IMG/VR virus record: IMGVR_UViG_3300049445_000358
DNA length: 64,000 nucleotides
Direction: 5' to 3' (one strand)
From: a virus
The notes under the pieces are model-generated. The model was not told where the DNA came from. It searched no databases and worked only from the letters and a program-made list of their open reading frames with translations. The translations under genes were made by a program, and so were the position numbers. Positions 1 through 64,000 of this stretch are shown here, in pieces; within the stretch, counting starts at the first letter, position 1, and each line of letters opens with the position of its first letter.

Positions 1-378
1 ACTGCCGGGTTCGACACATGCAAGGACTGCGGGGATAACCTGGCTAAAGCGGACATACAGCAGAAGCAGCAAAGGGTGGGTGTAGCATGGAACAAAGGCC
101 CGGAGATGTACCTCGGTTCGGAGAGTACTACAAGGCAAATACTGAAAACCGAAGGGGCCAGAAAACACCTGCCGGTAGACAGCGGAAGTGGTGGTTCATT
201 GCCGAAGCCCTCAAGTGGTTCCTCCTCTTTGCCCTCCTCGCGGTCGCGTCTCTCTACTTCTTCCCCCACCCCCACCACTAAACCCAAATACGTGTTCGAC
301 CATTGGGAATGGCCAACTGACGAATTAGGCCACAGATACAAACGCGCAGTCATGCGACTCCGCACACCAGAGGATTAA
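1..378 (+). CDS. Hypothetical protein, 5'-partial, CxxC near the N-terminus
   Basis: Frame 1 is open from base 1 (FDTCKDCG...WNKGPEMY) to the stop at 378; the S/P-rich middle overlaps ORF 87..281. Confidence 0.4.
   Translation, partial: TAGFDTCKDCGDNLAKADIQQKQQRVGVAWNKGPEMYLGSESTTRQILKTEGARKHLPVDSGSGGSLPKPSSGSSSLPSSRSRLSTSSPTPTTKPKYVFDHWEWPTDELGHRYKRAVMRLRTPED
87..281 (+). CDS. Small membrane protein
   Basis: 64 aa with hydrophobic segment WFLLFALLAVASLYFF. Confidence 0.45.
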   Translation: MEQRPGDVPRFGEYYKANTENRRGQKTPAGRQRKWWFIAEALKWFLLFALLAVASLYFFPHPHH

Positions 379-382
379 CATC

Positions 383-748
383 ATGCCAGACGGAACCGTA
401 GACGTCATCCCGTCCCCGATCACTTCCGACTCATGGGCGGTGCCGGGCAAAAATAGGGGCAACATCCTGTTAGCGGCAGGAATCTCAGCGGCAGTAACCG
501 CATGCCTCTTAGCAATTGTCTTCACGACACCAGACAATCAGGCTGCCCAAGACGAAGCAGCCATCAAGCAGGCGCTGGTCTGCATGCAGCAGTCCTTCCT
601 AAAAGACACAGGGAAGTTCGTCACTATTGACCAGGTGTACGGTATAGGCTACAAACAGGTCCAGTTCAACCTGGAGACCCTCCAGAAGATCGGTGACAGG
701 AATGCGGCACGTAAGACCTTCTTGGCAATCCACTGTGGCAGGCTCTAA
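383..748 (+). CDS. Membrane-anchored hypothetical protein
   Basis: TM segment ILLAAGISAAVTACLLAIVF followed by a soluble domain. Confidence 0.65.
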   Translation: MPDGTVDVIPSPITSDSWAVPGKNRGNILLAAGISAAVTACLLAIVFTTPDNQAAQDEAAIKQALVCMQQSFLKDTGKFVTIDQVYGIGYKQVQFNLETLQKIGDRNAARKTFLAIHCGRL

Positions 749-835
749 AACCCTCGGGACACGACCTCCGTTCCCCCTTCCCCCGCCCTGTGCCGGAGGC
801 CCCGCTATAGCACGGGCTACCTCACTTCAAAAGAA

Positions 836-911
836 CTAGGGCAATTAACCTGTCCATCTTCAAAGCTCCAAAAAATAACTCTTGATGTCCAATATGGACT
901 TATGTTATAAT
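836..911 (+). promoter_or_regulatory. Sigma70-type promoter P1 with an inverted 19-bp box upstream
   Basis: TTGATG(882-887)-18 nt-TATAAT(906-911), extended -10 TG, A-rich UP element; reverse complement of 836-854 is GACAGGTTAATTGCCCTAG. Confidence 0.8.
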
Positions 912-955
912 TAAAATAAAACAATTTGCCCAAAACCCTTAGAGGAGTAACAACC

Positions 956-1291
956 GTGGCTGTAGAACTCAATTGGGTTGCAATCCAGCGCCAGCGATAC
1001 CTGGTGGGGTTGGACGATAAAGGCGACGTCCGTGCGCTCGCTTACAACAAGGGCGATCTGCACGGGAAGAACGGCATCGACGATCCTACCGGCCAACGCT
1101 GGTACGGATTCACACTGCTGAAGGCACGTGAGCTCAAGGTGGAAGGTGACTCCCTGGACGTGAAGGATCTCATGAACGTCCACACCAGCTACGGAGAGGT
1201 GCCCGACTTTACCAGCATCCGCACCCTCATCGAGGAAGACCGGAAGGACGACGAAGCCCTCCCGGTCGTCAACCCCTTCAAGCGAGGCTGA
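956..1291 (+). CDS. Early hypothetical protein
   Basis: GTG start after AGAGGAG RBS; first gene after P1. Confidence 0.75.
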   Translation: MAVELNWVAIQRQRYLVGLDDKGDVRALAYNKGDLHGKNGIDDPTGQRWYGFTLLKARELKVEGDSLDVKDLMNVHTSYGEVPDFTSIRTLIEEDRKDDEALPVVNPFKRG

Positions 1292-1300
1292 GACACGACG

Positions 1301-1534
1301 ATGAGCCGTACCAAGTTCCTTATCGACGAGGCCTACCACAAGAGGTGGAACCTCGATCGGGAAGGACATTACTGGTACAACTCGGTCATGTACGGCAATG
1401 ACCTTCGGATGTCCGTGATACAGGTGTCCACAGGTCATACAGTCGAGTCCAGGTTGGTCAAGCTGGATGACCCTGATTGGGAACGCAAGAGCCAGATATT
1501 CCAGTCCGAGATGAAATCAGCCTACGGAGACTAA
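1301..1534 (+). CDS. Hypothetical protein
   Basis: ORF in a tightly packed operon. Confidence 0.65.
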   Translation: MSRTKFLIDEAYHKRWNLDREGHYWYNSVMYGNDLRMSVIQVSTGHTVESRLVKLDDPDWERKSQIFQSEMKSAYGD

Positions 1535-1537
1535 TCA

Positions 1538-1963
1538 ATGCCTTGGAGCGAGATAAAGGGAGTGCAGACCATCCCAAAGGGGAAGGCACTCCTGTTACCT
1601 GCCGAAGGGGATCCCAGGATGCTGGACAAGATTCCCAACTATGAGGAACGGCAGAAACTAATGTCCTGCGACTCGTTCGATCGTGTACAGATCGGCAAGC
1701 TCCTCCCTCTGGACGATCCTGATCACAACCTGACGATGATCGTCGACGACTTAGGATGGGAGTTCGACACTATCGACGCTGAAGGCAACATCGTCACGAT
1801 GGAGGAGATGTTCGAACATCCCGAGCGTGGGCCTTTCCAGAACAAGCCAACCAAACCGAAGAAGCCAGTCAATAAACTGGCTACGGTATTCTACCATGCG
1901 ATCTGCATTCCGGAGACCACCCACCAGATCGTCGGCGACGTCATCATCTGTCACGAGAGTTGA
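1538..1963 (+). CDS. DUF3846-like protein
   Basis: Pattern MIVDDLG...PVNKLAT...IVGDVII resembles the DUF3846 phage family. Confidence 0.55.
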   Translation: MPWSEIKGVQTIPKGKALLLPAEGDPRMLDKIPNYEERQKLMSCDSFDRVQIGKLLPLDDPDHNLTMIVDDLGWEFDTIDAEGNIVTMEEMFEHPERGPFQNKPTKPKKPVNKLATVFYHAICIPETTHQIVGDVIICHES

Positions 1964-1999
1964 CCAAGCAACGAGAAACAAGCCTGAGGAGAACGAGCA

Positions 2000-2344
2000 G
2001 TGGCACAGGCGAGCAAACAAAACACTGAAGGTCCGGGGTCCGAGGTCGAGTCGGGCATGGACGTGGACGAGATCGATCAGATCACGAAGGAGCTATTCGA
2101 CGCACCTACATGGTCAGCGAAGATCCGCCTGCTTCACAGGTATGAGTTCAAGAACTCCGCGATCGCCCACATCATATCGGAGTTAAGGGGCTACCCCATG
2201 AGCCCTCAACATGTAAACAATGTTCTGCAGCGTCCCCTAAAATCCGAGCAGGGGGCTCGCGGGGTTGGGAGGCCTCGCGCGCAGATCGACGAACGCACCA
2301 TCGCGCTCGTCCGTCGCCTCCCCAAACCAGTAGTCGAGGAGTAA
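2000..2344 (+). CDS. Putative HTH DNA-binding protein
   Basis: SAKIRLL...SAIAHIISEL...PQHVNNVL helical pattern; GAGGAG RBS upstream. Confidence 0.55.
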   Translation: MAQASKQNTEGPGSEVESGMDVDEIDQITKELFDAPTWSAKIRLLHRYEFKNSAIAHIISELRGYPMSPQHVNNVLQRPLKSEQGARGVGRPRAQIDERTIALVRRLPKPVVEE

Positions 2345-2347
2345 GTC

Positions 2348-2542
2348 ATGTCAGAGTTCAACGTGAAATTGATCTTGGAGCGTACGACTCCGGGAGCCCT
2401 ATTCTATCGCGAGTCAGACGGCCGGGGAGGGACCTACCAGTCTCCGAACAGCCCAGGCTGCAAGATCGGCACACAATACATCAGGAAGACCGCCTTTAAC
2501 GGCGAGGCGCCGAAGGAGATCACGATCACGGTCTCCTACTAG
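2348..2542 (+). CDS. Hypothetical protein
   Basis: Packed ORF with host-like codon use. Confidence 0.65.
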   Translation: MSEFNVKLILERTTPGALFYRESDGRGGTYQSPNSPGCKIGTQYIRKTAFNGEAPKEITITVSY

Positions 2543-2546
2543 CCCG

Positions 2547-3014
2547 ATGACGGAGGGCAAGGTAGACCCGGAGAAGATCTACTTCGGTGTCGTGCATAAA
2601 CAGAGCCTGACTGTCATCCGTGTGTTCATCTCTGCAGAGCAAGCACGGAACTACATCAAGCCTCTGGCCATGACAGGCGAGTATCAGATCGAACGGGTTT
2701 ACCTTGACCCTTACGTCGAAAAGACCTACATGTACAAGTTAACATGGTTAGATCGTCCCTCGTGCCGCTCCATTCGAGAGGCGTGGGAACAAAAGAAGAT
2801 TGAACGTTTGCGCATTTGGAAGCCCATACATAGACGCCCTTCAGATCATGTGTTAAAGGATTATCGTCTCCACGGTGAAGCCAAGAGGCTGGTAGAATGC
2901 TCCAAAGCAATGATAACGCAGACCGGTTCAAACTCTCTGAGGCCAGTAAGATCAAGCATGTTACGTTTGAGGACCTCAAAGACTGGTCCGACACGGCAAA
3001 CTACAGAACAGTAG
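2547..3014 (+). CDS. Hypothetical protein
   Basis: ORF; its 3' end overlaps the next ORF by ~117 nt. Confidence 0.5.
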   Translation: MTEGKVDPEKIYFGVVHKQSLTVIRVFISAEQARNYIKPLAMTGEYQIERVYLDPYVEKTYMYKLTWLDRPSCRSIREAWEQKKIERLRIWKPIHRRPSDHVLKDYRLHGEAKRLVECSKAMITQTGSNSLRPVRSSMLRLRTSKTGPTRQTTEQ

Positions 3015-3178
3015 ACCAAGCAGTTGAACGCTTATACACCAAGCTGTCCCTCGTGATCTTACGCTCGAGGGACAAGGGATTCCCACTAACGAACAGCGAG
3101 AAGGACCTGCTGTCCGACGTTGACCAAACCTTCAGAAGCATCTTCGACGCATTCCAGAACCGCAAGCGAGAAGGGTAA
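2897..3178 (+). CDS. Hypothetical protein
   Basis: ORF with plausible helical composition. Confidence 0.5.
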   Translation: MLQSNDNADRFKLSEASKIKHVTFEDLKDWSDTANYRTVDQAVERLYTKLSLVILRSRDKGFPLTNSEKDLLSDVDQTFRSIFDAFQNRKREG

Positions 3179-3185
3179 CACCATC

Positions 3186-3587
3186 ATGACGATAAAGATC
3201 TGCAGCGACTGTGTCGATCCCGAGCAGTGTGAAGACGTCGGCGAATGCCTCAACTACGGTACTGCCCCAGACGACGACAGTAAGGTCAAGAAGGGCGAGA
3301 CCACGTACGAAGTCTGTCCCGTGTGCAATGGCCTAGGCCAGACAGTCAACCCGAACATCGACGCCCACGGGCTAACTGCCGAGGACTTCCGAGACGATCC
3401 TGACTTCAAGCAGGAGTACTTCAGTGGGATGTACAACATCGCCTGTGGAGCCTGCAAGGGCAAGCGGGTCATAACCAAGGAACGTCTTGAGGAACTCGAG
3501 CAGAACGCTGAAGACCGCAAGCTGGCAGCCCGTGAGAACGGAGACTGGGAGTCCTACCGAGTCGCAGGCGACTACCGCTACGGCTAA
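3186..3587 (+). CDS. Zinc-finger protein (DnaJ-type CxxCxGxG repeats)
   Basis: CPVCNGLG and CGACKGKR motifs plus an N-terminal Cys cluster. Confidence 0.7.
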   Translation: MTIKICSDCVDPEQCEDVGECLNYGTAPDDDSKVKKGETTYEVCPVCNGLGQTVNPNIDAHGLTAEDFRDDPDFKQEYFSGMYNIACGACKGKRVITKERLEELEQNAEDRKLAARENGDWESYRVAGDYRYG

Positions 3588-3600
3588 AGGAGAGTTCAAC

Positions 3601-3801
3601 ATGGTATCGGATGAGGAGCAGCCTCTGCCTCCTGACTACAAGGAGCTCTTCAAGAAGTACCTTCAGGTTCGAGGCATTGTCAACATCGTCAACGACGTAG
3701 TTAACGAGTGTTCAGTGAGCGAAAGGTTCAGTGACCAAGAGTTCAGAACTCTCGTGCGTCTCGTCGAAGAGGTGAAGCATGAGTCTGGGTTTAGGCGTTG
3801 A
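3601..3801 (+). CDS. Hypothetical protein
   Basis: AAGGAG RBS, ATG at 3601. Confidence 0.6.
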   Translation: MVSDEEQPLPPDYKELFKKYLQVRGIVNIVNDVVNECSVSERFSDQEFRTLVRLVEEVKHESGFRR

Positions 3802-4624
3802 AGTTCTATACGGCAGTCTTGACGAGGTGGCTACTACTAGCCCGCGCTACTACGAAGGGAGGGTGATCACAGCCGCAGAGGCTGTGGGAACAGGACCACC
3901 AAAGAGGATACCGGCAGGTATCAAATGGCTAGACAACGTGCTGGGAGGAGGCTTCGCAGCTGGATCAGTCGTTATGGTCCATGGAGAGCCAGGCTCAGGC
4001 AAGTCAACCAGCCTCATGCAGGCAGCGTCTAACGTACCTGACTCTCTGTACATATCGTCGGAGGAGTCAGCACTGAGTCTTGGGCAGCGTGCTCTGAGGC
4101 TGAAGCTACGAGGCAACCTCCACCTCCTAGAGACCAACAACCTGGGAGAAGCGTTAAGGGCGGCCGACGGTAGAAGCCTCATCGTCGTCGACTCGATTCA
4201 GAGGATGAGAGGTAAAGCCACAGACACCATTACGGTGCTGGCTGACTTCGCAAAGAGGACTGGTACGTGCGTAGTAGTTACATGTCACGAGACCAAGTCG
4301 GGAAGATACGCAGGACCGGGATCGATCGAGCACGACGTAGACGTCTCGGTTAAGATCAGTAGGCAGAACCGATCAGTCGTAGCTGAAAAGAATCGATTCG
4401 GACCTACAGGTATCAAGTTCCCAATAGTCATGACCAACGAAGGAGTCTTCGATCCACAGTCCCAACCGAGCTCCAGTTCTACGCTACCACCTAAGAAGAA
4501 GGTATCACCAATCACGGTGTTCTTCGTCATCTACATAGTAGCGACCAGCCTGATACTGGCGATCGCTCTGAGCGGAGGACACGGGTCGCACGGGTCCTCA
4601 TCATCAGTCAGCCGATTGAGATAG
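3779..4624 (+). CDS. radA: RadA/Sms-like ATPase domain with a C-terminal TM helix
   Basis: LDNVLGGG, Walker A GEPGSGKST, SEES, Walker B VVDSIQ, HETKSGRYAGP, EHDVD, KNRFG; start codon uncertain. Confidence 0.85.
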   Translation: MSLGLGVEVLYGSLDEVATTSPRYYEGRVITAAEAVGTGPPKRIPAGIKWLDNVLGGGFAAGSVVMVHGEPGSGKSTSLMQAASNVPDSLYISSEESALSLGQRALRLKLRGNLHLLETNNLGEALRAADGRSLIVVDSIQRMRGKATDTITVLADFAKRTGTCVVVTCHETKSGRYAGPGSIEHDVDVSVKISRQNRSVVAEKNRFGPTGIKFPIVMTNEGVFDPQSQPSSSSTLPPKKKVSPITVFFVIYIVATSLILAIALSGGHGSHGSSSSVSRLR

Positions 4625-4631
4625 GGGAGAC

Positions 4632-4853
4632 ATGAAGAACAGGCTCAGTAGCAACCTGATTACCATCGCTACTAAACGGGTGGTAGTCAGGGTACCTATC
4701 GACTTCACCGACGAACAGCGTTCGAGAGTGCTCTCAGCTGTAGAGCGCCATCTTATCGACACGTTGTCGACCCTGACACCACAAGGGGCTCGCTACCAGA
4801 TTACTATCGAAAGCAACAACGAGGACGACGACGATGCAGACAAAACCTACTAG
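4632..4853 (+). CDS. Hypothetical protein
   Basis: GGGAG RBS, packed ORF. Confidence 0.6.
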   Translation: MKNRLSSNLITIATKRVVVRVPIDFTDEQRSRVLSAVERHLIDTLSTLTPQGARYQITIESNNEDDDDADKTY

Positions 4854-5304
4854 GATCAGAGACCGCATCTCACAAGCTCTGAGGAGCAAGGACCATAACG
4901 TCATCCCTGTCGAGTGGGATGCCGTCGAAGCTTCTGCTGCTGTACTGACCTCCATGATCAAGTCCGATCCAATCATCATGGACCGCCTGAACGAGGGTGG
5001 GCTAGTCGCTATCAGCCGAGGAGGTCTCGTTCCGGCAACCCTCCTGTCTCACATGCTGGATGTCCAGATCGCCTACATGATCGATCCCAATCAGTCCGCC
5101 ATTATGCCGAACAACCGTAAATACGTCGTAGTTGACGACATCTGCGACACCGGCAAGACCTTCGAGGCGGTTAGGGGGGCTATGCCTAACGTGTCGAGGG
5201 TCGCTCTGTTCTGTAAGCACGCAGGGGAGGAGGAATGCGACGCCTACGCAATGATCGTGCCTAACCACGTGTGGATCCACTTTCCTTGGGAGACGTTCGC
5301 TTAG
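4834..5304 (+). CDS. Type I purine phosphoribosyltransferase (Gpt/Hpt-like)
   Basis: AISRGGLVPA, PRPP loop VVVDDICDTGKT, C-terminal WIHFPWE. Confidence 0.85.
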   Translation: MQTKPTRIRDRISQALRSKDHNVIPVEWDAVEASAAVLTSMIKSDPIIMDRLNEGGLVAISRGGLVPATLLSHMLDVQIAYMIDPNQSAIMPNNRKYVVVDDICDTGKTFEAVRGAMPNVSRVALFCKHAGEEECDAYAMIVPNHVWIHFPWETFA

Positions 5305-5337
5305 TCTCTCATCAACTAACCACAGGAGAACCAGCCA

Positions 5338-5673
5338 GTGGCCAGACCGAAGGTAGTTAACCTACATAACCGCCGGCCCAATAACCTCCAGCGAGCCTTA
5401 TCCGGAGCTCAGGCTGAAGGCAAGTTCATCGATGTAGATCCCATCCTCGACGACATCCGGGGGATGATCACCGAGTCAGGTATGACTGCAGGGCAAGTCT
5501 GTAACTCAGTCTACCAAGCGAGCGACCATAAGGTAAACCCTCACTACCAGACGATCGAACGTTGGATGGACGGCAAGACGAAGCGTCCCTCCAACTTCCT
5601 GATCGACTGGGTCGCGTTCGCCCTCGGGTACCACCGGCCGTTCGTCAAAGTCCAAAAGCCCTCCCGGAGATAA
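5338..5673 (+). CDS. XRE-like HTH protein
   Basis: GMTAGQV...HYQTIERWMDGKTKRP...IDWVAFALGY. Confidence 0.65.
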   Translation: MARPKVVNLHNRRPNNLQRALSGAQAEGKFIDVDPILDDIRGMITESGMTAGQVCNSVYQASDHKVNPHYQTIERWMDGKTKRPSNFLIDWVAFALGYHRPFVKVQKPSRR

Positions 5674-5675
5674 GT

Positions 5676-5963
5676 ATGCCCTACCAACACTACTATGCGG
5701 TACGTCCGAAGTCTATGCCGGACCACTGCCGTATCGAGAAGGCTGACACTCCTGCTAAGGCCTATCAGATGGCTTTCGGCCGAGGTAACTCGAACGGAGC
5801 CTTCGAGGTAAAGGACCTAGGCACCCGGGTGTCCGTCATCCAGAACGACAAGCAGCGGATGATCCTGCTGGACAGTCCCGACGGGTGGAAGACCCTCGGC
5901 AAGACCATCGAAGAGCAAATCGCCGAGCGTCGGGCCAAGGCTGAGGCTGCGTCCAAGGAGTAG
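5676..5963 (+). CDS. Hypothetical protein
   Basis: ATG 2 nt after the upstream stop. Confidence 0.65.
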   Translation: MPYQHYYAVRPKSMPDHCRIEKADTPAKAYQMAFGRGNSNGAFEVKDLGTRVSVIQNDKQRMILLDSPDGWKTLGKTIEEQIAERRAKAEAASKE

Positions 5964-5978
5964 GAGTAGGAGTGTAAC

Positions 5979-6374
5979 ATGGTTGAGGATCGGTGGTCTG
6001 TGATCCCTCGAGACAGCTATGAAGTCGAGGTGATCGGCTACGACCTGAAATCGTCCATAAGGTCTGGAAAGACCTACGCTCAGGTCAGACTTCGGATCCT
6101 CAACCATGGCGAGTTCGAAGGGCGCTTGCTGTTCTTGAACATATTCAGCTATGCGTCCGCCTATCGTATGCTGAAGGCCTGCGGGATCCCAAAAGCCTCT
6201 CCCGACGACCTGACTGAGGACCTGATCAAGAAGTGTCTCAACCTCAAGATGGAGGTCAGCGTGGACCACCGTCGGTGGGAGGAACGCATCTACTTAGACA
6301 TCCGTGTACCTCAGCAGCCTGATGAGCCAGACAACGACGGTCGACTAGGACCAGCAGGTGTAGGATTCATCTAA
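5979..6374 (+). CDS. DUF669-like OB-fold ssDNA-binding protein (early copy)
   Basis: IPRDSYEVEV...SGKTY...GEFEGRLLFLN pattern; AGGAG RBS. Confidence 0.5.
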   Translation: MVEDRWSVIPRDSYEVEVIGYDLKSSIRSGKTYAQVRLRILNHGEFEGRLLFLNIFSYASAYRMLKACGIPKASPDDLTEDLIKKCLNLKMEVSVDHRRWEERIYLDIRVPQQPDEPDNDGRLGPAGVGFI

Positions 6375-6375
6375 C

Positions 6376-6633
6376 ATGACCACAAACGTCCGATTGAGAT
6401 TCGACAAGTTTAACGACGCAGTCGACAATGCAATGAATCTGGAGACTGGAGCATCCCTATATATATGGTACCACTCTGAGGACAAGAAGTGGATGCTCAC
6501 AAACTGGAATAGGATGGACGAGAAGCAAGGCAACGGCATCTTCATGTGCATCAGGCCAGTCTGCGACTTGTCTCCGGAGTGGTTGCACTCCGAATTCAAA
6601 CCAACAGAGGAGAAGGCTAATGGACCAGAATGA
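6376..6633 (+). CDS. Hypothetical protein
   Basis: Packed ORF. Confidence 0.6.
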   Translation: MTTNVRLRFDKFNDAVDNAMNLETGASLYIWYHSEDKKWMLTNWNRMDEKQGNGIFMCIRPVCDLSPEWLHSEFKPTEEKANGPE

Positions 6634-6889
6634 ACTCGACTGCTTGGACATCTCGAAGCTGCCCACGGTTCAACCTTCACATGCCGTACCACCGCGATAC
6701 GACCCCTTCTCATTGATGAGGGTTCCCGGCTTCTGGGAGGGGGCTATTCACGCAAGGGGAGGGACAGGTCCGGAGAACGACAACCTGCATCGGCTTCGCA
6801 TCCTGGCGGAGCGCAATGGCTCGGACATCACCGAGTCGGCAGAGTTTAGGCGCTGGCTCGGCTACGACCGGAGCAAATGGAGAGAGTGA
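6620..6889 (+). CDS. Hypothetical protein
   Basis: GGAG RBS; overlaps both neighbours. Confidence 0.6.
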   Translation: MDQNELDCLDISKLPTVQPSHAVPPRYDPFSLMRVPGFWEGAIHARGGTGPENDNLHRLRILAERNGSDITESAEFRRWLGYDRSKWRE

Positions 6890-7293
6890 TGGCTAAGACC
6901 AGACGAGGACAGAACTACCACTACACCTTCCGGGAGACCGAAGGTCCTTCAGCTAACCTCTCTACTCGGGGAGCATTCAACTGGGACTGCCATAAGCAGG
7001 AAGACGACGGAGACGGCATACCGGTCACCACCTACCACCTCTGGTGTACGAACCCGGACCTGTCGGACCTCCTGTGCGACTGTCCTGCGAGCTACCACCA
7101 CGCTCATCGGGGTGCCTGCAAGCACACCGGATGGCTCAGGAGGTGGAAGGCAATCCAAGATGAACGTGCAGCGGAGCTCGAGAAGCCCTCCAACCGTCGT
7201 CGTCGAGACCTCTTAAGCCCCATCTACTATGATGCGGCTCAAGACAAGTTCTACAACTTCCCACTATCCATCTACGACGATGAGGACGAATAA
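6889..7293 (+). CDS. SWIM zinc-finger protein
   Basis: CDCPASYHHAHRGACKH fits CxCx(n)CxH. Confidence 0.7.
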   Translation: MAKTRRGQNYHYTFRETEGPSANLSTRGAFNWDCHKQEDDGDGIPVTTYHLWCTNPDLSDLLCDCPASYHHAHRGACKHTGWLRRWKAIQDERAAELEKPSNRRRRDLLSPIYYDAAQDKFYNFPLSIYDDEDE

Positions 7294-7294
7294 C

Positions 7295-7561
7295 ATGCTA
7301 TCATTCAGACGTCTCGATGCGGTGGTCGTCCCTGATGGCCAGATCGGCATGATCGAAACCATCAAGGGCGAATACGCTACCATCCAGTTCGGGGCCGCAG
7401 GGCCTTTCAGGCGGTTCAAGCTCACCAGCCTCCGATGGGTTACATGCCAGGAGGTCAAGGACGCCGGCATGCACGGAACTGGCTTCAACATCGTGTCTGA
7501 CCGGCAGAAGAAAGCCCGAGCTGCCGAGCAACAGAGAAAAGAGACAGGAGGTGTCTACTAA
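7295..7561 (+). CDS. Hypothetical protein, possible SH3/KOW-like beta domain
   Basis: VVVPDGQIGMIETIKGEYATIQF. Confidence 0.55.
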   Translation: MLSFRRLDAVVVPDGQIGMIETIKGEYATIQFGAAGPFRRFKLTSLRWVTCQEVKDAGMHGTGFNIVSDRQKKARAAEQQRKETGGVY

Positions 7562-7562
7562 C

Positions 7563-8147
7563 ATGACGACTCAAAAGTGGGAGTGGATCAAGAAGGAGGA
7601 GCGTACTCTCGTCTTCATCGATGGGAGCAACCTCTATAACACTACCCGCCTTATGTCCTTCGACATCGACTACGGCAAGCTCCGCTCGGTCTTCAGCGAC
7701 AACTGTAACTTGACGCGGATGTACTACTTCACAGCCGTGGGCGAGAACCGAGAGTCAAGTCCGGTCCTCGGTCTAGTCGACTGGCTTGACCGTAATGGCT
7801 ACAATACCATTACCAAGCCAATACGTACCCAGTACAGTGGAGACACCAAAGGCAACATTGACATCGAGATTGCGGTCACAATGCTGAGAGCAGCACACAG
7901 AGGATACATGGACCGAGCCGTGCTATTCTCTGGTGACAGTGACTTCAGATGCCTGATCGAGGAAGTGCAGAACCTTGGGTCGAAGGTAACTGTGGTCTCC
8001 ACTCTAACAGTTAAACCCATACCTTGCGCAGATGAACTCATCCGGCAAGCAGATCACTTCTGTGATCTTGACTCTCTTCGTTCACTAACATTTAGGGATC
8101 CCCATGCCACAGTTCGAGGTAACCGTCGTTCGAACCACGACCCGTGA
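7563..8147 (+). CDS. NYN domain (LabA/DUF88, PIN-like) nuclease
   Basis: VFIDGSN, KGNIDIEIAV, LFSGDSDF, ELIRQADHF. Confidence 0.9.
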   Translation: MTTQKWEWIKKEERTLVFIDGSNLYNTTRLMSFDIDYGKLRSVFSDNCNLTRMYYFTAVGENRESSPVLGLVDWLDRNGYNTITKPIRTQYSGDTKGNIDIEIAVTMLRAAHRGYMDRAVLFSGDSDFRCLIEEVQNLGSKVTVVSTLTVKPIPCADELIRQADHFCDLDSLRSLTFRDPHATVRGNRRSNHDP

Positions 8148-8316
8148 AACCAAGATGGTGGTTGAGGCCCAAAATGCCACAGCTGCTCAAGGGGCTGCCA
8201 TGCTTGAGATGCAGGCTATCTTGGACGGCGAGATCGAGGACAGGTCTGCTGACGACTTCGAGTGGGAGCTCATCGAAGAGTCGGCAGACGTCGAAAACGA
8301 ACCAGAGGCACTATAA
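8104..8316 (+). CDS. Acidic hypothetical protein
   Basis: Packed ORF. Confidence 0.55.
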   Translation: MPQFEVTVVRTTTRETKMVVEAQNATAAQGAAMLEMQAILDGEIEDRSADDFEWELIEESADVENEPEAL

Positions 8317-8351
8317 TGGACGAGGACGAGAAGGTCGATCGACTGTAAGGG

Positions 8352-8540
8352 TTGTGGATTCCAGCTCTGGACCGACAGATCAACAGGGCTGAGGCGGAAG
8401 CCTTCCTAGCTATGTGGGAAGAGATGAAGGAGATCGACCGAGAAGAGGCCGAAGAAGAACGAGTTAAACACGAGACGGAGAGGTCCCACGGTGAAAATTG
8501 GCGACGTGGGATGGCAAGGAGAGGCAAACCCGTAACTTGA
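8352..8540 (+). CDS. Hypothetical protein
   Basis: Charged helical ORF, GTG start. Confidence 0.45.
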   Translation: MWIPALDRQINRAEAEAFLAMWEEMKEIDREEAEEERVKHETERSHGENWRRGMARRGKPVT

Positions 8541-8552
8541 TTGGAGAAAGTC

Positions 8553-9044
8553 GTGAAGAAGGCATTAAGTGCATTGGCCTTACTGGTGAACCTTGGCCTG
8601 GCCAGCCTAACCCCTGCCAAGGCTCAGACATACAACTACTTCCCGGCAGCGGGATCGCCGACGCAGTGGACTGTCTACCGGTCAGACGGCAACTACGCCG
8701 GCTACGACACCAACAACGGGTTCGTGCCAAATTGGAACACCTCGTACCTCTGGTACAGCGATCCGACAACGGCAACGAATCTAGCCTGGGCTCTGCAGAA
8801 CAAGCAACGGACGGGCGCCAGTGCGACGGCCCTGCAAAGAGCTTGGCAACCGGTCGGCTCGGGCGGGTACTTCAAGATCTTCTACCAGGACGGCAACCCG
8901 CCGACCCACGTTGAGATACTATGTACCCTCAGCTCTAACGGGTCGCAGTTCTTTTCGGGTTCCGGCTGCGGCTGGGGAGGCAGTGGGTACGAGACGCAGT
9001 TCAATGCGCCGGACAGCCTCTTCATCTCCCAACTGCCGAACTAA
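8553..9044 (+). CDS. Secreted/periplasmic protein
   Basis: GGAG RBS, GTG start, signal peptide KKALSALALLVNLGLASLTPAKA|QT. Confidence 0.7.
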   Translation: MKKALSALALLVNLGLASLTPAKAQTYNYFPAAGSPTQWTVYRSDGNYAGYDTNNGFVPNWNTSYLWYSDPTTATNLAWALQNKQRTGASATALQRAWQPVGSGGYFKIFYQDGNPPTHVEILCTLSSNGSQFFSGSGCGWGGSGYETQFNAPDSLFISQLPN

Positions 9045-9052
9045 CTAAGGGG

Positions 9053-9080
9053 AGAGGGTGGCTAGCACCACCCTCTTCTA
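9053..9080 (+). terminator. Possible terminator or processing hairpin
   Basis: AGAGGGTGG-ctagca-CCACCCTCT 9-bp stem; weak U tract. Confidence 0.45.
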
Positions 9081-9098
9081 ACCATACAGAGGTCCAAC

Positions 9099-9476
9099 AT
9101 GGATGCATACCAGGCGCAAGAGCTAACTAACAAGGCTCTGTCGGATAAAATGTCGAAGGAGCAGGCGGAGGCCCGCCAGAAGGAGCTTGACCGGCAGTCG
9201 GCCATAGCTGAGGCCAAACGAGGGGCTGCTGCTCATCTGGACTCCTTGGCAGACAGAATTGCCGAGGAGGCCAACAAGGGTTACCGGGAGATCCGGTTGT
9301 CCTACAACGAGGGGACGGACGCTCTGAAGTTCCAAGCTCTGGCTGAGGAAGCTCAGCATCGGGGTTTCCACACCAAGTTCCACGTGAGTGAAACTGACTA
9401 CGGTGACTCCGCAGCTCCAGCTTGGAGCACCGACTACTACCTAATCATCTCATGGGGTCCAGTCAATGTCAGGTGA
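9099..9476 (+). CDS. Hypothetical protein
   Basis: GAGG RBS, 125 aa. Confidence 0.7.
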   Translation: MDAYQAQELTNKALSDKMSKEQAEARQKELDRQSAIAEAKRGAAAHLDSLADRIAEEANKGYREIRLSYNEGTDALKFQALAEEAQHRGFHTKFHVSETDYGDSAAPAWSTDYYLIISWGPVNVR

Positions 9477-9699
9477 AGGTGAAGCAGCAGGCCGTCGAGT
9501 TGACGCCTATCTCCAAACGGTCAGCCGGCTCGAACCGGATATCAGCATGACCGACCCTGGGGCGTACGGGACGAGCATGGCCATCAGCCTCAAGCGGATC
9601 GCCGACCAGCTATCCTTTCTTGATCAGATCAACGATCACCTCAGGTCCATCCGTATCCTCCTTGAAGAGGAGGTAGCCTACAGAAGAGCGCGAGAATGA
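9466..9699 (+). CDS. Hypothetical protein
   Basis: Packed ORF. Confidence 0.6.
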   Translation: MSGEGEAAGRRVDAYLQTVSRLEPDISMTDPGAYGTSMAISLKRIADQLSFLDQINDHLRSIRILLEEEVAYRRARE

Positions 9700-9962
9700 A
9701 GACTAGTATCTTCGACTCGGAGGGTCTGCAAGACATTGCCAGGCGTCGGGCCGAAATAAACATATTGGAGGCACGTGGCTGTCAGAGGTGCGGCAATACG
9801 ATCGGTGTCGTTAGGTATCACCAGCGCACCATGTACAACTACGAAGGCACGCCAGGCGATAAGAACGACCCCAACATGGTGAGTCTATGCCCTCCCTGTA
9901 CCAAAGAGAACGACGAGTACTGGGAGGCCATGTGGGACGAGTACTACAGAGGGTGTCTCTGA
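9696..9962 (+). CDS. Small Cys-motif (zinc-binding, HNH-like) protein
   Basis: CQRCG ... LCPPC; ATGA overlap with the upstream ORF. Confidence 0.55.
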   Translation: MKTSIFDSEGLQDIARRRAEINILEARGCQRCGNTIGVVRYHQRTMYNYEGTPGDKNDPNMVSLCPPCTKENDEYWEAMWDEYYRGCL

Positions 9963-10357
9963 TGAAGTGGAACGAATCGCCAGTCGGAGAGTATTGGTAT
10001 CGCTATGAGGACAGGAGGTACGCTCCGCCTGTCAACGAGTACGACGAGGTCGTCGGAGTGGGGTCATTAAAGGTCCACCTCCGAGAGTTCCCAGTGGTAA
10101 GACACACCCCCAAAGGGGTGATACTAGGAGGGGCCTCAGACTCGTATCACCGCAACTTCGAGAGGTTCGTCTGTCACGAGTGGACCAAGAAATTTGCCTG
10201 CAAGACGATCGAGGAGGCCCAAGCGTCCTTCCTTGCCCGGAAGGCCCGCCAAATCCACATCTACCAAGCTCGACTTCGAGATGCCGAACTAGCCGTCAGC
10301 CTAATGAAGCGAATGCAGCTGACTGATGCCAAGGAGCTAGTAGATTTCAGATGGTGA
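9962..10357 (+). CDS. Hypothetical protein
   Basis: ATG overlaps the upstream TGA. Confidence 0.65.
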   Translation: MKWNESPVGEYWYRYEDRRYAPPVNEYDEVVGVGSLKVHLREFPVVRHTPKGVILGGASDSYHRNFERFVCHEWTKKFACKTIEEAQASFLARKARQIHIYQARLRDAELAVSLMKRMQLTDAKELVDFRW

Positions 10358-10360
10358 CTC

Positions 10361-10501
10361 ATGCTAACCCCTGAAGAACTACACGTCAGGTTCATGATCA
10401 CATGGCTAAGCTTGACTGCTGGCGGCATGTTCTTATTCCTGTTTGTTATATTCCTCTCCGTGTACATGGGCTGGATAGAAGGACCAAGGAGCCTAGACTA
10501 A
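10361..10501 (+). CDS. Small membrane protein (46 aa, not in the ORF track)
   Basis: MLTPEELHVRFMITWLSLTAGGMFLFLFVIFLSVYMGWIEGPRSLD fills the gap between genes. Confidence 0.55.
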   Translation: MLTPEELHVRFMITWLSLTAGGMFLFLFVIFLSVYMGWIEGPRSLD

Positions 10502-10502
10502 G

Positions 10503-10763
10503 ATGGTAATGAAGCCGGGAGCAGCTGAGGCTGCTAGGTTCACCTATGTAAGGCCGCTTGCTGAAGACTCATGTACTCACTTCCTATTTCCACACGTAGT
10601 ATTCAATAGGTCAGGGTACAAAGCGTTACTCCGATGCCGCTGCATGAAGCATAAGATCCTTGGGGAAAGGGAGTACTCGAGGCCTGAGGAGGCTCTGAAG
10701 GCTGCCGAAGTGTTATGTGACAGGTGGCTAGCAGAGAGGTCGACCAGCTATAAGCCTCCATAA
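10503..10763 (+). CDS. Hypothetical protein
   Basis: Packed ORF. Confidence 0.55.
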   Translation: MVMKPGAAEAARFTYVRPLAEDSCTHFLFPHVVFNRSGYKALLRCRCMKHKILGEREYSRPEEALKAAEVLCDRWLAERSTSYKPP

Positions 10764-10767
10764 GAAT

Positions 10768-10813
10768 GACCATATTTTTGGCCGAGATTACCTCGAGGCG
10801 AATATTTTATAAT
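10768..10813 (+). promoter_or_regulatory. Box-type promoter P2 (no canonical -35)
   Basis: GACCATATTTTTGGCCGAG box, TATAAT starting 40 nt after the box start; near-identical layout at 29235. Confidence 0.75.
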
Positions 10814-10845
10814 TGATAACAATTCAAACCTGTAGAGGCATACAG

Positions 10846-11307
10846 ATGGCGCGCACAACACAGAGGATGCCAGATCTCTCGAACGCTACAGCTGGCGGCA
10901 TCGTCGATATGTGTGCGCCGGACCAGGCTGAGTACAATCGGCTTGACAAGTTGACCAAATACTACAAAGCGGGACTGAAAGCCCGTCTCACTGAGGACAT
11001 GAGGATCGACGTGTACACCCACATAGTCCGAGGTGAGAACTTCACAGCAGTCATCTCGGAGAAGACCCGTACCGGGTTCTCCGTAGCAAGGGCTGTAGAG
11101 CTGGGGTACCTGACACAGGAGCAGATTGAAGAATGCATGGTTACCGGCGAACCATATCAGGAGTGCCGCTTTGCTCCGAACGAGAAGACGGACCAGCAGC
11201 TCAAGCAGGAGGTTGCCTATAATGCACCTTCAACCCGCCAGCAGAACTCTGACACCCTCACTGCAGCCCTGAAAGAATCATTGAAGTCCGAAGGAGTCAC
11301 GGAATGA
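10846..11307 (+). CDS. Hypothetical protein
   Basis: AGAGG RBS; first gene after P2. Confidence 0.7.
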   Translation: MARTTQRMPDLSNATAGGIVDMCAPDQAEYNRLDKLTKYYKAGLKARLTEDMRIDVYTHIVRGENFTAVISEKTRTGFSVARAVELGYLTQEQIEECMVTGEPYQECRFAPNEKTDQQLKQEVAYNAPSTRQQNSDTLTAALKESLKSEGVTE

Positions 11308-11687
11308 GCGACTATCTGGAAGAAGAGGTGGAAGAGGAGCTGTCTGCAGTTCCCATTCCCGGTCTGAGCAAGGAAGAACAGCTCAGGATCCGCATCTTGG
11401 ATACCTTGGAGATCTACCCGAGGTTGTCCCCCAGCATGCTCCAGGCGGGCATCGGGCCACATAACAGCCCTCGCATCTGGCGGCCCATCATGGAGCAGCT
11501 GATCAACTCGGGGATCATCATCCGTGGGCAAGAGTCCCACCAGAGTGAGCTCGGCCGCTACCGGACTATCATTGTATTGTCCCTGTCGGACAAGTACCGG
11601 GAAGAGCGTATCCAACAGCTGAGGGAGCAGGCCACCTCTCTGGAAGCTAGCAGCGAAAACGGAGAGCTACTTTCCCGTACTGTCTAG
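11304..11687 (+). CDS. Putative winged-helix DNA-binding protein
   Basis: RILDTLEIYPRLSPSML...IMEQLINSGII; directly upstream of the primase. Confidence 0.5.
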   Translation: MSDYLEEEVEEELSAVPIPGLSKEEQLRIRILDTLEIYPRLSPSMLQAGIGPHNSPRIWRPIMEQLINSGIIIRGQESHQSELGRYRTIIVLSLSDKYREERIQQLREQATSLEASSENGELLSRTV

Positions 11688-11729
11688 CCGGCTGTCTGTT
11701 CCGTACGTTACGACAGGACAACATAACCT

Positions 11730-14597
11730 GTGGCACAAGAAGGTCGTGGGGGAGCGCCCTCTGGGTTTATAGGCAGGTCGACACAGTCGGACCTGCACCG
11801 CATGACGACTACCGAGAATGAGAGGCTTAATGGTGCTAACGGTAAGGTAGAAGGGCAAGGTCCGACGTCAGGCCACATCGAGCTTGAAGCCGAGTCGAGT
11901 CTAATAGTCGTAAGAGATCTAAAGAAGTCGGGGTTAGAACCTAGGGACATCCAGGCTAGGATACTGGGGTCGCCAGAAAGGGCTGCTTGTAGAGTTCCGA
12001 TGAAGGCGGAAGGGTACGTCATACCTTACTTCGACATCTCGGGAGCTCCCCTGACATTCTACCGGTCTCGCATCTTGAACGCCGACTTCTCGACAAACGG
12101 CGTCAAATACAAGCAACCCGCGAAGACACCCAATCACATCTACTTCCCAAGGAACTTTCGGGCTACGTTGCAGCGCCATGTGCGATCTCCAGGTCCGAAA
12201 GTCTTGATCATCACAGAAGGTGAGAAGAAGTCCGCCTGTGCAGATAAGTTCGGCTATCCTACAGTAGCCCTCAGCGGTGTTGACTCTTGGCGATCACGTA
12301 CTATTGTTCTACCTGAAGACACCGAGTTCTACAGTCAAACCGACGATGACAGTGGAGGCGGAGGCAGGCGTAAAGGTCCGGTGAGAGCAAGACTCCCCTC
12401 AACTGATACGTCAGTACCTGAACTGGTGACATTGGCCAGAGGGTTTGGAGACCTCGTCGATACTATTACCCAGCATAAGCTCCACCCGATCATCGTGTAC
12501 GATTCTGATCGTGTTGGGACCGTCAAGGCCGAGGTTCAACGGGCGGCAACCATGCTAGCCTATGAGCTGGTGTTCTTGGGCATCCATGCGACTATGATCA
12601 AGCAGGTTGTCCTCCCGTCATTGATCCAAGAGCCAATACCGGAGGGAGCGGACGAGGACTCGGAGGAGTTCAAGACTGGCCTCGACGACTACATCATGGA
12701 CAGAGGACCGGAACAACTCCAGCGATTGATCGAACGGGCACTGCAAGACCCAAAGGCGTTCCCTCGGCATCCCAACCCGAAAGGGTTCATAAGTACCCAG
12801 CTCCAAGGGAAGATGAGCCGGAAGTCGATGCAGCAGGTTGCGTCGATGATCTTGACAGAGTTAGACGCCGGAGGTATGCGCCTCATCGACACGATCACCA
12901 ACATCCCATACTACTTCGATCGTGAGACAGCGATCCTCATACCTGCTAAACTCCAGGACAACAAGACCGTCCCGTTTCACGAGCAGAAGTTCGGGCAGCT
13001 ACTGTATAAGAAGTATGGCATCTCTGCGAACGATGCCAGAGTACTAACGTGGTTGGCATCACAATTCACTGGTGAGGAACCCCTCTCAGAAGTGACACCC
13101 CGTAGGGTACTGTGCCTCATTACCGATAAGGAGGATGCCCTTAATCCCACCGGTATTGCCTATCAAGCATCGGACTCTCAGTACTTCGCAATCAGCCCCG
13201 ACCCGAAGAACCCAATCGAAGTACTGACTAACGGGGCTAAGGGGATCCTATTTGAACAAGACCAAGTTGAACCTCTAGACATCGAACAAGTCCTCGAGCA
13301 CTTCGACCACCAACTCTCGGAGAGCATTCATGCTGGGAAGCTAAGCGGATGGTGGATGGAGGTCATCAACCAGTCGACCATCGGCATGGGAGCACCCGAA
13401 CAACCAGTCAATGACCAACCGAACTCTGATGGGTTGATCGACCTCTCAGAACCAGAACTCCCGCCTGATCAGAGAGCAGTCGTCACCGAGACAGGTAAGG
13501 AGATGCGAGCATATGCGGCTCTTCTCACGTACATTAGTCCTTTTCTTTTGCGCTGGCGCGGCCTCCAACTCCCTATTGAACTCACCGTTGGTCCGGCTGG
13601 TTCTGGCAAGTCAAGCTTGTACAGCCTCAGGCTTCAAGTTCTCACAGGAAGGCCTAAACTGCGCAACATCCCTACGGACATCAGGGACTGGCAAGCTTCT
13701 CTGGCCCACTCAGGCGGTCTACATGTGGTGGACAACGTCCACTTCATGAACCGGGAGCTCAAGCAGCGCATCTCGGACGAGCTATGTCGAGTGACCACTG
13801 AGCCCAACCCGCACATCGAAATGCGAAAGTACTTCACGAACACTGACGAGCTGAGGTTTCCTGTAAGAGCGGCATTTGCGTTCACAGCCATCCAGCCTCC
13901 ATTCCTCAATGAGGACTTGATCCAAAGGTCGGTCACTTTCAAGACAGCCTTTGTCGAGCGAGAGCCTGAAGGGGATTGGGTCACGGACACCCTGGAGGAA
14001 AGAGGCGGGAGGGAAGCTTGGGTCGCACACCACCTGGTGTTCCTGCATCTCTTCCTGAAACAAGTGTGGGAACCAGACTTCCGAACGCAACACCGGCTAG
14101 CCCATCTCGAACAAGCTCTGACAGTAGCATCCCGCGTGCTCGACTTAGACAACTTATCGCAAGAGGTCTTCGCGGACTACCACGAACATATGTCGGTGAT
14201 AGGCCAGGTCGATCCTACCAAGGACGTAACACCAGCGCCTATTGAGATCCAACAGTTAGTACCTCCATCGCCACCCCCGGGTCAAGTATTCGGTCAGACG
14301 CTCCTGCGAAACCAAGCAACACAGATTGCAGCAACGGACTGGGTGCTCCAGGGGATCAGAGACTTCTTAGCCCACAGATTCCCCAATCTCCAGGGCGAGT
14401 CAGAACGGTTTGGTGCGGGAGACGTTTCTGATTGGTGCATGGGTCAGGATGAGTACCAGGACAATGAGATCCTCACTAACTCCCGCAAGCTTGGGAAGTA
14501 CATGTCTGATAGGATCTCGACCTTGAGTATGGTCCTAAATATCAGGTCAGCTGGTTCGTTCCAGAACAAACAGACCTATCGCCAACACAGCAGGTGA
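11730..14597 (+). CDS. Toprim (DUF3854-like) primase fused to a P-loop helicase
   Basis: Toprim ITEGEKKS, LSGVDSW, YDSD, GLDDY; Walker A GPAGSGKS, Walker B VVDN; start uncertain. Confidence 0.8.
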   Translation: MAQEGRGGAPSGFIGRSTQSDLHRMTTTENERLNGANGKVEGQGPTSGHIELEAESSLIVVRDLKKSGLEPRDIQARILGSPERAACRVPMKAEGYVIPYFDISGAPLTFYRSRILNADFSTNGVKYKQPAKTPNHIYFPRNFRATLQRHVRSPGPKVLIITEGEKKSACADKFGYPTVALSGVDSWRSRTIVLPEDTEFYSQTDDDSGGGGRRKGPVRARLPSTDTSVPELVTLARGFGDLVDTITQHKLHPIIVYDSDRVGTVKAEVQRAATMLAYELVFLGIHATMIKQVVLPSLIQEPIPEGADEDSEEFKTGLDDYIMDRGPEQLQRLIERALQDPKAFPRHPNPKGFISTQLQGKMSRKSMQQVASMILTELDAGGMRLIDTITNIPYYFDRETAILIPAKLQDNKTVPFHEQKFGQLLYKKYGISANDARVLTWLASQFTGEEPLSEVTPRRVLCLITDKEDALNPTGIAYQASDSQYFAISPDPKNPIEVLTNGAKGILFEQDQVEPLDIEQVLEHFDHQLSESIHAGKLSGWWMEVINQSTIGMGAPEQPVNDQPNSDGLIDLSEPELPPDQRAVVTETGKEMRAYAALLTYISPFLLRWRGLQLPIELTVGPAGSGKSSLYSLRLQVLTGRPKLRNIPTDIRDWQASLAHSGGLHVVDNVHFMNRELKQRISDELCRVTTEPNPHIEMRKYFTNTDELRFPVRAAFAFTAIQPPFLNEDLIQRSVTFKTAFVEREPEGDWVTDTLEERGGREAWVAHHLVFLHLFLKQVWEPDFRTQHRLAHLEQALTVASRVLDLDNLSQEVFADYHEHMSVIGQVDPTKDVTPAPIEIQQLVPPSPPPGQVFGQTLLRNQATQIAATDWVLQGIRDFLAHRFPNLQGESERFGAGDVSDWCMGQDEYQDNEILTNSRKLGKYMSDRISTLSMVLNIRSAGSFQNKQTYRQHSR

Positions 14598-15394
14598 TGA
14601 GAGATACTATGGGAGTAATGTCGGATCTGGAAACACTGGCTGCGATCGACGACGGTCGTGTCATCATCTGGCCCTTCGATCGGCAATCACTCAATACCAG
14701 CTCGTACGACATTCGCCTTGGTGAATTCTACTACGAGGAACACCGTCCGTCCCTTGCCACGAGGGCCCGCGCTTTACTGACTCCGAAGCGCGCAATGGTT
14801 TTCAACCCGTACGACAAAGAGCATGTCGATCGAGTCTGGGGCAAGGACGAAGATTTCCTACGAGCAAAGCCAGCCAAGGAAGTCTTGAGGTCCTATATCT
14901 CGTCGGACTGGATGGGGATCGAACAGCGTGACCTCCTAACTACAGGGATTCATCCAGACGACCTCATCATCCTGGTGGGTCCGCGACGTACCATCCTAGC
15001 CCACTCCCAGGAGTTCATCGGGGGCGTACGCTACGCCACTTCCATGATGAAAGCAAGGTCGAGCTGGGGGCGAAGCTTCGTCGAGGTATGCAAGTGTGCT
15101 GGCTGGGGTGACATCGGGTTCTTCAATCGCTGGACAATGGAGATCACGAACAACTCCTACTGGTACTCCATCCCCCTAGTAGTAGGCAGGCGGATCGCAC
15201 AGATTGCCCTCCTGACCACTGGTGAGATCCAGGGAGACTCCTACTCGACGGAGCAATCCAAGTACCAGACGTCCGAGAAGCTCGATGACGTCATCACTAC
15301 TTGGCATCCCCGCCTACTCAAACCAGGCTTGTGGCGTGACAGAGACATCGTGCGGATGCCTGCAATGCCTGAGCAACTTCCTCTAGCGGCCTAA
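14594..15394 (+). CDS. dcd: dCTP deaminase family
   Basis: SSYDIRLG, ARSSWGR, AGWGDIGF, TMEITN, RRIAQI. Confidence 0.85.
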   Translation: MMRDTMGVMSDLETLAAIDDGRVIIWPFDRQSLNTSSYDIRLGEFYYEEHRPSLATRARALLTPKRAMVFNPYDKEHVDRVWGKDEDFLRAKPAKEVLRSYISSDWMGIEQRDLLTTGIHPDDLIILVGPRRTILAHSQEFIGGVRYATSMMKARSSWGRSFVEVCKCAGWGDIGFFNRWTMEITNNSYWYSIPLVVGRRIAQIALLTTGEIQGDSYSTEQSKYQTSEKLDDVITTWHPRLLKPGLWRDRDIVRMPAMPEQLPLAA

Positions 15395-15397
15395 TAC

Positions 15398-15862
15398 ATG
15401 CCCAACCACGGTAAGGGTCCTCCTAAGAAGCAGTTCTGCCCTAAAGGTCATGATACCTTTAAGGTAGGAAGGACCCGGAATGGCCGATGTAGAGATTGTA
15501 ACGACATTCGATATGCATCACGCACAGATCAAGAGCGCAGGGATGAACGACGTCGCCGAAGGTATAGGCAGCAGAGAGCCATAGTCGAGAAGTGTGCCCA
15601 AGTAGCCTCTAACTACCTATCATCGTTCCCTAACGACTTCATCGGTGCAGTAGAAGCGGCGTTCCAAGTTCTTCCTGATCATGCCCGTACGATGCTTGTA
15701 CCTTCTCCAGAGACAATAGCTGCCCTTAAGAGGCCCGACTATGAAGATTACTCTCTGCGGCTCCACCAAGTTCGAAGGTCTGTTCTTCGCTTGGGACAAA
15801 GCTCTAACGACAATGGGTCACATCGTCTACAGTCTGGGAGCCTTCCCAGCAGTAGAGAATAA
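15398..15862 (+). CDS. Hypothetical protein with an N-terminal zinc motif
   Basis: CPKGH...GRCRDC. Confidence 0.55.
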   Translation: MPNHGKGPPKKQFCPKGHDTFKVGRTRNGRCRDCNDIRYASRTDQERRDERRRRRYRQQRAIVEKCAQVASNYLSSFPNDFIGAVEAAFQVLPDHARTMLVPSPETIAALKRPDYEDYSLRLHQVRRSVLRLGQSSNDNGSHRLQSGSLPSSRE

Positions 15863-16181
15863 GGACCGAGAGAGCAAAGGCTATCTGACGGATGAACAGA
15901 AGGAGATCTTCGATCTAGTCTACTATGCCAAGATTGAGGAGTCCGACGCCATCCTAGTCCTCAATCCGGGCAACTACATCGGTGAGAGCTGCCGGCGAGA
16001 AATAGCCTGGGCCCGTATCCGGAATAAGAAGGTCTACTGGCTGAAGGCTCCAGTATTAGGACCTGGAGAAGCCTGGATCGAGGGAGAAACCAGCGTCGAT
16101 AGTATACCAGGCTTCCAACGGTACACCTATAAATATGGGCTGCCTGAGCAGTTCAATGGTGATGGTAGTGATCCCCGATGA
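15741..16181 (+). CDS. Nucleoside 2-deoxyribosyltransferase-like protein
   Basis: ITLCGST...KIEESDAILVLN...YIGESCRREIAWA. Confidence 0.65.
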   Translation: MKITLCGSTKFEGLFFAWDKALTTMGHIVYSLGAFPAVENKDRESKGYLTDEQKEIFDLVYYAKIEESDAILVLNPGNYIGESCRREIAWARIRNKKVYWLKAPVLGPGEAWIEGETSVDSIPGFQRYTYKYGLPEQFNGDGSDPR

Positions 16182-16444
16182 ACATCCAACGTATCCAAGG
16201 GGCCACAAGAGTCCTAGGTAAGTCGCAGGGCTACCTAGGTTTGCCAGTCAGAGACCAGGTTATGGACTGCCCTCCAGCTGGGATAGTCCCAACCATGACG
16301 ACAGCGTGGGAACCTACTCCGGACGAGCTGGAGGCTATAGCTAGAGGCGCTCCAGTCTACGTCAGAATCTTCGGTACAATGCATCCACCCATCACCGTAT
16401 ACGTAGGCGAACCCCCAGGGGACGAGGACAATGTTGGAACTTGA
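16178..16444 (+). CDS. Conserved phage hypothetical protein
   Basis: AWEPTPDELEAIARGAPV...HPP; ATGA overlap. Confidence 0.7.
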   Translation: MNIQRIQGATRVLGKSQGYLGLPVRDQVMDCPPAGIVPTMTTAWEPTPDELEAIARGAPVYVRIFGTMHPPITVYVGEPPGDEDNVGT

Positions 16445-16808
16445 TCCGGGCCACAGGTACCTCCTGGACATCCTAGACGGGCCTCCCGATGAGAAGGTCG
16501 TCAAGGAATATGTCAAGCGTGAAGGGCCGAACTACCCAGGCAACGTAGGCCATCATTCAGGTCCGACGCTGCAGGAGAACTGGCGTGCCGATATCGCACG
16601 GCTCCAACACGTGAACTCCCAGATCCCGTGCAACGAAACCTTAGCTGCTATCAGCCTTCTGAGGCAAGCTATGTTCCTACTGGAAAGCAGAGCCAAGAGG
16701 ACTCACGGGCAAGTTCTGCCTTGTGTTGACCTTGACACGATCGAGCATTATCCCACCTGCAAAACCTGCGGTCATATCCTCTGCACCATCCACCAAGGGG
16801 CTTTATGA
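16431..16808 (+). CDS. Hypothetical protein
   Basis: Packed ORF, C-terminal CKTCGH. Confidence 0.65.
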   Translation: MLELDPGHRYLLDILDGPPDEKVVKEYVKREGPNYPGNVGHHSGPTLQENWRADIARLQHVNSQIPCNETLAAISLLRQAMFLLESRAKRTHGQVLPCVDLDTIEHYPTCKTCGHILCTIHQGAL

Positions 16809-17338
16809 TGCCAGCCAAACCAGATCTGTGTGTCGACTTCGACGGTGTCATCCACTCCTACACCTCAGGATGGCATGGATCACACATCGTAGCTGACCCT
16901 CCTGTCCCAGGAGTCTTCCAATGGCTCTATAGGGCTCAACAGTACTGGAGGGTGAATATCTATTCCTCACGCTCAAAAGAAGCGGCAGGCATTCAAGCGA
17001 TGAAGCTCTACTGTAAGGAACATGCGACCAAAGAGCTACAAACACCATCTGCGATCAAGGACTTCCTGCAGAACCTACAATGGCCGACGCAGAAGCCTGC
17101 AGCCAACATGACGATCGATGATCGAGCATTCTGCTTCCAAGGCAACTGGGACGATCCGGCTCTCGACCCTCGAGTGCTTCTGCAGTTCAAACCGTGGAAC
17201 AAGCGCGGCCCGGAGACTCGTACCCTTCCGTTTCACATTCAACACTTGATCGACGCCATCAACATTGACCAGAAGGACCTGGCTATCCACTTGGAGGCCT
17301 CCATCCTCAAGGAATTGTACGGACCTGTGACAAGGTGA
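16805..17338 (+). CDS. HAD-superfamily phosphatase
   Basis: Motif I DFDGV, motif II YSSR, KP...IDDR. Confidence 0.8.
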   Translation: MMPAKPDLCVDFDGVIHSYTSGWHGSHIVADPPVPGVFQWLYRAQQYWRVNIYSSRSKEAAGIQAMKLYCKEHATKELQTPSAIKDFLQNLQWPTQKPAANMTIDDRAFCFQGNWDDPALDPRVLLQFKPWNKRGPETRTLPFHIQHLIDAINIDQKDLAIHLEASILKELYGPVTR

Positions 17339-17355
17339 CCCGACCAATTTCCACG

Positions 17356-17423
17356 GACCATAATTTTACCCTAGAGGAACCGCAAAATAACTCTTGCGTG
17401 CCCCTTAGGATCTATTGTATAAT
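17356..17423 (+). promoter_or_regulatory. Promoter P3 with upstream box
   Basis: Box GACCATAATTTTACCCTAG (17356-74); AAAATAACTCTTG shared with P1; TTGCGT-18-TATAAT. Confidence 0.8.
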
Positions 17424-17483
17424 CTATTTGTAAGTTGGAGCTTACAAGCTTCAATGGGTACTAGATCAAGGAGAGGACAAGTT

Positions 17484-18029
17484 ATGGCACAAGGACAACA
17501 GGATCGCCCGCAGGAAGCCATTCGCGAACCGGGTGCAGGGGCGTCGACCACGACCACATCGCCGGCGGCTTTGGCGACGGGATCGATGGCGAATACGGGA
17601 ACGGTTGCCCCGACGACTGCGGCTCCGACCGACGGCAAGCCGGCGCCGACCGAAGAGCAGCTGCGTGCGGCTCGCGAGGTCGTTGCTCGGGCGAAGCAGG
17701 CGGGCGTCAAGCTGACGGCGTCGGGTGGGGGTCAGGCCCGCATCATGCTGCCGAACGGCGAATCGCGCGCTGCCTACATCAAGCGCCGGTGGGCCGAGAA
17801 GGCGGAACGCGCCACGATCGTGAAGGAGATCCAGAGCGCCGGCCCGCCGCACGACAAGTGCACCTACCAGATCGTCTTCGCCGCGACCAAGGGCCTCCCC
17901 GGCGGTCCCGACAAGGACAAGCCGACGGGCGATGACGGCAAGACCTATTCGCTGCAGCCGCCGAAGCCTGGCGCGTCGCCGGCAGCCTCGCAGACGAACC
18001 AGGGTGCATCGGCAGCCGCCGCGGAGTAA
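17484..18029 (+). CDS. Probably abundant DNA-binding or nucleoid protein with low-complexity A/T/P tails
   Basis: AAGGAG RBS, GC3-rich codons, core SRAAYIKRRW...TYQIVFAAT. Confidence 0.65.
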   Translation: MAQGQQDRPQEAIREPGAGASTTTTSPAALATGSMANTGTVAPTTAAPTDGKPAPTEEQLRAAREVVARAKQAGVKLTASGGGQARIMLPNGESRAAYIKRRWAEKAERATIVKEIQSAGPPHDKCTYQIVFAATKGLPGGPDKDKPTGDDGKTYSLQPPKPGASPAASQTNQGASAAAAE

Positions 18030-18529
18030 CGAATCACTGGCCAGTGAGCTGAAGTACGGGCCGCTATGGGTTGGAGGCTAGCGCCTCCTTCCCTGCTCTC
18101 GTACGTTGGTCGGAAACAAACCATCGGCAAGGCCAGCGACCCGTACTCAGCGACGAGTCCAACGTTGTCAAGGTCCGACGTCATGAACAGGATGCACGCC
18201 CCGGTACGCAGCCTGCAAGCATCGCCGAGGGCTCCTTTGATGGAGGTAGGCGAGGAAGCGGTAGGCTGTGGGCATAAGTCCTAGGCAAACCCGGGGTATT
18301 GGAGGACGGCGGTTTGCGTGTGCTCCCTAGGTTGACCATGCTACGACCGTTCCCGAGGCTTTGGGGGTTGTGCCTGACGAACAGATGACGCTGCGTGAAA
18401 CAACCTCCACTGTTTTAGTAGGGACGGCTTCGGAGGGTGTGCCGTAAACACCTTCCACTCTGACGTGATGTGCCGCTATCGAGCTAGCGACATGTTACTC
18501 CTCAAAACTTGGCCCGGTAGCTGTAACTT
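18030..18529 (+). ncRNA. Candidate structured non-coding RNA (~500 nt)
   Basis: No convincing CDS; several nested stems and an H-type pseudoknot (see findings). Confidence 0.55.
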
Positions 18530-19087
18530 ATGGACTCGCCCCAGGCGCTAACACTTGCTGAGTTAGTCGGCGAAGGAGCGGTTTCGCAGCTGCCGGGCTC
18601 TTCTTTTTTCGAGTTCTACCAAAAGGTAAAGGGGCGACCACCAGTCGAAACCCTACCGTACGAGATTATAGGCTTGGACCCTGGAGAGACCACAGGCGTC
18701 AGTGTTTGGACCAGGACAGGCTCGGAATTCCAGGTGCAGTCATTCCAGATCAACACCTCCATCATCGAATGGGGCGTTGACAAGTTTAACATCCTACTCC
18801 AACGTTCTCCAGGCAAGTGTGTAGTCATAGAGAACTACCGCGTGTATAGTTGGAAGGCCAAGATACATAGCTGGCAGGAGCTCCTCACTCCCCGGTTGAT
18901 CGGGGTGGCTGAGACCTTCTGCCGTCTGGGTTCGATCCCGATCGTCAAGCAGATGGCACAACAAGGGAAGTCGTTCGCAACTGACGACAAGCTAGAACAA
19001 TGGGGCCTCTACCTTAAGGGGAGACCTCATGCCATGGATGCTACACGTCACGTCTGTCAGCTACTACTCTTCGGAGAATGGAAGTAA
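18530..19087 (+). CDS. ruvC: RuvC-like Holliday junction resolvase
   Basis: IIGLDPGETTG, VVIENY, HAMDA. Confidence 0.8.
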   Translation: MDSPQALTLAELVGEGAVSQLPGSSFFEFYQKVKGRPPVETLPYEIIGLDPGETTGVSVWTRTGSEFQVQSFQINTSIIEWGVDKFNILLQRSPGKCVVIENYRVYSWKAKIHSWQELLTPRLIGVAETFCRLGSIPIVKQMAQQGKSFATDDKLEQWGLYLKGRPHAMDATRHVCQLLLFGEWK

Positions 19088-19830
19088 TGATGCAAAGGAG
19101 CAAGTCAGCAATCGTAGCTTTGCTCCTAGCCACAACGGCTTGCGGAGGATCACCCTTGGCTCCGCTTCAGCCGGGAAAGGTCAGGATCTCCGACCCTATG
19201 CAGTACCTGGCTCAATCGCGAGCACCCGACGGTAACGTAGCAACTCCCCTACACGACTACGACCCGATAGCTTATCGCAGGTTCGACTTCGGGCACTCTC
19301 AAGCGTCAGACAGCTTCCTGACTGGCCCGACTTCGGCGATCACAACCTGGAGCTACTCTCCCTGGAATGAGTTCACCGACGCCAACGGTGATGGTGGGGA
19401 GACCTATGAGCTCCAGGGCGATAAGGTGTTGATCACCAGCACGAAGCATATGGGCATCCCTACGACAGCCATCTCATGGGTCGCCCTACGTACCGACACC
19501 GTAGATTGCTCGCAGGGTTGGACGACCTACTCTCCACTCGAGCGAGGGTGTAGAGTAGCAGTCACATACCCGAACATCGGACCAGTAGACACGATCGTCA
19601 GTGAGCATCTCAACCCAGTTGAACAGTTTGTTGAACGCATATTCCTGGGACGAGGCTGGGGCAGACTAGCATGGCAGACGTTCCGAGCCTCGGGACAGCC
19701 AGTCAAGGACCGTTGCCCCGACTTCGGATGGAGCACCTATGCGAGCTGGGCTCTAACCGATTGTCGGTATGCCCTCAATGTCGAGCAGGCATCAGGCAAT
19801 CTAACAGGAAAGAATCTCTGGCACCCCTAG
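19078..19830 (+). CDS. Lipoprotein
   Basis: Basic N-terminus, hydrophobic core and lipobox LATTA-C; true start probably 19087 or 19090. Confidence 0.7.
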   Translation: MEVMMQRSKSAIVALLLATTACGGSPLAPLQPGKVRISDPMQYLAQSRAPDGNVATPLHDYDPIAYRRFDFGHSQASDSFLTGPTSAITTWSYSPWNEFTDANGDGGETYELQGDKVLITSTKHMGIPTTAISWVALRTDTVDCSQGWTTYSPLERGCRVAVTYPNIGPVDTIVSEHLNPVEQFVERIFLGRGWGRLAWQTFRASGQPVKDRCPDFGWSTYASWALTDCRYALNVEQASGNLTGKNLWHP

Positions 19831-19853
19831 TAAGCGAGCGGGATAACCTAACC

Positions 19854-20423
19854 ATGCAGTCCGATAATGAGAGAGCTTGGGAACGGAGTAAGCGAGAGGG
19901 CGTCAACCCGAAAGACCTGATCGGGGTCACCAAAGTCCCCTTCCAAGTCGTTCCTTGGCCGGCTGTCGCTTACATGTCGTTCTGCATGTATGATGGAGGA
20001 GTCAAGTACGCTCCCGTCAACTGGCGTGACATCGCCGTCAAGCTAAGCATCTACGCCGAAGCTGGGCTAGGCCACTTCGCTTCGATCCTCGACGGCAAGG
20101 ACTATGATCCCGTCACTGCATTACACCATGCGGGCTATGCTATGTCGTGCGGAGCGATCATCCTTGATGCCTTGATCACCGACAGCCTCATCGACGACCG
20201 CTTTGCAGTGCGTCGCCAACGTCCAGGGGCTCTGGCATCACGCGACATCGTCGGCTACCCAGAAGGCAGGCCAGGTGCCATCAAGGAGATGATCGCCAAG
20301 CCTCTCCGTCTCGATCCTATCGGTTCTATACCGGTACCTCCGCCTCAACCGTCAGCAGATCCCGAACCGGTACCTGCACCTGAGAGTCTGGTCCCAGACG
20401 GAGGTCGGGAGGAGCCGTTCTAA
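19854..20423 (+). CDS. DUF5664-type dATP/dGTP pyrophosphohydrolase domain protein
   Basis: NPKDLIGVTK...GGVKYAPVNWR...DPVTALHHAGYA...DDR. Confidence 0.75.
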   Translation: MQSDNERAWERSKREGVNPKDLIGVTKVPFQVVPWPAVAYMSFCMYDGGVKYAPVNWRDIAVKLSIYAEAGLGHFASILDGKDYDPVTALHHAGYAMSCGAIILDALITDSLIDDRFAVRRQRPGALASRDIVGYPEGRPGAIKEMIAKPLRLDPIGSIPVPPPQPSADPEPVPAPESLVPDGGREEPF

Positions 20424-20464
20424 CCTGCTCAACTAGCCAAAAACCAACCTGAGGAGTAACCACT

Positions 20465-20785
20465 ATGAAGATCAGAGCCCTCAAATATGGGACTCTAGAG
20501 GTAGTCGGAGCCGTCGAAATCCAGGACATGCAGATGTCCAGCGCCCATGCCTTCAAGCTTGAGGACAAGCCGGTCCCAGAGATGGTAGCTTGTGGCAAGA
20601 CTCCCTACTGGATCGACGACGAGAACAATCCTATTGTCGAGTACGACGGAGGCACCTGGGATATGCGCTCCACTCGGATGGAGTTCTTCCTGGAGGTCCC
20701 GGAGGAGTTCATCGGCCGACTGCCTGGCTGGATCCGCATGCCTCCTAAACCGATCATGGTCCTCGGCGACTTTACAAACTGCTGA
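20465..20785 (+). CDS. Hypothetical protein
   Basis: GAGGAG RBS. Confidence 0.7.
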   Translation: MKIRALKYGTLEVVGAVEIQDMQMSSAHAFKLEDKPVPEMVACGKTPYWIDDENNPIVEYDGGTWDMRSTRMEFFLEVPEEFIGRLPGWIRMPPKPIMVLGDFTNC

Positions 20786-20796
20786 CGGCTAGTCCG

Positions 20797-21129
20797 ATGG
20801 CAAATCCTGAGGCGTACACGACCTATCTCGGGAATTCCTACTACGAATGGACTTCCTTCGAGAGAGGGTTTGATGTACCGACAGCCTTCATGGAGTCTGT
20901 TCGAGTTGGCTTCCACATGCCGAGGTGTGACATGTGCCAGGACTTCCCTGAGAAGCTCGAGATAGGTAGGCTCGTTAGGCCACTCATCCACGAGCCCTCA
21001 GGGCGAATTATCCACATGCAGCATCTCGATACCGAAGTTCGGATCGAATGCCACGGCCATCGCTGGAGCTTCCAAGGGTCCCAAGCTGCTGCCTACCTAA
21101 ACGCCATGTTCGAGCCTGGACCCGGCTAG
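20797..21129 (+). CDS. Hypothetical protein
   Basis: CDMC...CHGH. Confidence 0.6.
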   Translation: MANPEAYTTYLGNSYYEWTSFERGFDVPTAFMESVRVGFHMPRCDMCQDFPEKLEIGRLVRPLIHEPSGRIIHMQHLDTEVRIECHGHRWSFQGSQAAAYLNAMFEPGPG

Positions 21130-21132
21130 CTA

Positions 21133-21645
21133 ATGGCAACCGGTAAGGCAGTAGACCGCTACAAGGACAAGCGTACGCTTGATTGGCGTAGGCGCACTAC
21201 GTATACGATCTGGTACCACATTGTACGCAGGTGCTACGAGCCTATGCATGACTCGTACTGGGAGTATGGAGGAAGAGGGATATGTGTACATGAAGAATGG
21301 CTCTATTCTCCATACTCTCAACAGCCGAGGACAAAGGCTGAGGCTTTCCGAAACTTCGTGCGAGACGCAGGTCTTCGCCCAGGACAACACGTCTCATTCG
21401 ATCGCATTGAGGTCAACGGCCATTATGAGCCGGACAATACCCGTTGGGCAAACGGTCACGTTCAGGCCAGAAACAAGCGGAACAGTCTATACATTGACGA
21501 CCCAGATAATCCCGGCACCAAAATTCCGGTTGCCGACCTAGCCGACCGTATGAAAATCCCATATCAGAAGCTCAGGTACATGCTGAAGTCCCAAGGACGC
21601 TGGCCAGGAGATGTCAACGATGGAGAGGTGGATCAAGGTGAGTGA
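21133..21645 (+). CDS. Free-standing HNH-type homing endonuclease
   Basis: RRCY...YGGRGICV...W...DRIEVNGHYEPDNTRWA...QARNKR. Confidence 0.8.
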   Translation: MATGKAVDRYKDKRTLDWRRRTTYTIWYHIVRRCYEPMHDSYWEYGGRGICVHEEWLYSPYSQQPRTKAEAFRNFVRDAGLRPGQHVSFDRIEVNGHYEPDNTRWANGHVQARNKRNSLYIDDPDNPGTKIPVADLADRMKIPYQKLRYMLKSQGRWPGDVNDGEVDQGE

Positions 21646-21835
21646 CCTGCCTGACCTATACCAGGTCTGGTGTCAGGAGTTCACAGCAGGTCTAATAATC
21701 GACACATCGGACAACCGCTGTGTCAGTGCAGCACCAATACTAGCGACACGACACAAGTTCATCGGTAAGTCCCTCAAGTACATTCAAAACGTCTGCCACA
21801 ACAGACGCTGGACGCTGGAGAAGCTCAGCCAATAA
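21611..21835 (+). CDS. Hypothetical protein
   Basis: Packed ORF, start uncertain. Confidence 0.5.
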   Translation: MSTMERWIKVSDLPDLYQVWCQEFTAGLIIDTSDNRCVSAAPILATRHKFIGKSLKYIQNVCHNRRWTLEKLSQ

Positions 21836-21847
21836 AGGAGGAGTGAC

Positions 21848-22171
21848 ATGGCACAGTCAGTTGACCTGAGTGAGAAGAGGTATTGGTACAAAGAGACAGT
21901 CGTCAAGTTCGGCAAGTTCAAGGGTGAGGATTACACCTGTGGACAGATCATGGCACTGGAGCCCTCATACCTGATCTGGTGCGACGAGAACATCGAATGG
22001 TTTAACCTCGACGAGGACTTCCGGATGGAAGTCGAAGAAGCCGTCGAGCGTGAACGGGAACACAAAAGGTCAGAGCGTCGAGGCAGTCGAGGTCGTCGGG
22101 CTCCGACTATCGTCGACCTGACTACCGGTCGCGAGTCCAACGGCATAGACGACGACGAGATCCCCTTCTGA
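21848..22171 (+). CDS. FGKxKG-domain protein (ExoX C-terminal/DUF3820-like) with an SSB-like acidic tail
   Basis: KFGKFKG...PSYLIWC; ends DDDEIPF; AAGGAGG RBS. Confidence 0.7.
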   Translation: MAQSVDLSEKRYWYKETVVKFGKFKGEDYTCGQIMALEPSYLIWCDENIEWFNLDEDFRMEVEEAVEREREHKRSERRGSRGRRAPTIVDLTTGRESNGIDDDEIPF

Positions 22172-22185
22172 GCAGCAGGACTAAC

Positions 22186-22284
22186 ATGATGTGTTGGGCA
22201 ATCGGTATACTGTTTATAATAGCTGTACTCGTCGCAGCATTTGCCTTCCCCGATAAAGGAGGAGACTACAGTTCTCGCAGATAG
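22186..22284 (+). CDS. Small membrane peptide (32 aa, not in the ORF track)
   Basis: MMCWAIGILFIIAVLVAAFAFPDKGGDYSSRR; AGGA RBS. Confidence 0.5.
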   Translation: MMCWAIGILFIIAVLVAAFAFPDKGGDYSSRR

Positions 22285-22321
22285 TCCATAGTCCTCAAGG
22301 GAGAAGAGCCGGGTTCAGCCC

Positions 22322-22397
22322 GGCTATATTTTTGCCCTATCTCCTAAAAGGCCCCAAAAAATACCTGTTGAGGTCCCATAGGAACTTATTATATAAT
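22322..22397 (+). promoter_or_regulatory. Promoter P4 with upstream box
   Basis: Box GGCTATATTTTTGCCCTAT; TTGAGG(22368)-18-TATAAT(22392). Confidence 0.8.
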
Positions 22398-22453
22398 ATA
22401 CTCAAGAATCTTAATTTACCACTACGACATCAACCAAGAGAGGAGCGAGTAGC

Positions 22454-22897
22454 ATGCGCGTATTTCGGCAGGGCGATGTCCTGATTCGGGAAGTCCCGAA
22501 GGATCATATCCCAATGATGCTAAGCGGGACGCAGACGGTCAAGCGCGACCAGCGCACTGGCAAGGTGACGTTGGCGTACGGGGAGGTCACCGGCCACCAC
22601 CACACCTTCTCGGATAAGTCGAAGGTCAACATGTTCGCGAAGGCCGGCGAGGCCGAGATGTTCGAAGGCCCCTCAGGCGGCAATAGCGGAGCTCGCGAGC
22701 TGGCTAAGCTCCGTCACGGGGTCGAAAGCGATCCCCTGATGGATCCGACCCTCCGCCGCTTCATCGACGTCCAGTCGGAAGTGGCCTTACTGGAGCACCA
22801 GGAGCACACCACGATCGAGGTGCCCAGGGGTTTCTACGAGGTTGTGATCCAGCGGGAATACGCTGGTCGTCAGGAAATCAGGCGCGTGGCGGATTAG
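22454..22897 (+). CDS. His-rich partner of the DUF6745 protein
   Basis: RQGDVL, LAYGEVTGHHH, LEHQEH, GFYEVVIQREY, C-terminal RRVAD. Confidence 0.8.
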   Translation: MRVFRQGDVLIREVPKDHIPMMLSGTQTVKRDQRTGKVTLAYGEVTGHHHTFSDKSKVNMFAKAGEAEMFEGPSGGNSGARELAKLRHGVESDPLMDPTLRRFIDVQSEVALLEHQEHTTIEVPRGFYEVVIQREYAGRQEIRRVAD

Positions 22898-23011
22898 CTG
22901 TCGCTCGCACGAACGAACGGCAGCTACGCCTGATTTGGCGGGAGGGGCCTTACCGATGTCACTGCGATCTGAGGGTTGCGCAGCTAGCGTGTCACGCTGG
23001 GACTTGTAGGC

Positions 23012-24445
23012 ATGGACTCCTCCCGTCACCTCGAGGATTTTGTAGCATCTCTCAGTAAAGGAGAGATTGTCCTCTCATACCTGAACCTTGCTGGGATCGA
23101 ACGAAAGGCGATCGCACACATGAACGAAGTTGTCGACTACTTCTTCAATACACAGCCTGCAGACCGTGCGACAGCGGAGAGGGCTATCCTCACTTTCCAC
23201 CACCATGCTAACGTCCATGGAAACCAAAATGAGTGGCTGGACCAGAAACCACAGTTCATCTGGTGTCAGTCTCCCCAAGCGATGGTCGTCATCTCCAAGG
23301 TCCTCAGCGACATCCATGAAGGCACTCGGCCAGTAAAGCCCTCAGGGATGCGTCCAGGCCCGGGCGCCAAGATCCACGCACCTGCGCGACTTCAGAACTC
23401 GGTCCGGGGAGACACTCCTGTCGAGTATCTAATCGGACAGGCCACAGATGTCTTTGACTCCCGAGGACTGGACATCAGCTTAAGGGCTATGGGGACAGTC
23501 TCAGGACACTGGTCCTCGACCGTGGAGAACGAGACGCTAGACAGCCTGTTTCGCGGAACCAGAAGAGGAGGCTCGGTCCTACGAGGAACTTGGCCATGGA
23601 GCCTGGAGAACATTGCAAGCCAAATCAGGTTCTCGATTAAGACCAACCCGGATACTACCTTGTACTCTGAGCAGGGGGGTAACGGGAAAGACGGGGAGTT
23701 AGTTGAACGCAGCCTAGCAGCTACCGAACCACATCTGTCACAGATCAAGCTTGACCCCAAGTTCTACGGGCGGAGGCTCAAGCTGAGGCATGCATGGTTA
23801 GGACAACATGCAGTAGACGATCACTCCTATACAGATCTTGCATGGGCGCTACGTAGGTCATGTAACTGGGTCATGGACTATGGCTCATTCGTGTTCTGCT
23901 GCGAGCGTCCTGCAGAGATTCACTACCAAGACCTCGGCACAGGAACTACAAGGTATCGGCTCCACAATGAGAATGGGCCTGCAGTTAGGTTCCACGACGG
24001 CTGGCAGATGCATGTGCTTAGTGGAGTCGGTGTACCAGACTTCGTTGTCGAGAAACCCCACTTGATCACTACATTCAAGATCAACCGAGAAGGGAACCAG
24101 GAAGTCCGGCGGATCATGATCGACCGCTTCAAGTTCGGCGAGCAGCCCTCAGGGATCGCCGCTTACGTGATCGCCTGTGGAGCAAAGCGCATCAGCCATG
24201 ACGAACGCTGGGGAACCCTCTGGAGGTTCAGGAACGCACAGCTTGCGAGATCGATGGGCGAGATCGAGGACGAGACATACGTCATGCTCGAGGTCGTTAA
24301 TCGCTCTCCAGAACCCGATGGGTCGTTCAAACGCTACTACTTGCGGGTTCCGCCTAACATGCGCACGGCACATCAAGCGGCAGCCTGGACATTCGGGTTC
24401 ACCGGTGCAGAGCTCGACCTCTACTACCCCTTACAGGAGTCGTAA
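23012..24445 (+). CDS. DUF6745 domain protein
   Basis: CERP...LHNENGPAVRFHDGW...NQEVRRIMI...VNRSPEPDGSFKRYYLRVPP...AAAWTFG...P-x-x-ES. Confidence 0.8.
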   Translation: MDSSRHLEDFVASLSKGEIVLSYLNLAGIERKAIAHMNEVVDYFFNTQPADRATAERAILTFHHHANVHGNQNEWLDQKPQFIWCQSPQAMVVISKVLSDIHEGTRPVKPSGMRPGPGAKIHAPARLQNSVRGDTPVEYLIGQATDVFDSRGLDISLRAMGTVSGHWSSTVENETLDSLFRGTRRGGSVLRGTWPWSLENIASQIRFSIKTNPDTTLYSEQGGNGKDGELVERSLAATEPHLSQIKLDPKFYGRRLKLRHAWLGQHAVDDHSYTDLAWALRRSCNWVMDYGSFVFCCERPAEIHYQDLGTGTTRYRLHNENGPAVRFHDGWQMHVLSGVGVPDFVVEKPHLITTFKINREGNQEVRRIMIDRFKFGEQPSGIAAYVIACGAKRISHDERWGTLWRFRNAQLARSMGEIEDETYVMLEVVNRSPEPDGSFKRYYLRVPPNMRTAHQAAAWTFGFTGAELDLYYPLQES

Positions 24446-24448
24446 CAG

Positions 24449-25363
24449 ATGTCCTTCAGGCAACCAATGCTTGCAGTAGATACGTCTCTAATGTATCTGG
24501 AGAGCCTCTTCGTAACCACCAACGATGCCTTCTACATGTCAACTAAGTTTGACGGAATTAGGGGGTCCGTAGTTGACGGAGTTCTAGTCTCCAGAACCCT
24601 GAAGTTTATCCCTAACTACTACATCCGGTCGATCCTAAGTCGGCCAGAATTCGAAGGCTTAGATGGCGAGTTGGTGGTAGGGGCACCTTGTGGCGAAGGA
24701 GTTATGTCCCGATCGAGCTCGGGAGTGATGTCAAGAGAAGGCAGACCCGACTTCAAGTTTTACGTATTTGACAAGCATGATCTTGACGGAGTCTTCATGG
24801 ACCGTCACGAGTACCTACAGACCAGACCTTGGATGGGACATCCCGGGGCGGAGTTCATCGAGTTAGTAGATCAGCATCTGGTGACCTCAATCGATCAGGT
24901 GGCGGAACTGGAAGAACGGTTTGTAACCGAGGGGTATGAAGGGGCGATTCTCAAGTGGGTAGCATCTCCTTACAAGCAGGGAAGGTCGACCCTGAGAGAA
25001 CGTTACATGATGAAGCTAAAGCGCTTCAAGGACTCTGAGGGTACAGTTACCGGCTTTGAGGAGTTGATGCACAATGACAACGAGGCGACAATCGACGATA
25101 GAGGCTACACTAAGAGGAGTAGCCATAAGGACAATAAGCGACCTGGCAACACTCTTGGAAAGCTCGTCATACAAGATCTCCACAGACCCGAGTGGACTCC
25201 TAAAGTTGGAACTGGCTTTGATGCCGAAACCAGGAAGGAGATCTGGGACAACCAGGAACAGTACCTCGGCAAAATCGCCAAGTATAAATACCTCCCAGTC
25301 GGAACCCTCGAGCAACCCAGACACCCAGTCTTCCTCGGCTTCCGTGACTCCTCCGACCTCTGA
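24449..25363 (+). CDS. lig: ATP-dependent DNA ligase (minimal type)
   Basis: KFDGIR, LDGEL, YVFD, EGAILK, KLKRF, OB-fold GTGF. Confidence 0.92.
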   Translation: MSFRQPMLAVDTSLMYLESLFVTTNDAFYMSTKFDGIRGSVVDGVLVSRTLKFIPNYYIRSILSRPEFEGLDGELVVGAPCGEGVMSRSSSGVMSREGRPDFKFYVFDKHDLDGVFMDRHEYLQTRPWMGHPGAEFIELVDQHLVTSIDQVAELEERFVTEGYEGAILKWVASPYKQGRSTLRERYMMKLKRFKDSEGTVTGFEELMHNDNEATIDDRGYTKRSSHKDNKRPGNTLGKLVIQDLHRPEWTPKVGTGFDAETRKEIWDNQEQYLGKIAKYKYLPVGTLEQPRHPVFLGFRDSSDL

Positions 25364-25513
25364 GGAGTGTCCTGGAGTCCGAGGTAAATGTTGGGATCTA
25401 GGGCCGTCGTTTCCTACATGCCCGGCAAAGGACTGTCCAAAGATAGGAGCGGGCCGATCAGGTTACCGAGCACCGCTGGGACCTAGCTTCATCACCAGAA
25501 ATGTGAGCCGTCA

Positions 25514-25960
25514 ATGAAGACCTCCAACCGTGGTGTACAGAAGAAAGCAAAGACGTGGAGACTGACCCCAAAGGGTGAGGAGGCCGTAGATCGTCTCGTA
25601 CCTCAAGAGTGCAAGTACATAAGGGTACCTGCCTTTGGGGTAGCAGCTGCTCGGATGCGCGAGATCCGATTGTGGCTTGGCCAGTTCGATGATCGAAAGC
25701 TCGAGCAGATCCTCAGGGCCAATGTCGCCGGGATTATGGGACCCAACAATAGGGTGGCAGCAAGACTTGAGGGGGAGAAGGCAGGTGACTACGAGTTCTC
25801 CGGGAGGGAAGATGCCATCGAACAACTCGTCTCGCTCGGGTTCTCCCACTCCTACTCCCCAGGGCAGCTTGAGGCGAGGGCGTCGGAAGAGCTCCGACTC
25901 CAACGACTATACACTGGAGGAACTGAAGGAGATCAAGGACCTAGTGCTGGGTCAAGTTGA
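25514..25960 (+). CDS. Hypothetical protein
   Basis: ORF 148 aa. Confidence 0.55.
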   Translation: MKTSNRGVQKKAKTWRLTPKGEEAVDRLVPQECKYIRVPAFGVAAARMREIRLWLGQFDDRKLEQILRANVAGIMGPNNRVAARLEGEKAGDYEFSGREDAIEQLVSLGFSHSYSPGQLEARASEELRLQRLYTGGTEGDQGPSAGSS

Positions 25961-26108
25961 GTTCCTTGATTCGGAGCTTGACAATCCCCAGAACACTACA
26001 GACCTAGAGTTCGAGCGGACGAAACATCTAAGGCAGTACGAGATATGCAGTCGAATTCTAACCAAGACAGTCGAGAAGATCAAGCAGCTCGTTTCATCAG
26101 GGGAATGA
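25869..26108 (+). CDS. Hypothetical coiled-coil protein (TTG start assumed)
   Basis: The helical C-terminal part of ORF 25677..26108 looks coding; its TGA overlaps the Fic ATG. Confidence 0.4.
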   Translation: MRRGRRKSSDSNDYTLEELKEIKDLVLGQVEFLDSELDNPQNTTDLEFERTKHLRQYEICSRILTKTVEKIKQLVSSGE

Positions 26109-26605
26109 TGCAGTCGGAGGCCCTTGAGGACTTCATCCGTGAAAGTAATATCATAGAGGGCATTATCAAGCCGAAGGACATCCAAGAGACGGCCGCTTAC
26201 ATGTCTCTCTTAGGGCTGAAGAGAATGACGTTGCACATTCTCAACAGGTTCCAAGAGATAATCGCTCCAGACAAGCCTCTCAGACGTCTAAAGGGCATGG
26301 ACGTCTATGTCGGCAACCATATTCCTCCGCCAGGAGGATCAAACATCGTCGAGATGTACGAAGAGATCATCCTGATGGCCAACCAGGATGAAGATCCTTG
26401 GAAGGTCCATCTCCTCTTCGAGGATCTACATCCGTACATGGACGGCAACGGTCGTACTGGTCGAGCCTTGTGGATGTGGCAGATGCACAAGCAGGGCCGC
26501 GATCCGTTCCAGCGGTCATTCCTCCACCAGTTCTACTACGACACCCTCTCACGCACCAGGGCAGGAATAGCCTATGCAAAGCCAGCTGACCCCGGCCAAG
26601 GTTAA
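26105..26605 (+). CDS. Fic/Doc family protein
   Basis: Motif HPYMDGNGRTGR; ESNIIEG. Confidence 0.9.
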   Translation: MMQSEALEDFIRESNIIEGIIKPKDIQETAAYMSLLGLKRMTLHILNRFQEIIAPDKPLRRLKGMDVYVGNHIPPPGGSNIVEMYEEIILMANQDEDPWKVHLLFEDLHPYMDGNGRTGRALWMWQMHKQGRDPFQRSFLHQFYYDTLSRTRAGIAYAKPADPGQG

Positions 26606-27239
26606 CACGGACGAAGGGTGCGGAGATTGCGCCCTATGTTGCAAGCTGCTGCACATCGACCCGGAGCCTGCTGTTGCCCAGATGACCCAGGGGCAGGTAG
26701 ACTTCCCCGAGAAGCCCTGGAACACCTGGTGCAAGCACTGCAAACCGGGACACGGAGGAGGCTGCCGGATCTACCCTGTGAGACCTCAGGCTTGCGTGAC
26801 CTTCCAATGCATCTACCTACAGTCCTTAACTCGGGATGACGTACCCAAACTGGAGTACAACCTTAAGCCGAAAGTTTCTCACGTAGTACTGATGGGTTCG
26901 GTACAGGACAATATGGTTCTGTTCGCCCACTGTGACCCGGCCTACCCGAGAGCCTGGCGTAACGAGCCAATGCGCTCGCACCTGATCAATGTCTCCAACC
27001 TAGGATGCACTGTTATCATCGTAGTAGGGCGAGACCACTACGTGATGACGAAAGGCCGACCGACGGTGAAGATGACGGAGGAGCAGGCCCTTGAACTATC
27101 TAAGAATAAGTTCATCAAGCAGGGGTCGGACGGACAGCTCCATATCGGGCTTCTGGATTCCACAGTTGCATCTACTGATAGTCGGCTTGTCCCGCGCCCT
27201 GTACCTCGGGCCGACTACGACTACGACAACAAGAGATAG
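26574..27239 (+). CDS. CxxCxxCC (YkgJ-like Zn/Fe-binding) protein
   Basis: CGDCALCC...WCKHC...CRIYPVRPQACVTFQC. Confidence 0.75.
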   Translation: MQSQLTPAKVNTDEGCGDCALCCKLLHIDPEPAVAQMTQGQVDFPEKPWNTWCKHCKPGHGGGCRIYPVRPQACVTFQCIYLQSLTRDDVPKLEYNLKPKVSHVVLMGSVQDNMVLFAHCDPAYPRAWRNEPMRSHLINVSNLGCTVIIVVGRDHYVMTKGRPTVKMTEEQALELSKNKFIKQGSDGQLHIGLLDSTVASTDSRLVPRPVPRADYDYDNKR

Positions 27240-27241
27240 CT

Positions 27242-28636
27242 ATGAAGCCTTTACTGGTCACACCCCGAGACTATCAGATCGAGGGGGCCCAGAAGCTTGT
27301 CAAGAATAAGAAGGTTATTCTTGGCGACGAGATGGGCGTCGGCAAGACAGGTACAGCAGCTCTGGCTTGGCGCGAGATCGGGATGAAGGGGCCTGCTCTG
27401 CTGATCGGGCGTCCTGCAGCTCAAGCTGTATGGATCCAGCAGGCCGATCAATGGGGCATCCAGCCTCCGATGACCATTACAGGTACTCCCAAGCAGCGAC
27501 AGGCTATCTGGGAGGACATGGACTATACCTGGTTTGGGTCCTGCACCATCCAGGTCCTACGCAACGACCTCAACAGCGGGATTGCACCTAAGGGTCTGCC
27601 TGTACTCATCTACGACGAAGTTCATCGAGCCAATAACCGCAAATCAGAAAACTGGGCTACCCTGAAGAAGGTAGCGTGCGAGTACTTCTGGGGCCTAACA
27701 GGGTCGCCAATGCGTAAAGGGTTCTGGGATCTCTGGGCGCTGTTAAACCTCTGCGATCCTAAGGCCTTCTCGTCCTACTGGAACTACGTCCAGACCTTCG
27801 GCTTAACGCAAAGGGACGAGATGGATCATTGGGAGGTCTTATGCCTCAATCCTGCAGCAGCAACAGCCTTTGGCAGGAAGATCTATCCCCACTTCATCCG
27901 CAGGGAGAAAAAGGACGTCCTTCCTGAGCTACCTCCGAAGCAGCGCATTCTAGACCGTCGCATCCCAGAGATGCAACCACGGCAGCTAAAGCTTTATAAA
28001 CAGCTGGAGTCCGAGCTCATCGGGGAGCTTAGTGACGGCGAAATCATCATCGCCCAGAACCAGCTTGTCAAGCTCCTCAGGCTAAGGCAGATCCTGTGTA
28101 CGCCGAAGATCCTCGATCCTTCATTCCCAGAGTGGGGCGCAAGCCTGGAGTACCTGGGGGATATGATCGAGGAGACACAAGACCACCATTTCGTAGTATA
28201 CACTCCATTTGCAGAAGCCATCCAGTACATTTCTGCATTCCTCTCAACGAGACTGCCCGACACGCCTGTATTCTCATTCAGAGGGGGTGTGATGAACCCC
28301 CAGCAGATCGTCGACCATGCAAAGAGCTTCAAGGAGACCAGAGGCATCGCGGTCTGCTCAATCGCCTTCGCTGAGTCGTTCGAGCTGACTCCCGCTGAGT
28401 GGGCCTACTTCAATGGGTTCAGTTGGAGTTTAATCGAGAACCTCCAAGCGGAAGATCGTCAGCATAGGATGACGACTACGGCCAGTATCTCGTATTACTA
28501 CCCGATGCATGTTGGGGGTGTAGACCTTGAGCTGATGGCTCCTGTCCTCGACGAGAAAGCCGGCCACACCCTCGACGTCTATCGTACGCACAAACGTCTC
28601 AGAGACGTCCTAATCCGAGCTCGCGACAACAGGTGA
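27242..28636 (+). CDS. SNF2-family (SF2) helicase
   Basis: GDEMGVGKT, YDEVH, LTGSP, QAEDRQHR. Confidence 0.88.
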   Translation: MKPLLVTPRDYQIEGAQKLVKNKKVILGDEMGVGKTGTAALAWREIGMKGPALLIGRPAAQAVWIQQADQWGIQPPMTITGTPKQRQAIWEDMDYTWFGSCTIQVLRNDLNSGIAPKGLPVLIYDEVHRANNRKSENWATLKKVACEYFWGLTGSPMRKGFWDLWALLNLCDPKAFSSYWNYVQTFGLTQRDEMDHWEVLCLNPAAATAFGRKIYPHFIRREKKDVLPELPPKQRILDRRIPEMQPRQLKLYKQLESELIGELSDGEIIIAQNQLVKLLRLRQILCTPKILDPSFPEWGASLEYLGDMIEETQDHHFVVYTPFAEAIQYISAFLSTRLPDTPVFSFRGGVMNPQQIVDHAKSFKETRGIAVCSIAFAESFELTPAEWAYFNGFSWSLIENLQAEDRQHRMTTTASISYYYPMHVGGVDLELMAPVLDEKAGHTLDVYRTHKRLRDVLIRARDNR

Positions 28637-28640
28637 CCGA

Positions 28641-28838
28641 ATGGCGGATGTAACGACAAGAGCTATCAGTCTCAGCGAGGAAGATCGGCAGCTGACCTTA
28701 CTAGCTCTGGCTTTATGTTCTTTACTGAGACCGGGGTTCGATACAGCTCTGAGGCTAATTGCTGACCAGCTTCAGGGCGGATACATGTTCGAAGAGTTCA
28801 AAAGGTTTAATAGCGACGTAGTAAAGCCGAAGCCGTAG
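28641..28838 (+). CDS. Hypothetical protein
   Basis: Packed ORF. Confidence 0.55.
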   Translation: MADVTTRAISLSEEDRQLTLLALALCSLLRPGFDTALRLIADQLQGGYMFEEFKRFNSDVVKPKP

Positions 28839-28857
28839 TTCATCATGAAAGTCCGTC

Positions 28858-29214
28858 ATGGCATTGATCTACCGCAGGCTCGCTTTGATAGCGGGGGCCC
28901 GAGCTGAGATCCAGCCCTTGGCGAGAGCCTGGGGAGTACTCATCTGGGGTCACATTGGGAGGTACAACCTGAGAGCACTGGAGTGCTACCCCCAGCTCAA
29001 AGAGGCCCGAGCGAGACGGAGAGAGGTAAACGGTGACGGTGTTGCGTTGGTAGAGTCCGTAGAGAACATTCTTTATCCCCTTTCAGCCTATACAGCAATG
29101 TACGATACTGAAGTACACAAGCCTCCGCCCCTACCTCCGACGGAGAAGGACCTCCAGCCCTTTAGCCGCGTGGAAGATGTCTACGACCTGCCTAGGTTAC
29201 GGAAACGCGGTTGA
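28858..29214 (+). CDS. Hypothetical protein
   Basis: ORF 118 aa. Confidence 0.55.
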   Translation: MALIYRRLALIAGARAEIQPLARAWGVLIWGHIGRYNLRALECYPQLKEARARRREVNGDGVALVESVENILYPLSAYTAMYDTEVHKPPPLPPTEKDLQPFSRVEDVYDLPRLRKRG

Positions 29215-29234
29215 CACAGTTTTCGACAAAGGTA

Positions 29235-29280
29235 GACCATAAAATTGACCTAGATTTCCCTAAGGCATTCGTTATATAAT
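29235..29280 (+). promoter_or_regulatory. Box-type promoter P5
   Basis: GACCATAAAATTGACCTAG box, TATAAT starting 40 nt after the box start; colinear with P2. Confidence 0.78.
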
Positions 29281-29320
29281 ATAGATCATGTGAACTTGGT
29301 GTTAAACCTGTAGGGTGGGC

Positions 29321-30553
29321 ATGAACAACGAAGAGTTCGAATTCGACACTACAGCCCGAGAGGAACTAGACCCCATCGATATCTTCGGTGAGGCAAGGAA
29401 CTCTATCGGCCTGTATATCGAATCCACGTTCTCCTCAGCCACCAAGAAACGGACCGCCTACATCAGAACCTCCGATCGGATCACCTACCGTAGGTGCCGG
29501 AGGAAGTGGAACTGGGCCGACTCCAAGCGTCGCAATCTCCAATCAAACCAGGCTGCTAGCCCTCTGTGGCTAGGCTCGGGGTTACACTACTGCTTCGAAG
29601 ATTTCCACGGCCCACGTAACCACGAGCATCCTCGTGACGCTTTGCAGGCATACTACGATGCCACTCTGAACTCCGGTCTCCAGATTCCCTCCGACGCCGA
29701 AGACCTATTGGTACTAGGCAAAGGGATGATGGACTACTACGAGGGGTGGCTCGAACACCGCGATCCTCTTACCACATTCGTTGTCGATGGAGAACCTCAG
29801 GTCGAGGTACAAATCTTCATTGAGATCCCCAAAGAGCATCTTATCCCGTATTGCCCAGATCCGAGTATCTTAGACGAATACGACCAAATCCTCTACAGTT
29901 TAACAATCGACCGTGTCATTATCGACGAATTGGGGAGGTTATGGGTCGTCGAGTACAAGTCCGCCAAGAACTTCCAGTGGATGCATCTCGAGACCGACCA
30001 ACAGGTGACATCATATACGTGGGGTACAGGTATTAAATACCCGGGCTACCAAATTGCAGGGACGATCTACCAGCAACACAAGAAACAGATCCTTCAGCCG
30101 CCTGCGTTCCTAGCCTCCACTAAGCTGTTCTCGACCTCAAAGAGACAAAAGACCTCCCGAGCGATGTATATCAATGCGCTCAGGAACCTGTACGGCAATG
30201 ACGAAAGAGTCTGGCCGGCAGAAAATAGGCTCTTCCTCCAGTTCCTCGATACACAAGAATCACATACGGCAGACCATCTCATCCGACGTGACTACGTCGA
30301 ACGGAATGAGAATCAGGTAGCTTCTGAGTACCAGAAGATCTTGATGGAGATTCCAGAGATGCTTAACCCCAACACACCCATCTACCCCAATCCAACTCGT
30401 GACTGCTCGTGGGACTGCCCCTTCCAGACGCCGTGCATCGGCATCGATTCTGGCGAGGACTACGAGCATGAGCTCGAAGTGACTACTATGCGTCGTGATG
30501 CTCCGGAAACCTTCTGGCGCAATCATCTTCTCCTGCCCCAGCTCGTCAGCTAA
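29321..30553 (+). CDS. PD-(D/E)XK (RecB/Cas4-like) exonuclease
   Basis: YRRCRRKW, IDRV...VVEYKS, Q..SY, C-terminal CSWDCPFQTPC. Confidence 0.82.
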   Translation: MNNEEFEFDTTAREELDPIDIFGEARNSIGLYIESTFSSATKKRTAYIRTSDRITYRRCRRKWNWADSKRRNLQSNQAASPLWLGSGLHYCFEDFHGPRNHEHPRDALQAYYDATLNSGLQIPSDAEDLLVLGKGMMDYYEGWLEHRDPLTTFVVDGEPQVEVQIFIEIPKEHLIPYCPDPSILDEYDQILYSLTIDRVIIDELGRLWVVEYKSAKNFQWMHLETDQQVTSYTWGTGIKYPGYQIAGTIYQQHKKQILQPPAFLASTKLFSTSKRQKTSRAMYINALRNLYGNDERVWPAENRLFLQFLDTQESHTADHLIRRDYVERNENQVASEYQKILMEIPEMLNPNTPIYPNPTRDCSWDCPFQTPCIGIDSGEDYEHELEVTTMRRDAPETFWRNHLLLPQLVS

Positions 30554-30567
30554 CTCCAGGTATCTAA

Positions 30568-31674
30568 ATGCCAGATGCTCTCGATCCTGCAGCTTCTTTG
30601 CCGGAAGATGGCCCGGAGACAAAAGCCACAGAGGCAAAGGTTGAGGTTATGCCTCCTACCAATGGGGCAGCAGCTCCTGCAACGGTTGCACCGCAGGTTG
30701 TGGCTCCACCACAGGACACCCAGGTTAAGCCATCCAACCTGCCGCCGTTCATCATTCAGTCGAACCAAAATGCTGTTCGTTGGCTCAAGGCGTTGATCTA
30801 CGGCGAGTACGGATCAGGCAAGACCTTCTTGGTCGGTACAGCATCCGAGATCGATGTCTTCCGAGATGTTCTGTTTATCTCGACGGACGTAGGCGAGCTA
30901 ACCCTCTTCGATCCGGACTCCCAGTACCACTTCGACATGATCGACATCGTGTCGGTCTTCGACTATAAGACGCTCGGCCAAGTCCATGAATTCCTAAAAG
31001 CCCACTGTGCTTTACGCGATCGGGCATCGAACGGCGACAAAGACGCCATCGACCAGCTGATGCGTCTGCAGAAGTTTGTCATGCCCACCATCCCGGACCC
31101 CGATCGGCTACGGCTATACAAGACGGCGATTGTTGACAGCCTCGCCGAGGCCGAGAACCAGTGCATGATGCAGTTGCTCGGTGTCGGCGCCAAGACGATG
31201 ATCGACGAGGAGGTTCAAGCTGAGGGTTGGGACCAGTACCGCATGCAGAGGAACATGATTCATCGGCTCATCCGAAACTTCCGGAATCTCCCGATGAACA
31301 TCCTCTTCACCTGCCCGAGACAGTACAAAGAGAACGAGCAGAAGAGGCGCATCTATGGGCCGATGATGACGGGCAAGCTGGCCTCAGAGGTCCAAGGATT
31401 CGTTGACCTAGTAGGTCACCTAGTCGTTGGTGACCTGCAGAGCCAAGAAGCGGAAGAAGGAGAAGTCCCGGACGTGTTAGCTCCGAGGCGCCTATACATC
31501 CAGCCAGGGACACGTCACGCAGCCAAAAGTCGATTCACAAGGTACAAGAAGCCTTACTTCGACAATCCTACAATCAAGTTCATCGGTGAATCAGTCGGCC
31601 TCTTAGAGGGAGGAATGCACTCGATGGCTCCCATCGCAGTGTCCAACCCCAGGAGAGCGACAACGAAATCCTAG
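30568..31674 (+). CDS. AAA ATPase (Sak4/AAA_24-like recombination protein)
   Basis: LIYGEYGSGKT, IVDSL, AKSR; P/A-rich N-terminus. Confidence 0.8.
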   Translation: MPDALDPAASLPEDGPETKATEAKVEVMPPTNGAAAPATVAPQVVAPPQDTQVKPSNLPPFIIQSNQNAVRWLKALIYGEYGSGKTFLVGTASEIDVFRDVLFISTDVGELTLFDPDSQYHFDMIDIVSVFDYKTLGQVHEFLKAHCALRDRASNGDKDAIDQLMRLQKFVMPTIPDPDRLRLYKTAIVDSLAEAENQCMMQLLGVGAKTMIDEEVQAEGWDQYRMQRNMIHRLIRNFRNLPMNILFTCPRQYKENEQKRRIYGPMMTGKLASEVQGFVDLVGHLVVGDLQSQEAEEGEVPDVLAPRRLYIQPGTRHAAKSRFTRYKKPYFDNPTIKFIGESVGLLEGGMHSMAPIAVSNPRRATTKS

Positions 31675-31761
31675 GCATCCAGCCTAGGATGAGCCCCGGG
31701 GCCTCTCCTCAGGAAGGCATTTCGGGTGTCTCCTTTAGCAGCCTTGAACGAGGATACGTAA

Positions 31762-32343
31762 ATGGCAAAAGGTGCGTTTAGCGAATTCGAACCCGGCGGC
31801 GGTGCTGGTGGGAGCGAAGGCGAAGACGGCGACAACAGCGCCGAGATGGACTACGAAGACGGCGGCGGGATGATGGTGGATCTCTCGGGCACTTCCGAGA
31901 ACATCCAGTACAAGCTCGTCCCACGCGGCATCTACGACGCCGAGCTGATCGAGATGGAATACGGCCAGTCCCAGCGGTCCCAGAACAATATGTGGACCAC
32001 CATCTGGGAGCTCGACAGCGAGGAATTCGCCGACGAGAAGGGCAATCGCAGCCGGCAATGGATGCACTTGACCTTCACCGATGGAGGCCTGCCGCGCATC
32101 AAGCGCTTCCTGACTCGAGTCGGCGGTGACGACGAGCTCGTCTCCTACGCTCGGTCGTTGCTGACGACCAAGTTCGATCCGCAGGCCGTCGCCGACGAAG
32201 GCAAGCTGATCGGTGCCCGCGCACGTCTCCGGATTGATATCCGGCGCTACGAGGGCCAGAACCGCAACAACGTGCGGGAGATCCTACCGCCGGGTGCCGA
32301 CCAGTCGGGTGCCGCGGCGAAGGGAGCCTTCGCGAACGTCTAG
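31762..32343 (+). CDS. DUF669-like ssDNA-binding protein
   Basis: VPRGIYDAEL...RNNVREIL; acidic Gly-rich N-terminus; follows the AAA ATPase. Confidence 0.7.
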   Translation: MAKGAFSEFEPGGGAGGSEGEDGDNSAEMDYEDGGGMMVDLSGTSENIQYKLVPRGIYDAELIEMEYGQSQRSQNNMWTTIWELDSEEFADEKGNRSRQWMHLTFTDGGLPRIKRFLTRVGGDDELVSYARSLLTTKFDPQAVADEGKLIGARARLRIDIRRYEGQNRNNVREILPPGADQSGAAAKGAFANV

Positions 32344-32582
32344 CCCTATCGGGGAGCTAGACGTCGTCGCGTGGGTGTGAACGGGGTCCGTTAATCATGC
32401 ATCGAGAGTTCGCCAGGCGAGATTCAGGTACGTGTGTAGGGATCTGGTGCCCCCGGATCGCGAAGCGTAGCCTGATGAGCTGAGTGAGGATGCGCGTGTT
32501 GAGCGTACACCGGAGCGGGAGTACCAGTCCTAAACCGCCTCGCCCCGTTCGCTCCGAAACCAGATTGTTAGGATGGAACGAA
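32344..32582 (+). other. Structured intergenic region upstream of the que cluster
   Basis: Stems CTAGC/GCTAG, AACGG/CCGTT, GATC-TGG/CCG-GATC, CGGAGCG/CGCTCCG. Confidence 0.4.
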
Positions 32583-32843
32583 ATGCCTCCACTCAACGAT
32601 TTATCTGAGGTCCTGAAGGTCCTCCCACCAAAACCGGCTGAGCCGAGGAAGGGATCGGTCTGGACGAACAACAGCAACAAACACCAGTACATTGTTGTCG
32701 GATACATCTTCGACGGCACCAACAGCGTCGATGCCTGGAAGGTCCTCTATATCAAGGTTGAGGATCACTGGCCTGACCCCCAAGTCCCCTTCTGCCGGGA
32801 TGTCCCGGAGTTCCTCGAGAAGTTCACCCGGATGGGAGGGTAA
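32583..32843 (+). CDS. DUF1653-like small protein
   Basis: HQYIVVG...VLYI...FCRDVPEFLEKF; start uncertain (ORF track gives 32484). Confidence 0.55.
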   Translation: MPPLNDLSEVLKVLPPKPAEPRKGSVWTNNSNKHQYIVVGYIFDGTNSVDAWKVLYIKVEDHWPDPQVPFCRDVPEFLEKFTRMGG

Positions 32844-32849
32844 CCAGCA

Positions 32850-33602
32850 ATGAAGACCTTGGCGTATGTCCTCCTCTCAGGGGGCATTGACTCGACCACC
32901 TGCGTCGCGGAGGCTGTTGCAGCCGTAGGGCGGCGCAATGTCCGATGTGTGTCGATCGACTACGGCCAGCGACACATTCGCGAGCTGGAGTCGGCACGAG
33001 CGGTGGCAGGGTACTATGCCCGGCCTCACACCATCCTACCAGTCTCGTTCCCGCGCTCTATGCTGACGGACCCGTCCATCGAGGTTCCGAACATCTCATA
33101 CGCGGAGATCCAGGGGGTGTCCCCTACCTACGTTCCGTTTCGGAACGGGCTATTCCTGGCGACGTTGGCATCACATATCGCAGGTATCCACTTCGACCCA
33201 ACGAAGATGACTCTCCCGATGGAGAGTACGATCCCAGGCGACAACGTACCCAACCCCGAATACAACGCCGACGTTACGTTGTACTTCGGCGCGCACGCGG
33301 AGGACGCGCAGAACTGGGCGTACCCAGACTGCACACCCGAGTTCGTCGGAGCGATGGCCAACGCGCTGTACGTCGGCACATACCACAAGCTCCGGTTGGT
33401 GACCCCCTTCGTACACTCGACGAAGTCCCAAATCATCCAGCGGGGTAAACAGCTCGGCGCACCGTATTACCTGACCTGGTCCTGCTACAAGGGCGGTGAG
33501 GTACACTGCGGTACCTGTGCAACCTGTCTCGCACGAAGGGACGCCTTTATCGAGGCAGGCGTCGAAGACCCGACCATCTACATGGCCGAAGCTGCCGAGT
33601 AA
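32850..33602 (+). CDS. queC: 7-cyano-7-deazaguanine synthase
   Basis: LSGGIDS, DYGQRH, YVPFRN, YPDC, TWSCY...HCGTCATC. Confidence 0.95.
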   Translation: MKTLAYVLLSGGIDSTTCVAEAVAAVGRRNVRCVSIDYGQRHIRELESARAVAGYYARPHTILPVSFPRSMLTDPSIEVPNISYAEIQGVSPTYVPFRNGLFLATLASHIAGIHFDPTKMTLPMESTIPGDNVPNPEYNADVTLYFGAHAEDAQNWAYPDCTPEFVGAMANALYVGTYHKLRLVTPFVHSTKSQIIQRGKQLGAPYYLTWSCYKGGEVHCGTCATCLARRDAFIEAGVEDPTIYMAEAAE

Positions 33603-33651
33603 CTACACTACACTACGTATCCAACACCCGAGGGGAGGTTCAGGGCCGTAT

Positions 33652-34236
33652 ATGACGTTCAAGATCGACCGTTGCATCGAGATCGACGCAGGACACCGTG
33701 TGCCGACCCACGGGTCGAAGTGCGCAAATCCTCACGGGCATCGGTATAAGATCTTCGCCGAGTGTCAGTCGGCCAGCCTCACCCGAGAGCATCAGGGTGG
33801 AGCATACATCCATCTTCCTGGAGGCGATAAGGACGAGCAGCGGGATATGGTCATGGACTTCGGCTTCCTGAAGGAAGTCATGATGCACCATATAGACCGG
33901 ATGTGTGATCATGGCATGATCCTCTGGTGCGACGACCCTTGGGCGGCTATGATGCTGGACCCTTACCAGAACAACCCTATCGGAGTCCTACAAAGTTTGA
34001 CCCACGTGAGGGATGAGACCCTACCATTCCTCTTCGACGTCGTCGAGAAAGGCCACGATCCTCTTGCTCCACGCAAGCTGTTGATTGTGCCGTTCATTCC
34101 GACGGCAGAGCGCCTCGCAGAATTCTGGTACAACCTCATGAAGGAGGATGTCCATGTTCGGTCGAATGGGGTCGCCTATCTCAATCGCGTTAGCGTCTGG
34201 GAAACGCCGAACTGCTGCGCGTCCTACCCAGCATAA
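33652..34236 (+). CDS. queD: 6-carboxy-5,6,7,8-tetrahydropterin synthase
   Basis: DAGHR...CANPHGHRY, PTAERLA, VWETP. Confidence 0.92.
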   Translation: MTFKIDRCIEIDAGHRVPTHGSKCANPHGHRYKIFAECQSASLTREHQGGAYIHLPGGDKDEQRDMVMDFGFLKEVMMHHIDRMCDHGMILWCDDPWAAMMLDPYQNNPIGVLQSLTHVRDETLPFLFDVVEKGHDPLAPRKLLIVPFIPTAERLAEFWYNLMKEDVHVRSNGVAYLNRVSVWETPNCCASYPA

Positions 34237-34256
34237 GGAATACGTGGAGCCGGTCA

Positions 34257-34592
34257 ATGGTTGCGAAGTTCTCTGTCGGGGAGAGGGTGATTGGCCTACA
34301 GCACTCCCGAAGTCTGGCCCTGTTCGACATCCAGGAGATCTACCTGAATGCTGAGGGGAGTGCCGTCTACAAAGCCGTAAGGTGCTCGAACAACTCTCCT
34401 GAGTTCGTCGAGGAGGTTAACCTCAGCAAGTGCAACGGCAAGTACGTTGAATACGGAGGAAGTGTCTGGGACATTGAGTCAGTCCACCGGCCTGTCTTAA
34501 CGGCTCCTCCGGGTGAAGTCTCTGACGACACGAAGCTCGCCCTTAGCGACCTGGTCGAGTACCTGAATCGCAAGCACATAAGCAGAGGGTAA
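34257..34592 (+). CDS. Hypothetical protein inside the que cluster
   Basis: GGAG RBS, 111 aa. Confidence 0.6.
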   Translation: MVAKFSVGERVIGLQHSRSLALFDIQEIYLNAEGSAVYKAVRCSNNSPEFVEEVNLSKCNGKYVEYGGSVWDIESVHRPVLTAPPGEVSDDTKLALSDLVEYLNRKHISRG

Positions 34593-34596
34593 CACT

Positions 34597-35352
34597 GTGG
34601 CTAACACCGCAAAGAACATCCCGGTCATGGAGATCTTTGGACCCACCATCCAGGGTGAGGGAGCTCTAACAGGTCAGGTCTCCTACTTCATCAGGACCGG
34701 TGGCTGTGCCTATCGGTGCACCTGGTGCGACCAGATGGAAGCGGTTCTGCCGAAGGAAATCAAGAAGAACGCCACCTACCTGTCTGAGTCGCAGATCGTC
34801 GAGAAGGTCATGACTCTGCTACCTCCAGACGGTGTGCCAAACGGGTCGGACGTCTGGATGACGCTGAGCGGAGGCGACCCGCTCATGTGGAACCTCGAGT
34901 ACGTTGTCGGCTCCCTCCAGATAGCAGGAATGAAGGTAGCTGTTGAGACTCAGGGGACTCTGAACCCTATGTGGCTCCAGTACGTAGACCTCATCACCTG
35001 CTCACCAAAGCCTCCGTCCTCTGGGATGAGCCACAAGATCAACCATAACACTATCGAAAGCTACCACCGCTTGTTCGGCAAAGACAGGGTTGTCCTGAAG
35101 GTCGTCGTCTTCGATGAGAAGGACCTCGACTTCGCCCAGGCAATCCACGAGAAGTGGCCTACGACACCTTTCTACCTGAGCGTAGGCACTCCGACAGAGC
35201 AAGAGTGCCCAGACGACGACAAGATGAAACAAGCAATCCTCAAGAGGTACAGATGGCTCGCGGACGAGTTTCTCAAAAGACCAGCACTGTGGGGAGCAAC
35301 AATGGGTCCGCAGATGCACACCTTTCTGTACGCCCGCGAGAAGGGAAGGTAG
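34597..35352 (+). CDS. queE: 7-carboxy-7-deazaguanine synthase (radical SAM)
   Basis: EIFGPTIQGEG, CAYRCTWCD, SGGDP, ETQG, PQMH. Confidence 0.95.
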   Translation: MANTAKNIPVMEIFGPTIQGEGALTGQVSYFIRTGGCAYRCTWCDQMEAVLPKEIKKNATYLSESQIVEKVMTLLPPDGVPNGSDVWMTLSGGDPLMWNLEYVVGSLQIAGMKVAVETQGTLNPMWLQYVDLITCSPKPPSSGMSHKINHNTIESYHRLFGKDRVVLKVVVFDEKDLDFAQAIHEKWPTTPFYLSVGTPTEQECPDDDKMKQAILKRYRWLADEFLKRPALWGATMGPQMHTFLYAREKGR

Positions 35353-35357
35353 CGGCC

Positions 35358-36029
35358 GTGAATGAAGCTACATCTCCCGGATACGAGTACCGTCGCCCTT
35401 CTCAGTCTCCCATCAGGGAGATGATCGAGAAGAAGCTCCCTCCCGAAGGACAACGGGATAGGGATGCAGCACACTCGATACGTGCCGCTCTCGAGCAGCT
35501 CGGGATGGACTGTGACCCAGGAAATCCGTCTATCGCCAATACGCCGGAACGATTCATCAAGTACCTCAAGGAATTCTTCCAGCCGTTCGATGCAATCGAG
35601 CTCCTCGGAGAAGGCTTCGATGCGGTACACGACAACACGTCGATCAGCAGCATCGTCGCCCAGGCGCATATTCCGTTCACGGCGGTATGTGAGCATCACC
35701 TCCTCCCGTTTCAGGGAGAGGCTTTCGTTGGTTACATACCTAACCAGCGCGTCATCGGATTGTCCAAGATGGCACGTCTTGTTCATGCTGTCGGACACGA
35801 GCGTCCGGGTCTCCAGGAAGCGATGGGCGAGAAGATCGCCGACCTCCTTTATCAGGGGATCGACGCCAAGGGAGTAATGGTCGTTCTCCAGGCTAAACAC
35901 GGCTGCATGTCATGTAGAGGGGTTCACACGCCTGAGGTCGTCACTGTCACCTCCTGCGTTCGAGGGCTCTTCCGCGACGTCGTAGCTGCTCGTGAAGAAT
36001 TCCTCTTCCTCACAGGTTTCCGTCGTTGA
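35358..36029 (+). CDS. folE: GTP cyclohydrolase I
   Basis: TPERF, CEHHLLPF, GLSKMARL, LQE, HGCMSCRGV. Confidence 0.95.
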   Translation: MNEATSPGYEYRRPSQSPIREMIEKKLPPEGQRDRDAAHSIRAALEQLGMDCDPGNPSIANTPERFIKYLKEFFQPFDAIELLGEGFDAVHDNTSISSIVAQAHIPFTAVCEHHLLPFQGEAFVGYIPNQRVIGLSKMARLVHAVGHERPGLQEAMGEKIADLLYQGIDAKGVMVVLQAKHGCMSCRGVHTPEVVTVTSCVRGLFRDVVAAREEFLFLTGFRR

Positions 36030-36262
36030 CTCTGTCTACCCCTCTGAAAGAGCGCCTGGCTTTCTGGTGGAAGTTCCCCAGTAAGGGGATCTTCCACTAC
36101 GATCCAGACAAGGGTGAGGGGTCCTTCGCTGAGTCCTATGACCCCTTCAAAGACGAGATGCGCATGAGATACTCTCAGTTCGGATACGTCACGGGGCACG
36201 GCAATATCACTCTCGCAGGTTACCGAATCTATGTCGAGCCAATCCCGAAGTACAAAGACTAA
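36026..36262 (+). CDS. Hypothetical protein
   Basis: Start overlaps the folE stop. Confidence 0.55.
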   Translation: MTLSTPLKERLAFWWKFPSKGIFHYDPDKGEGSFAESYDPFKDEMRMRYSQFGYVTGHGNITLAGYRIYVEPIPKYKD

Positions 36263-36549
36263 TGCCGACACCTAAGGTTAAGGCTGCAGATGTTCTCCCG
36301 TGGTGTGCTGTCTGCGACAAGCGAGTAGACAGCATAGAGGAGATCCGTCAGCCTCATGTCAGGAAGACTCTATACATCGTACGATGTCACGGCCAGGAAG
36401 AGCGTACCGTCCTGGGCGACGAGACGATCCTCGATGCCTATTCGATCGAGGTTGGTACGGCGTTTGCAACCAGAAGGTTAGGAGCCCACGATGTCGACAC
36501 CAAGGGACGAACAAGGGATCGAAGACGAGATCCAGGCCAAGGGACTTGA
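36262..36549 (+). CDS. Hypothetical protein with CxxC
   Basis: WCAVCD...CHG; TAATG coupling. Confidence 0.6.
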   Translation: MPTPKVKAADVLPWCAVCDKRVDSIEEIRQPHVRKTLYIVRCHGQEERTVLGDETILDAYSIEVGTAFATRRLGAHDVDTKGRTRDRRRDPGQGT

Positions 36550-36823
36550 CGCCCCGCGTCTGTCGCCGGAGAAGATCGATGCGACAATCGCCGAGACCCA
36601 ATACTACGTCTTCCCCAACACCGTAACGACCGTGTGCTGTCTGACGCTGCAGAACGGTTACACAGTGATCGGGAAATCGGCGCCGGCATCCGAGGACAAC
36701 TTCGACAAGGAGCTCGGCGAGAAGATTGCCTTTGCGAATGCCCGCGAACAGATCTGGGCGCTCGAAGGCTACCTGCTCAAGCAGGAGCTCCACGAGGAGG
36801 CTGAGGGCGAAGCGGAAGCATAG
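36491..36823 (+). CDS. Phage gp49/gp66-family protein
   Basis: TVCCLTLQNGYTVIGKSAPAS..NFD.ELG..IA..NA..QIW.LEGYLLK. Confidence 0.85.
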   Translation: MSTPRDEQGIEDEIQAKGLDAPRLSPEKIDATIAETQYYVFPNTVTTVCCLTLQNGYTVIGKSAPASEDNFDKELGEKIAFANAREQIWALEGYLLKQELHEEAEGEAEA

Positions 36824-36890
36824 CCAAATCCCGCGGAACCCTCCGAAACTACTGTGCTAGGGGACCCCGTTATAGCATGGTCGATCGCGC

Positions 36891-37220
36891 ATGAAAATGA
36901 GGCAATGGTCAGAGGATGGGTACCGCAAGTGCTCGTTCTGCGACAATCAGATCGGGCAGTGCATGGGCATGGTCATGGCGGGGGATTTTGTCCTGGTCAT
37001 GCGTGGACAAATCCACCCACAGCAGATGCGCGAGCGCTGTGGTTCATGCGCTGCCCGACATACCACGGCCAGAGAGGGGGATAGGGGCCCCTTCCCCTTC
37101 TTCTGGGCGTTCCTATACGACGAGTTCTTCAGGAAAGTAAGCTGGCACCTACAGTTACGGCTCAGGAGAGTCAAGCACCCAGTGATGTTTCCCACCGAGG
37201 ATAGCTCGGTGTCTTTTTGA
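36891..37220 (+). CDS. Hypothetical protein with two CxxC motifs
   Basis: CSFCD ... CGSC. Confidence 0.5.
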   Translation: MKMRQWSEDGYRKCSFCDNQIGQCMGMVMAGDFVLVMRGQIHPQQMRERCGSCAARHTTAREGDRGPFPFFWAFLYDEFFRKVSWHLQLRLRRVKHPVMFPTEDSSVSF

Positions 37221-37283
37221 CCGGGGACCGCGCACCTGGCGGGGCCTCTTACTAGGCGATGACCCAAACGGAGACCAAAGAAC

Positions 37284-37502
37284 ATGGCCCAGTGTGAATA
37301 CCACCCAGACAAGGAATGCAGGTTCCTACACTTGTGTCAGGGAGTGGGTTGCTCTCACGAAGGCTTCGAAGTGAGGAAGTATCCTACTCGCAGGTCTCCC
37401 TGGCAATCGGGCTACAAGCCTGAACCGCCTCCGATGCAAAGTTCCGACGGAGGTCGTGCCCTCGGCGGCAAAGAGACTCCGAGCAAACCCAGAAGGGAGT
37501 AA
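37284..37502 (+). CDS. Hypothetical protein
   Basis: GGAG RBS, Cys/His-rich N-terminus. Confidence 0.45.
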   Translation: MAQCEYHPDKECRFLHLCQGVGCSHEGFEVRKYPTRRSPWQSGYKPEPPPMQSSDGGRALGGKETPSKPRRE

Positions 37503-37506
37503 GAAC

Positions 37507-38478
37507 ATGGCATACCAGCTGCCAGTAGCCGAGATCGTGTTAGACTCAGCCCATCCTATGGGCGACGAGTACCGCACGACGACTGTCCGAGGCAACATCC
37601 ACAAGTTCGTCCTAGCCGAGCGCAACCGTCACAGGATGTTCTCGCTCTCCGACCGGTCGAGTCGAGCAATCCCGACCAAGCGTCTCATCGACGAGATCCT
37701 AGGTGGAACAGGTTTGGCGATGCCTGTTGAGTTCCGTCGCAACATTCCAGGCATGGCTGGCGGCGAACCCTTTACCGGTGAAGAGCTTCTACTAGCCCAG
37801 CAGAGATTTGAGGACGACGCTAGGGCTGCATGTGTAGGGGCCCGAACTGCAATGGAGGCGAACGAGGCGAAGGAGACAGTTAACCGCCGCCTCGATCCGT
37901 ACTCTTGGACCTATACGGTGATGACCGCCACTCGAGACTGTTGGCTGAACTTCGCTGGTCTCCGGCTCGACAAGTTTGCCCAGCCCGAGATCCGCGTGTT
38001 CGCCGAGTCCTTCTGGCGCGCCTGGAACGAATCGACCCCCAAGCTTCTCAAACCCGGCCAATGGCATACCCCGTTCGTCGACGGCGAAGACTGGATAAGC
38101 ATCGAAGAGATGGCCTCCAGACCTGGAGAGGGCTACATGCCCGAACACGATACTTTGAATAAGGCGATCAAGCTGTCGGTGGGCCGGTGTGCACATACCT
38201 CCTATGTCGATTTTGAGACTGGGAACAGGATGACAGTTGAGAAGGCAATCGGCCTGTATGACAAGCTGATCACCTTTCGCCCGCTCCATGCCTCGCCCTC
38301 TGAACACCAATGCACTCCGGACGAGCTGGCAAATCCGATCATCACCTACCGAGCAGAGCCTATGTGGATGCACCCCAAGCTCCATGGGAACCTGCCGGGA
38401 TGGATTCAGCACCGGAAGCAGCTGCCTGGTGAACGTGTTGCTCCACTACCCGAGGGCTACGTCTATCGTGCGCATTAG
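37507..38478 (+). CDS. thyX: Flavin-dependent thymidylate synthase
   Basis: RHRMFSLSDRSSR fits RHRx7S; AQPEI; HASPSEH. Confidence 0.85.
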   Translation: MAYQLPVAEIVLDSAHPMGDEYRTTTVRGNIHKFVLAERNRHRMFSLSDRSSRAIPTKRLIDEILGGTGLAMPVEFRRNIPGMAGGEPFTGEELLLAQQRFEDDARAACVGARTAMEANEAKETVNRRLDPYSWTYTVMTATRDCWLNFAGLRLDKFAQPEIRVFAESFWRAWNESTPKLLKPGQWHTPFVDGEDWISIEEMASRPGEGYMPEHDTLNKAIKLSVGRCAHTSYVDFETGNRMTVEKAIGLYDKLITFRPLHASPSEHQCTPDELANPIITYRAEPMWMHPKLHGNLPGWIQHRKQLPGERVAPLPEGYVYRAH

Positions 38479-38483
38479 ATTAG

Positions 38484-38852
38484 ATGCCTAGGAAGCGTAT
38501 CACCACAGTAGGTCAGGATTATACGATCCTGGCTAAGCAGATACCAGACAAGGCGATAGCGAAGGCCTACGGCCTGACTGAACGCCAGATCTGGTCGAGG
38601 CGCTATACTCTTACCTCTCGCAGCAGGGTCGAGCCGAAGAAACCGTCTCCCCTGAAAGGTCGTGAAGAAGAGATCAGGTACCTGCTAAACGTTGAACGAC
38701 TGTATCTATCACAGGCAGCAGACCGACTAGGGGTTTCTCTTGGGACCCTTTCCGGGTATGTTCGAAGGCATAGGCTCCGGCAACAGGCCGTTGTGAGGCG
38801 CTTTGACCATCCTAGGGTTATGGTTACTAGACAACAAGACCAACACAGCTGA
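38484..38852 (+). CDS. Double-HTH regulator-like protein
   Basis: IAKAYGLTERQI and LSQAADRLGVSLGTL. Confidence 0.6.
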   Translation: MPRKRITTVGQDYTILAKQIPDKAIAKAYGLTERQIWSRRYTLTSRSRVEPKKPSPLKGREEEIRYLLNVERLYLSQAADRLGVSLGTLSGYVRRHRLRQQAVVRRFDHPRVMVTRQQDQHS

Positions 38853-38859
38853 GGATAAC

Positions 38860-41800
38860 ATGAAGATCGTTCGCCGATTCACTACTGCAGGGACACCTGT
38901 CGAAGAACAGATTGTCTGGAAGCGGATGGCCTCCCACATCGAAGACATGAGAACTGGGAAGGTCATACACCATCAAGACGACGTTGAAGTCCCGGAGCAG
39001 TGGTCGCAGACGGCGACGAACATGCTATCCCAGAAGTACTTTCGGAAGCGCGGCGTCCCAACAAGGACTATCCGCTTCAACTCTCCTGAAGAATCGGATA
39101 TGCCCGGCTGGATACAGCGTTCAATCCCGGCTATGGATGCCGAGTACATCGGCGAGACCTCTGGGAAGCAGGCCTTTCACCGGTTGGCTGGCTGCTGGAC
39201 GTACTGGGCCTGGAAGATGGGACTCATCAAGGATGGGGTATCAGCCCGGAATTACTATGACGAGATGTACTGGATGCTTGCCATGCAGTACGCTGCACCC
39301 AATTCGCCTCAGTGGTTCAATACCGGACTGCATTGGGCCTATGGCATCGAGGGACCGGATTCCGGTCAGTGGACGGTACTCTGGGACGGGAACATCGCAG
39401 ATGGAGTTACATATCCTTACGTTGACCGAGTATATGATTCATACTCCAGGCCTCAGCCGCACGCATGTTTTATCCAGCCAGTCCAGGATGATCTTGTCAA
39501 TGAAGGCGGCATTATGGACCTATGGGTTCGGGAGGCGCGTCTTTTCAAGCACGGCTCTGGCACCGGTACAAACTTTTCTAGTCTCCGTGGTGAAGGGGAA
39601 GGACTCTCGGGTGGAGGTCGTTCCTCCGGTCTCATGTCCTTTCTACAGATCGGTGATCGAGCGGCTGGTTCAATTAAGTCTGGCGGTACCACTCGAAGAG
39701 CTGCCAAGATGGTCTGTATCGATGTGGACCATCCAGACATCGGAGAGTTCATCGAGTGGAAGTCCGGAGAAGAAAACAAGGCCTCAGACATCGCCGTGGG
39801 GTCGAAAGTCACAGCACGACATCTGAGAGGCATCCACGAGGCAGTTCTGAGATGGGGAACCAGTTCGGTTCTCTATAAGGAGCGTGTAAATGCTGCACGT
39901 GATGATGGCGTCCCTGACTCGATTATCAACCGGGTGCGCTACGCTGCAGAGCGAGACGAGCCGTTCAAATGGGAAGTCTACGAGGCTAACTCTTGGGAGG
40001 GAGTCCCGATCGAGACGGTCTCAGGGCAGAACGCAAACAACTCGATCAGGATCACCTCGAAGTTTCTACAAGCCGTCGACGAAGATAAGCCTTGGGACTT
40101 GATCGCCAGGACTACTGGCAAGCCGATGAAGACCGTATCGGCCAAGGGTCTCTGGGACAAGATCGTTCGAGCTGCCTGGACTACCGCTGACCCAGGTATG
40201 CAGTTCCATGACGTGATCAACGACTGGCACACCTGCAAAGCGGATGGAGACATCAATGCCTCTAATCCATGCTCCGAATACATGTTCCTCGACGATACTG
40301 CTTGCAATCTTGCTTCGCTCAACCTGGTTAAGTTCCGTGGGTCTAATGGTGGTGTGGATGTTAACGCATACATCCACGCCTTGAGGCTGTGGACAGTCAC
40401 TCTGGATATCTCAATCCAGATGGCTTCGTTCCCGTCCCGGAACATTGCACACAACACTATGCAGTATCGGACGCTGGGGTTAGGCTACGCCAATCTCGGC
40501 GGCCTCTTGATGCGTTCAGGCATCCCATACGACTCTGAGGTGGGGCGCAACTTCGCAGCAGCTTTGACCTCTCTAATGACAGCTGTAGCGTACAGCACCT
40601 CCGCAGAGATGGCTGGCGAGATCGGCCCGTTCCCAGCATGGGAGCGCAACAAACACTACATGGCCGTTGTGATGGGCATGCATGCTGCTGCCCTGGACGG
40701 CCTTCAGACGGACGAGTGGTCTGGGCAGTTGCTAGTTGCAGCTCAGCGCTACTGGAGTTTGGTCGTAAATGATGCAGGGACTGTTGGCTTCCGCAATGCA
40801 CAGGGGACGTTGCTAGCCCCAACAGGCACTATCGGACTCCTGATGGACGTCGACACAACAGGCTGCGAACCCGAGACCTCCCTAGTGCGCTACAAGAACT
40901 ACGCCGGAGGCGGCTCGGATAAGTTCGTGTGTCAAGCAGTCGAAGAAGGCCTCATTAAGCTCGGCTACAACGGCGACCATCTGAAGGCCGTTCTCAAGTT
41001 CGTCGAGGAGAACGGGCACCTAGCAGTTGCGACTGAGAATCACGTCGCAGGTATCTGGTCGGAGCACCTCCCAGTCTTCGACTGCGCTCTAGACCGTAAG
41101 GAGACCACCAGATATATTCGGCCGATGGCCCACATCGAGATGCTGGCGGCCATCCAGCCGTTCCTGTCTGGAGCGGCGAGCAAAACGTGCAATCTGCCTG
41201 AGACAGCAACCTACGAAGACGTCGACATGCTTTACCGGGCTGCTGAGCGGTTGAAGTGCAAGGCTGTCGCCCTATACCGAAACAACTGCAAGCTCACCCA
41301 ACCAGTCCAAACCGAGCAGCAGCCGGCCGTCGAGCGCCCAGACGACCAGCCCTTCATCCCTGAGACCGATCTAGTACGTCACACATCCATAGAGGAGCTC
41401 CGAGCAGAGAGGACGCACAGCAACGGCCATGACAAGACGAACGGATCGATGCAGAGGGGCGAGAGGAAGTACCCTCCCAACAGGCGATATGGACCGGCAC
41501 AGAAGGTTCGCATCAACGACCAAGTGATCCATATCCGAACCTCCGAGTACCCTGACGACCACTCGTTCGCTGAAGTGTTCGTCGATATGGGCAAGGACGG
41601 GTCGATGCTGCAGGCGGTCCTAGGTCAGTGGGCTAAGGCTGTCTCACTTGCAAGGCAGTACGGAGCGCCGACTGAGAAGCTCGTTGAGTCGTTCCTGCAT
41701 ACCCGATTCGAGCCTGCTGGGTTCGTTCAGGAGCACGACCACATTAAGTCATGCACCTCCGTCATCGATCTGGTTGCTCGCGAGATCGGCTTTACCTACC

Positions 41801-42048
41801 TCAAGCGTATGGACTTAGTCCAGGTACCCCCTGACACAGACCACGCGATGCACTTCAATCCGGTTGCATTCCAACCACAGCATCAGACAGAACATTCTTC
41901 CCTGATGGGGACTGCTGGAGTTGTAGCGTCGCCAGTTCGGATGGTTGCGTCCGGTAACGCTTGCAGTGTCTGTGGCAACGAGATGGAGTGGGACGGTACC
42001 TGCCTCAGATGTCGCCGTTGCGGCAACAATACCGGTTGCGGGAGTTAG
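38860..42048 (+). CDS. nrdJ: Class II (B12-dependent) ribonucleotide reductase with TSCPD and zinc-ribbon C-terminus
   Basis: PNSPQWFN, QPHACFI, NPCSEY, ACNLASLNL, LAPTGTIG, C-terminal CSVC/CRRC. Confidence 0.95.
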   Translation: MKIVRRFTTAGTPVEEQIVWKRMASHIEDMRTGKVIHHQDDVEVPEQWSQTATNMLSQKYFRKRGVPTRTIRFNSPEESDMPGWIQRSIPAMDAEYIGETSGKQAFHRLAGCWTYWAWKMGLIKDGVSARNYYDEMYWMLAMQYAAPNSPQWFNTGLHWAYGIEGPDSGQWTVLWDGNIADGVTYPYVDRVYDSYSRPQPHACFIQPVQDDLVNEGGIMDLWVREARLFKHGSGTGTNFSSLRGEGEGLSGGGRSSGLMSFLQIGDRAAGSIKSGGTTRRAAKMVCIDVDHPDIGEFIEWKSGEENKASDIAVGSKVTARHLRGIHEAVLRWGTSSVLYKERVNAARDDGVPDSIINRVRYAAERDEPFKWEVYEANSWEGVPIETVSGQNANNSIRITSKFLQAVDEDKPWDLIARTTGKPMKTVSAKGLWDKIVRAAWTTADPGMQFHDVINDWHTCKADGDINASNPCSEYMFLDDTACNLASLNLVKFRGSNGGVDVNAYIHALRLWTVTLDISIQMASFPSRNIAHNTMQYRTLGLGYANLGGLLMRSGIPYDSEVGRNFAAALTSLMTAVAYSTSAEMAGEIGPFPAWERNKHYMAVVMGMHAAALDGLQTDEWSGQLLVAAQRYWSLVVNDAGTVGFRNAQGTLLAPTGTIGLLMDVDTTGCEPETSLVRYKNYAGGGSDKFVCQAVEEGLIKLGYNGDHLKAVLKFVEENGHLAVATENHVAGIWSEHLPVFDCALDRKETTRYIRPMAHIEMLAAIQPFLSGAASKTCNLPETATYEDVDMLYRAAERLKCKAVALYRNNCKLTQPVQTEQQPAVERPDDQPFIPETDLVRHTSIEELRAERTHSNGHDKTNGSMQRGERKYPPNRRYGPAQKVRINDQVIHIRTSEYPDDHSFAEVFVDMGKDGSMLQAVLGQWAKAVSLARQYGAPTEKLVESFLHTRFEPAGFVQEHDHIKSCTSVIDLVAREIGFTYLKRMDLVQVPPDTDHAMHFNPVAFQPQHQTEHSSLMGTAGVVASPVRMVASGNACSVCGNEMEWDGTCLRCRRCGNNTGCGS

Positions 42049-42074
42049 GGTAGGCCCTCCCATTATTTACCCTC

Positions 42075-42104
42075 TTGCAATGACCAAGGCACATATGGTA
42101 TAAT
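42075..42104 (+). promoter_or_regulatory. Promoter P6 of the dpdA-polymerase operon
   Basis: TTGCAA-18-TATAAT with extended -10 TG; upstream CCATTATTTACCCTC resembles the box. Confidence 0.8.
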
Positions 42105-42110
42105 AAGATA

Positions 42111-42410
42111 ATGGCTGATCCAATAGACCTCTGGGCAGTAGACCTCGACAAACCTGTGGAGGTTCTAGCCCGATACTGGAACGAATTTAACTGCTGGAGC
42201 TGGCCTGAAGAGCTGCTCAGCCTCAAGCCTGAAGGGTATGATGATATGCCCCTCAGTGAGAGGCACATCATCATTAGGCCCGCAATGCATGCGATCAGCG
42301 ATAAGGTACCTGAGAAAGAATTGCTCCGGTACCACCATCTGCACAATCTATCGAGAACCGAGACCGAGTTTGAAGCTTGGTGGGCTAAGTCTGAGGCAGG
42401 AGACATCTAA
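42111..42410 (+). CDS. Hypothetical protein
   Basis: Starts 6 nt after the -10 element (possibly leaderless); TAATG-coupled to the next gene. Confidence 0.65.
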   Translation: MADPIDLWAVDLDKPVEVLARYWNEFNCWSWPEELLSLKPEGYDDMPLSERHIIIRPAMHAISDKVPEKELLRYHHLHNLSRTETEFEAWWAKSEAGDI

Positions 42411-43258
42411 TGGCTTTGTTTGCACCTATTGGTCCTGCTCGCCTCCTGAGGAAGATTCGTGAGCTACATGGCGACAGGATGTTAGGGAAGTACCACTTGG
42501 TGCTTGCCCATGATATCGTCGCCAACCCGGATGAGTGGAGAAACTGCCGCACACTCCCTCCAGACTCGACTGTCATCATCGACAATTCGATCATCGAGCT
42601 CGGAGCTCCCGTCGATGTGGATACGATGGTAGAAGCCTATGGGATTCTTGGCCCTGACTACCAGTGTATCATCGTACTGCCGGATAAGTTCGACGATCCG
42701 GTTGTTACCCTAGAGCAGTCGGCTGACTACCTCGAGAAGTTGAAGTCCAGGCCGGAGCTCGGCGGTGTCGAGTACATGTACGTCGTCCAGGGCGATAGGT
42801 TGTCGGACTTCTCAGAGTCGTTTCTCTGGTCCAGCCTGGATCACATCGTTGATCGGGGAGCTCGATGGATCTCAGTACCTCGGCGAGTATGTGACAAGTT
42901 CGGCACAAGGATGGTAGGGCTCTATCCTCTGTTGAACTACAGGCTCAGAAGGCCGATAATCGACATTCATCTGTTGGGGTTCAGCGAGAACGTCCTCGAC
43001 GATGCCTGGTGTACAGCCTGTCCAGGAGTTACGGGGATTGATTCGGCAGTACCTGTTCGACTCGGCCAAGCAGGTCGCTCGATCGACTTACTACACAAAG
43101 GAGATCAAGCAGGGCCAAGAGGGACCTTCTGGGAGGACCCCCATGGCCACCTGAACCTCATGGTCGGCGAGAACCTCCTAGCTGTCAGAGTCTGGTTCGA
43201 AGCTGCACATAAGAACCTTCCCAGATATATCCCCGAAATCAAGGAGGAGTGGCTGTAA
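42410..43258 (+). CDS. dpdA: TGT-fold DpdA-like 7-deazaguanine DNA transglycosylase
   Basis: TGT-ordered motifs IIDNS, VLPD, VVQG, IHLLG, GIDS; no C-terminal CxCxxC zinc site. Confidence 0.72.
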   Translation: MALFAPIGPARLLRKIRELHGDRMLGKYHLVLAHDIVANPDEWRNCRTLPPDSTVIIDNSIIELGAPVDVDTMVEAYGILGPDYQCIIVLPDKFDDPVVTLEQSADYLEKLKSRPELGGVEYMYVVQGDRLSDFSESFLWSSLDHIVDRGARWISVPRRVCDKFGTRMVGLYPLLNYRLRRPIIDIHLLGFSENVLDDAWCTACPGVTGIDSAVPVRLGQAGRSIDLLHKGDQAGPRGTFWEDPHGHLNLMVGENLLAVRVWFEAAHKNLPRYIPEIKEEWL

Positions 43259-46006
43259 ATGCCCAAACTCCTAGCAGGTCCAGCGTGGGACTTCGCTGAC
43301 ACGGATATGCCGAAGTGTCTTGGATGCCCTTACGGGGGAGCCAAGTGTGGTTCGCGCGGGAGGATGGATGCACCGATAGTCTTTGTGGGCGAGGCACCCG
43401 GCCAAGAAGAGATCAGACCAGGCCAACGGCTGCCTCTAATAGGTCCTTCAGGAGAGGTATTCTGGGGTACATTCCCTCCCTTACAGACGCTCAGGGATGA
43501 GGGCATGGACCCGAATGGGTTCCTCATCCTCAATGCAGCTCAGTGCAGACCTCCGAGGACCAAGAACCAGCAGAAGAATATCGCCAACGTCAAGAGGGCA
43601 ATGGTCACATGTCGTGACCGTCTGCTAGAGCAGGTAGCCAGGCATCCCCGTAAGCTCGTAGTAGCAATGGGGAACTTTGCCCTCTGGTCCTTGACAGGGA
43701 ATATGAACTATAAGATCACCCAGGTTCGAGGTCAACCTATTCCTAGTCCCTTGGCTGAACATGGGATCCTGCCGGTAGTTCATCCCGCAGGCATCATGCG
43801 TGGTACTGGCAACTATCGTCAGTACAAGATGGACATGAACTACGCCCTTGACATCCTCCGGGGACATCCTCTCAAAAGCCCCGTCAAGACATTCTACCTG
43901 GTATGCGATACACCCGACAGGGTCCGTCGAGCAATCAAGAAGTTAGTCAAGGCACCAGTTATCGACTGTGACATTGAGACGACGGGGTTCAACCCCAGAG
44001 TCGATGACATACTGGCTCTAGGGATGTCGAAGGACCCCCGGCTGGTGTACATCTTCCCAGGAGCGATTCGATCGATTGACCGGATGATCGAGTTGCAGGC
44101 CCACGAGACGTGGATGGACGGTCAGCCATCCATGATTCCATACCTGAGAGGCTTCTTCCGGAAGTACCGCGGGCATATGAAGTTCTCCGCCGCCGGCAAG
44201 CCGATAGGCAAGGGTAAGCTCTGCTGGCATAACGGCAAGTTCGACATCTCATTTATGAGGGCTCCCGGCTCGGGTCTGGAAGACGAGGACCTCTCTATTG
44301 GCCAAGAGGCAGAGGTTGCGGTCGACGAAGATACGATGTTGATGTCCTATGTGCTCGACGAGAACAGAGGCATCCACGATCTAGAGCAGGTTGCTTCGGA
44401 CCTACTGGGAGCACCAGACTACAAGTTCATTATCAAGCAGTGGGTTCCTAGGAAGAAAGATTCGTATTGTAGGATCCCCCGTACGATCCTGTACAACTAT
44501 TTGGCATTGGACGTCGGCTCGACAGGCGGCATTCGAGACATCATGCGTCGCCGAGTACGGGAGGATCCGGTACAAGAGAAACTGTACCAGCATCTCCTCC
44601 GATTCTCGGAAACGGCGTATTGGATCGAACGCCGTGGCATGCCCGGGAACAGGTTCGCTCTGGAGAGGCAGCAGAGACGCCTCCAGAAGGTCCTCGACGA
44701 GTCCATAGCAGTGGTTCAGGAGGAGGCTGAGAAGCTCGGTGTTGATAAGTACATCAATCCAGGCTCCCCACAACAGATGGCCTGGATCTTCTTCGACGTC
44801 CTGAAGTATGACATCCCCGAAGGGCATGAGCGTTCTACCCAGAAGGAGGTAGTAGCGAAGCTACCTCAGTCGCCGATTGTCAAAGCGTACAGGGCTTTCA
44901 AGGTAGCCCAGAAGGCTAAGGGGACGTATGCAGATGCCCTCCTCAGAGCGATCGATCCCGTTACTGGACGAATTCATCCGGGACTACTTATCCATGGAAC
45001 GCGCACTGGCAGACTTTCGCACAAGGTCGTCGCTAACATCCCTCGAGACAAACGCCTTAGGGGCATGTTCGCATTCGAGGTCCCTCAGCAGTCCCGAATT
45101 CTCGAACTACCCAAGCCTTACCTCATTACTAAAGGCTTCTCGGGTGAGCCGGCTGTCATCGGAGGCATGGCTCGAGGGGGCCGGCTATTCCTCAAAGCCG
45201 ACCTTGATCAGGCGGAGCTTCGAGTACTTGCTGCCATGTCAGGAGACCCCGAGCTCTGTGCCATCTACCTCTCCAACACACGCAAGCTCCACAGAGAAGT
45301 CGCATGCGAGATCTGGGGATCGCCAGGGACGACAGAAGGCAAGAAGAGCGGTGAGTTCAAGTGGGGCAACGAAGAGTACATGAGGGCAAAGGCTCTCAAC
45401 TTCGGGATCATCTACGGTCGAGAAGAGTTTTCCATCGCAATGGAGTTCGGCATCCCTGTCGGTGAGGCTAAAGGCTACATCGACATGTGGAAGAACAAGT
45501 TCCCGGTTGCGTGGAAGTTCATCGAGGATTGTCGAAAGAAGCCCCTCGAGATGAAGACCATGGTGACTCCTTTCGGAAGGAAGAAGAGGCACTGGATCGT
45601 CACGAGAGAGAACGTTCATGGCCTCCAGAACGAGGCTGCGAACTTCCCAGAGCAGTCGATCGCCAATGACATTGTCCTCGAAGCGTCGAATCAATTAGCT
45701 GTGCCTTTCCGCAAACTTGATGTACACACTGTCTTTTTGGTGCACGACGAAATCTTACTGGATGTTCCTGACGACATCGGTGTCGTAAGGGAAGCTCGCC
45801 ATATGGTTGCGGAAGCTTTAGAACAAGCGCCGAAGACCTGGGGCATTACCAGAGTGCCATTCAAGGCAGACACCTCAGTCGGTCGCCGTTGGGGTGTTTA
45901 TCGAGGCACCGACCGCAAGGGGGCTTGGAACGAGTATCTCCAGTCTAAGATTCACCTCGTCACCGACGCAGAATACACCGAGCTGGGCAGAGGAGCCGCC
46001 GACTAA
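43259..46006 (+). CDS. polA: Family A DNA polymerase with an N-terminal UDG family-4-like domain and 3'-5' exonuclease
   Basis: CLGC/GEAPG/CRPP/HPA; DIET, HNGKFD, YLALD; DLDQAELR, RAKALNFGIIYG, VHDE. Confidence 0.93.
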   Translation: MPKLLAGPAWDFADTDMPKCLGCPYGGAKCGSRGRMDAPIVFVGEAPGQEEIRPGQRLPLIGPSGEVFWGTFPPLQTLRDEGMDPNGFLILNAAQCRPPRTKNQQKNIANVKRAMVTCRDRLLEQVARHPRKLVVAMGNFALWSLTGNMNYKITQVRGQPIPSPLAEHGILPVVHPAGIMRGTGNYRQYKMDMNYALDILRGHPLKSPVKTFYLVCDTPDRVRRAIKKLVKAPVIDCDIETTGFNPRVDDILALGMSKDPRLVYIFPGAIRSIDRMIELQAHETWMDGQPSMIPYLRGFFRKYRGHMKFSAAGKPIGKGKLCWHNGKFDISFMRAPGSGLEDEDLSIGQEAEVAVDEDTMLMSYVLDENRGIHDLEQVASDLLGAPDYKFIIKQWVPRKKDSYCRIPRTILYNYLALDVGSTGGIRDIMRRRVREDPVQEKLYQHLLRFSETAYWIERRGMPGNRFALERQQRRLQKVLDESIAVVQEEAEKLGVDKYINPGSPQQMAWIFFDVLKYDIPEGHERSTQKEVVAKLPQSPIVKAYRAFKVAQKAKGTYADALLRAIDPVTGRIHPGLLIHGTRTGRLSHKVVANIPRDKRLRGMFAFEVPQQSRILELPKPYLITKGFSGEPAVIGGMARGGRLFLKADLDQAELRVLAAMSGDPELCAIYLSNTRKLHREVACEIWGSPGTTEGKKSGEFKWGNEEYMRAKALNFGIIYGREEFSIAMEFGIPVGEAKGYIDMWKNKFPVAWKFIEDCRKKPLEMKTMVTPFGRKKRHWIVTRENVHGLQNEAANFPEQSIANDIVLEASNQLAVPFRKLDVHTVFLVHDEILLDVPDDIGVVREARHMVAEALEQAPKTWGITRVPFKADTSVGRRWGVYRGTDRKGAWNEYLQSKIHLVTDAEYTELGRGAAD

Positions 46007-46239
46007 TGGAATCAGGAATAGAGTTCCGCCGTACCTGGAAGCGAGGAGCTAACGGCGAGTGGCAAGAGGTCGAGTTTGAACGGCTCCGGGTCGGAGACGT
46101 GTTCAAGCTGGAGGACACCTCCAAAGGCGTAACCTACCTTACGGGTAAGGTCGGTACTACGCCACAACCCTGTGAGCCCCCAGGAAACTGGACCTTCGAA
46201 TCGGACGGCCTCGAGTGGCACGATAAGGACCCCGACTAA
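46006..46239 (+). CDS. Hypothetical protein
   Basis: TAATG coupling. Confidence 0.65.
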   Translation: MESGIEFRRTWKRGANGEWQEVEFERLRVGDVFKLEDTSKGVTYLTGKVGTTPQPCEPPGNWTFESDGLEWHDKDPD

Positions 46240-46673
46240 TGCGTGCCCCCGCCCCCGCTCGGGCGAGACCAACCCTGCACCCGGACAATGGAGTTCGAGA
46301 GGCTCGAGAGATCGTATTCCGCAACGGGGGTCGAGGATCAGGTAGGACGTTCTATATGATCACGTCCATCGACCCCGATGTCCCAACAGTGATCGTCACT
46401 CACGATCCGGGAGTCGGTCGCTATATCGGCGACCTCATCAAGGTGCACCGCCCAGAGATAAACTACACCGACTACGGCTCAGGGAAGACTAAGATCATCA
46501 CGGTGAAACGCGACGAGGACCTCCGGTTACTACGAGGATGGTCAGGAGCAGTCAAAGTTGATCACGCAGTACTCGACAACATAGACAGACGGGTGCTTGG
46601 ACTATTGGAAGCCGTCTGTGAGAAGGTCGCTGTTGAGAAGGCAGACAGGGATCGAGCTAGACAGGGTAGATAG
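46239..46673 (+). CDS. Hypothetical protein with a degenerate P-loop
   Basis: GGRGSGRT; TAATG coupling. Confidence 0.55.
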   Translation: MRAPAPARARPTLHPDNGVREAREIVFRNGGRGSGRTFYMITSIDPDVPTVIVTHDPGVGRYIGDLIKVHRPEINYTDYGSGKTKIITVKRDEDLRLLRGWSGAVKVDHAVLDNIDRRVLGLLEAVCEKVAVEKADRDRARQGR

Positions 46674-46676
46674 AGG

Positions 46677-46913
46677 ATGGACGACGATCTGGCTTCAGAG
46701 TTCTTTAAGGTATCGGCTGCTTGGCATGGTCGTAGTGACGAGCGTATGACCACGAACCAAGCTATCACGCGCCTGAACCATGTTGCCTCGCAGGCGGAAA
46801 ACCCAGGACTTGCTGGGAGGGCCCGCTTATTACTGGACCAGATCGTTTACGGAAGAAATCATCGACCAGCAAGGATTATGACCAATGGCCGCACCGATCC
46901 ACGTCGTTACTAG
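46677..46913 (+). CDS. Hypothetical protein
   Basis: GAGG RBS. Confidence 0.6.
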   Translation: MDDDLASEFFKVSAAWHGRSDERMTTNQAITRLNHVASQAENPGLAGRARLLLDQIVYGRNHRPARIMTNGRTDPRRY

Positions 46914-47133
46914 CGAAGTTTGTGGGCGCTGCAAGTTCTCAAGAGCCAATCCGGCGCCTTCTCCCGGACTTGAACTGATCTGCAAACGGATGCCTCCACA
47001 CGCCTCGGCTACCCTGATGGGTCGTCAGCCTGATGGTCAGCCTCTCTTCATGTACACTTCATACTACGCCTGTGTAGGCGAGCACGAGGAAGGCTGTGGT
47101 GAATGGAAGCCGAAGATCACCATCACCAACTGA
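46885..47133 (+). CDS. Cys-containing hypothetical protein
   Basis: CGRCKF...CKRMPP...CGEWK; last + strand gene. Confidence 0.6.
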   Translation: MAAPIHVVTSEVCGRCKFSRANPAPSPGLELICKRMPPHASATLMGRQPDGQPLFMYTSYYACVGEHEEGCGEWKPKITITN

Positions 47134-47145
47134 CCGTCGCCGATA

Positions 47146-48108
47146 TCAGGGGTGGGTGAAGGGCTGGAAGAATACGCTGGCTGGGCCCGAAGCGGGTAGG
47201 GCTGTCACAACGGCGTAGCCGTTCATCTTAGACACTCCCGAAGCTCCTTGGACAATGGCGTAGGAGTTTATCTTAGACACTCCCTCGCCTGTAGCTTCAA
47301 CGATGCCATAAGAGTTGAGCTTGCTCACCCGGTCGTCAGCGTTCTCGACGATCCCGAAAGAATTGATCTTAGGGACGGCTGCAGGGGCTGCCTCAGCGTT
47401 GTCAGTTAAGATCGAGAACGTTGCGATCCCGGGCCAGTATGTCGCTCCCGACTTGAAGTAGCCCTGCGACTTACTGCCTGTTCCGACGTTGCCTCCGGAG
47501 TCACCAGCTATCAACGAGTCGTTAGTGGTTATCCTTGTGAAAGTAGGAGCCGTAGTGCTATTGGTGCTTGGTCCGGTAGCAGGGCTGACCCGAGACCAGG
47601 CAAAGCTAAGTAGAGATGCCTGTGATGACACGACAGTAGTCGACAGATTCTCGTTGTCGGTAGCGGTGGTGATTTGGCTGATAGCATGACTGTCGATAGT
47701 ACCGGTCTGAGTGATCGCGTTGTGCGACGTTGCTACACCCATCGTGAAGCTAGTTGTTCCGGAGAGGGTGACCGCAATGGTATTCGATCCTGACGCAGGA
47801 TTGACCAGGTACCAGACCTCGAAGTCCTGGTTATTGCTCTCCTGCGCCGCTGTGATTCCATCCAGCTTAGTCAGGGCAACACCGTTGTAGGTGATGCCTG
47901 TGACCGTCCGAGAGGCCGAGTTGAACGTCGAAACAGCAACGGCGAGGAAGCGGTTCGACCCGGAGGTCGTGTGCGACCAGCTGAAGCTAGAGACGTTCGT
48001 CGACCAGCTTCCTCCGTTGCTCTTCGAGGCAGCATCGAAGGCTGCCTTAGCAGATAGAGGCCATAATAAGGCTACAAGTAGGACAGCGAGTAGTAGACGC
48101 TTGATCAT
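47146..48108 (-). CDS. Signal-peptide-bearing beta-rich (fibre/adhesin-like) protein with C-terminal repeats
   Basis: MIKRLLLAVLLVALLWPLSAKA|; S/T-rich body; 4x VSK(I/L/M)NSY repeats. Confidence 0.75.
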   Translation of the reverse strand: MIKRLLLAVLLVALLWPLSAKAAFDAASKSNGGSWSTNVSSFSWSHTTSGSNRFLAVAVSTFNSASRTVTGITYNGVALTKLDGITAAQESNNQDFEVWYLVNPASGSNTIAVTLSGTTSFTMGVATSHNAITQTGTIDSHAISQITTATDNENLSTTVVSSQASLLSFAWSRVSPATGPSTNSTTAPTFTRITTNDSLIAGDSGGNVGTGSKSQGYFKSGATYWPGIATFSILTDNAEAAPAAVPKINSFGIVENADDRVSKLNSYGIVEATGEGVSKINSYAIVQGASGVSKMNGYAVVTALPASGPASVFFQPFTHP

Positions 48109-49208
48109 GGGGTGCTCTTCACGCCGATGTTAAAGCCAGCTGCAGTAAGGTCCGAGACTGCCCAGGCGCCTCCACCGTTTGGATTGGTCGCCCAGACGTT
48201 GTAGTAGTTGGCAAAGCTGGTTGTGACTGTGACATCCGACGAGTTCGAGTCGACACTTCCGGTACGGAGGTTGTGCTCAATGTGTTGTGGTCCGCTAGCC
48301 CCTCGCTGCCCACGGAACGATGTTACGACTGCATTGACGGAGAAGCTGCCTGAGGGGAAGGTTGTATTTGCATTCCCGAACTTGACACCGCACTGGTTCA
48401 ACTGGTTGTTGGTCGCGCTGCTGATGAAGGTGCCGTCGTTAAAGGTGGTCGAGTTGACGATCGCGGTACAGGGGTTGGTCCCGGTCCACGCTGTCGCATT
48501 ACCTGCTGAAGCAGGCTCCATCGTGACCAGAGCCATTGCTCGAGTATCAGCATCCGCTGCGATCGTCTCTGAATAGGTGTCGGTGGTATTCGTCATCGCG
48601 CCGTAGGCGATCTGGTTTAGCTGGGTGCGACTGTCAGTGGTGACGTCGCCACTGAAGGTACAGATCGAGGCACTGTTGACGTAGAGCGTCGCCTGTCCGG
48701 AGACCGCATAGTTGATGAATAGGTCTACCTGAGTGACACCGATCGTTGGTAGCGCACCGGAGGTGCAGGTAGCAAGGTCAGTAAACGTGCCACCAGTCGA
48801 CCGCTTCGAGAGCTTGACCTGCCCTGCGGTACCGGTCCCACGTACCAAGATTGCAGGGTTCCCGTCTGAGGCATAGACGACTACCATCTGGCCGCCGGAC
48901 ACTGTAGCAGTACCGTCCACGTTCCCATACTGGAAGTGCAGCCAGAGAGTGCCAGTGTTGGTGAAAGTCGGAGAGATCCAGCGGTACGGATTTGGATCGG
49001 TGGAGCTCTGGCTGTTCAGAACGATCGGCGCACGGGAGTAAGCAGCTCTGAACCGGGTCGTAGTTGTGGTAACATTGCAATTAGTTGCGCAGGTACCTGC
49101 TCTCGTGAAGTCGGCGTCCTCATTGCCGGCGAACAGGATCGTGGCTTCAACTGGACTGTTGACGGCTAGCAGCAGTACCAGAAGCAGGAAGGATAAGAGG
49201 CGCCTCAT
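48105..49208 (-). CDS. Signal-peptide-bearing beta-rich protein
   Basis: GGAG RBS; MRRLLSFLLLVLLLAVNSPVEA|. Confidence 0.75.
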   Translation of the reverse strand: MRRLLSFLLLVLLLAVNSPVEATILFAGNEDADFTRAGTCATNCNVTTTTTRFRAAYSRAPIVLNSQSSTDPNPYRWISPTFTNTGTLWLHFQYGNVDGTATVSGGQMVVVYASDGNPAILVRGTGTAGQVKLSKRSTGGTFTDLATCTSGALPTIGVTQVDLFINYAVSGQATLYVNSASICTFSGDVTTDSRTQLNQIAYGAMTNTTDTYSETIAADADTRAMALVTMEPASAGNATAWTGTNPCTAIVNSTTFNDGTFISSATNNQLNQCGVKFGNANTTFPSGSFSVNAVVTSFRGQRGASGPQHIEHNLRTGSVDSNSSDVTVTTSFANYYNVWATNPNGGGAWAVSDLTAAGFNIGVKSTP

Positions 49209-49209
49209 G

Positions 49210-49761
49210 TTATGCTCCATCACCAGTAACGGTAAATGTTGAAGTAGAGAAGACAGACACACCCAAGTATGAATTCTGTCCGAAGGTCTTGGTAAACGAA
49301 TGTGGGTTTGCAGCAAACGTTGCGCCACCACCTGCAGACACTGTTACTTGACCTCCTGCGGTAGTTTGCAACAGGGCGATGTTGCATCCTACAACAAGGG
49401 ACGAAGGAACGGTCACTGCGACTGGCGACGAATTGGTGAACTTAACTGTTGTGCCACAGTCTGCAGCAGCCAGGGTATAAGTAGTACCCGACTGGGTCGT
49501 GACTGTCCCTATGACAGTCCCGAAAGTATTCGTGCCGGACCAGGTATTGTTGCCCGACGAAGAGGGAGCTGCCGTACAGGTGAAGATCCCAGTGCCTGCC
49601 AGTGCTGAGGCAAAGCTCCCAGCGGAACAAGTGAATACCAGTACCGGACTTACCTTCTGGACTGTCTGGGCTAACAGAGCCCCGACAAGGCCTACCGACA
49701 GCAGGCCGGCAATTACGATGGCACGAAGCCGAAGCTTGGGCTTTCCCGTTCCCGTTCTCAT
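49210..49761 (-). CDS. Fibre-like protein with an N-terminal signal/anchor
   Basis: LRAIVIAGLLSVGLVGALLA|Q; TTYTLAAADCG domain shared with the upstream fibre; ATGA overlap. Confidence 0.7.
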   Translation of the reverse strand: MRTGTGKPKLRLRAIVIAGLLSVGLVGALLAQTVQKVSPVLVFTCSAGSFASALAGTGIFTCTAAPSSSGNNTWSGTNTFGTVIGTVTTQSGTTYTLAAADCGTTVKFTNSSPVAVTVPSSLVVGCNIALLQTTAGGQVTVSAGGGATFAANPHSFTKTFGQNSYLGVSVFSTSTFTVTGDGA

Positions 49762-50549
49762 GTCAGAGTCCATCCGCCTTGGGATTGCGTTACGACCCAC
49801 GTGCCGGCTGCGTGGCATTCAAGCATTATGAACCACCCCTTGGTGTTCCCCTCGATAGTACCTCCTGGAGCACTATCCGAACCAGACCAGGTTATTACGT
49901 CTGTGCCGTTGGCGGCGAAGCGTAGAATCTGGTTCACGATGACAGAGAGGCCGTAGTTGAGTCCGATCACTGCAGCAGGAAGCGATCCGATGACTGTCCC
50001 TCCGGCTCCTACGTTTGTGTAGCGGGTTCCGCTCTCTCCGGCCGAAACAGAGAAGTTAGCTGTCTTAGCGACTACCGGGACAGTAGTGGCTGTGCTTCCC
50101 GCAGCTCCTCTGATAGCGAAGTAGTTGACACCATCCGAGTGGATGGTCGCCCCTTGGTTCTGTTGTAGAATTAGGGTGGCTGCCCCATTGATAGTCGAGG
50201 GGCCTGCTGCCGTAATTGTGGCTGCTCCCACTCCGATGTTGATCACCCACAGCTTCGAATCCGGCGGCATGAAGATACCGCTGGAAGAGTTAGCTGCAGC
50301 CAGAGCTACTGCGACCGGGGACGCATTGTTGAAGACAACGATCTTGCCAGCGTCCGTGTACAGGACGGTGTAGGAGGTGCCTGCCGTCGTGATGACAGGG
50401 GTGCCATCAACCTGATGGCCTCCAAGCAGAGTTCCATCACCGACGAACAAGCGGTCGAGGTCTTGATCAACGAGGAGCTCGCCGTCATTGGGCACGAGGG
50501 CCAGACGAGCAGCAGAACCTCCACGCCTAAAGTCAATTTTGCCTGGCAT
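49758..50549 (-). CDS. Tail fibre protein with an Mtd_N-like N-terminus
   Basis: IDFRRG...GELLVDQDLDRLFVGDG..GG. Confidence 0.7.
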   Translation of the reverse strand: MPGKIDFRRGGSAARLALVPNDGELLVDQDLDRLFVGDGTLLGGHQVDGTPVITTAGTSYTVLYTDAGKIVVFNNASPVAVALAAANSSSGIFMPPDSKLWVINIGVGAATITAAGPSTINGAATLILQQNQGATIHSDGVNYFAIRGAAGSTATTVPVVAKTANFSVSAGESGTRYTNVGAGGTVIGSLPAAVIGLNYGLSVIVNQILRFAANGTDVITWSGSDSAPGGTIEGNTKGWFIMLECHAAGTWVVTQSQGGWTLT

Positions 50550-52798
50550 CAGAAGGTCCCCAAATCAATCTCGACGTCGGTAGGTGAGCAGTCGCCGAAG
50601 CCTCCCAGATTCAGATCCCACTCAGCATCTGCTGCGTTGAGATCTACCTCCTGACCAGCTTGCAAAGCCAGAACGATAGGATTGCTGCTCTGTGTTGATC
50701 CGATCCCCAGAGGAGTATACGGATAGACTGTGACCGACGATAGATCCTCGAGCCCTTGTCCGTACAGATTGAATGACTGGTACTTCGAGTACAGAAGAGA
50801 CCCGATGAAGTCTGGCGGGAGGGAGTCTTCGAAGACTGCGTCGTCGATGCGGAGGAACTGACTGTCTGTGGGATGAGCACAAGGAGTAGTACCGAACATC
50901 CCTCTATATAAACCTGTGAGATCGTAGGCGTTCTGACCTGTTAAGGTAGCAGTGGTATAACCGATGAACTCAACGTCGCCGTCTGGGTCTTTGACAGCGC
51001 ACACACTTAGACCTGAAGCAGCCTGTGCATCCGTCACAGACTCCAGATTGCCGTTGCTCATTATTAACGATACCGACAGGGTGTTTGTATTGTCGGGGTT
51101 AGAGCCAGTATAGTCCGGGAGAGAGGCAGTAGTCACCCCCTGACGAGATGGACCTCCCTTGGTGCCGAACTGGATGTAGGTCGCATCATCGTCTGAGACG
51201 TAGACGTTCGCTCCTCCCCAATTGGGATCCGAAACACCTGCTGTACCTCCTGAGATGCCGACCATGATGGTCGGTAAGGACTTGCCTCGGAAGGTGAGAA
51301 GCTCCGGAGTTGGCTCCAAGATGATCGGCGGATTGACGGGACCGGGGGCCACTCCTGTATCGAATAGTGTCGGAGGCACGCTTTGCTGCTGTGGGTACAG
51401 GATCGTGGAGGTGGCTCCTATCGGGAACTCCTCGCAGACAAAGGTCAGTACCCCCTTCTCATCCTCTTCGATGGTCTGGACGCGCACAGGGAACTTGTTC
51501 AGTCCCAGAGTCGCATCCGTGAGCGAGACTGCATCCATGGGCTCTAAGACGCAGTACTGCCATCCGAGCTTGAAGGTGAATGTCCTACGGATGGCAATGT
51601 TACGCTTGAGCTGGATGTGCGCGCTGACAGAGGCATAGTTGATATGGGTGAATTCATCAGCGAGGCCCATACGATCGACACGAGGACCGTATGTCTCAAC
51701 CTGATTCTCGTCTTTCGCCTCAGCAACCGAATCGTTATAGAGGAGGTACCGGTCTCGGAAGTCGATCCTGATGACATTCTTGACATCTACAGGGTCAACT
51801 CGGCTTACGGTAACCGGGTCTTCTCCTTCGTCGGCCTGGATGAAGTCCAAGTCGGTAAGGTCGAAGAGTATGGGATTCTTAGGACTGTAGTACTTCAGGG
51901 CCCTATCAGCATGAGCTGCGTCATAGCCAGGATTGGTCCCGTCGTACTTGTCCCAGTACGGGATGAACTTAAGTATCGTCCCTGTCCACACAGGAGCAAT
52001 CAACATGTTCTTGCACCAGCGGTCCAAGATGCTGGAGGCAGGTTCTACGTTGTTCAGGACGACAGACATCCCGAAGCCAACAGCCTGACAGTAGGTGGAG
52101 ACTGCATTGTCTCCGATAGCAGGGTTGGTAGCATCTGCAGACGAGAACAGACTTGTGGAATCCACGAAGGATGTTGGTACGGGAACGCCATACCGAGTAT
52201 TGGTCAACAGATCATAGATGCACTCTGCTGGATCGGCATCCATCAACACTTGAGTGCTATCTGGCGCAGTGTACAGGTTAAGTGGGCAGGTACCAGCAAA
52301 GATACCTTTCGGAACGAAATTGAGTTGGGGGATTGTAGCTGAGGAATCCAACGGCCAATGATAGAAACCTATAAAGGCTGTGAAGGTGTAGTTGTAGACG
52401 TCGTCCGGATGATCCAGTAGAGGAGGCCATACTGCCTGGTCTTGCGTCCCGAAGAACAGCTCGAAGACCTTGCCGTCAGGGGCAGTGCTAGGGGTGTAGG
52501 TGGCTTGGTCGTCGAAGACGATATACAGGTCCGAGATGTCTCCTTCACCTAGGGCCCCCATGAATGAGGCAAAGTACTTGAACCCAGTTGTCTCGTTCTT
52601 GCCTCCCGACAGGAGTCCTTTGCCTCCACCTGACTTAATAGCCTGCGACTGAAAATCGTTCGCATAGATGACATTCATGGTCACTCGGGGAGTGCCATAA
52701 ATGATCGGGATGGGTAGGATGTTGACAGCCGTCTGGATCTGGAGACCCGTGAACTCCGGGATCGCCTTCTTCTTGGACGGCGCGAACAAGAACCCCAT
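50549..52798 (-). CDS. Tail tip / central tail protein (GTA-like, lambda J-like)
   Basis: PIPIIYG, DPAECIYDLLTN.RYG, LEPMD.V.L; position after NlpC/P60. Confidence 0.8.
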   Translation of the reverse strand: MGFLFAPSKKKAIPEFTGLQIQTAVNILPIPIIYGTPRVTMNVIYANDFQSQAIKSGGGKGLLSGGKNETTGFKYFASFMGALGEGDISDLYIVFDDQATYTPSTAPDGKVFELFFGTQDQAVWPPLLDHPDDVYNYTFTAFIGFYHWPLDSSATIPQLNFVPKGIFAGTCPLNLYTAPDSTQVLMDADPAECIYDLLTNTRYGVPVPTSFVDSTSLFSSADATNPAIGDNAVSTYCQAVGFGMSVVLNNVEPASSILDRWCKNMLIAPVWTGTILKFIPYWDKYDGTNPGYDAAHADRALKYYSPKNPILFDLTDLDFIQADEGEDPVTVSRVDPVDVKNVIRIDFRDRYLLYNDSVAEAKDENQVETYGPRVDRMGLADEFTHINYASVSAHIQLKRNIAIRRTFTFKLGWQYCVLEPMDAVSLTDATLGLNKFPVRVQTIEEDEKGVLTFVCEEFPIGATSTILYPQQQSVPPTLFDTGVAPGPVNPPIILEPTPELLTFRGKSLPTIMVGISGGTAGVSDPNWGGANVYVSDDDATYIQFGTKGGPSRQGVTTASLPDYTGSNPDNTNTLSVSLIMSNGNLESVTDAQAASGLSVCAVKDPDGDVEFIGYTTATLTGQNAYDLTGLYRGMFGTTPCAHPTDSQFLRIDDAVFEDSLPPDFIGSLLYSKYQSFNLYGQGLEDLSSVTVYPYTPLGIGSTQSSNPIVLALQAGQEVDLNAADAEWDLNLGGFGDCSPTDVEIDLGTF

Positions 52799-53340
52799 TA
52801 GACTGGTTCCTCCGCATCTGTCTGGAACTCTGGCAGGACGTAGCCCTTGCCTTCAGGACACCAGTACGAGAAGAACCTCGGACGACGTTTTGCAAGGTTG
52901 TAGTTGGACACGAAGCTGTCTGAGCGGCATTTCCCAGGAGGGTTCGCATGGATGAGGTTAGGCCATTCGGTAACTATGCCTCCGTGTGCCCAGCAGTGAC
53001 CGAACTTGAACAGGACGACATCTCCAGGCTTGGGAGGCCCTTCAACTTCTCCTGCCCAAGTGAGAACAGCTTCAAGATAGAGCTCAGTACGTTGGTGGAT
53101 CGCCCACTGAGCAGGATAGGGTCTAGGATCGAACCAGGGAATCAGCCCTACCCGGCTGAAGATCTCGATGAGGATCATGGCACAATCGACGCCTACATCC
53201 TTGATCGATCCGTTCGAGACATAGGGAGTCCCGACCCAAGTGAAGGCCTCAGCCACGAGGAGTTTCCTCGCCTCTTCCTCGGTTGGTGTCGGAGTCGGGG
53301 TTAGCCCGGGAGGATTTGTGTCGACTGTCTGATCGGACAT
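52798..53340 (-). CDS. NlpC/P60 tail-associated peptidase
   Basis: AFTWVGTPY, GVDCA, PGDVVLF, HGGI, IHA. Confidence 0.9.
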   Translation of the reverse strand: MSDQTVDTNPPGLTPTPTPTEEEARKLLVAEAFTWVGTPYVSNGSIKDVGVDCAMILIEIFSRVGLIPWFDPRPYPAQWAIHQRTELYLEAVLTWAGEVEGPPKPGDVVLFKFGHCWAHGGIVTEWPNLIHANPPGKCRSDSFVSNYNLAKRRPRFFSYWCPEGKGYVLPEFQTDAEEPV

Positions 53341-53555
53341 TCAGCTAACATGCACTGATGTTTGGGGGTACCATTGACGAGGGGAGCGGAACAGCGGCTG
53401 CATCTATCCGTAAATGATTTCACTACCTCTTCGTGGAGGGAATCGATCGTACCAGGAGGCAGTCTCTTCAGGAACGCCTTGAAGAGTGCCAAAGCTCTTT
53501 CGCCCCTCTCCAGAGGAGGCAAGTCTGGCGACAAGAACTTATCTAGATCGACCAT
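53301..53555 (-). CDS. Small hypothetical protein
   Basis: CSRCS...HQC; fills the gap in the tail operon. Confidence 0.5.
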   Translation of the reverse strand: MVDLDKFLSPDLPPLERGERALALFKAFLKRLPPGTIDSLHEEVVKSFTDRCSRCSAPLVNGTPKHQCMLAECPIRQSTQILPG

Positions 53556-53562
53556 CGGGGTG

Positions 53563-54468
53563 CTATGCAGCCACGACCACGGGAGGTACCTTCGGGAATC
53601 CTCGGAAGCTGACTAACCTGTTGAACTTGAGCTCGCATGCTCCCCCACGACCCATCTTGGTGCAGCCCGCACTGGCCTCAAAAGTATCTCCAGGGTTCGG
53701 CAGTTGAGCTAGAGGGTAGGCCAGACCGAATGTAGTTCCGTCGTTACTTTCGATGGCTACCTGTACATTGATGAGTGGCCCAGATGTGAACTTCAAACGG
53801 CCTAGCGCGTAGTAGGGGACCCCATCGGCTCCAGTGACGGGAGAGATAGCCGTCGTTGGATTGATGTCTTGGGGAGAGGCCACGCCTACGGTGTAGGTCG
53901 AGGTGAAGTCTGCCCTGACCGCTCCGCATCCCGGCTCGTACAGAGTCCAGAGACAGCCCTGCTGGTAAGTGTTGCGAGGCATGTCTATGTCGAGCAGAGA
54001 CATGGGCGACTTGACCTTCATCTCGCAGAAGGTCCGACCCATACGGTCGATAGTTGAGACGAAGCCCAAGAACAGAGGTATGATTGCTACAGGCTGCTCG
54101 AGGTAGTCTCGATAGGCTACTTGCTGGCCCGCTGCCCAGAAGACTCGATCCCGTTGGATGGTTGCACCGTCCAGGAGGCCTGATTGAACTGCAGTGAAGA
54201 ACTCTGCACCGGCTAGCTGCTCTCCAGGGAAGGCTGAGATCTTCACGGTCAGTTCATCGACCTTGAAGCCTACTCCGAGATTGTACTGGAGGCCTTCGAT
54301 ACGTAGGGCATTAGCCTTGTAGGTGTGGCTATTGAGGTTGAGATCCAGATCGATGCTCGTGAAGTAGTCTGCCGCTCCATCGTTGAGGGTGAACGTGTAG
54401 AGTTCAGCTATCGCGAACCTGTGCTGGGTCAGGATCAGCTGGATCATCTCGGGAGGAACGTCTTTCAC
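53563..54468 (-). CDS. DUF2163 / BR0599-type baseplate hub protein
   Basis: CLWTLYEPGCG, AGCTK...CELKFN...FRGFPKVP. Confidence 0.85.
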   Translation of the reverse strand: MKDVPPEMIQLILTQHRFAIAELYTFTLNDGAADYFTSIDLDLNLNSHTYKANALRIEGLQYNLGVGFKVDELTVKISAFPGEQLAGAEFFTAVQSGLLDGATIQRDRVFWAAGQQVAYRDYLEQPVAIIPLFLGFVSTIDRMGRTFCEMKVKSPMSLLDIDMPRNTYQQGCLWTLYEPGCGAVRADFTSTYTVGVASPQDINPTTAISPVTGADGVPYYALGRLKFTSGPLINVQVAIESNDGTTFGLAYPLAQLPNPGDTFEASAGCTKMGRGGACELKFNRLVSFRGFPKVPPVVVAA

Positions 54469-54482
54469 CCTTCCTGCTCCCC

Positions 54483-55142
54483 TTACCGTTTGTCGCTACG
54501 GAATTTGCAGGACTGCAGAGTCCACATGTGGTGCATGAACTGTTCGAAGTCTTGAATGTCCTCGATGAACCTGCAGTAGTAATAGTACGAGTAGTCCATG
54601 GTGATGACTACGCCATCAGACACCGGAGTTGTGAATACTACGTTGATCAAGTCGGAGTCGATGTCCCAGTTTGCAGGGTCGTCCAATACGCCATCGAGGT
54701 ACACGTTCATAGGCTGTAGGAGGTTAGCTCCTCCGACAGGCTCAATGAACCAGGTGCTCCAAGTCCTCATCAAACGGAACGTTGTACGAGTGCCATCGCC
54801 TGTCGCGATGTGCTGATTCAGTCGGCGGTTGTCTTTCGGGTTGTTGTAGAAGAACCTTCCATACTGGCCTCGGCAGGCTACGAACAAGCCCGAGATCTCT
54901 TGGAGCTCCTTCATGCCTGCGACAAAGTGACCGGTATCCTTATCGACGTTCTGTGTCTCGTCCGCCAAGAGCTCGAACGTAATCTCGAACTCCCAAAGCG
55001 GATAGGCTTGCCTAGCAGAAATCTGCTCGACGCCTTTAACTGTAGTCTGTACTATCGAGGCATAGGTTGGCTTAACGTGAACAGAGAAGCCTGGCCTCAA
55101 GGTAGGAAAAACCGGAGTCGGTGTGGGATAAGTGAACGCCAT
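54483..55142 (-). CDS. DUF2460 (distal tail) protein, copy 2
   Basis: YPLWEFEITFE, FVACRGQYGRF, GDGTRTTFRL, YYCRF. Confidence 0.8.
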   Translation of the reverse strand: MAFTYPTPTPVFPTLRPGFSVHVKPTYASIVQTTVKGVEQISARQAYPLWEFEITFELLADETQNVDKDTGHFVAGMKELQEISGLFVACRGQYGRFFYNNPKDNRRLNQHIATGDGTRTTFRLMRTWSTWFIEPVGGANLLQPMNVYLDGVLDDPANWDIDSDLINVVFTTPVSDGVVITMDYSYYYYCRFIEDIQDFEQFMHHMWTLQSCKFRSDKR

Positions 55143-56413
55143 TACGGCCACCAGTCAACGATGAGATTTGCATCACCGGGCCTAAAGGGATTACCTCCGT
55201 ATGCGTCGTTTGCTGCAGGGAAGATGTTACCTCCTCCAAGTCCCGTCGTACCGTCGCACCTGATCTCCATATGCATGGTCAACGGGCTGAGAGGGTTTAT
55301 CTTGGCTGAAGGAATGTCAGTCCTACCTCTTGTGACCTCCAAGAACTGAGTTGTGTCGGTGATATCCATATCGATGTGGATTTCTATCGGAGGATCGATA
55401 CAGTTGGTGAACACAACCCTCATATAGCAGGCTGTAATGTTGTAAGTGGTCACGATAAACTTTGTGAAGTAAGTCCTACAGGTGACTCGGAAGGACCCTG
55501 TATCGGGTACCTGTATATTACCTGAGACAACCGTGAATAGGTTGCTCGGGAACCCTGTATCAACATCAGGCCTCTGGAACTGCCAGCCGTTGGCTACATA
55601 TGGAGCTCCGATGGCCGTGCCAAGATCTGGTGCGTATAGCCATACCTCTTGAGTTGGAGGAGGATCAGTTTGGGGCGTCGTGATAATCGGATCTTCATCC
55701 GGGATATGCTTTGGAAGGAAGATTGTACTCCCAGGTGGAGGAGGTGGGTCAGGCAAAGTACTCCTGAACTTCAAGGAAGGAACACGCCACCAACCGTAGG
55801 CGAACTCCTCTAAGTCGAGCATATCCTCGATGAAGCGACAGTAGTAGAAGAACGAGAAGTCGGCTGTAATCTCGACTCCCGGTGCAGGAGGATTTACGAA
55901 CTTAAGAGTACGGAGGTCTGTATCGATCCACCAGTTGTTTGGCTGTAAGACGATAACCCCGTTGAAGTACACGTTGAAGGTTTTGCCTACCCGGACATCT
56001 GCAATGCCGATAGGCTCGACGATGGCGTAAGGAGCAAACCCCCAAGTCCTGCTTAGCACAAAATCCTTAACAACTCCGTCACCTGAGCCTATGAGCTGCC
56101 CGACGCGAGAGTTGTCGTCTGGGTCCTGGTAGATGAAGGTTCCGTATTGCCCGTTCAACAGAAGCCAGAACTCAGACAGAGTCTGCATCTCTGTGTATCC
56201 CAGCACGTCTGAGAACGGAGAAGGATTTTTGCCCTCGTCCCTCAGGACCTCATACGTTAGTTCGAACTCCCACAGTGGATAGGGCATCTGATAGTTGGTC
56301 ACCTCTCGCCCTGAAGGAGGTGAGCTCACTATCGAAGCGAACGTGGGCTTCTTGTGCACAGAGAAGCCTACATGGATCAGAGGCTCGGCCGGGAAGAGAG
56401 GGATATCGGTCAT
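55142..56413 (-). CDS. DUF2460 protein, copy 1, with a ~200 aa C-terminal extension
   Basis: YPLWEFELTYE, GQYGTF, GDGVVKDF, YYCRF; then a Pro-rich linker and a beta domain. Confidence 0.8.
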   Translation of the reverse strand: MTDIPLFPAEPLIHVGFSVHKKPTFASIVSSPPSGREVTNYQMPYPLWEFELTYEVLRDEGKNPSPFSDVLGYTEMQTLSEFWLLLNGQYGTFIYQDPDDNSRVGQLIGSGDGVVKDFVLSRTWGFAPYAIVEPIGIADVRVGKTFNVYFNGVIVLQPNNWWIDTDLRTLKFVNPPAPGVEITADFSFFYYCRFIEDMLDLEEFAYGWWRVPSLKFRSTLPDPPPPPGSTIFLPKHIPDEDPIITTPQTDPPPTQEVWLYAPDLGTAIGAPYVANGWQFQRPDVDTGFPSNLFTVVSGNIQVPDTGSFRVTCRTYFTKFIVTTYNITACYMRVVFTNCIDPPIEIHIDMDITDTTQFLEVTRGRTDIPSAKINPLSPLTMHMEIRCDGTTGLGGGNIFPAANDAYGGNPFRPGDANLIVDWWP

Positions 56414-56425
56414 GACTTCGGTCAG

Positions 56426-59400
56426 CTAGAAGCCTGCAGGCCTCCAGCCGTTCCGAGCGGCGTTTTCAGCCCAGCGCATCATGGAGTTGCTGTTCCTCCT
56501 CATCAATCCTTCAAAGGACGAGCGTGTCGCAAATGGATGGTACCCCGAGACATTGGCGTTGTAGTTCAAAGTGGTCGTGTTGCTACCTCCACCTCCACTT
56601 CTGTTACCTCCTGAGGCGGTGTTGTGGATCATGTTCTGTACGCCGTCAGAGAGATCTGCTGGTAGGACCATCTCCCTGGGATGGATGACAGCTAGGGTAC
56701 CTCCACGGCCGTCATCAACCTTCATGCCTCCGGCGGCTGAAGGGACGACCATACCTGCATAACCGAAGAGGCCTCCGATGAACGGGATCGCCTTAAAGAG
56801 TGAACCGATACCCCCGAGAGCAGAACCGACTCCCGATGTAGCAGCCCCAGCAGCGTGGGCTTGTAGAGCTGCCTCGTCTGTTACAACAGCAGCAGTGTGA
56901 CCAGTTTCAGCGGCCTGCCCTAGAACCTTCGCACCAGTCAGGGCCGTCTCAGTAGTAGCTGCGGTACCCTTGACTGCAACGCCAGTTGCCGTAACTGCTG
57001 TGTCCGTATTCTTGGTCGCCGTACCGAGTGTTGTTGCAGCCTGTTCGATGACCTTAGCACTCGCGAGTTTAGTGCTTCCCCCGAACAGCAGATCAAATCC
57101 GCTTGACAGGTTCTTGATAGCACTTGGTAGACCTGTAACCAGCGAGAGGGCTCCACCAAGTACTCGCATCCTGGGGCTCACCAGCGCCAAACCGCCTGCT
57201 AAGGCTGACAGCCCTGAGCCCACTCGGGTTAGAGCATCCCAGGTACTACCTGTGCTTGTGCTTGTTGAACTCGACGATGAGGTACCACCGGAGCCTGTGG
57301 TACTGGGCGTCCCGGTGTCCTTGTTACCCCCGCCCGTCCCAGTGCCTGTACCTTTGGACTCGATGGTAGTCGTCAGCTTTGTCAGAGCTTGGGTGTTCTT
57401 GCTGATTTCTGAAGCCGACGATTGGGTCGAGCGGCTGTCTTCGGTTGTTGCAGTCGTACCCTTCTGGGCTTCTGCTGTATTGCTTCTGGTTACGTTAGCA
57501 TCGTCCGACATAGCCGTTTTGGCTTGAGTCGTCTCTGTCGAGAGACCCTTAACGGCTGTGCTGTTCTCGTTGACTGCTTGCTTGAGGGCCGCTGCATCAG
57601 GGTCGCTGCCTCCTCCACTGCCCCTTCCTGACCATCTGCCTCCTCGGGCTTCAACAGGCTCGATATGCCAGGGCTCTTTCTTCTCGCTCCAGTTCTCAAG
57701 CGGAGCCCACAAGCCTTGCTTGGCTAAGAAAGGCCGCATCCTCTCGAGTTCTGCCTGCGACAGCTGCTCTCCGCCAGCACCTCTCAGGTCGTTGGCTAGG
57801 CCAAGCTGCTCAACCTGGTCTCCGTACCCATGTAGTGAACCGCCGGGCTTGGCGTGTCCGATGCCTGCAACCTGTTGAGATACAGGTCGGAAGAGACTCC
57901 CCTTTGAGACATCCATGCCGGACGACCGAGCATCAGCCAAGGCTGCATCAAGCCGAGTATGGAAGTCCTGAGCCAGCTCTGGGCTGTCTCTGCCGACAGT
58001 TGGAGATGGTACATTAACTGAAGACGGTCCCGTGATATTGAAGGTACTGGTACCACGGAGTGTAGGTGAGGTTAGATCGCGCTCGCCTGAGGCACCACCA
58101 CGGAGCTCAGCGGGAGTCGGGCCAGCTCCTCCAGGACCTCCCCTCGAGATCTGGGCACCAGCTCCGATACTCTTAGCCTGATCGATCTTGGTGGTCAGGT
58201 CTTTGATCGCTTGGGTGTTCAGCTCAACGTAGTTGCCGGACTTCTTGGTGACCTCAGTCAGGTTCTGTTGTGCCGTCTTGAGGCTCTCGTCAGTCTTGCC
58301 CGGGCCTAGGCCGATAGCCTTGGTAACCCAGCTTGAAATAACCGAGCCGAGAGTGGTGTCTTTACCCGCTTCGGTCTCTACACCTAACGACTTGGCAAGC
58401 TGCTGTCCCGCAAGCTGGCTCGCTATGGAGCCTCCGAGACCAACGACCCCTCTTATCAGGGCCTGTCTCAGCTGCTGGGCCGCTTGCACCCGAGTCATTG
58501 TCCTGTCTAGGGCGCCCGTAATGACCTGCTCGATAGCTGACCCGACTTGATCGAACGATCGCTTGAACGCCTCCGCCATCTGCTTCGACGATTTATCGGC
58601 AGCAGCGGCGATCTTGTCCTGCTCGGATGCTACTGCCCGAGCGTAATCAGCCTCCAGCTGTAATCGTTTAAGTTGGAACTCCTCCCTGACGTCCTGCTTG
58701 AGGTTTTCGTTCGCGAGGATCGCGTCGTACTGGGCTGCTAGTTGGGTGTATAACTGAGCGGTATACTCAATCTGGTAACCTGCTGCCTGGGTCGCAGTGA
58801 TTTTATGCTCACGAACCTGAGCTTCCATATTTCTACGGAATGTCTCAAGATACGCATTGTCGATACGGCTCTTCATCTCCGTTTGACGCATGGTCTCACG
58901 GATCTGATCGTCGACAGCTCGCTGAGCAGCGCGAGCCATCTCAGTTTGGACTTCAGCCCACTGGTTACCGGTCTTACCGAACAGACGTGCCGCCTCGGAA
59001 GCCCACTCCTGGTAGATCTGCCGAATCTGTGTCCAGTTCTTACTGGCTTCCTGGAGCTTCTGACGCTCTGCAGCAGCGAAGCGTTGGTAGTTCTGTTCGG
59101 CTATCTGATTGGCAAGGGCTGACTGCTTCGACTGCTCTGCACTGTACCTTTCAGGCTGACTTGCATCCTCTCCTCTGGCACGCATTCCGGAGAGGATCTC
59201 TCTCTGAAGGCGCATCTGAGTATTGAGGTCGCTGGCAGCTTCGATCTGCTTGCGATGCTGAAGCTCGACGAAAAGGTTGAACTGCTGATCAGCTGCTGCT
59301 CTAGCTGCGTCCGTCTCCCGATTGAAGCCCTCAAGGGCTTGGGTGGTGTGCTCTCCCCAATATTCGGCATTATAGGCAGCCTGCCTACGGCGGATCTCAG

Positions 59401-60784
59401 CAATCTTTGTCTGATTGTTCTCAGCCGCCCGAACTTCTTCTTCGAAGCCTAACTGGGCCCGCTTAAAGGTATCCTGTTCGTCTTTGCCCTTGATAGTTGA
59501 GCTCTCGACTGTCAGGTTCCTGATAGTCCTGGTGATATCTGCCAGGTTCTTGGAGATCTCGAGTCGCTTACCTTCTGAGGCGGTGGTCCCCTCTGTGAGG
59601 CCCTGCATCTCCTTCTCGAGCTCAGCCCGACGCTCGGATAGGACCGTTATGGCTCGAAGGATATCGGCTTGCTTGGATAGCTCAGGAGAACCCTGGACAA
59701 CAGCAGCCCCCGCAGCCCTCTGCAGAGGTGACTCTGCCGGAGCCATATCGTTCGGGTTAGGCTTAAGCTTCGAAACATCCAGTCCGCCTAGTACATCTAA
59801 GCCTGGAGGGGGAGCCATCCCCTGCATACCGCTTACCAGGTTTAGGTACGCCTGCAACTGGACTGTAGTGTCGCGTACGCTCTCTCCTGCTTTGCCAAAC
59901 CGGTCATCAAGAGCTTGGAGGATGACTGCTAGCCCTGCAGACTCTTCGCCACTTTTGTTTAGCCGCGAAGCCAGGTTTGCAAGCTCGGGGCTTATGGCTT
60001 TGATGTCTTCGGCGCCCTTCAAGAACGATGAAGATGTTGTCCCGAACATCTTCTCGAACTTTTCAGTGCCGGCAGACAGACTCATATTGTTGATCGACGC
60101 GAAGGCCTGAACCAAGTTCATGATCTTCGGTCGTTGGGCATTCGCTGCATCGCCGATCTTGTCGACGTATTGCATCACCTCGCGAGCAGAACCAGATGAC
60201 TGGTTGAATCGGCTTGTGAAAGTATCGCGCCATCCTTCAACATCGGACTTGGATACATTCAGTCCTTGTCCGAGAAGGAGTAGATTGTTGTAGGTGTCTC
60301 TGACTGCAGCGGAGCCCTGATAGGCTTCGTAGGCGAAGTAAGCAGTCGCTGCAGCAGCGGCTAGTGCTGCACCTCCGGCAACAGCAAAGCCTCCGGACAT
60401 CATTCCGGTAAGGGCGTTGACTGCGGTACCTAGACCTCCCATCCTCTCCGTCATGACCACGAGAGAGCCTGGGATGCGGCTGAAGTTGCCGGTCATCATC
60501 TCATGACCGAGCACGATTATTTCACGTATCGCCCCCGAAGTGGCGAACGTGAACTGGTTCATAGGACCAGCTGGTGGTACTATATTGAGGGTTGCGTTAC
60601 CTGCAGCAGCGGCTGCATTACCCATCTGGGTGAACGCATTGGCAGCCGCGTTGGCTGCATTGGCGGCTTGGTTGGTAGCGTTGGTGAACTGCTGGGTATA
60701 GGCAGCGCCTTGCTGCATCCCCTGGTTGAATTGACCAAGAGTCGCAGTGACGTTTACATTAATCCCGCCGCCACCACCAAGCAT
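56426..60784 (-). CDS. Tape measure protein with an internal M15-type peptidase domain
   Basis: 1452 aa A/Q-rich helical protein; lambda-H-like N-terminus; SLH...AND...EPWH. Confidence 0.9.
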   Translation of the reverse strand: MLGGGGGINVNVTATLGQFNQGMQQGAAYTQQFTNATNQAANAANAAANAFTQMGNAAAAAGNATLNIVPPAGPMNQFTFATSGAIREIIVLGHEMMTGNFSRIPGSLVVMTERMGGLGTAVNALTGMMSGGFAVAGGAALAAAAATAYFAYEAYQGSAAVRDTYNNLLLLGQGLNVSKSDVEGWRDTFTSRFNQSSGSAREVMQYVDKIGDAANAQRPKIMNLVQAFASINNMSLSAGTEKFEKMFGTTSSSFLKGAEDIKAISPELANLASRLNKSGEESAGLAVILQALDDRFGKAGESVRDTTVQLQAYLNLVSGMQGMAPPPGLDVLGGLDVSKLKPNPNDMAPAESPLQRAAGAAVVQGSPELSKQADILRAITVLSERRAELEKEMQGLTEGTTASEGKRLEISKNLADITRTIRNLTVESSTIKGKDEQDTFKRAQLGFEEEVRAAENNQTKIAEIRRRQAAYNAEYWGEHTTQALEGFNRETDAARAAADQQFNLFVELQHRKQIEAASDLNTQMRLQREILSGMRARGEDASQPERYSAEQSKQSALANQIAEQNYQRFAAAERQKLQEASKNWTQIRQIYQEWASEAARLFGKTGNQWAEVQTEMARAAQRAVDDQIRETMRQTEMKSRIDNAYLETFRRNMEAQVREHKITATQAAGYQIEYTAQLYTQLAAQYDAILANENLKQDVREEFQLKRLQLEADYARAVASEQDKIAAAADKSSKQMAEAFKRSFDQVGSAIEQVITGALDRTMTRVQAAQQLRQALIRGVVGLGGSIASQLAGQQLAKSLGVETEAGKDTTLGSVISSWVTKAIGLGPGKTDESLKTAQQNLTEVTKKSGNYVELNTQAIKDLTTKIDQAKSIGAGAQISRGGPGGAGPTPAELRGGASGERDLTSPTLRGTSTFNITGPSSVNVPSPTVGRDSPELAQDFHTRLDAALADARSSGMDVSKGSLFRPVSQQVAGIGHAKPGGSLHGYGDQVEQLGLANDLRGAGGEQLSQAELERMRPFLAKQGLWAPLENWSEKKEPWHIEPVEARGGRWSGRGSGGGSDPDAAALKQAVNENSTAVKGLSTETTQAKTAMSDDANVTRSNTAEAQKGTTATTEDSRSTQSSASEISKNTQALTKLTTTIESKGTGTGTGGGNKDTGTPSTTGSGGTSSSSSTSTSTGSTWDALTRVGSGLSALAGGLALVSPRMRVLGGALSLVTGLPSAIKNLSSGFDLLFGGSTKLASAKVIEQAATTLGTATKNTDTAVTATGVAVKGTAATTETALTGAKVLGQAAETGHTAAVVTDEAALQAHAAGAATSGVGSALGGIGSLFKAIPFIGGLFGYAGMVVPSAAGGMKVDDGRGGTLAVIHPREMVLPADLSDGVQNMIHNTASGGNRSGGGGSNTTTLNYNANVSGYHPFATRSSFEGLMRRNSNSMMRWAENAARNGWRPAGF

Positions 60785-60802
60785 CTCACTACCTCGTCGA
60801 TC

Positions 60803-61198
60803 TTAGCCTACGTACTCGCCGTTAGGTTGGTTCTTGAGCCATTCGCCTATACGAATGACATTCGTGTAAGGATCGTCTGCTTCAGTTAGCGCAGGAGAAC
60901 CTCCCTGCATGTTCTGCTTAAGCTTGGCTTGAAGGTTTGTAGCTGCCTCCTGTTTATCCGGGTCCCAACTGAAGTACCCAACAGCCCACTGGCGAAGTGA
61001 AGGTCGCCTCTTCCACTCCGCCAGCAAAGCCTTATATCTTCTGTAGGACCATCTCCTGTTGATGCGATCCCAGGATCCTCCCTCGACGCCTTCAGAGACG
61101 AGTCGGGCGATTATTGCATCAAAGTCGGGGAGTCCGTCTCCATCAGGAACTCCTCCAGGGTCAGGTGCCCGTTGGACGGAGTCTGTGATGCTTTTCCC
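60803..61198 (-). CDS. Tail assembly chaperone frameshift extension (GT-like)
   Basis: The -1 frame is entered at the slippery site G GGA AAA (61198-61192). Confidence 0.7.
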   Translation of the reverse strand, partial: GKSITDSVQRAPDPGGVPDGDGLPDFDAIIARLVSEGVEGGSWDRINRRWSYRRYKALLAEWKRRPSLRQWAVGYFSWDPDKQEAATNLQAKLKQNMQGGSPALTEADDPYTNVIRIGEWLKNQPNGEYVG

Positions 61199-61758
61199 TC
61201 GCCGCTGAAGGAGGGATTCGACCCAGCCGATTCCGCCTCCCCGTTTGAACCCGAGGAGGCCTCGGCTTCCCCCGGCGAGGGCTCCGACTCCGGCAGCTTG
61301 GGTGCCCATTCCTCCTCCGTCAGGAGGGAGGACTTGATCATTAGGGCACCATAGGAGGCCGTCAGCATTCGCCATTGACTCGTCTTTAAGTCCTTGCACA
61401 GCTCGGCATGCTTACGGTCCATCGCATCAGCCTGGGTACCCTCGGAGGCGAGGGCTCTCTCGGCTACCTCCTCGTCGGACGTGAGGATGACAGAGAGGAT
61501 CCGGAGGATCGCGTCGATGCGCTCGACCACATCCCGTCCTGCTGCGACGAATCCCATGTACCCCCAGACCTGGCGGATTATGTGGAAGTGCAGCTCGGGG
61601 ATCTGGTACTTCTTGTCTCCGACTACGAAGACAACGTACTCATCCGTCTGCTCGACCTTCTTAAGATCCGCCAGGATCTGCTCGCGAGCCTTACGCAGGT
61701 CTTCCTGGGTAGGTCCCTGCGTATTATAGGACGCCGTCAAGACTGGAAAGTCGGACAT
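61111..61758 (-). CDS. Tail assembly chaperone (G-like)
   Basis: Between tail tube and TMP; GGAG RBS. Confidence 0.8.
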   Translation of the reverse strand: MSDFPVLTASYNTQGPTQEDLRKAREQILADLKKVEQTDEYVVFVVGDKKYQIPELHFHIIRQVWGYMGFVAAGRDVVERIDAILRILSVILTSDEEVAERALASEGTQADAMDRKHAELCKDLKTSQWRMLTASYGALMIKSSLLTEEEWAPKLPESEPSPGEAEASSGSNGEAESAGSNPSFSGEGKASQTPSNGHLTLEEFLMETDSPTLMQ

Positions 61759-61806
61759 CCGAGTCTATGCTCCTGTGTTCAGCCGGCTGGTTGTCGGCTG
61801 CGGTGG

Positions 61807-62568
61807 TTACTGGTTCGTGCTCAGCTTGAAGGTCGAGCCGTCGAAGCCGGCGAACGCACCGAACCCGAAGTCGTTGATCACGAAGTTGTCGACCGTAGTC
61901 GGCAGACCGATGTTCGTGCCAACGCAGTTGTAGAGGGTCAGGTTCAGAGAGTTGCCGCCGTACGGCTGGTAGAAGTCCCCTCGGAATACGGGCGTCGTAC
62001 CCATGAACGGATTTCCGCCGTCCAAGGTGAAGCCGCCGGCGACCGTATACTCGTACGAGATCTGGATAGGCAAGACCGCCGGACTCGTTGGGACGTCACC
62101 GGTGAAGAAATTGTAGACGCCTCCTGTGGCTGCCTTGTATTGGCCGGCGGACAGTGTGGCGGTCGTATTGACCTTGGTCATCCTGGCGCCGGTGCTGGGA
62201 ACAAATACGCCGAGGTCGAAGGTCCAGGTCGCTCCTTGCGAAGCCGTAATGGTGGCCGCGATATTGCGAGCCTCCGCGAACTGCGTCAGAGTCTGCCCGG
62301 CAGCAACGGTCTGACCGAAGAATAGAGAGTTGTAGACCGGCGTCGAGATCAAGGCGTATTTGCCCTTACCCTCGATCTTGGTCTTGCCCCGGGCAACGGC
62401 AATCGGGAACTGACCCTGCGAGTACAGGTCACGCAGATCACCGGTGAAGGTAATCGTGATGTCCTGCAGAGCCATCAGCTGCACTGGCGTTGCGTCGGCG
62501 ATGTCGGTGCGGGTGACGAAGAAGACCCCCGATCCGAAGCCGAGTTGCATCTGGGTAGTGGCGACCAT
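61807..62568 (-). CDS. Major tail (tube) protein
   Basis: FGSG..., LQDITITF...LYSQGQFPIAVARGK; GAGGAG RBS; GC3-rich codons. Confidence 0.8.
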   Translation of the reverse strand: MVATTQMQLGFGSGVFFVTRTDIADATPVQLMALQDITITFTGDLRDLYSQGQFPIAVARGKTKIEGKGKYALISTPVYNSLFFGQTVAAGQTLTQFAEARNIAATITASQGATWTFDLGVFVPSTGARMTKVNTTATLSAGQYKAATGGVYNFFTGDVPTSPAVLPIQISYEYTVAGGFTLDGGNPFMGTTPVFRGDFYQPYGGNSLNLTLYNCVGTNIGLPTTVDNFVINDFGFGAFAGFDGSTFKLSTNQ

Positions 62569-62613
62569 GTCTTAACTCCTCAGAGGTCTTTTGGCGTTGT
62601 AGTAGTTAGTTAG

Positions 62614-63129
62614 CTATGGCCATAGGATCTTGATGGGGACACAGACCATGGCCTGCGAGTCTGTATCTCCAGTGTACCTCAGAATAGCCCCTTGAATCTT
62701 CACGTATTGGACAAGGTTGCCCAATGTACAATTGTTCGGGAAACCAAAGCCAGCTGCATCACCGTCGATGGCGCTCTCGATCGCCTCCAACATCCAGGTG
62801 ACATACCTGGTTCCGAGCTCTTCCGAGTCTCCGGAATTGACGCTGCACCAGCCGAAGATCCGAGCTCCCAGCCAGCGGACGGGCGGCATGTGGAAACCTG
62901 GCTGCTCGTATATTTCCGGCATACCTTCGAACTGAGCCAAGAACGGCATGCTCTCCTGAGGGATCTGATTTCCATCAACGAACCTCCGAGCCGATCCCTG
63001 CCAGGTGCTGTGTCCCCGAATCTGCTGAGGGAACTGGGACTCCTTCAGTAGGTCAAACAGAGCCTGGAAGATCTGCTCACGAGAGGTGGCTAGCGAAGCA
63101 GTCGAAGTAGGCGATATCCGGAGTGTCAT
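62614..63129 (-). CDS. Tail terminator / completion protein
   Basis: REQIFQALFDLL...; synteny. Confidence 0.65.
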   Translation of the reverse strand: MTLRISPTSTASLATSREQIFQALFDLLKESQFPQQIRGHSTWQGSARRFVDGNQIPQESMPFLAQFEGMPEIYEQPGFHMPPVRWLGARIFGWCSVNSGDSEELGTRYVTWMLEAIESAIDGDAAGFGFPNNCTLGNLVQYVKIQGAILRYTGDTDSQAMVCVPIKILWP

Positions 63130-63140
63130 ATCTGCGCCTG

Positions 63141-63725
63141 CTAGCCCTTCACGAGGCCGACGCCGGAGTTGAGACCCGACCTGTTGATCGCCCTTATGAC
63201 TGCCAGCTCGATGTCATTGTTGGCCTCTCTAGCCATCTCCGTGAGCGCACTCAGTAGGTAGTAGTACGGGGCCATCTTGCCGCCTGGATGGTGCACCTGG
63301 AAGGCAACGACAAACTCATCCATCGTAGTCTCACCGCCCTGCTGGAACTCCTTCAGGGTGGAGGTAGGGAATACCAGAGCACTGGCGTTACGAGGCTTGA
63401 TGAGATGTGCAGGAATTACTCCACCCATCTCCAGGATGTTGGCGTAGGGGACCTCTTCATGGTCGACCCATACCTCACCTATGACGGTCTCGCCCTCATC
63501 GTACACAGCAGTCGATAAGGCCTGCGCCAGATGAACATGACCAGGTCTCGTAGCGCTATGCAGGTCCGAGAACATCTCACCTATGTTGGTCTCAGCCGCT
63601 GCCTTCAACTTGCCGGTAATCACACGCATCGCCGCCATCACCTCTTGCTTTGTGAGGGCAGGCAGCTCTCTGAACTTCTCCTGCAGAGAAATGACATTTA
63701 CGTCTACGCGGATTCCGTCGGCCAT
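63141..63725 (-). CDS. HK97 gp10-like tail completion protein
   Basis: VPYANILEMGG, HHPG...YL..AL; synteny. Confidence 0.7.
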   Translation of the reverse strand: MADGIRVDVNVISLQEKFRELPALTKQEVMAAMRVITGKLKAAAETNIGEMFSDLHSATRPGHVHLAQALSTAVYDEGETVIGEVWVDHEEVPYANILEMGGVIPAHLIKPRNASALVFPTSTLKEFQQGGETTMDEFVVAFQVHHPGGKMAPYYYLLSALTEMAREANNDIELAVIRAINRSGLNSGVGLVKG

Positions 63726-63733
63726 ACTACATG

Positions 63734-64000
63734 CTAGATCGGTAGGGTTGATTTGAAAGGTTGGAGCTGACGCTTGATCTGCGCTGGTATATCGGACAAG
63801 TCGTATCGGACGGTCACCTGCTGCTGAACGGTTCTCGACATCTCACCCACGCGCGACCGGTAGGCAAGACGCTCTGCTACGTATTGCAGAGCAGCCTCTT
63901 CCAAGGCGGCCGGGATGAAGCCGTAGGTAATCAGAACTGAAGCGGCCGCGTCATCCTTGTAGAACTCATAGATCCCAGGTTCACTCAGAGGAGAGCCTTC
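63734..64000 (-). CDS. Head-tail adaptor, 5'-partial
   Basis: ...ITYGFIPAALEEAALQYVAERLAYRSRVGEMS...LQPFKSTLPI*. Confidence 0.65.
   Translation of the reverse strand, partial: EGSPLSEPGIYEFYKDDAAASVLITYGFIPAALEEAALQYVAERLAYRSRVGEMSRTVQQQVTVRYDLSDIPAQIKRQLQPFKSTLPI

Follow-up and report, generated by a model that had tools for sequence, protein, structure and literature searches.

This study found that the replicative family A polymerase of a soil phage, encoded in IMG/VR virus record IMGVR_UViG_3300049445_000358 begins with a family-4-type UDG domain whose catalytic and Fe-S residues are intact, and in which a leucine, Leu60, occupies the position of the uracil-stacking phenylalanine. Fusions of this kind are known, and the Leu-for-Phe form is a variant that recurs in nature; it is not tied to guanine-modification genes. 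Ordinary uracil surveillance in cis is the best reading of the domain by analogy with characterised enzymes, and we consider it moderately probable. The window analysed is the whole 64,000-nucleotide stretch of this DNA, and all positions refer to it.

The fusion gene (P0001) is a single open reading frame of 915 aa on the plus strand, at 43259..46006, and matches PHROG 17, DNA polymerase (E 3e-91). In Pfam, UDG matches residues 34-185 (E 6e-19; 69 bits, cut-off 24.3), DNA_pol_A_exo1 matches residues 323-433, and DNA_pol_A matches residues 473-879 contiguously (E 5e-54), so that an N-terminal UDG, a 3'-5' exonuclease and a PolA follow one another in one polypeptide, which makes it a UDG-PolA fusion in the general sense. 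On the DNA, the family-4-type UDG domain (residues ~17-200, from Pfam, PDB 1L9G and the AF2 fold) covers 43307..43858, the linker and 3'-5' exonuclease domain 43902..44668, and the polymerase domain 44675..45895, all on the plus strand; the original prediction was drawn over 43259-43900, which is residues 1-214 and corresponds to the UDG domain. The exonuclease residues D238, E240, D329 and D418 are invariant among relatives. The ATG at 43259 is a sound start: it is preceded at about 10 nt by AAGGAGG, a Shine-Dalgarno sequence, and it abuts the TAA of the preceding gene. A database gene call that starts from Met36 (P0002, 880 aa) would remove the CxxC pair, and we rejected this shorter start as wrong because the N-terminus is conserved in relatives. 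Megablast of positions 40000-48000 against cultured phages gave no match, and the isolated N-terminal domain matched no PHROG family.

The motifs of the domain were read against T. maritima TM0511 (1L9G, E 9e-15), and all of them lie on the plus strand. The first two putative [4Fe-4S] ligands, Cys20 and Cys23, are in CLGC (43316..43327; CTAC in TM0511), the third, Cys96, is in LNAAQCRPP (residues 91-99, 43529..43555; its NAAQCRPP pairs with NVVKCRPP in TM0511) together with Leu91 and the uracil-binding Asn92, and the fourth, Cys118, is in TCRD (residues 117-120, 43607..43618; ACGH in TM0511). These four cysteines are in register with the four of TM0511, a correspondence seen at the sequence level. 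A fifth cysteine, C30, is present only in the closest relatives and stands outside the four ligand positions. Motif A reads GEAPG (residues 44-48 including Glu45, 43388..43402; GEGPG in TM0511) and motif B reads HPAGIMR (residues 175-181 including His175, 43781..43801; HPSYLLR in TM0511), while PLIG (residues 59-62, 43433..43444) aligns to the PFVG of both TM0511 and UdgX and brings Leu60 to the stacking position. Among 50 diverse relatives, C20, C23, E45, N92, C96, C118 and H175 are invariant and R181 is nearly so. Thus, of the sequence hallmarks of family 4, GE(A/G)PG, HP(A/S)xxL(R), the Asn of NxxxC and the four cysteines are all present, and the aromatic residue, the Phe of PFVG, is the one that is replaced; the original prediction had described both the intact motifs and the change to PLIG correctly.

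The family assignment is also carried by the fold. The AF2 model of residues 1-215 has a pLDDT of 95.1, and its best structural matches are family-4 UDGs, namely 1UI1 (Z 19.8, rmsd 3.1 Å over 174 residues), 1VK2 (Z 19.8) and 4ZBX (Z 19.2), compared with Z 15.9 for family 5 (2D3Y) and Z 13.3 for MUG. Together with the Pfam match and the 1L9G alignment, this bears out the earlier description of the region as a family-4-like UDG fused to PolA. The curated models score below their cut-offs, with 59.8 against 125.3 bits for TIGR00758 (family 4) and 52.8 against 250 bits for NF040953. The domain does not belong to UdgX: its loop PPRTKNQQKNIANVKR has no histidine, whereas UdgX carries KRRIH with the cross-linking His109, motif A is GEAPG instead of GEQPG, and the UdgX model TIGR03914 reaches 54.8 bits against a cut-off of 189.95. 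The cellular family-4 UDGs (UdgA; T. thermophilus 1UI0, T. maritima TM0511 1L9G/1VK2 and S. tokodaii 4ZBX) share the fold (Z 19-20), GE(A/G)PG, the Asn, HP(A/S) and the four cysteines in register, but they are stand-alone proteins of ~190-200 aa with Phe in PFVG, whereas the domain described here is fused and has Leu.

The UDG domain is under strong purifying selection and, within the Leu clade, is better conserved than the rest of the protein: its mean pairwise identity is 60.7%, while the exonuclease region has 53.8% and the polymerase domain 57.0%. This matters for the view that the domain is catalytically silent in vivo and contributes only structure or processivity to the polymerase, as Czernecki et al. 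proposed for the N4-like UDG-PolAs (PMC10201439). Some relatives do keep the domain with degenerate catalytic motifs (the SRSPG...NNPAV clade, L051 and L052-L058), which implies a role beyond catalysis, and the decay of catalytic residues in several related lineages indicates that catalysis is dispensable in some phages of the group. In the present polymerase, however, all the catalytic and Fe-S residues are intact and invariant across the clade, and the constancy of these residues and the higher conservation of the UDG relative to the other two domains make decay, or a purely structural role, improbable here. The sister clade with dead motifs (SRSPG...NNPAV) was considered as 'N4-like' and this label was dropped, as its closest cultured relatives are Brevundimonas phages and not N4.

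UDG-PolA fusions are known already from N4-like, SPO1-like and SP15-like phages (PMC10201439, PMC13697223), as the original prediction had stated for the SPO1-like ones. The N4-like enzymes (cluster 17, Czernecki et al. 2023) also carry an N-terminal family-4-derived UDG on a phage PolA of 800-900 aa, but their catalytic residues are replaced or deleted, whereas E45, N92 and H175 are all present here. Bacillus phage SPO1 gp31 (Czernecki et al. 2023, PMC10201439) has the same order of three domains with 22.5% full-length identity, and our alignment shows that its UDG domain, unlike the present one, lacks the Fe-S cysteines and the Asn, has QENPF as motif A, and has Met at the stacking site. The SP15-like UDG-PolAs of YerA41, phiLo and SP-15 (Missoury et al. 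2026, PMC13697223) also place an N-terminal UDG with the motif A Glu and the motif B His on a replicative exonuclease-PolA. They differ in being 1100-1300 aa long with two large inserts and a C-terminal domain of ~80 aa, and in belonging to phages with T-hypermodified DNA (PMC13697223), whereas the present enzyme has 915 aa, no such inserts, only 36 residues after the Pfam polymerase match, and a preQ0/DpdA-like gene module in its genome; its UDG model is also nearer to the cellular family-4 UDGs (Z 19.8) than to that of phiLo (9QHS, Z 13.2).

The SP15-like group is the only one of the UDG-PolAs with demonstrated excision of template dU; the enzymes of YerA41 and phiLo remove it before the fork reaches it, and then use dA to get past the resulting abasic site (PMC13697223). 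Every UDG-PolA that has been modelled has its UDG lodged between exonuclease and polymerase (PMC10201439). By this analogy, the first ~200 residues of the present polymerase would act as an Fe-S family-4-type UDG working in cis, which probably flips uracil out and removes it at the fork, with the template strand still to be copied as the most likely target, and uracil from cytosine deamination or dUTP incorporation would thereby be neither copied nor retained. We infer such UDG activity, its action on the template strand and the neutrality of Leu60, which would be a tolerated variant of the uracil pocket that neighbouring residues compensate, with no switch to a new substrate and no relation to the 7-deazaguanine genes. 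Among the functions that the original prediction had offered, uracil surveillance thus appears the best supported by analogy with the SP15-like polymerases (PMC13697223).

The gene context agrees with uracil surveillance in part. A dCTP-deaminase-like (Dcd-like) gene lies at 14594..15394 on the plus strand (Pfam DCD, E 4e-21), no dUTPase (PF00692, PF08761) was found in the complete 80-kb genome, and no second UDG was recognised there, so the earlier observation of Dcd without dUTPase holds for this virus. As a general reason for retention of the UDG, the same rationale fails, for 6 of 29 relatives carry Dcd/dUTPase-like genes and all the Leu-type relatives searched lack them. Besides this absence, the TIGR00758 score under its cut-off and the catalytic decay in related lineages also count against uracil surveillance, and the loss of the stacking Phe could mean a drop in activity or a change in specificity.

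Leu60 is a lineage trait, judging from the sequences of the relatives. The group is large, with 284 clusters at 50% identity (E<=1e-10), and nearly all of the best 150 of 4392 matches listed in the homologue search of representatives were fused polymerases. Of the 192 intact relatives, 145 have Phe at position 60 and 38 have Leu. Leu60 is fixed in a 22-member clade (100% support), inside which it never reverts, and it arose again in two other lineages; a tree of the exonuclease and polymerase parts alone shows 11 or more switches between Phe and aliphatic residues at this position, and Phe gave way to Leu at least 7-11 times among ~160 relatives. The change is accompanied by the replacement of Gly44 with Ala, Leu or Ser: of the 43 sequences that are aliphatic at 60, 18 have a residue other than Gly at 44, as against 2 of the 145 with Phe60, and of 7 phylogenetically independent pairs, ~6 show a joint change at the two positions and none an opposed one (p ~0.03, sign test). 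At position 91, 36 of the 43 aliphatic sequences have Leu or Ile, and 106 of the 145 with Phe60 have Thr; though the raw counts for covariation of position 60 with Thr91 or Pro176 are strong, they are not significant on phylogenetically independent pairs, and Gly44 alone passed. From these sequence patterns, the coupling of Leu60 and Gly44 looks like compensated repacking.

The stacking Phe has been called invariant in nearly all characterised UDGs (PMC5449639). BdiUng (Blr0248, Bradyrhizobium diazoefficiens; PMC5449639) is likewise non-aromatic at this site, with Met92, yet excises uracil; it differs from the present domain in its family-1-like motif A GQDPA, the lack of an Fe-S cluster, its dimeric state, its broad specificity and its being unfused (PMC5449639). 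By this precedent, a non-aromatic residue at the stacking site appears compatible with uracil excision. The same precedent can be turned towards an altered handling of the flipped base, in which the aliphatic pocket (Leu60 and Leu91 here, Ala/Leu44 elsewhere) would broaden or shift the specificity, for instance to 5-substituted uracils, or would bind uracil but cut it out weakly or not at all, so that the domain acts as a read-ahead sensor and stalls the polymerase. Both non-aromatic precedents are linked to 5-hydroxymethyluracil, since BdiUng excises U, hmU and xanthine from ssDNA (PMC5449639) and SPO1, with its Met, has hydroxymethyluracil in its DNA (PMC10201439); moreover, the Phe is otherwise near-universal, the change to Leu has recurred and, inside the 22-member clade, never reverts, and up to three more pocket-adjacent positions, 44, 91 and 176, have changed. 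Nevertheless, the authors of the BdiUng study credit Ala59 of motif A, and not the Met, for the broad specificity (PMC5449639), motif A, Asn92 and His175 are unchanged in the present domain, the correlated changes at 44 and 91 are what volume compensation preserving the pocket would be expected to produce, and the scanned ORFs of the window include none recognised as a thymidine-hypermodification gene. We therefore regard an altered pocket as possible but rather unlikely, and uracil surveillance with a repacked pocket as the preferred reading.

The gene directly upstream of the polymerase (42410..43258, plus strand), whose stop abuts the polymerase start, is a DpdA-like gene with a TGT fold. 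Searches with its single sequence against Pfam, PHROG and PDB gave nothing meaningful, and Pfam TGT had no match in six frames over the whole genome; the relationship to TGT emerged with the profile and fold searches only. With a profile built from 45 homologues, the best match in PDB is 7UI4, the DNA-guanine transglycosylase DpdA (E 0.004), and the AF2 model (pLDDT 91.7) retrieves tRNA-guanine transglycosylases as all of its top 50 Foldseek matches (E ~2e-8, probability 1.0). In addition, 10 of the 45 homologues weakly match DUF6610, the Pfam family that matches DpdA4 (PMC10516641). Genes of the preQ0 pathway, QueC, QueD, QueE and FolE, lie at 32850..36029 on the plus strand, as assigned by Pfam (QueC E 1e-47, PTPS E 1.5e-24, Radical_SAM, and GTP_cyclohydroI E 5e-47).

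In 52 of 80 related viral loci, the gene immediately before the polymerase is a DpdA-like homologue that often overlaps it, and the same adjacency is seen in cultured Brevundimonas, Weizmannia and Bacillus phages. QueC is found in 45 of the 80 related records and in every record of at least 90% completeness that carries the DpdA-like gene; outside one sister clade with dead UDGs, all relatives of at least 90% completeness have it, with Phe and Leu pockets alike. Neither a Leu-type nor a Phe-type polymerase turned up in any phage demonstrably without que genes. The closest cultured relatives, Brevundimonas phages vB_BpoS-StAshley and MaInes (ON529865, ON529866; 31.7% identity over 94% of the length), share the order QueC-QueD-QueE-x-DpdA-like-PolA-RNR and have a canonical pocket (GESPG / PFVG / INALQC / VHPAF). 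Their proteins are annotated merely as 'DNA polymerase' and 'hypothetical protein'. Hence the proposed connection of the Leu substitution with the que and DpdA genes is not borne out by its distribution, as QueC accompanies both residues and the Phe-type StAshley has the same module, and the trait that does hold across the clade is the pairing of the DpdA-like gene with the polymerase gene.

This pairing, with QueC in the complete records of the group, speaks for the idea that the UDG domain has taken on a new task, the reading or editing of modified bases (preQ0, another 7-deazaguanine or an abasic intermediate) in concert with the DpdA-like transglycosylase, and Brig1 and Brig2 illustrate that enzymes of the UDG fold can be retargeted to modified bases (bioRxiv 10.1101/2025.10.29.685425). 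Common descent of the replication module explains the adjacency as well, however, and the pocket itself argues against a 7-deazaguanine reader: N92 and H175, which read N3/O4 and O2 of uracil, never vary, and the pocket, judged by homology, has the size of a pyrimidine. Furthermore, Leu is independent of the que genes, with Phe-type enzymes in the same module, and the known 7-deazaguanine glycosylases Dag1 and Dag2 belong to the HhH superfamily and not to the UDG fold. Lastly, at least five lineages with QueC and the DpdA-like gene have lost E45, N92, H175 or cysteines (L027, L033, L038, L051, L052/56/57/58 and L072), which implies that the DpdA-like gene needs no UDG catalysis. Such a modified-base reader, which the original prediction had put forward, is accordingly very improbable.

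A predicted complex of polymerase residues 1-470 with the DpdA-like protein lends weak support to a physical contact between the two. It scored 0.46 as against 0.15 for the best of 3 controls, on a scale where 58 of 80 solved complexes pass the mark for a complex, as do 2 of 110 mismatched pairs, and where only 7 of the 80 solved complexes, along with both of the passing mismatches, reach it at a score of 0.60 or less; the runs share at least 80% of contacts and the partner pLDDT is at least 83. The UDG-PolA and the upstream DpdA-like transglycosylase might form a physical unit coupled to the replisome in a very large, almost uncultured group of phages, exchanging guanine for 7-deazaguanine at or just behind the fork, with the UDG/exonuclease half as the docking platform and the aliphatic pockets adapting this platform and not uracil repair. 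We hold this proposal to be doubtful, and uracil surveillance stays the preferred reading of the UDG domain.

The replacement of Phe by Leu is the lesser point of this study, as a natural experiment on an 'invariant' stacking residue of the UDG superfamily, with Gly44 as its covarying partner. Hitherto, UDG-PolA fusions were associated either with phages that modify their thymidine (SPO1-like, SP15-like) or with UDG domains that are inactive (N4-like), and our data add a further large clade, in which an intact Fe-S-type family-4 UDG is placed on the replicase of preQ0-pathway phages with a divergent DpdA-like gene before the polymerase. As the cultured phages StAshley and MaInes have the same module, they offer a tractable system, which makes it testable whether uracil surveillance is built into replicases generally in base-modified phages, and whether base exchange of the DpdA type is coupled to replication, a question that bears on the complete replacement of guanine by some DpdA subfamilies.

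The fusion of a family-4-like UDG to PolA, which the original prediction had read from the sequence, was confirmed in this study. The window covers bases 2513-66512 of an IMG/VR record of 80,218 bp that CheckV rates as complete, and its UDG-exonuclease-PolA gene is a single open reading frame (43259-46006, plus strand) of 915 residues, of which Pfam assigns 34-185 to the UDG superfamily (E 6e-19), 323-433 to a 3'-5' exonuclease and 473-879 to a family A polymerase (E 5e-54). The shorter public call (P0002, 880 residues) starts at Met36 and omits window 43259-43363; we rejected it as too short, since the Shine-Dalgarno sequence AAGGAGG lies about 10 nt 5' of the ATG at 43259, this ATG follows immediately on the stop codon (TAA) of the gene before it, and residues 1-35 are kept among relatives, including the Fe-S-site CxxC pair which that call drops. 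Judged from these signals, the ATG at 43259 is securely the real polymerase start. Several relatives have polymerases of 1070-1270 residues against the usual 800-900 or so (viral-contig locus L053, 9995-13273, and database proteins P0029, P0111, P0125, P0129, P0131 and P0163), which hints at inteins or large insertions in these enzymes.

All the motifs listed in the prediction were found in register with the solved family-4 UDG TM0511 of T. maritima (E 9e-15), namely C20 and C23 (CLGC), motif A (GEAPG, residues 44-48), N92 and C96 (NAAQCRPP), C118 (TCRD) and H175 (HPA), with PLIG (residues 59-62) standing opposite the PFVG of TM0511. Family-4 UDGs and UdgX gave the closest superpositions with the AlphaFold2 model of residues 1-215 (pLDDT 95.1), with Z 19.8 for 1UI1 and 1VK2 and Z 19.2 for 4ZBX; scores were lower for family 5 (Z 15.9), for MUG (Z 13.3) and for the phiLo polymerase's UDG domain (9QHS, Z 13.2). 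UdgX itself was rejected as an identity, as the cross-linking His and the KRRIH loop that carries it are missing and the TIGR03914 score is far under the cut-off. By its aligned residues, the domain is a real, intact, Fe-S family-4-type UDG on a replicative PolA.

Fusions of this kind were already known, as the prediction had said, SPO1-like ones included. Czernecki et al. 2023 distinguished N4-like UDG-PolAs, which have lost the catalytic residues, from SPO1-like ones, which retain them, and in all their models the UDG domain is wedged between the exonuclease and polymerase domains (PMC10201439). Missoury et al. 2026 defined an SP15-like subfamily; using cryo-EM and assays, they showed that the polymerases of YerA41 and phiLo remove dU from the template strand before synthesis reaches it and then pass the abasic site by incorporating dA (PMC13697223). 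With these two studies, a known kind of fusion comes with a mechanism at hand, which by analogy may apply here. SPO1 gp31 (L088) differs more: aligned to the domain profile, its residues 25-50 or so have QENPF as motif A and, where PFVG would stand, Y-M-T-G, placing Met at the stacking position, and its UDG-like domain is without the Fe-S cysteines and the Asn; its pocket therefore departs from family 4 much more than that of the window.

Across 50 diverse relatives, C20, C23, E45, P47, N92, C96, C118, R157/G158 and H175 were invariant, and within the window's clade the UDG was the best-conserved part of the protein: its mean pairwise identity was 60.7%, while the exonuclease region reached 53.8% and the polymerase domain 57.0%. 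Such conservation speaks for a function under selection, most likely a catalytic one, in the window's lineage, and we consider it improbable that it persists as a silent structural module.

The predicted alteration of the pocket proved genuine, conserved and recurrent. Our sample comprised 24 fused homologues, 80 viral-contig loci and 150 representatives of 50%-identity clusters (the best 150 of 4392 matches); among the 192 sequences in it with intact E45, N92 and H175, 145 had Phe at position 60, 38 had Leu, four had Val or Ile and one had Met. In the full-length protein tree, the window falls within a 22-member clade (support 100) with Leu60 throughout, and Leu60 occurs in two further lineages that have Phe sisters; at least 11 Phe/aliphatic changes are required at this position on the exonuclease-plus-polymerase tree (FastTree, 158 rows). 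Position 44, at the opening Gly of motif A, was non-Gly in 18 of the 43 sequences with an aliphatic residue 60 versus two of the 145 with Phe, and the two positions changed in the same direction in about six of seven phylogenetically independent pairs and in opposite directions in none (p about 0.03). In the window's clade, Gly44 is mostly retained. Position 91, beside the uracil-binding Asn, was Leu or Ile in 36/43 with an aliphatic residue and Thr in 106/145 with Phe; this 60-91 covariation had no significance once phylogeny was taken into account. Such covariation would serve to compensate in volume for a side chain that is smaller and not planar. In BdiUng, Met replaces the "invariant" stacking aromatic and uracil excision is retained (PMC5449639). 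The best reading, which we favour by a little over even chances, is that Phe-to-Leu is a compensated variant of the uracil pocket; that the aliphatic pocket confers altered specificity or sensing is rather unlikely.

The distribution of the substitution did not bear out the proposed tie to que genes. QueC (PF06508) was detected in 36 of the 50 related records searched first, among them 11/11 of those at least 90% complete, and in nine of the remaining 30; the QueC-negative records are either short fragments or members of a single sister clade whose UDG motifs are dead. QueC-positive genomes carry Phe-type and Leu-type polymerases alike. The closest named relative, Brevundimonas phage StAshley (31.7% identity), has the canonical GESPG/PFVG/NALQC/HPA and lies in a module ordered QueC-QueD-QueE-x-hypothetical-PolA-RNR-...-FolE, and two further aliphatic-type representatives from other lineages belong to that same module, there made up of SNF2, PD-(D/E)XK, AAA_24, DUF669, QueC, QueD, QueE, FolE, an ORF of about 260 residues, UDG-PolA and RNR. 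Leu60 does not discriminate que-gene presence.

The DpdA named in the prediction was upheld at the level of profile and fold. Searched singly, the 282-residue ORF directly upstream (42410-43258, plus strand) gave no Pfam, PHROG or PDB match. A profile of 45 homologues had as its top PDB match the DNA-guanine transglycosylase DpdA (7UI4, E 0.004, over the HLLG...GIDS block), ten of the 45 members weakly matched DUF6610, the Pfam family matching DpdA4 of Halovirus HVTV-1 (PMC10516641), and the best 50 Foldseek hits of its AF2 model (pLDDT 91.7) were all tRNA-guanine transglycosylases (E about 2e-8). DpdA4 has previously been described as archaeal-virus-specific. In 52/80 loci a homologue sits immediately upstream of the polymerase gene and on its strand, often with an overlap, and the same arrangement occurs in StAshley (ON529865 6975-7775), MaInes and Weizmannia phage Youna2; in Bacillus phage BSP7 a partial match (37% of the query) is located upstream of the polymerase. 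In the cultured phages of Brevundimonas and Weizmannia this gene bears the annotation "hypothetical protein". The pair of DpdA-like gene and UDG-PolA is a deep, conserved trait of this phage group.

Of the proposed repurposed reader or editor of modified bases acting with DpdA, the neighbour stands and the catalytic cooperation mostly does not. Where lineages carry QueC together with the DpdA-like gene, parts of the UDG domain have been lost again and again: only the Fe-S cysteines in L022, L023, L026, L028 and L036 (GEAPG/PFVG/His kept), and Glu, Asn or His in L027, L033, L038, L051, L052, L056, L057, L058 and L072, with the Asn lost in Youna2 too. The losses in these L-numbered loci are independent, and together they show one domain being inactivated in nature by degrees. 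Because of the losses, joint UDG/DpdA catalysis is disfavoured, and DpdA function cannot depend on UDG chemistry. The sister clade (L055, L059-L066, L069, L070, L073-L078 and L080) keeps the domain and cysteines with SRSPG at motif A and NNPAV at motif B, Glu and His being lost; neither QueC nor a DpdA-like gene was found in it, three records at least 92% complete among them. The window's protein retains the residues that read uracil, which makes a 7-deazaguanine ligand, with its purine size, unlikely, and a modified-base reader is highly improbable. Structure prediction of residues 1-470 with the DpdA-like protein weakly supports a complex, scoring 0.46 against 0.15 for the best of three controls, with at least 80% contact agreement between runs and partner pLDDT of at least 83; the pass mark is reached by 58/80 solved complexes and 2/110 mismatched pairs, and only seven of the 80 solved complexes, plus both passing mismatches, pass at 0.60 or below. 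Docking of the DpdA-like protein at the replisome is a doubtful prospect.

The case for uracil control made from Dcd and a missing dUTPase fits the window's phage and does not extend to the clade. A dCTP-deaminase-like gene is present (14594-15394), and in the 80,218-bp genome no PF00692 or PF08761 dUTPase and no second UDG was found, which fits a need for such control. Dcd/dUTPase-like genes occur in only 6/29 relatives and in no Leu-type one, so we rejected them as the reason for clade-wide UDG retention. The ORF at 19671-20423 (plus strand) was rejected as a dUTPase, being a dATP/dGTP-diphosphohydrolase-type enzyme (PF18909, N-terminal domain, E 3e-14). Members of the family are known in aminoadenine phages; the present one occurs in a 7-deazaguanine phage, with homologues in six related loci. 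A 340-residue protein (37456-38478, plus strand) matched ThyX only weakly and over part of its length (Thy1, E 3e-9, residues 47-195) and has homologues in only 3/80 related loci.

In summary, the window's enzyme is of a known kind in a so far uncharacterised clade, and what sets this clade apart is that a DpdA-like gene and the preQ0 pathway constantly accompany it.

Follow-up and report, generated by a model that had tools for sequence, protein, structure and literature searches.

A candidate Sec-exported recognition cassette following the tail genes of a phage

Introduction

Structural and receptor-binding proteins of tailed phages are taken to be cytoplasmic. In the viral record IMGVR_UViG_3300049445_000358, from a soil phage, three consecutive genes follow those for a tail tip protein and an Mtd_N tail fibre, and their predicted products begin with Sec-type signal peptides, which raises the question of where these proteins act. 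A preliminary description offered two answers: receptor-binding or decoration proteins exported for disulfide folding in the periplasm and added to virions at or after lysis, or late-expressed surface proteins that mask receptors or aggregate cells. Positions below refer to the window, i.e. the whole stretch of DNA analyzed (64,000 nucleotides).

Results

Locus layout and translational coupling

The cluster consists of genes A, B, and C on the minus strand, located after the tail tip and Mtd_N fibre genes:

50549..52798, minus strand: P0005, Rcc01698-like tail tip protein (749 aa)
49758..50549, minus strand: P0004, Mtd_N tail fibre (263 aa), without signal peptide
49210..49761, minus strand: gene A (P0001, 183 aa), signal peptide, small N-terminal segment with a Cys pair, and C-terminal fibre-knob-like domain
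48105..49208, minus strand: gene B (P0002, 367 aa), signal peptide, ConA/LamG-like jelly roll, and C-terminal beta-sandwich; member of phrog_6368
47146..48108, minus strand: gene C (P0003, 320 aa), signal peptide, beta-sandwich (residues 23-235), four repeats of about 16 residues, and PFTHP tag

The joins between the genes were found as first described. The ATG of gene A forms an ATGA overlap with the stop codon of the fibre gene, gene B starts one base past the stop of gene A (with GGAG six bases upstream of its ATG), and the start of gene C and the stop of gene B again share ATGA. Inside the cluster, no promoter-like or terminator-like site exceeded the shuffled expectation. Genes A, B, and C share a transcript with the tail genes and are translationally coupled to them.

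Each of the three genes is present once in the genome, with no second copy. No integrase of the tyrosine integrase family was found, and a search with six common Pfam endolysin families returned nothing from the apparently complete genome; counterparts of the lysis genes of the related phage locus L003 were likewise not found. Pfam and NCBIfam gave no family match for A, B, or C (NCBIfam none for their bacterial homologues either), and the PHROGs that they match are without specific function.

N-terminal export signals

The predicted signal peptides are as follows:

49669..49761, minus strand: signal peptide of A, residues 1-31, ending in ..ALLA before Q; conserved Q-x-KVSP directly after the predicted cleavage site in relatives
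49143..49208, minus strand: signal peptide of B, residues 1-22, ending in ..VEA before T; A-x-A-T, conserved to at least 90%, immediately precedes ILFAGGEDxDF
48043..48108, minus strand: signal peptide of C, residues 1-22, ending in ..AKA before A; signal-less homologues start MAIAFDAAS.. and mature C starts AFDAAS..

All three N-termini have the make-up of the Sec-type signals that the preliminary description had proposed. The n-regions are basic (A MRTGTGKPKLRLR, B MRR, C MIKR), and the hydrophobic cores comprise 12-18 residues, with best 10-residue Kyte-Doolittle means of 2.74 (A), 3.58 (B), and 3.48 (C). Small residues occupy -1 and -3, although A has a less usual Leu at -3. A net positive charge within the first 10 residues occurs in 93% of 61 scored signal-bearing B homologues, and A20, A22, and T23 are at least 90% conserved among 25 signal-bearing B proteins, whereas the rest of the signal varies. 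An N-terminal signal just before ILFAGGEDxDF was scored in 68 of 106 B homologues; the other 38 begin M-T-ILFAGGED. The signal-less homologues of B and C have their first residue at the predicted cleavage site or only a few residues away from it. By these sequence features, A, B, and C each carry what qualifies as a genuine Sec/SPase-I export signal. The proteins would be exported and cleaved after ALLA, VEA, and AKA, respectively, leaving the predicted mature N-termini (pyroGlu-)QTVQK for A, TILFAGNEDADFTR (TILFAG..) for B, and AFDAASK for C.

When about 106 greedy ORFs of the 80-kb genome were scanned for signal peptides by a crude method, B and C were flagged but A was missed, because the cleavage site of A abuts its h-region. 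Elsewhere in the genome the scan yielded only one or two other plausible cases (e.g. window 8541-9044), so that three in a row are not background. Other signal types were rejected. No lipobox and no Cys near the cleavage sites of A, B, and C were found that would indicate a lipoprotein. As for Tat signals, the RR of B precedes LLS instead of xFLK. The signal of B is also short and strongly hydrophobic, and relatives contain a single basic residue (K or R) there.

The hydrophobic N-termini could in principle stay uncleaved as structural helices or membrane anchors, or could result from wrongly assigned starts, and the long core of A (18 residues) would suit such a reading. For B, however, no ATG, GTG, or TTG lies between the annotated ATG and the mature N-terminus (V20 is GTT), hence the hydrophobic segment cannot be dropped by start choice. 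Conservation of the AxA site falls exactly on the domain boundary although the h-regions diverge, the AF2 models show the signal helix detached from the fold (B and C), and a disulfide signature, described next, is confined to signal-bearing B. That the proteins stay in the cytoplasm or keep their N-termini is barely credible in our view.

Cysteine content of signal-bearing and signal-less forms

Mature parts of signal-bearing B proteins contain on average 6.0 Cys, with an even count in 93% of cases, compared with a mean of 2.2 and 58% even counts in signal-less B. C44, C148, C183, C247, and C273 are invariant in signal-bearing B, and three conserved Cys pairs are specific to this subfamily. 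A contains four Cys and C none. The Cys statistics suggest that B folds with disulfides in the periplasm, and that A probably does too. Of the periplasmic disulfide folding originally proposed for all three products, the part concerning B is supported by its three signal-form-specific Cys pairs; such folding is plausible for A and does not apply to C.

Predicted folds of the mature proteins

The following elements were delimited within A and C:

49213..49545, minus strand: knob domain of A, residues 73-183, holding the TTYTL..DxG stretch common to fibre P0004
47200..47376, minus strand: repeat module (R module) of C, disordered in the monomer model (pLDDT below 50)
47149..47163, minus strand: C-terminal tag PFTHP of C, of the type P(L/F)TH(W/P)-COOH found on signal-bearing R proteins of phage and Rhs loci

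The domain that A had been said to share with the cytoplasmic fibre was recovered at 50% identity to P0004 over 32 residues (pairwise E 2e-6), and the match to phrog_21978 covers residues 73-181 of A. P0004 has an Mtd_N attachment domain at residues 9-40; by Pfam search, A has none. Structural neighbours of A in the Atlas were clusters of Mtd_N and DUF2793 (TM 0.55-0.61 for both) and of tail-fibre C-termini. Most homologues of A have signal peptides, and its N-terminal segment is variable among relatives; a tblastn search against cultured phages gave no match. In its mature form, A corresponds to a fibre-tip knob that lacks Mtd_N, the domain for tail attachment.

B matches phrog_6368 along nearly its full length (residues 23-365 to profile positions 2-326 of 328, E 2.4e-40). 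Its AF2 model (pLDDT 93.9) matched, at a Foldseek probability of 1.0, calreticulin lectin domains, CBM66, PL36/PL20 lyases, and BoNT Hc-N; LamG entries matched as well, and the top PDB matches include alginate and glucuronan lyases. E30, D31, R59, D162, Y167, and E214 are conserved family-wide. On the basis of the model, mature B is predicted to be a LamG/ConA-like lectin or glycanase-fold protein.

C is modeled as a beta-sandwich followed by four disordered repeats of about 16 residues (type SK(L/I/M)N(S/G)Y.(I/V)V), and its domain matches minor-tail PHROGs. A PDB fold search with C gave nothing at E <= 0.001, and the Atlas matches were confined to viral 220-aa clusters without a name and to domains of extracellular proteins from bacteria. 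The only tblastn match in cultured phages was weak and partial (23% of the query, E 6e-4), to an archaeal spindle-shaped virus record. Complex prediction for B(23-367) with C(236-320) reached a score of 0.88; one control reached 0.75, so that the score bears on binding in neither direction.

Relatives of B in cultured phages

A tblastn search with B against cultured phages gave 13 matches, all below 60% identity, and the two homologues translated in full (from Strzyga and phiCB2047-B) were signal-less. By tblastn and profile, gp82 of RPP1/RLP1 and SUFG_00074 of phiCB2047-B (phrog_6368) belong to the same family as B, with a match to the two-domain fold of BFVD E3PZC5 (TM 0.69/0.78). These phages are N4-like roseophages, and mass spectrometry detected RPP1/RLP1 gp82 in purified virions (PMC4193335, Table 4). 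Both gp82 and SUFG_00074 have no signal and few Cys, and start where mature B would, whereas B has a 22-residue signal and three Cys pairs. Along the B tree, signal presence switched about six times, suggesting that the two forms may be functionally interchangeable. The fibre- or decoration-like identity first proposed for the three products accords with the knob at the end of A, this virion member of the B family, and the minor-tail PHROG matches of C.

A mobile cassette in phages, Rhs loci, and conjugative elements

Beyond what the preliminary description had noticed, the three genes are, judged by their homologues, one conserved mobile cassette composed of a fibre-knob protein (A), a LamG-like protein (B), and a third protein containing 16-residue repeats (C in this phage), in which the C repeat module appears always to accompany B; a protein with C-type repeats comes after the B gene in nearly every locus examined. 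Cassette members have signals on all or on none. The exported form occurs in four settings: (i) ends of siphophage tail operons, (ii) myophage baseplate clusters, (iii) alphaproteobacterial, mostly Rhizobiales, Rhs toxin loci, and (iv) conjugative or mobilisable elements.

Phage loci L003, L005, L006, and L019 encode an A-like protein, B, and a repeat protein, all with signals (the third gene of L006 is without recognisable repeats), and L020, L021, and L023 contain the B and repeat pair with no recognised A. The signal-bearing triad is also present in seven alphaproteobacterial Rhs loci (L009-L015), where A-B-R lies directly upstream of a small RHS-repeat protein, followed by an Rhs protein of 1300-1600 aa; one of these ends in an HNH nuclease domain and one has a C39-like domain. 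In the conjugative or mobilisable loci L028-L030, signal-bearing B and R follow a different, Cys-rich, signal-bearing first gene and adjoin coupling-protein, relaxase, and Mob genes.

Where B has no signal, its neighbours never have one either. In L008 and in Strzyga (L001), a signal-less B gene lies between the tape measure and Dit-like DUF2460 genes; the repeat module of L008, also signal-less, is fused to the N-terminus of the Dit-like DUF2460 protein, and L027 has a signal-less C-type protein beside a signal-less B. The signal state of B and its neighbours agreed in 21 of 21 loci, which amount to only 2-3 phylogenetically independent contrasts, so no significance can be attached to this concordance. 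Tail-tip, baseplate, or fibre genes abut the cassette in six or seven of eight phage contexts, with L005 lying inside a baseplate cluster; in L019 the cassette does not adjoin tail genes. No conserved signal-less partner common to the sipho- and myophage contexts was found.

The fold of B and the gene order in L003, with the cassette immediately upstream of lysis genes, also bear on a possible role in breaching the envelope, with B (fold common to PL20/PL36 lyases and GH16 glucanases) and its partners as exported glycan degraders that aid lysis or release. Alginate and glucuronan lyases among the top fold matches, together with the endolysin search that came back empty for this genome, are in line with such a role. 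However, L003 and L006 hold the cassette alongside a classical endolysin/holin set, the signal-less relatives are tail proteins, and lectin folds (calreticulin, CBM66) match B equally well. Nor do the proteins look like lysis proteins themselves: they are beta-rich and of soluble type, with no peptidoglycan hydrolase domain and no holin/spanin architecture. A helper role in lysis is very improbable.

Discussion

The explanation we prefer, to which we would give slightly less than an even chance, is that A, B, and C form a portable, mobile, Sec-exported glycan-binding recognition complex whose place of action is outside the cytoplasm and which does not become part of the tail while this is assembled in the cytoplasm. 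The proteins would be exported via Sec, their signals cleaved, and B, probably also A, folded with disulfides in the periplasm. B may then bind C-type repeats, giving a multivalent glycan-binding complex. Such a complex would act in trans, either at the envelope of the infected cell or free in the surroundings after lysis, and its target would be a surface polysaccharide of host-type cells, which it would bind and possibly cleave. Rhs toxins and conjugative elements would likewise need to recognise the surface of another bacterium, with no virion or lysis involved. In this phage, the R module is not fused to any tail protein. Against an exported recognition complex speak the signal-less family member RPP1/RLP1 gp82, which is a virion protein, the location of the cassette next to tail genes in most phage contexts, the repeated changes of signal state on the B tree, the small number of independent contrasts behind the signal concordance, and the non-lytic contexts, for which no outer-membrane route was identified. 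Since the phage has no other copy of B, an ancestral virion role may be retained.

Virion proteins they might be if A, B, and C matured and pre-assembled in the periplasm and docked on finished tails once holin lesions or lysis mix the compartments, yielding disulfide-stabilised receptor-binding proteins. The proven virion member of the B family (PMC4193335), the single copy of B, the translational coupling to tail genes, the place beside tip, baseplate, or fibre genes kept in sipho- and myophages, and the repeated switching of signal state within one family all favour this, and the variable N-terminal segment of A could be a context-specific docking adaptor. However, no tail-attachment domain remains (A is without Mtd_N, and R is not fused to Dit), no signal-less partner is conserved between the sipho- and myophage contexts, the cassette of L019 lies away from tail genes, and we found no precedent in the literature. 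Addition to the virion at or after lysis becomes less likely because the exported cassette also occurs in Rhs loci and conjugative elements, which are virion-free settings. We consider such arming of virions rather unlikely. The more specific combination, in which a periplasmically matured, disulfide-bonded receptor-binding complex docks at lysis and the same portable targeting module serves Rhs toxins and conjugative elements, we regard as unlikely.

Signal-bearing non-virion proteins encoded among tail or fibre genes are known from T5 (Llp), phi80 and N15 (Cor), and lambda (Lom), and act at the host envelope. They are small lipoproteins or beta-barrel outer membrane proteins, unrelated to virion proteins and often independently expressed. 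In contrast, A, B, and C are of soluble type, 183-367 aa long, without lipobox, have tail-accessory homologues, and form a tail-coupled three-gene unit. Lom has been described in PMC12309495.

Exported lectin-like proteins could also cover the glycan that serves this phage as receptor, on the infected cell or on debris from it, and prevent superinfection or loss of progeny, comparable to plasmid surface exclusion or self-protection of Rhs loci. In favour of this, the three proteins are related to receptor-binding modules and are exported, A is similar to a domain of the fibre that the phage itself encodes, the cassette adjoins tail genes as llp, cor, and lom do, and surface exclusion would be consistent with its presence on plasmids. 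Of the two original proposals, the second, with surface proteins masking receptors or aggregating cells, suits the Rhs and conjugative contexts at least as well as virion addition does. However, A, B, and C have no lipobox or membrane anchor, soluble periplasmic proteins need an outer-membrane route to reach surface glycans before lysis, and expression from a late tail operon leaves little time before then. Moreover, released masking proteins would block fresh hosts too, and stoichiometric masking of abundant polysaccharide receptors is costly. Masking or exclusion is quite unlikely.

The carbohydrate-binding decorations of siphophage baseplates (evolved Dit, accessory CBM proteins) fit the signal-less relatives of the cassette. 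Here, unlike in those decorations, signals are present throughout the module, which follows the tip and fibre genes and is unfused to tail proteins. Sec-dependent Rhs toxins are a known class (PMC3482391); a search of that survey for the terms tail fibre, LamG, and C39 did not find the A-B-R accessory cassette. Signal-bearing A-B-R adjoins the Rhs genes in the exported Rhs/WapA-type loci, whereas an Rhs gene is missing from this phage. Conjugative adhesins and exclusion proteins such as TraN, PilV, and TraT are exported and deal with the surface of another cell. Their likeness to B and R of L028-L030 is one of genomic context only.

We found neither signal-bearing tail-fibre homologues nor an A-B-C cassette described in the literature. 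A whole tail-accessory module (knob, lectin-like protein, and repeat scaffold) appears to have moved jointly into the Sec pathway and to have gained conserved disulfides, and in its exported form it spans phages of two morphotypes, loci for Rhs toxins, and plasmids. Should it be a portable recognition kit, one targeting device would link three kinds of mobile or antagonistic systems, and the determinants of host range in soil Alphaproteobacteria could be approached from a new side. If virions are armed after lysis, this would be a new, extracytoplasmic assembly route for tailed phages. Cultured carriers of the cassette include Mesorhizobium shonense DSM 29846 and Rhizobium sp. Root1203.

Gene order in the tail module

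The window comes from a virus record of 80,218 bp that is rated complete (G000, the whole genome). Its tail genes lie on the minus strand and run from the tape measure to the Mtd_N fibre, followed by genes A, B and C:

60784-56426, minus strand, tape measure
after the tape measure, minus strand, two DUF2460 Dit-like genes
after the DUF2460 pair, minus strand, hub
52798-53340, minus strand, NlpC/P60 peptidase, after the hub
52798-50549, minus strand, Rcc01698-like tip
50549-49758, minus strand, Mtd_N fibre
49761-49210, minus strand, gene A, after the Mtd_N fibre
49208-48105, minus strand, gene B
48108-47146, minus strand, gene C
47149-47163, minus strand, C-terminal tag of C (counterparts in L003, L005 and L009-L019)

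The junctions from fibre to A, A to B and B to C are ATGA, a one-base gap and ATGA, respectively. The stop codons of C, in the minus-strand tail operon, and of a convergent plus-strand replication-side gene are separated by 12 bases (window 47134-47145) lacking a terminator-like hairpin, and no promoter- or terminator-like sites exceeding shuffled expectation were found within the A-B-C cluster. Late expression of A, B and C together with the tail genes is strongly supported.

In the 80,218 bp of G000, neither a tyrosine integrase (PF00589) nor the endolysin and peptidoglycan-binding families PF00959, PF01464, PF01510, PF01471 and PF13539 were detected; PF05838 also gave no match, a search that is uninformative because its controls were silent too. 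PF05838 aside, the tail NlpC/P60 gene was the only peptidoglycan-hydrolase-like gene seen. One of very few export candidates besides A, B and C is a 167-aa ORF at 8541-9044 (plus strand), which lacks a Pfam match and whose N-terminus resembles a signal, with a basic start, then a hydrophobic core and GLA↓S. Judged only by where homologues occur, the host would be an alphaproteobacterium, probably of the Rhizobiales.

Signal peptides and cysteine content

The preliminary description had placed three consecutive signal-bearing genes behind the tip and fibre, and this was borne out: in each product a basic n-region leads into a hydrophobic core, followed by a cleavage site with small residues (predicted as ALLA↓Q in A, VEA↓T in B and AKA↓A in C). 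Signals were judged by comparing homologues. An N-terminal signal was present in 68 scorable B homologues and absent in 38, bearing in mind that some start codons may be wrongly set in metagenomic gene calls. Signal-less B proteins begin M-T-ILFAGGED and signal-bearing ones read A-x-A↓T-ILFAGGED, with the AxA-T junction at least 90% conserved while h-region sequences vary. No alternative start codon was found for B. Relatives of C mostly begin MAIAFDAAS, and predicted mature C begins AFDAAS; most relatives of A carry a signal, with a conserved Q-x-KVSP segment and also a Cys pair behind it. Sec-type signals that end in a conserved cleavage site are strongly supported, and it is hardly credible that the proteins are not exported.

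Mature signal-bearing B proteins contain on average 6.0 cysteines (even count in 93%, five positions invariant), and signal-less ones 2.2 (even count in 58%). Judged from sequence, this pattern marks proteins that fold oxidatively outside the cytoplasm, and a disulfide signature in B is strongly supported. C has no cysteines.

A quick maximum-likelihood tree built from 120 B proteins places that of the window within a well-supported clade of 51, all signal-bearing after correction of two mis-scored rows; B proteins from Rhs loci are nested inside it. Along the branches, signal state switches about six times. B and its neighbour agree in signal state in 21 of 21 loci. As these amount to only 2-3 independent contrasts, the apparent all-or-none pattern across cassette members is suggestive, short of statistical support.

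Predicted structures of A, B and C

Neither A, B and C nor the homologues in bacteria matched any Pfam or NCBIfam model. B (family phrog_6368) was modelled with a pLDDT of 93.9 as two domains, a jelly roll of ConA/LamG type and another beta-sandwich. Its fold matches in the PDB are lectins and polysaccharide lyases or glucanases; a lysis-helper enzyme among the cassette products is considered very improbable. The viral neighbours of B come from N4-like roseophages, VpV262, and Achromobacter and Serratia siphophages, and are uncharacterised. In C, residues 23-235 form a beta-sandwich modelled with high confidence, followed by four repeats of ~16 residues that are disordered in the monomer model.

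The domain previously proposed as common to A and the fibre was confirmed (16 of 32 residues identical). The C-terminal domain of A is also C-terminal in virion structural and minor tail PHROGs, and it occurs in Mtd_N/DUF2793-type fibres; the Mtd_N attachment domain was not found in A. Homology of the cassette products to tail accessory proteins is strongly supported. The middle of the window's fibre (49758-50549, 263 aa) contains an additional domain (~residues 52-150), the part resembling the knob of A, which is missing in the 140-160 aa fibre of a close relative (L003:8992-9414).

The cassette in phage loci

In nearly all loci read, a same-type repeat protein lies downstream of B and shares its signal state, and conservation of A, B and the repeat protein as a cassette is strongly supported. 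The relative L003 (57-67% identity) has the order tip, Mtd_N, A, B, 84-aa repeat protein and lysis genes. Signal-bearing cassettes also occur in another siphophage, in the baseplate clusters of two myophages and, with no adjoining tail genes, in a 110-kb viral contig. The myophage contigs carry four signal-bearing genes in a row inside or just past the baseplate cluster (L005:6573-10255, flanked by the gp25-like sheath initiator and Baseplate_J; L023:5692-9200).

In signal-less loci, B has the tape measure gene on one side and the Dit genes on the other, and the repeats form an N-terminal fusion with DUF2460 (L008), occur by themselves (L007, L025) or come after a signal-less C-type domain (L027). 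Immediately after its B gene, L008 encodes a Dit-like DUF2460 protein with three of these 16-residue repeats at its N-terminus (9059-10162), and the repeats may be where B docks on tails.

Two known cases come closest: signal-less gp82-type virion proteins, of the same family as B but a different compartment, and exported Llp/Cor/Lom-type genes, which share the placement beside tail genes but encode unrelated proteins. RPP1/RLP1 gp82 was detected in purified virions, and phiCB2047-B SUFG_00074, a homologue of B, is listed as its counterpart (PMC4193335, Table 4). This proven virion protein, the single B copy in G000, the tail genes adjoining the cassette in most phage contexts and the repeated switching of signal state within the B family all speak for post-lysis docking onto virions, which we nonetheless regard as unlikely. 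Receptor masking or exclusion by the cassette products appears more doubtful still. A literature search for signal-bearing tail-fibre homologues and for the cassette found no description.

The cassette in Rhs loci and mobile elements

Three plasmid/ICE contigs encode a Cys-rich signal protein together with B and a repeat protein, both signal-bearing (L028:5273-7479, L029:4567-7295, L030:2338-4121) beside TraG/VirD4-type coupling protein, relaxase, Mob, NikA-like, Rep or ParA genes; therefore, the cassette also travels on conjugative or mobilisable elements. Because the exported cassette occurs in these elements and in Rhs loci, settings that involve no virion and no lysis, and because the tail-attachment parts (Mtd_N, Dit fusion) are lost, our tentative preference is for an exported recognition complex that is self-contained and works in trans, either at the envelope or once released. 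B would bind the repeats, and the resulting complex would bind surface glycans. For the phage, candidate gains are that infected cells or debris adhere to new hosts, and that polysaccharide is bound or cleared.

In phage and Rhs loci, signal-bearing repeat proteins share the conserved extreme C-terminus P(L/F)TH(W/P)-COOH; it occurs nowhere else in the scanned loci, and signal-less and plasmid versions lack it. The Rhs loci belong to seven alphaproteobacterial genomes or contigs, mostly Rhizobiales (L009-L015; Mesorhizobium shonense, L011:7047-14629; Rhizobium sp. Root1203; Rhizomicrobium; MAGs). There, signal-bearing A, B and repeat genes lie directly upstream of a signal-bearing RHS-repeat protein of ~90-107 aa and then an Rhs protein of about 1300-1600 aa (1336-1578 aa), which ends in an HNH nuclease domain in L012 and has a Peptidase_C39-like domain in L015. 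Together, the three genes may serve Sec-exported Rhs toxins as an accessory set of a kind not yet described.
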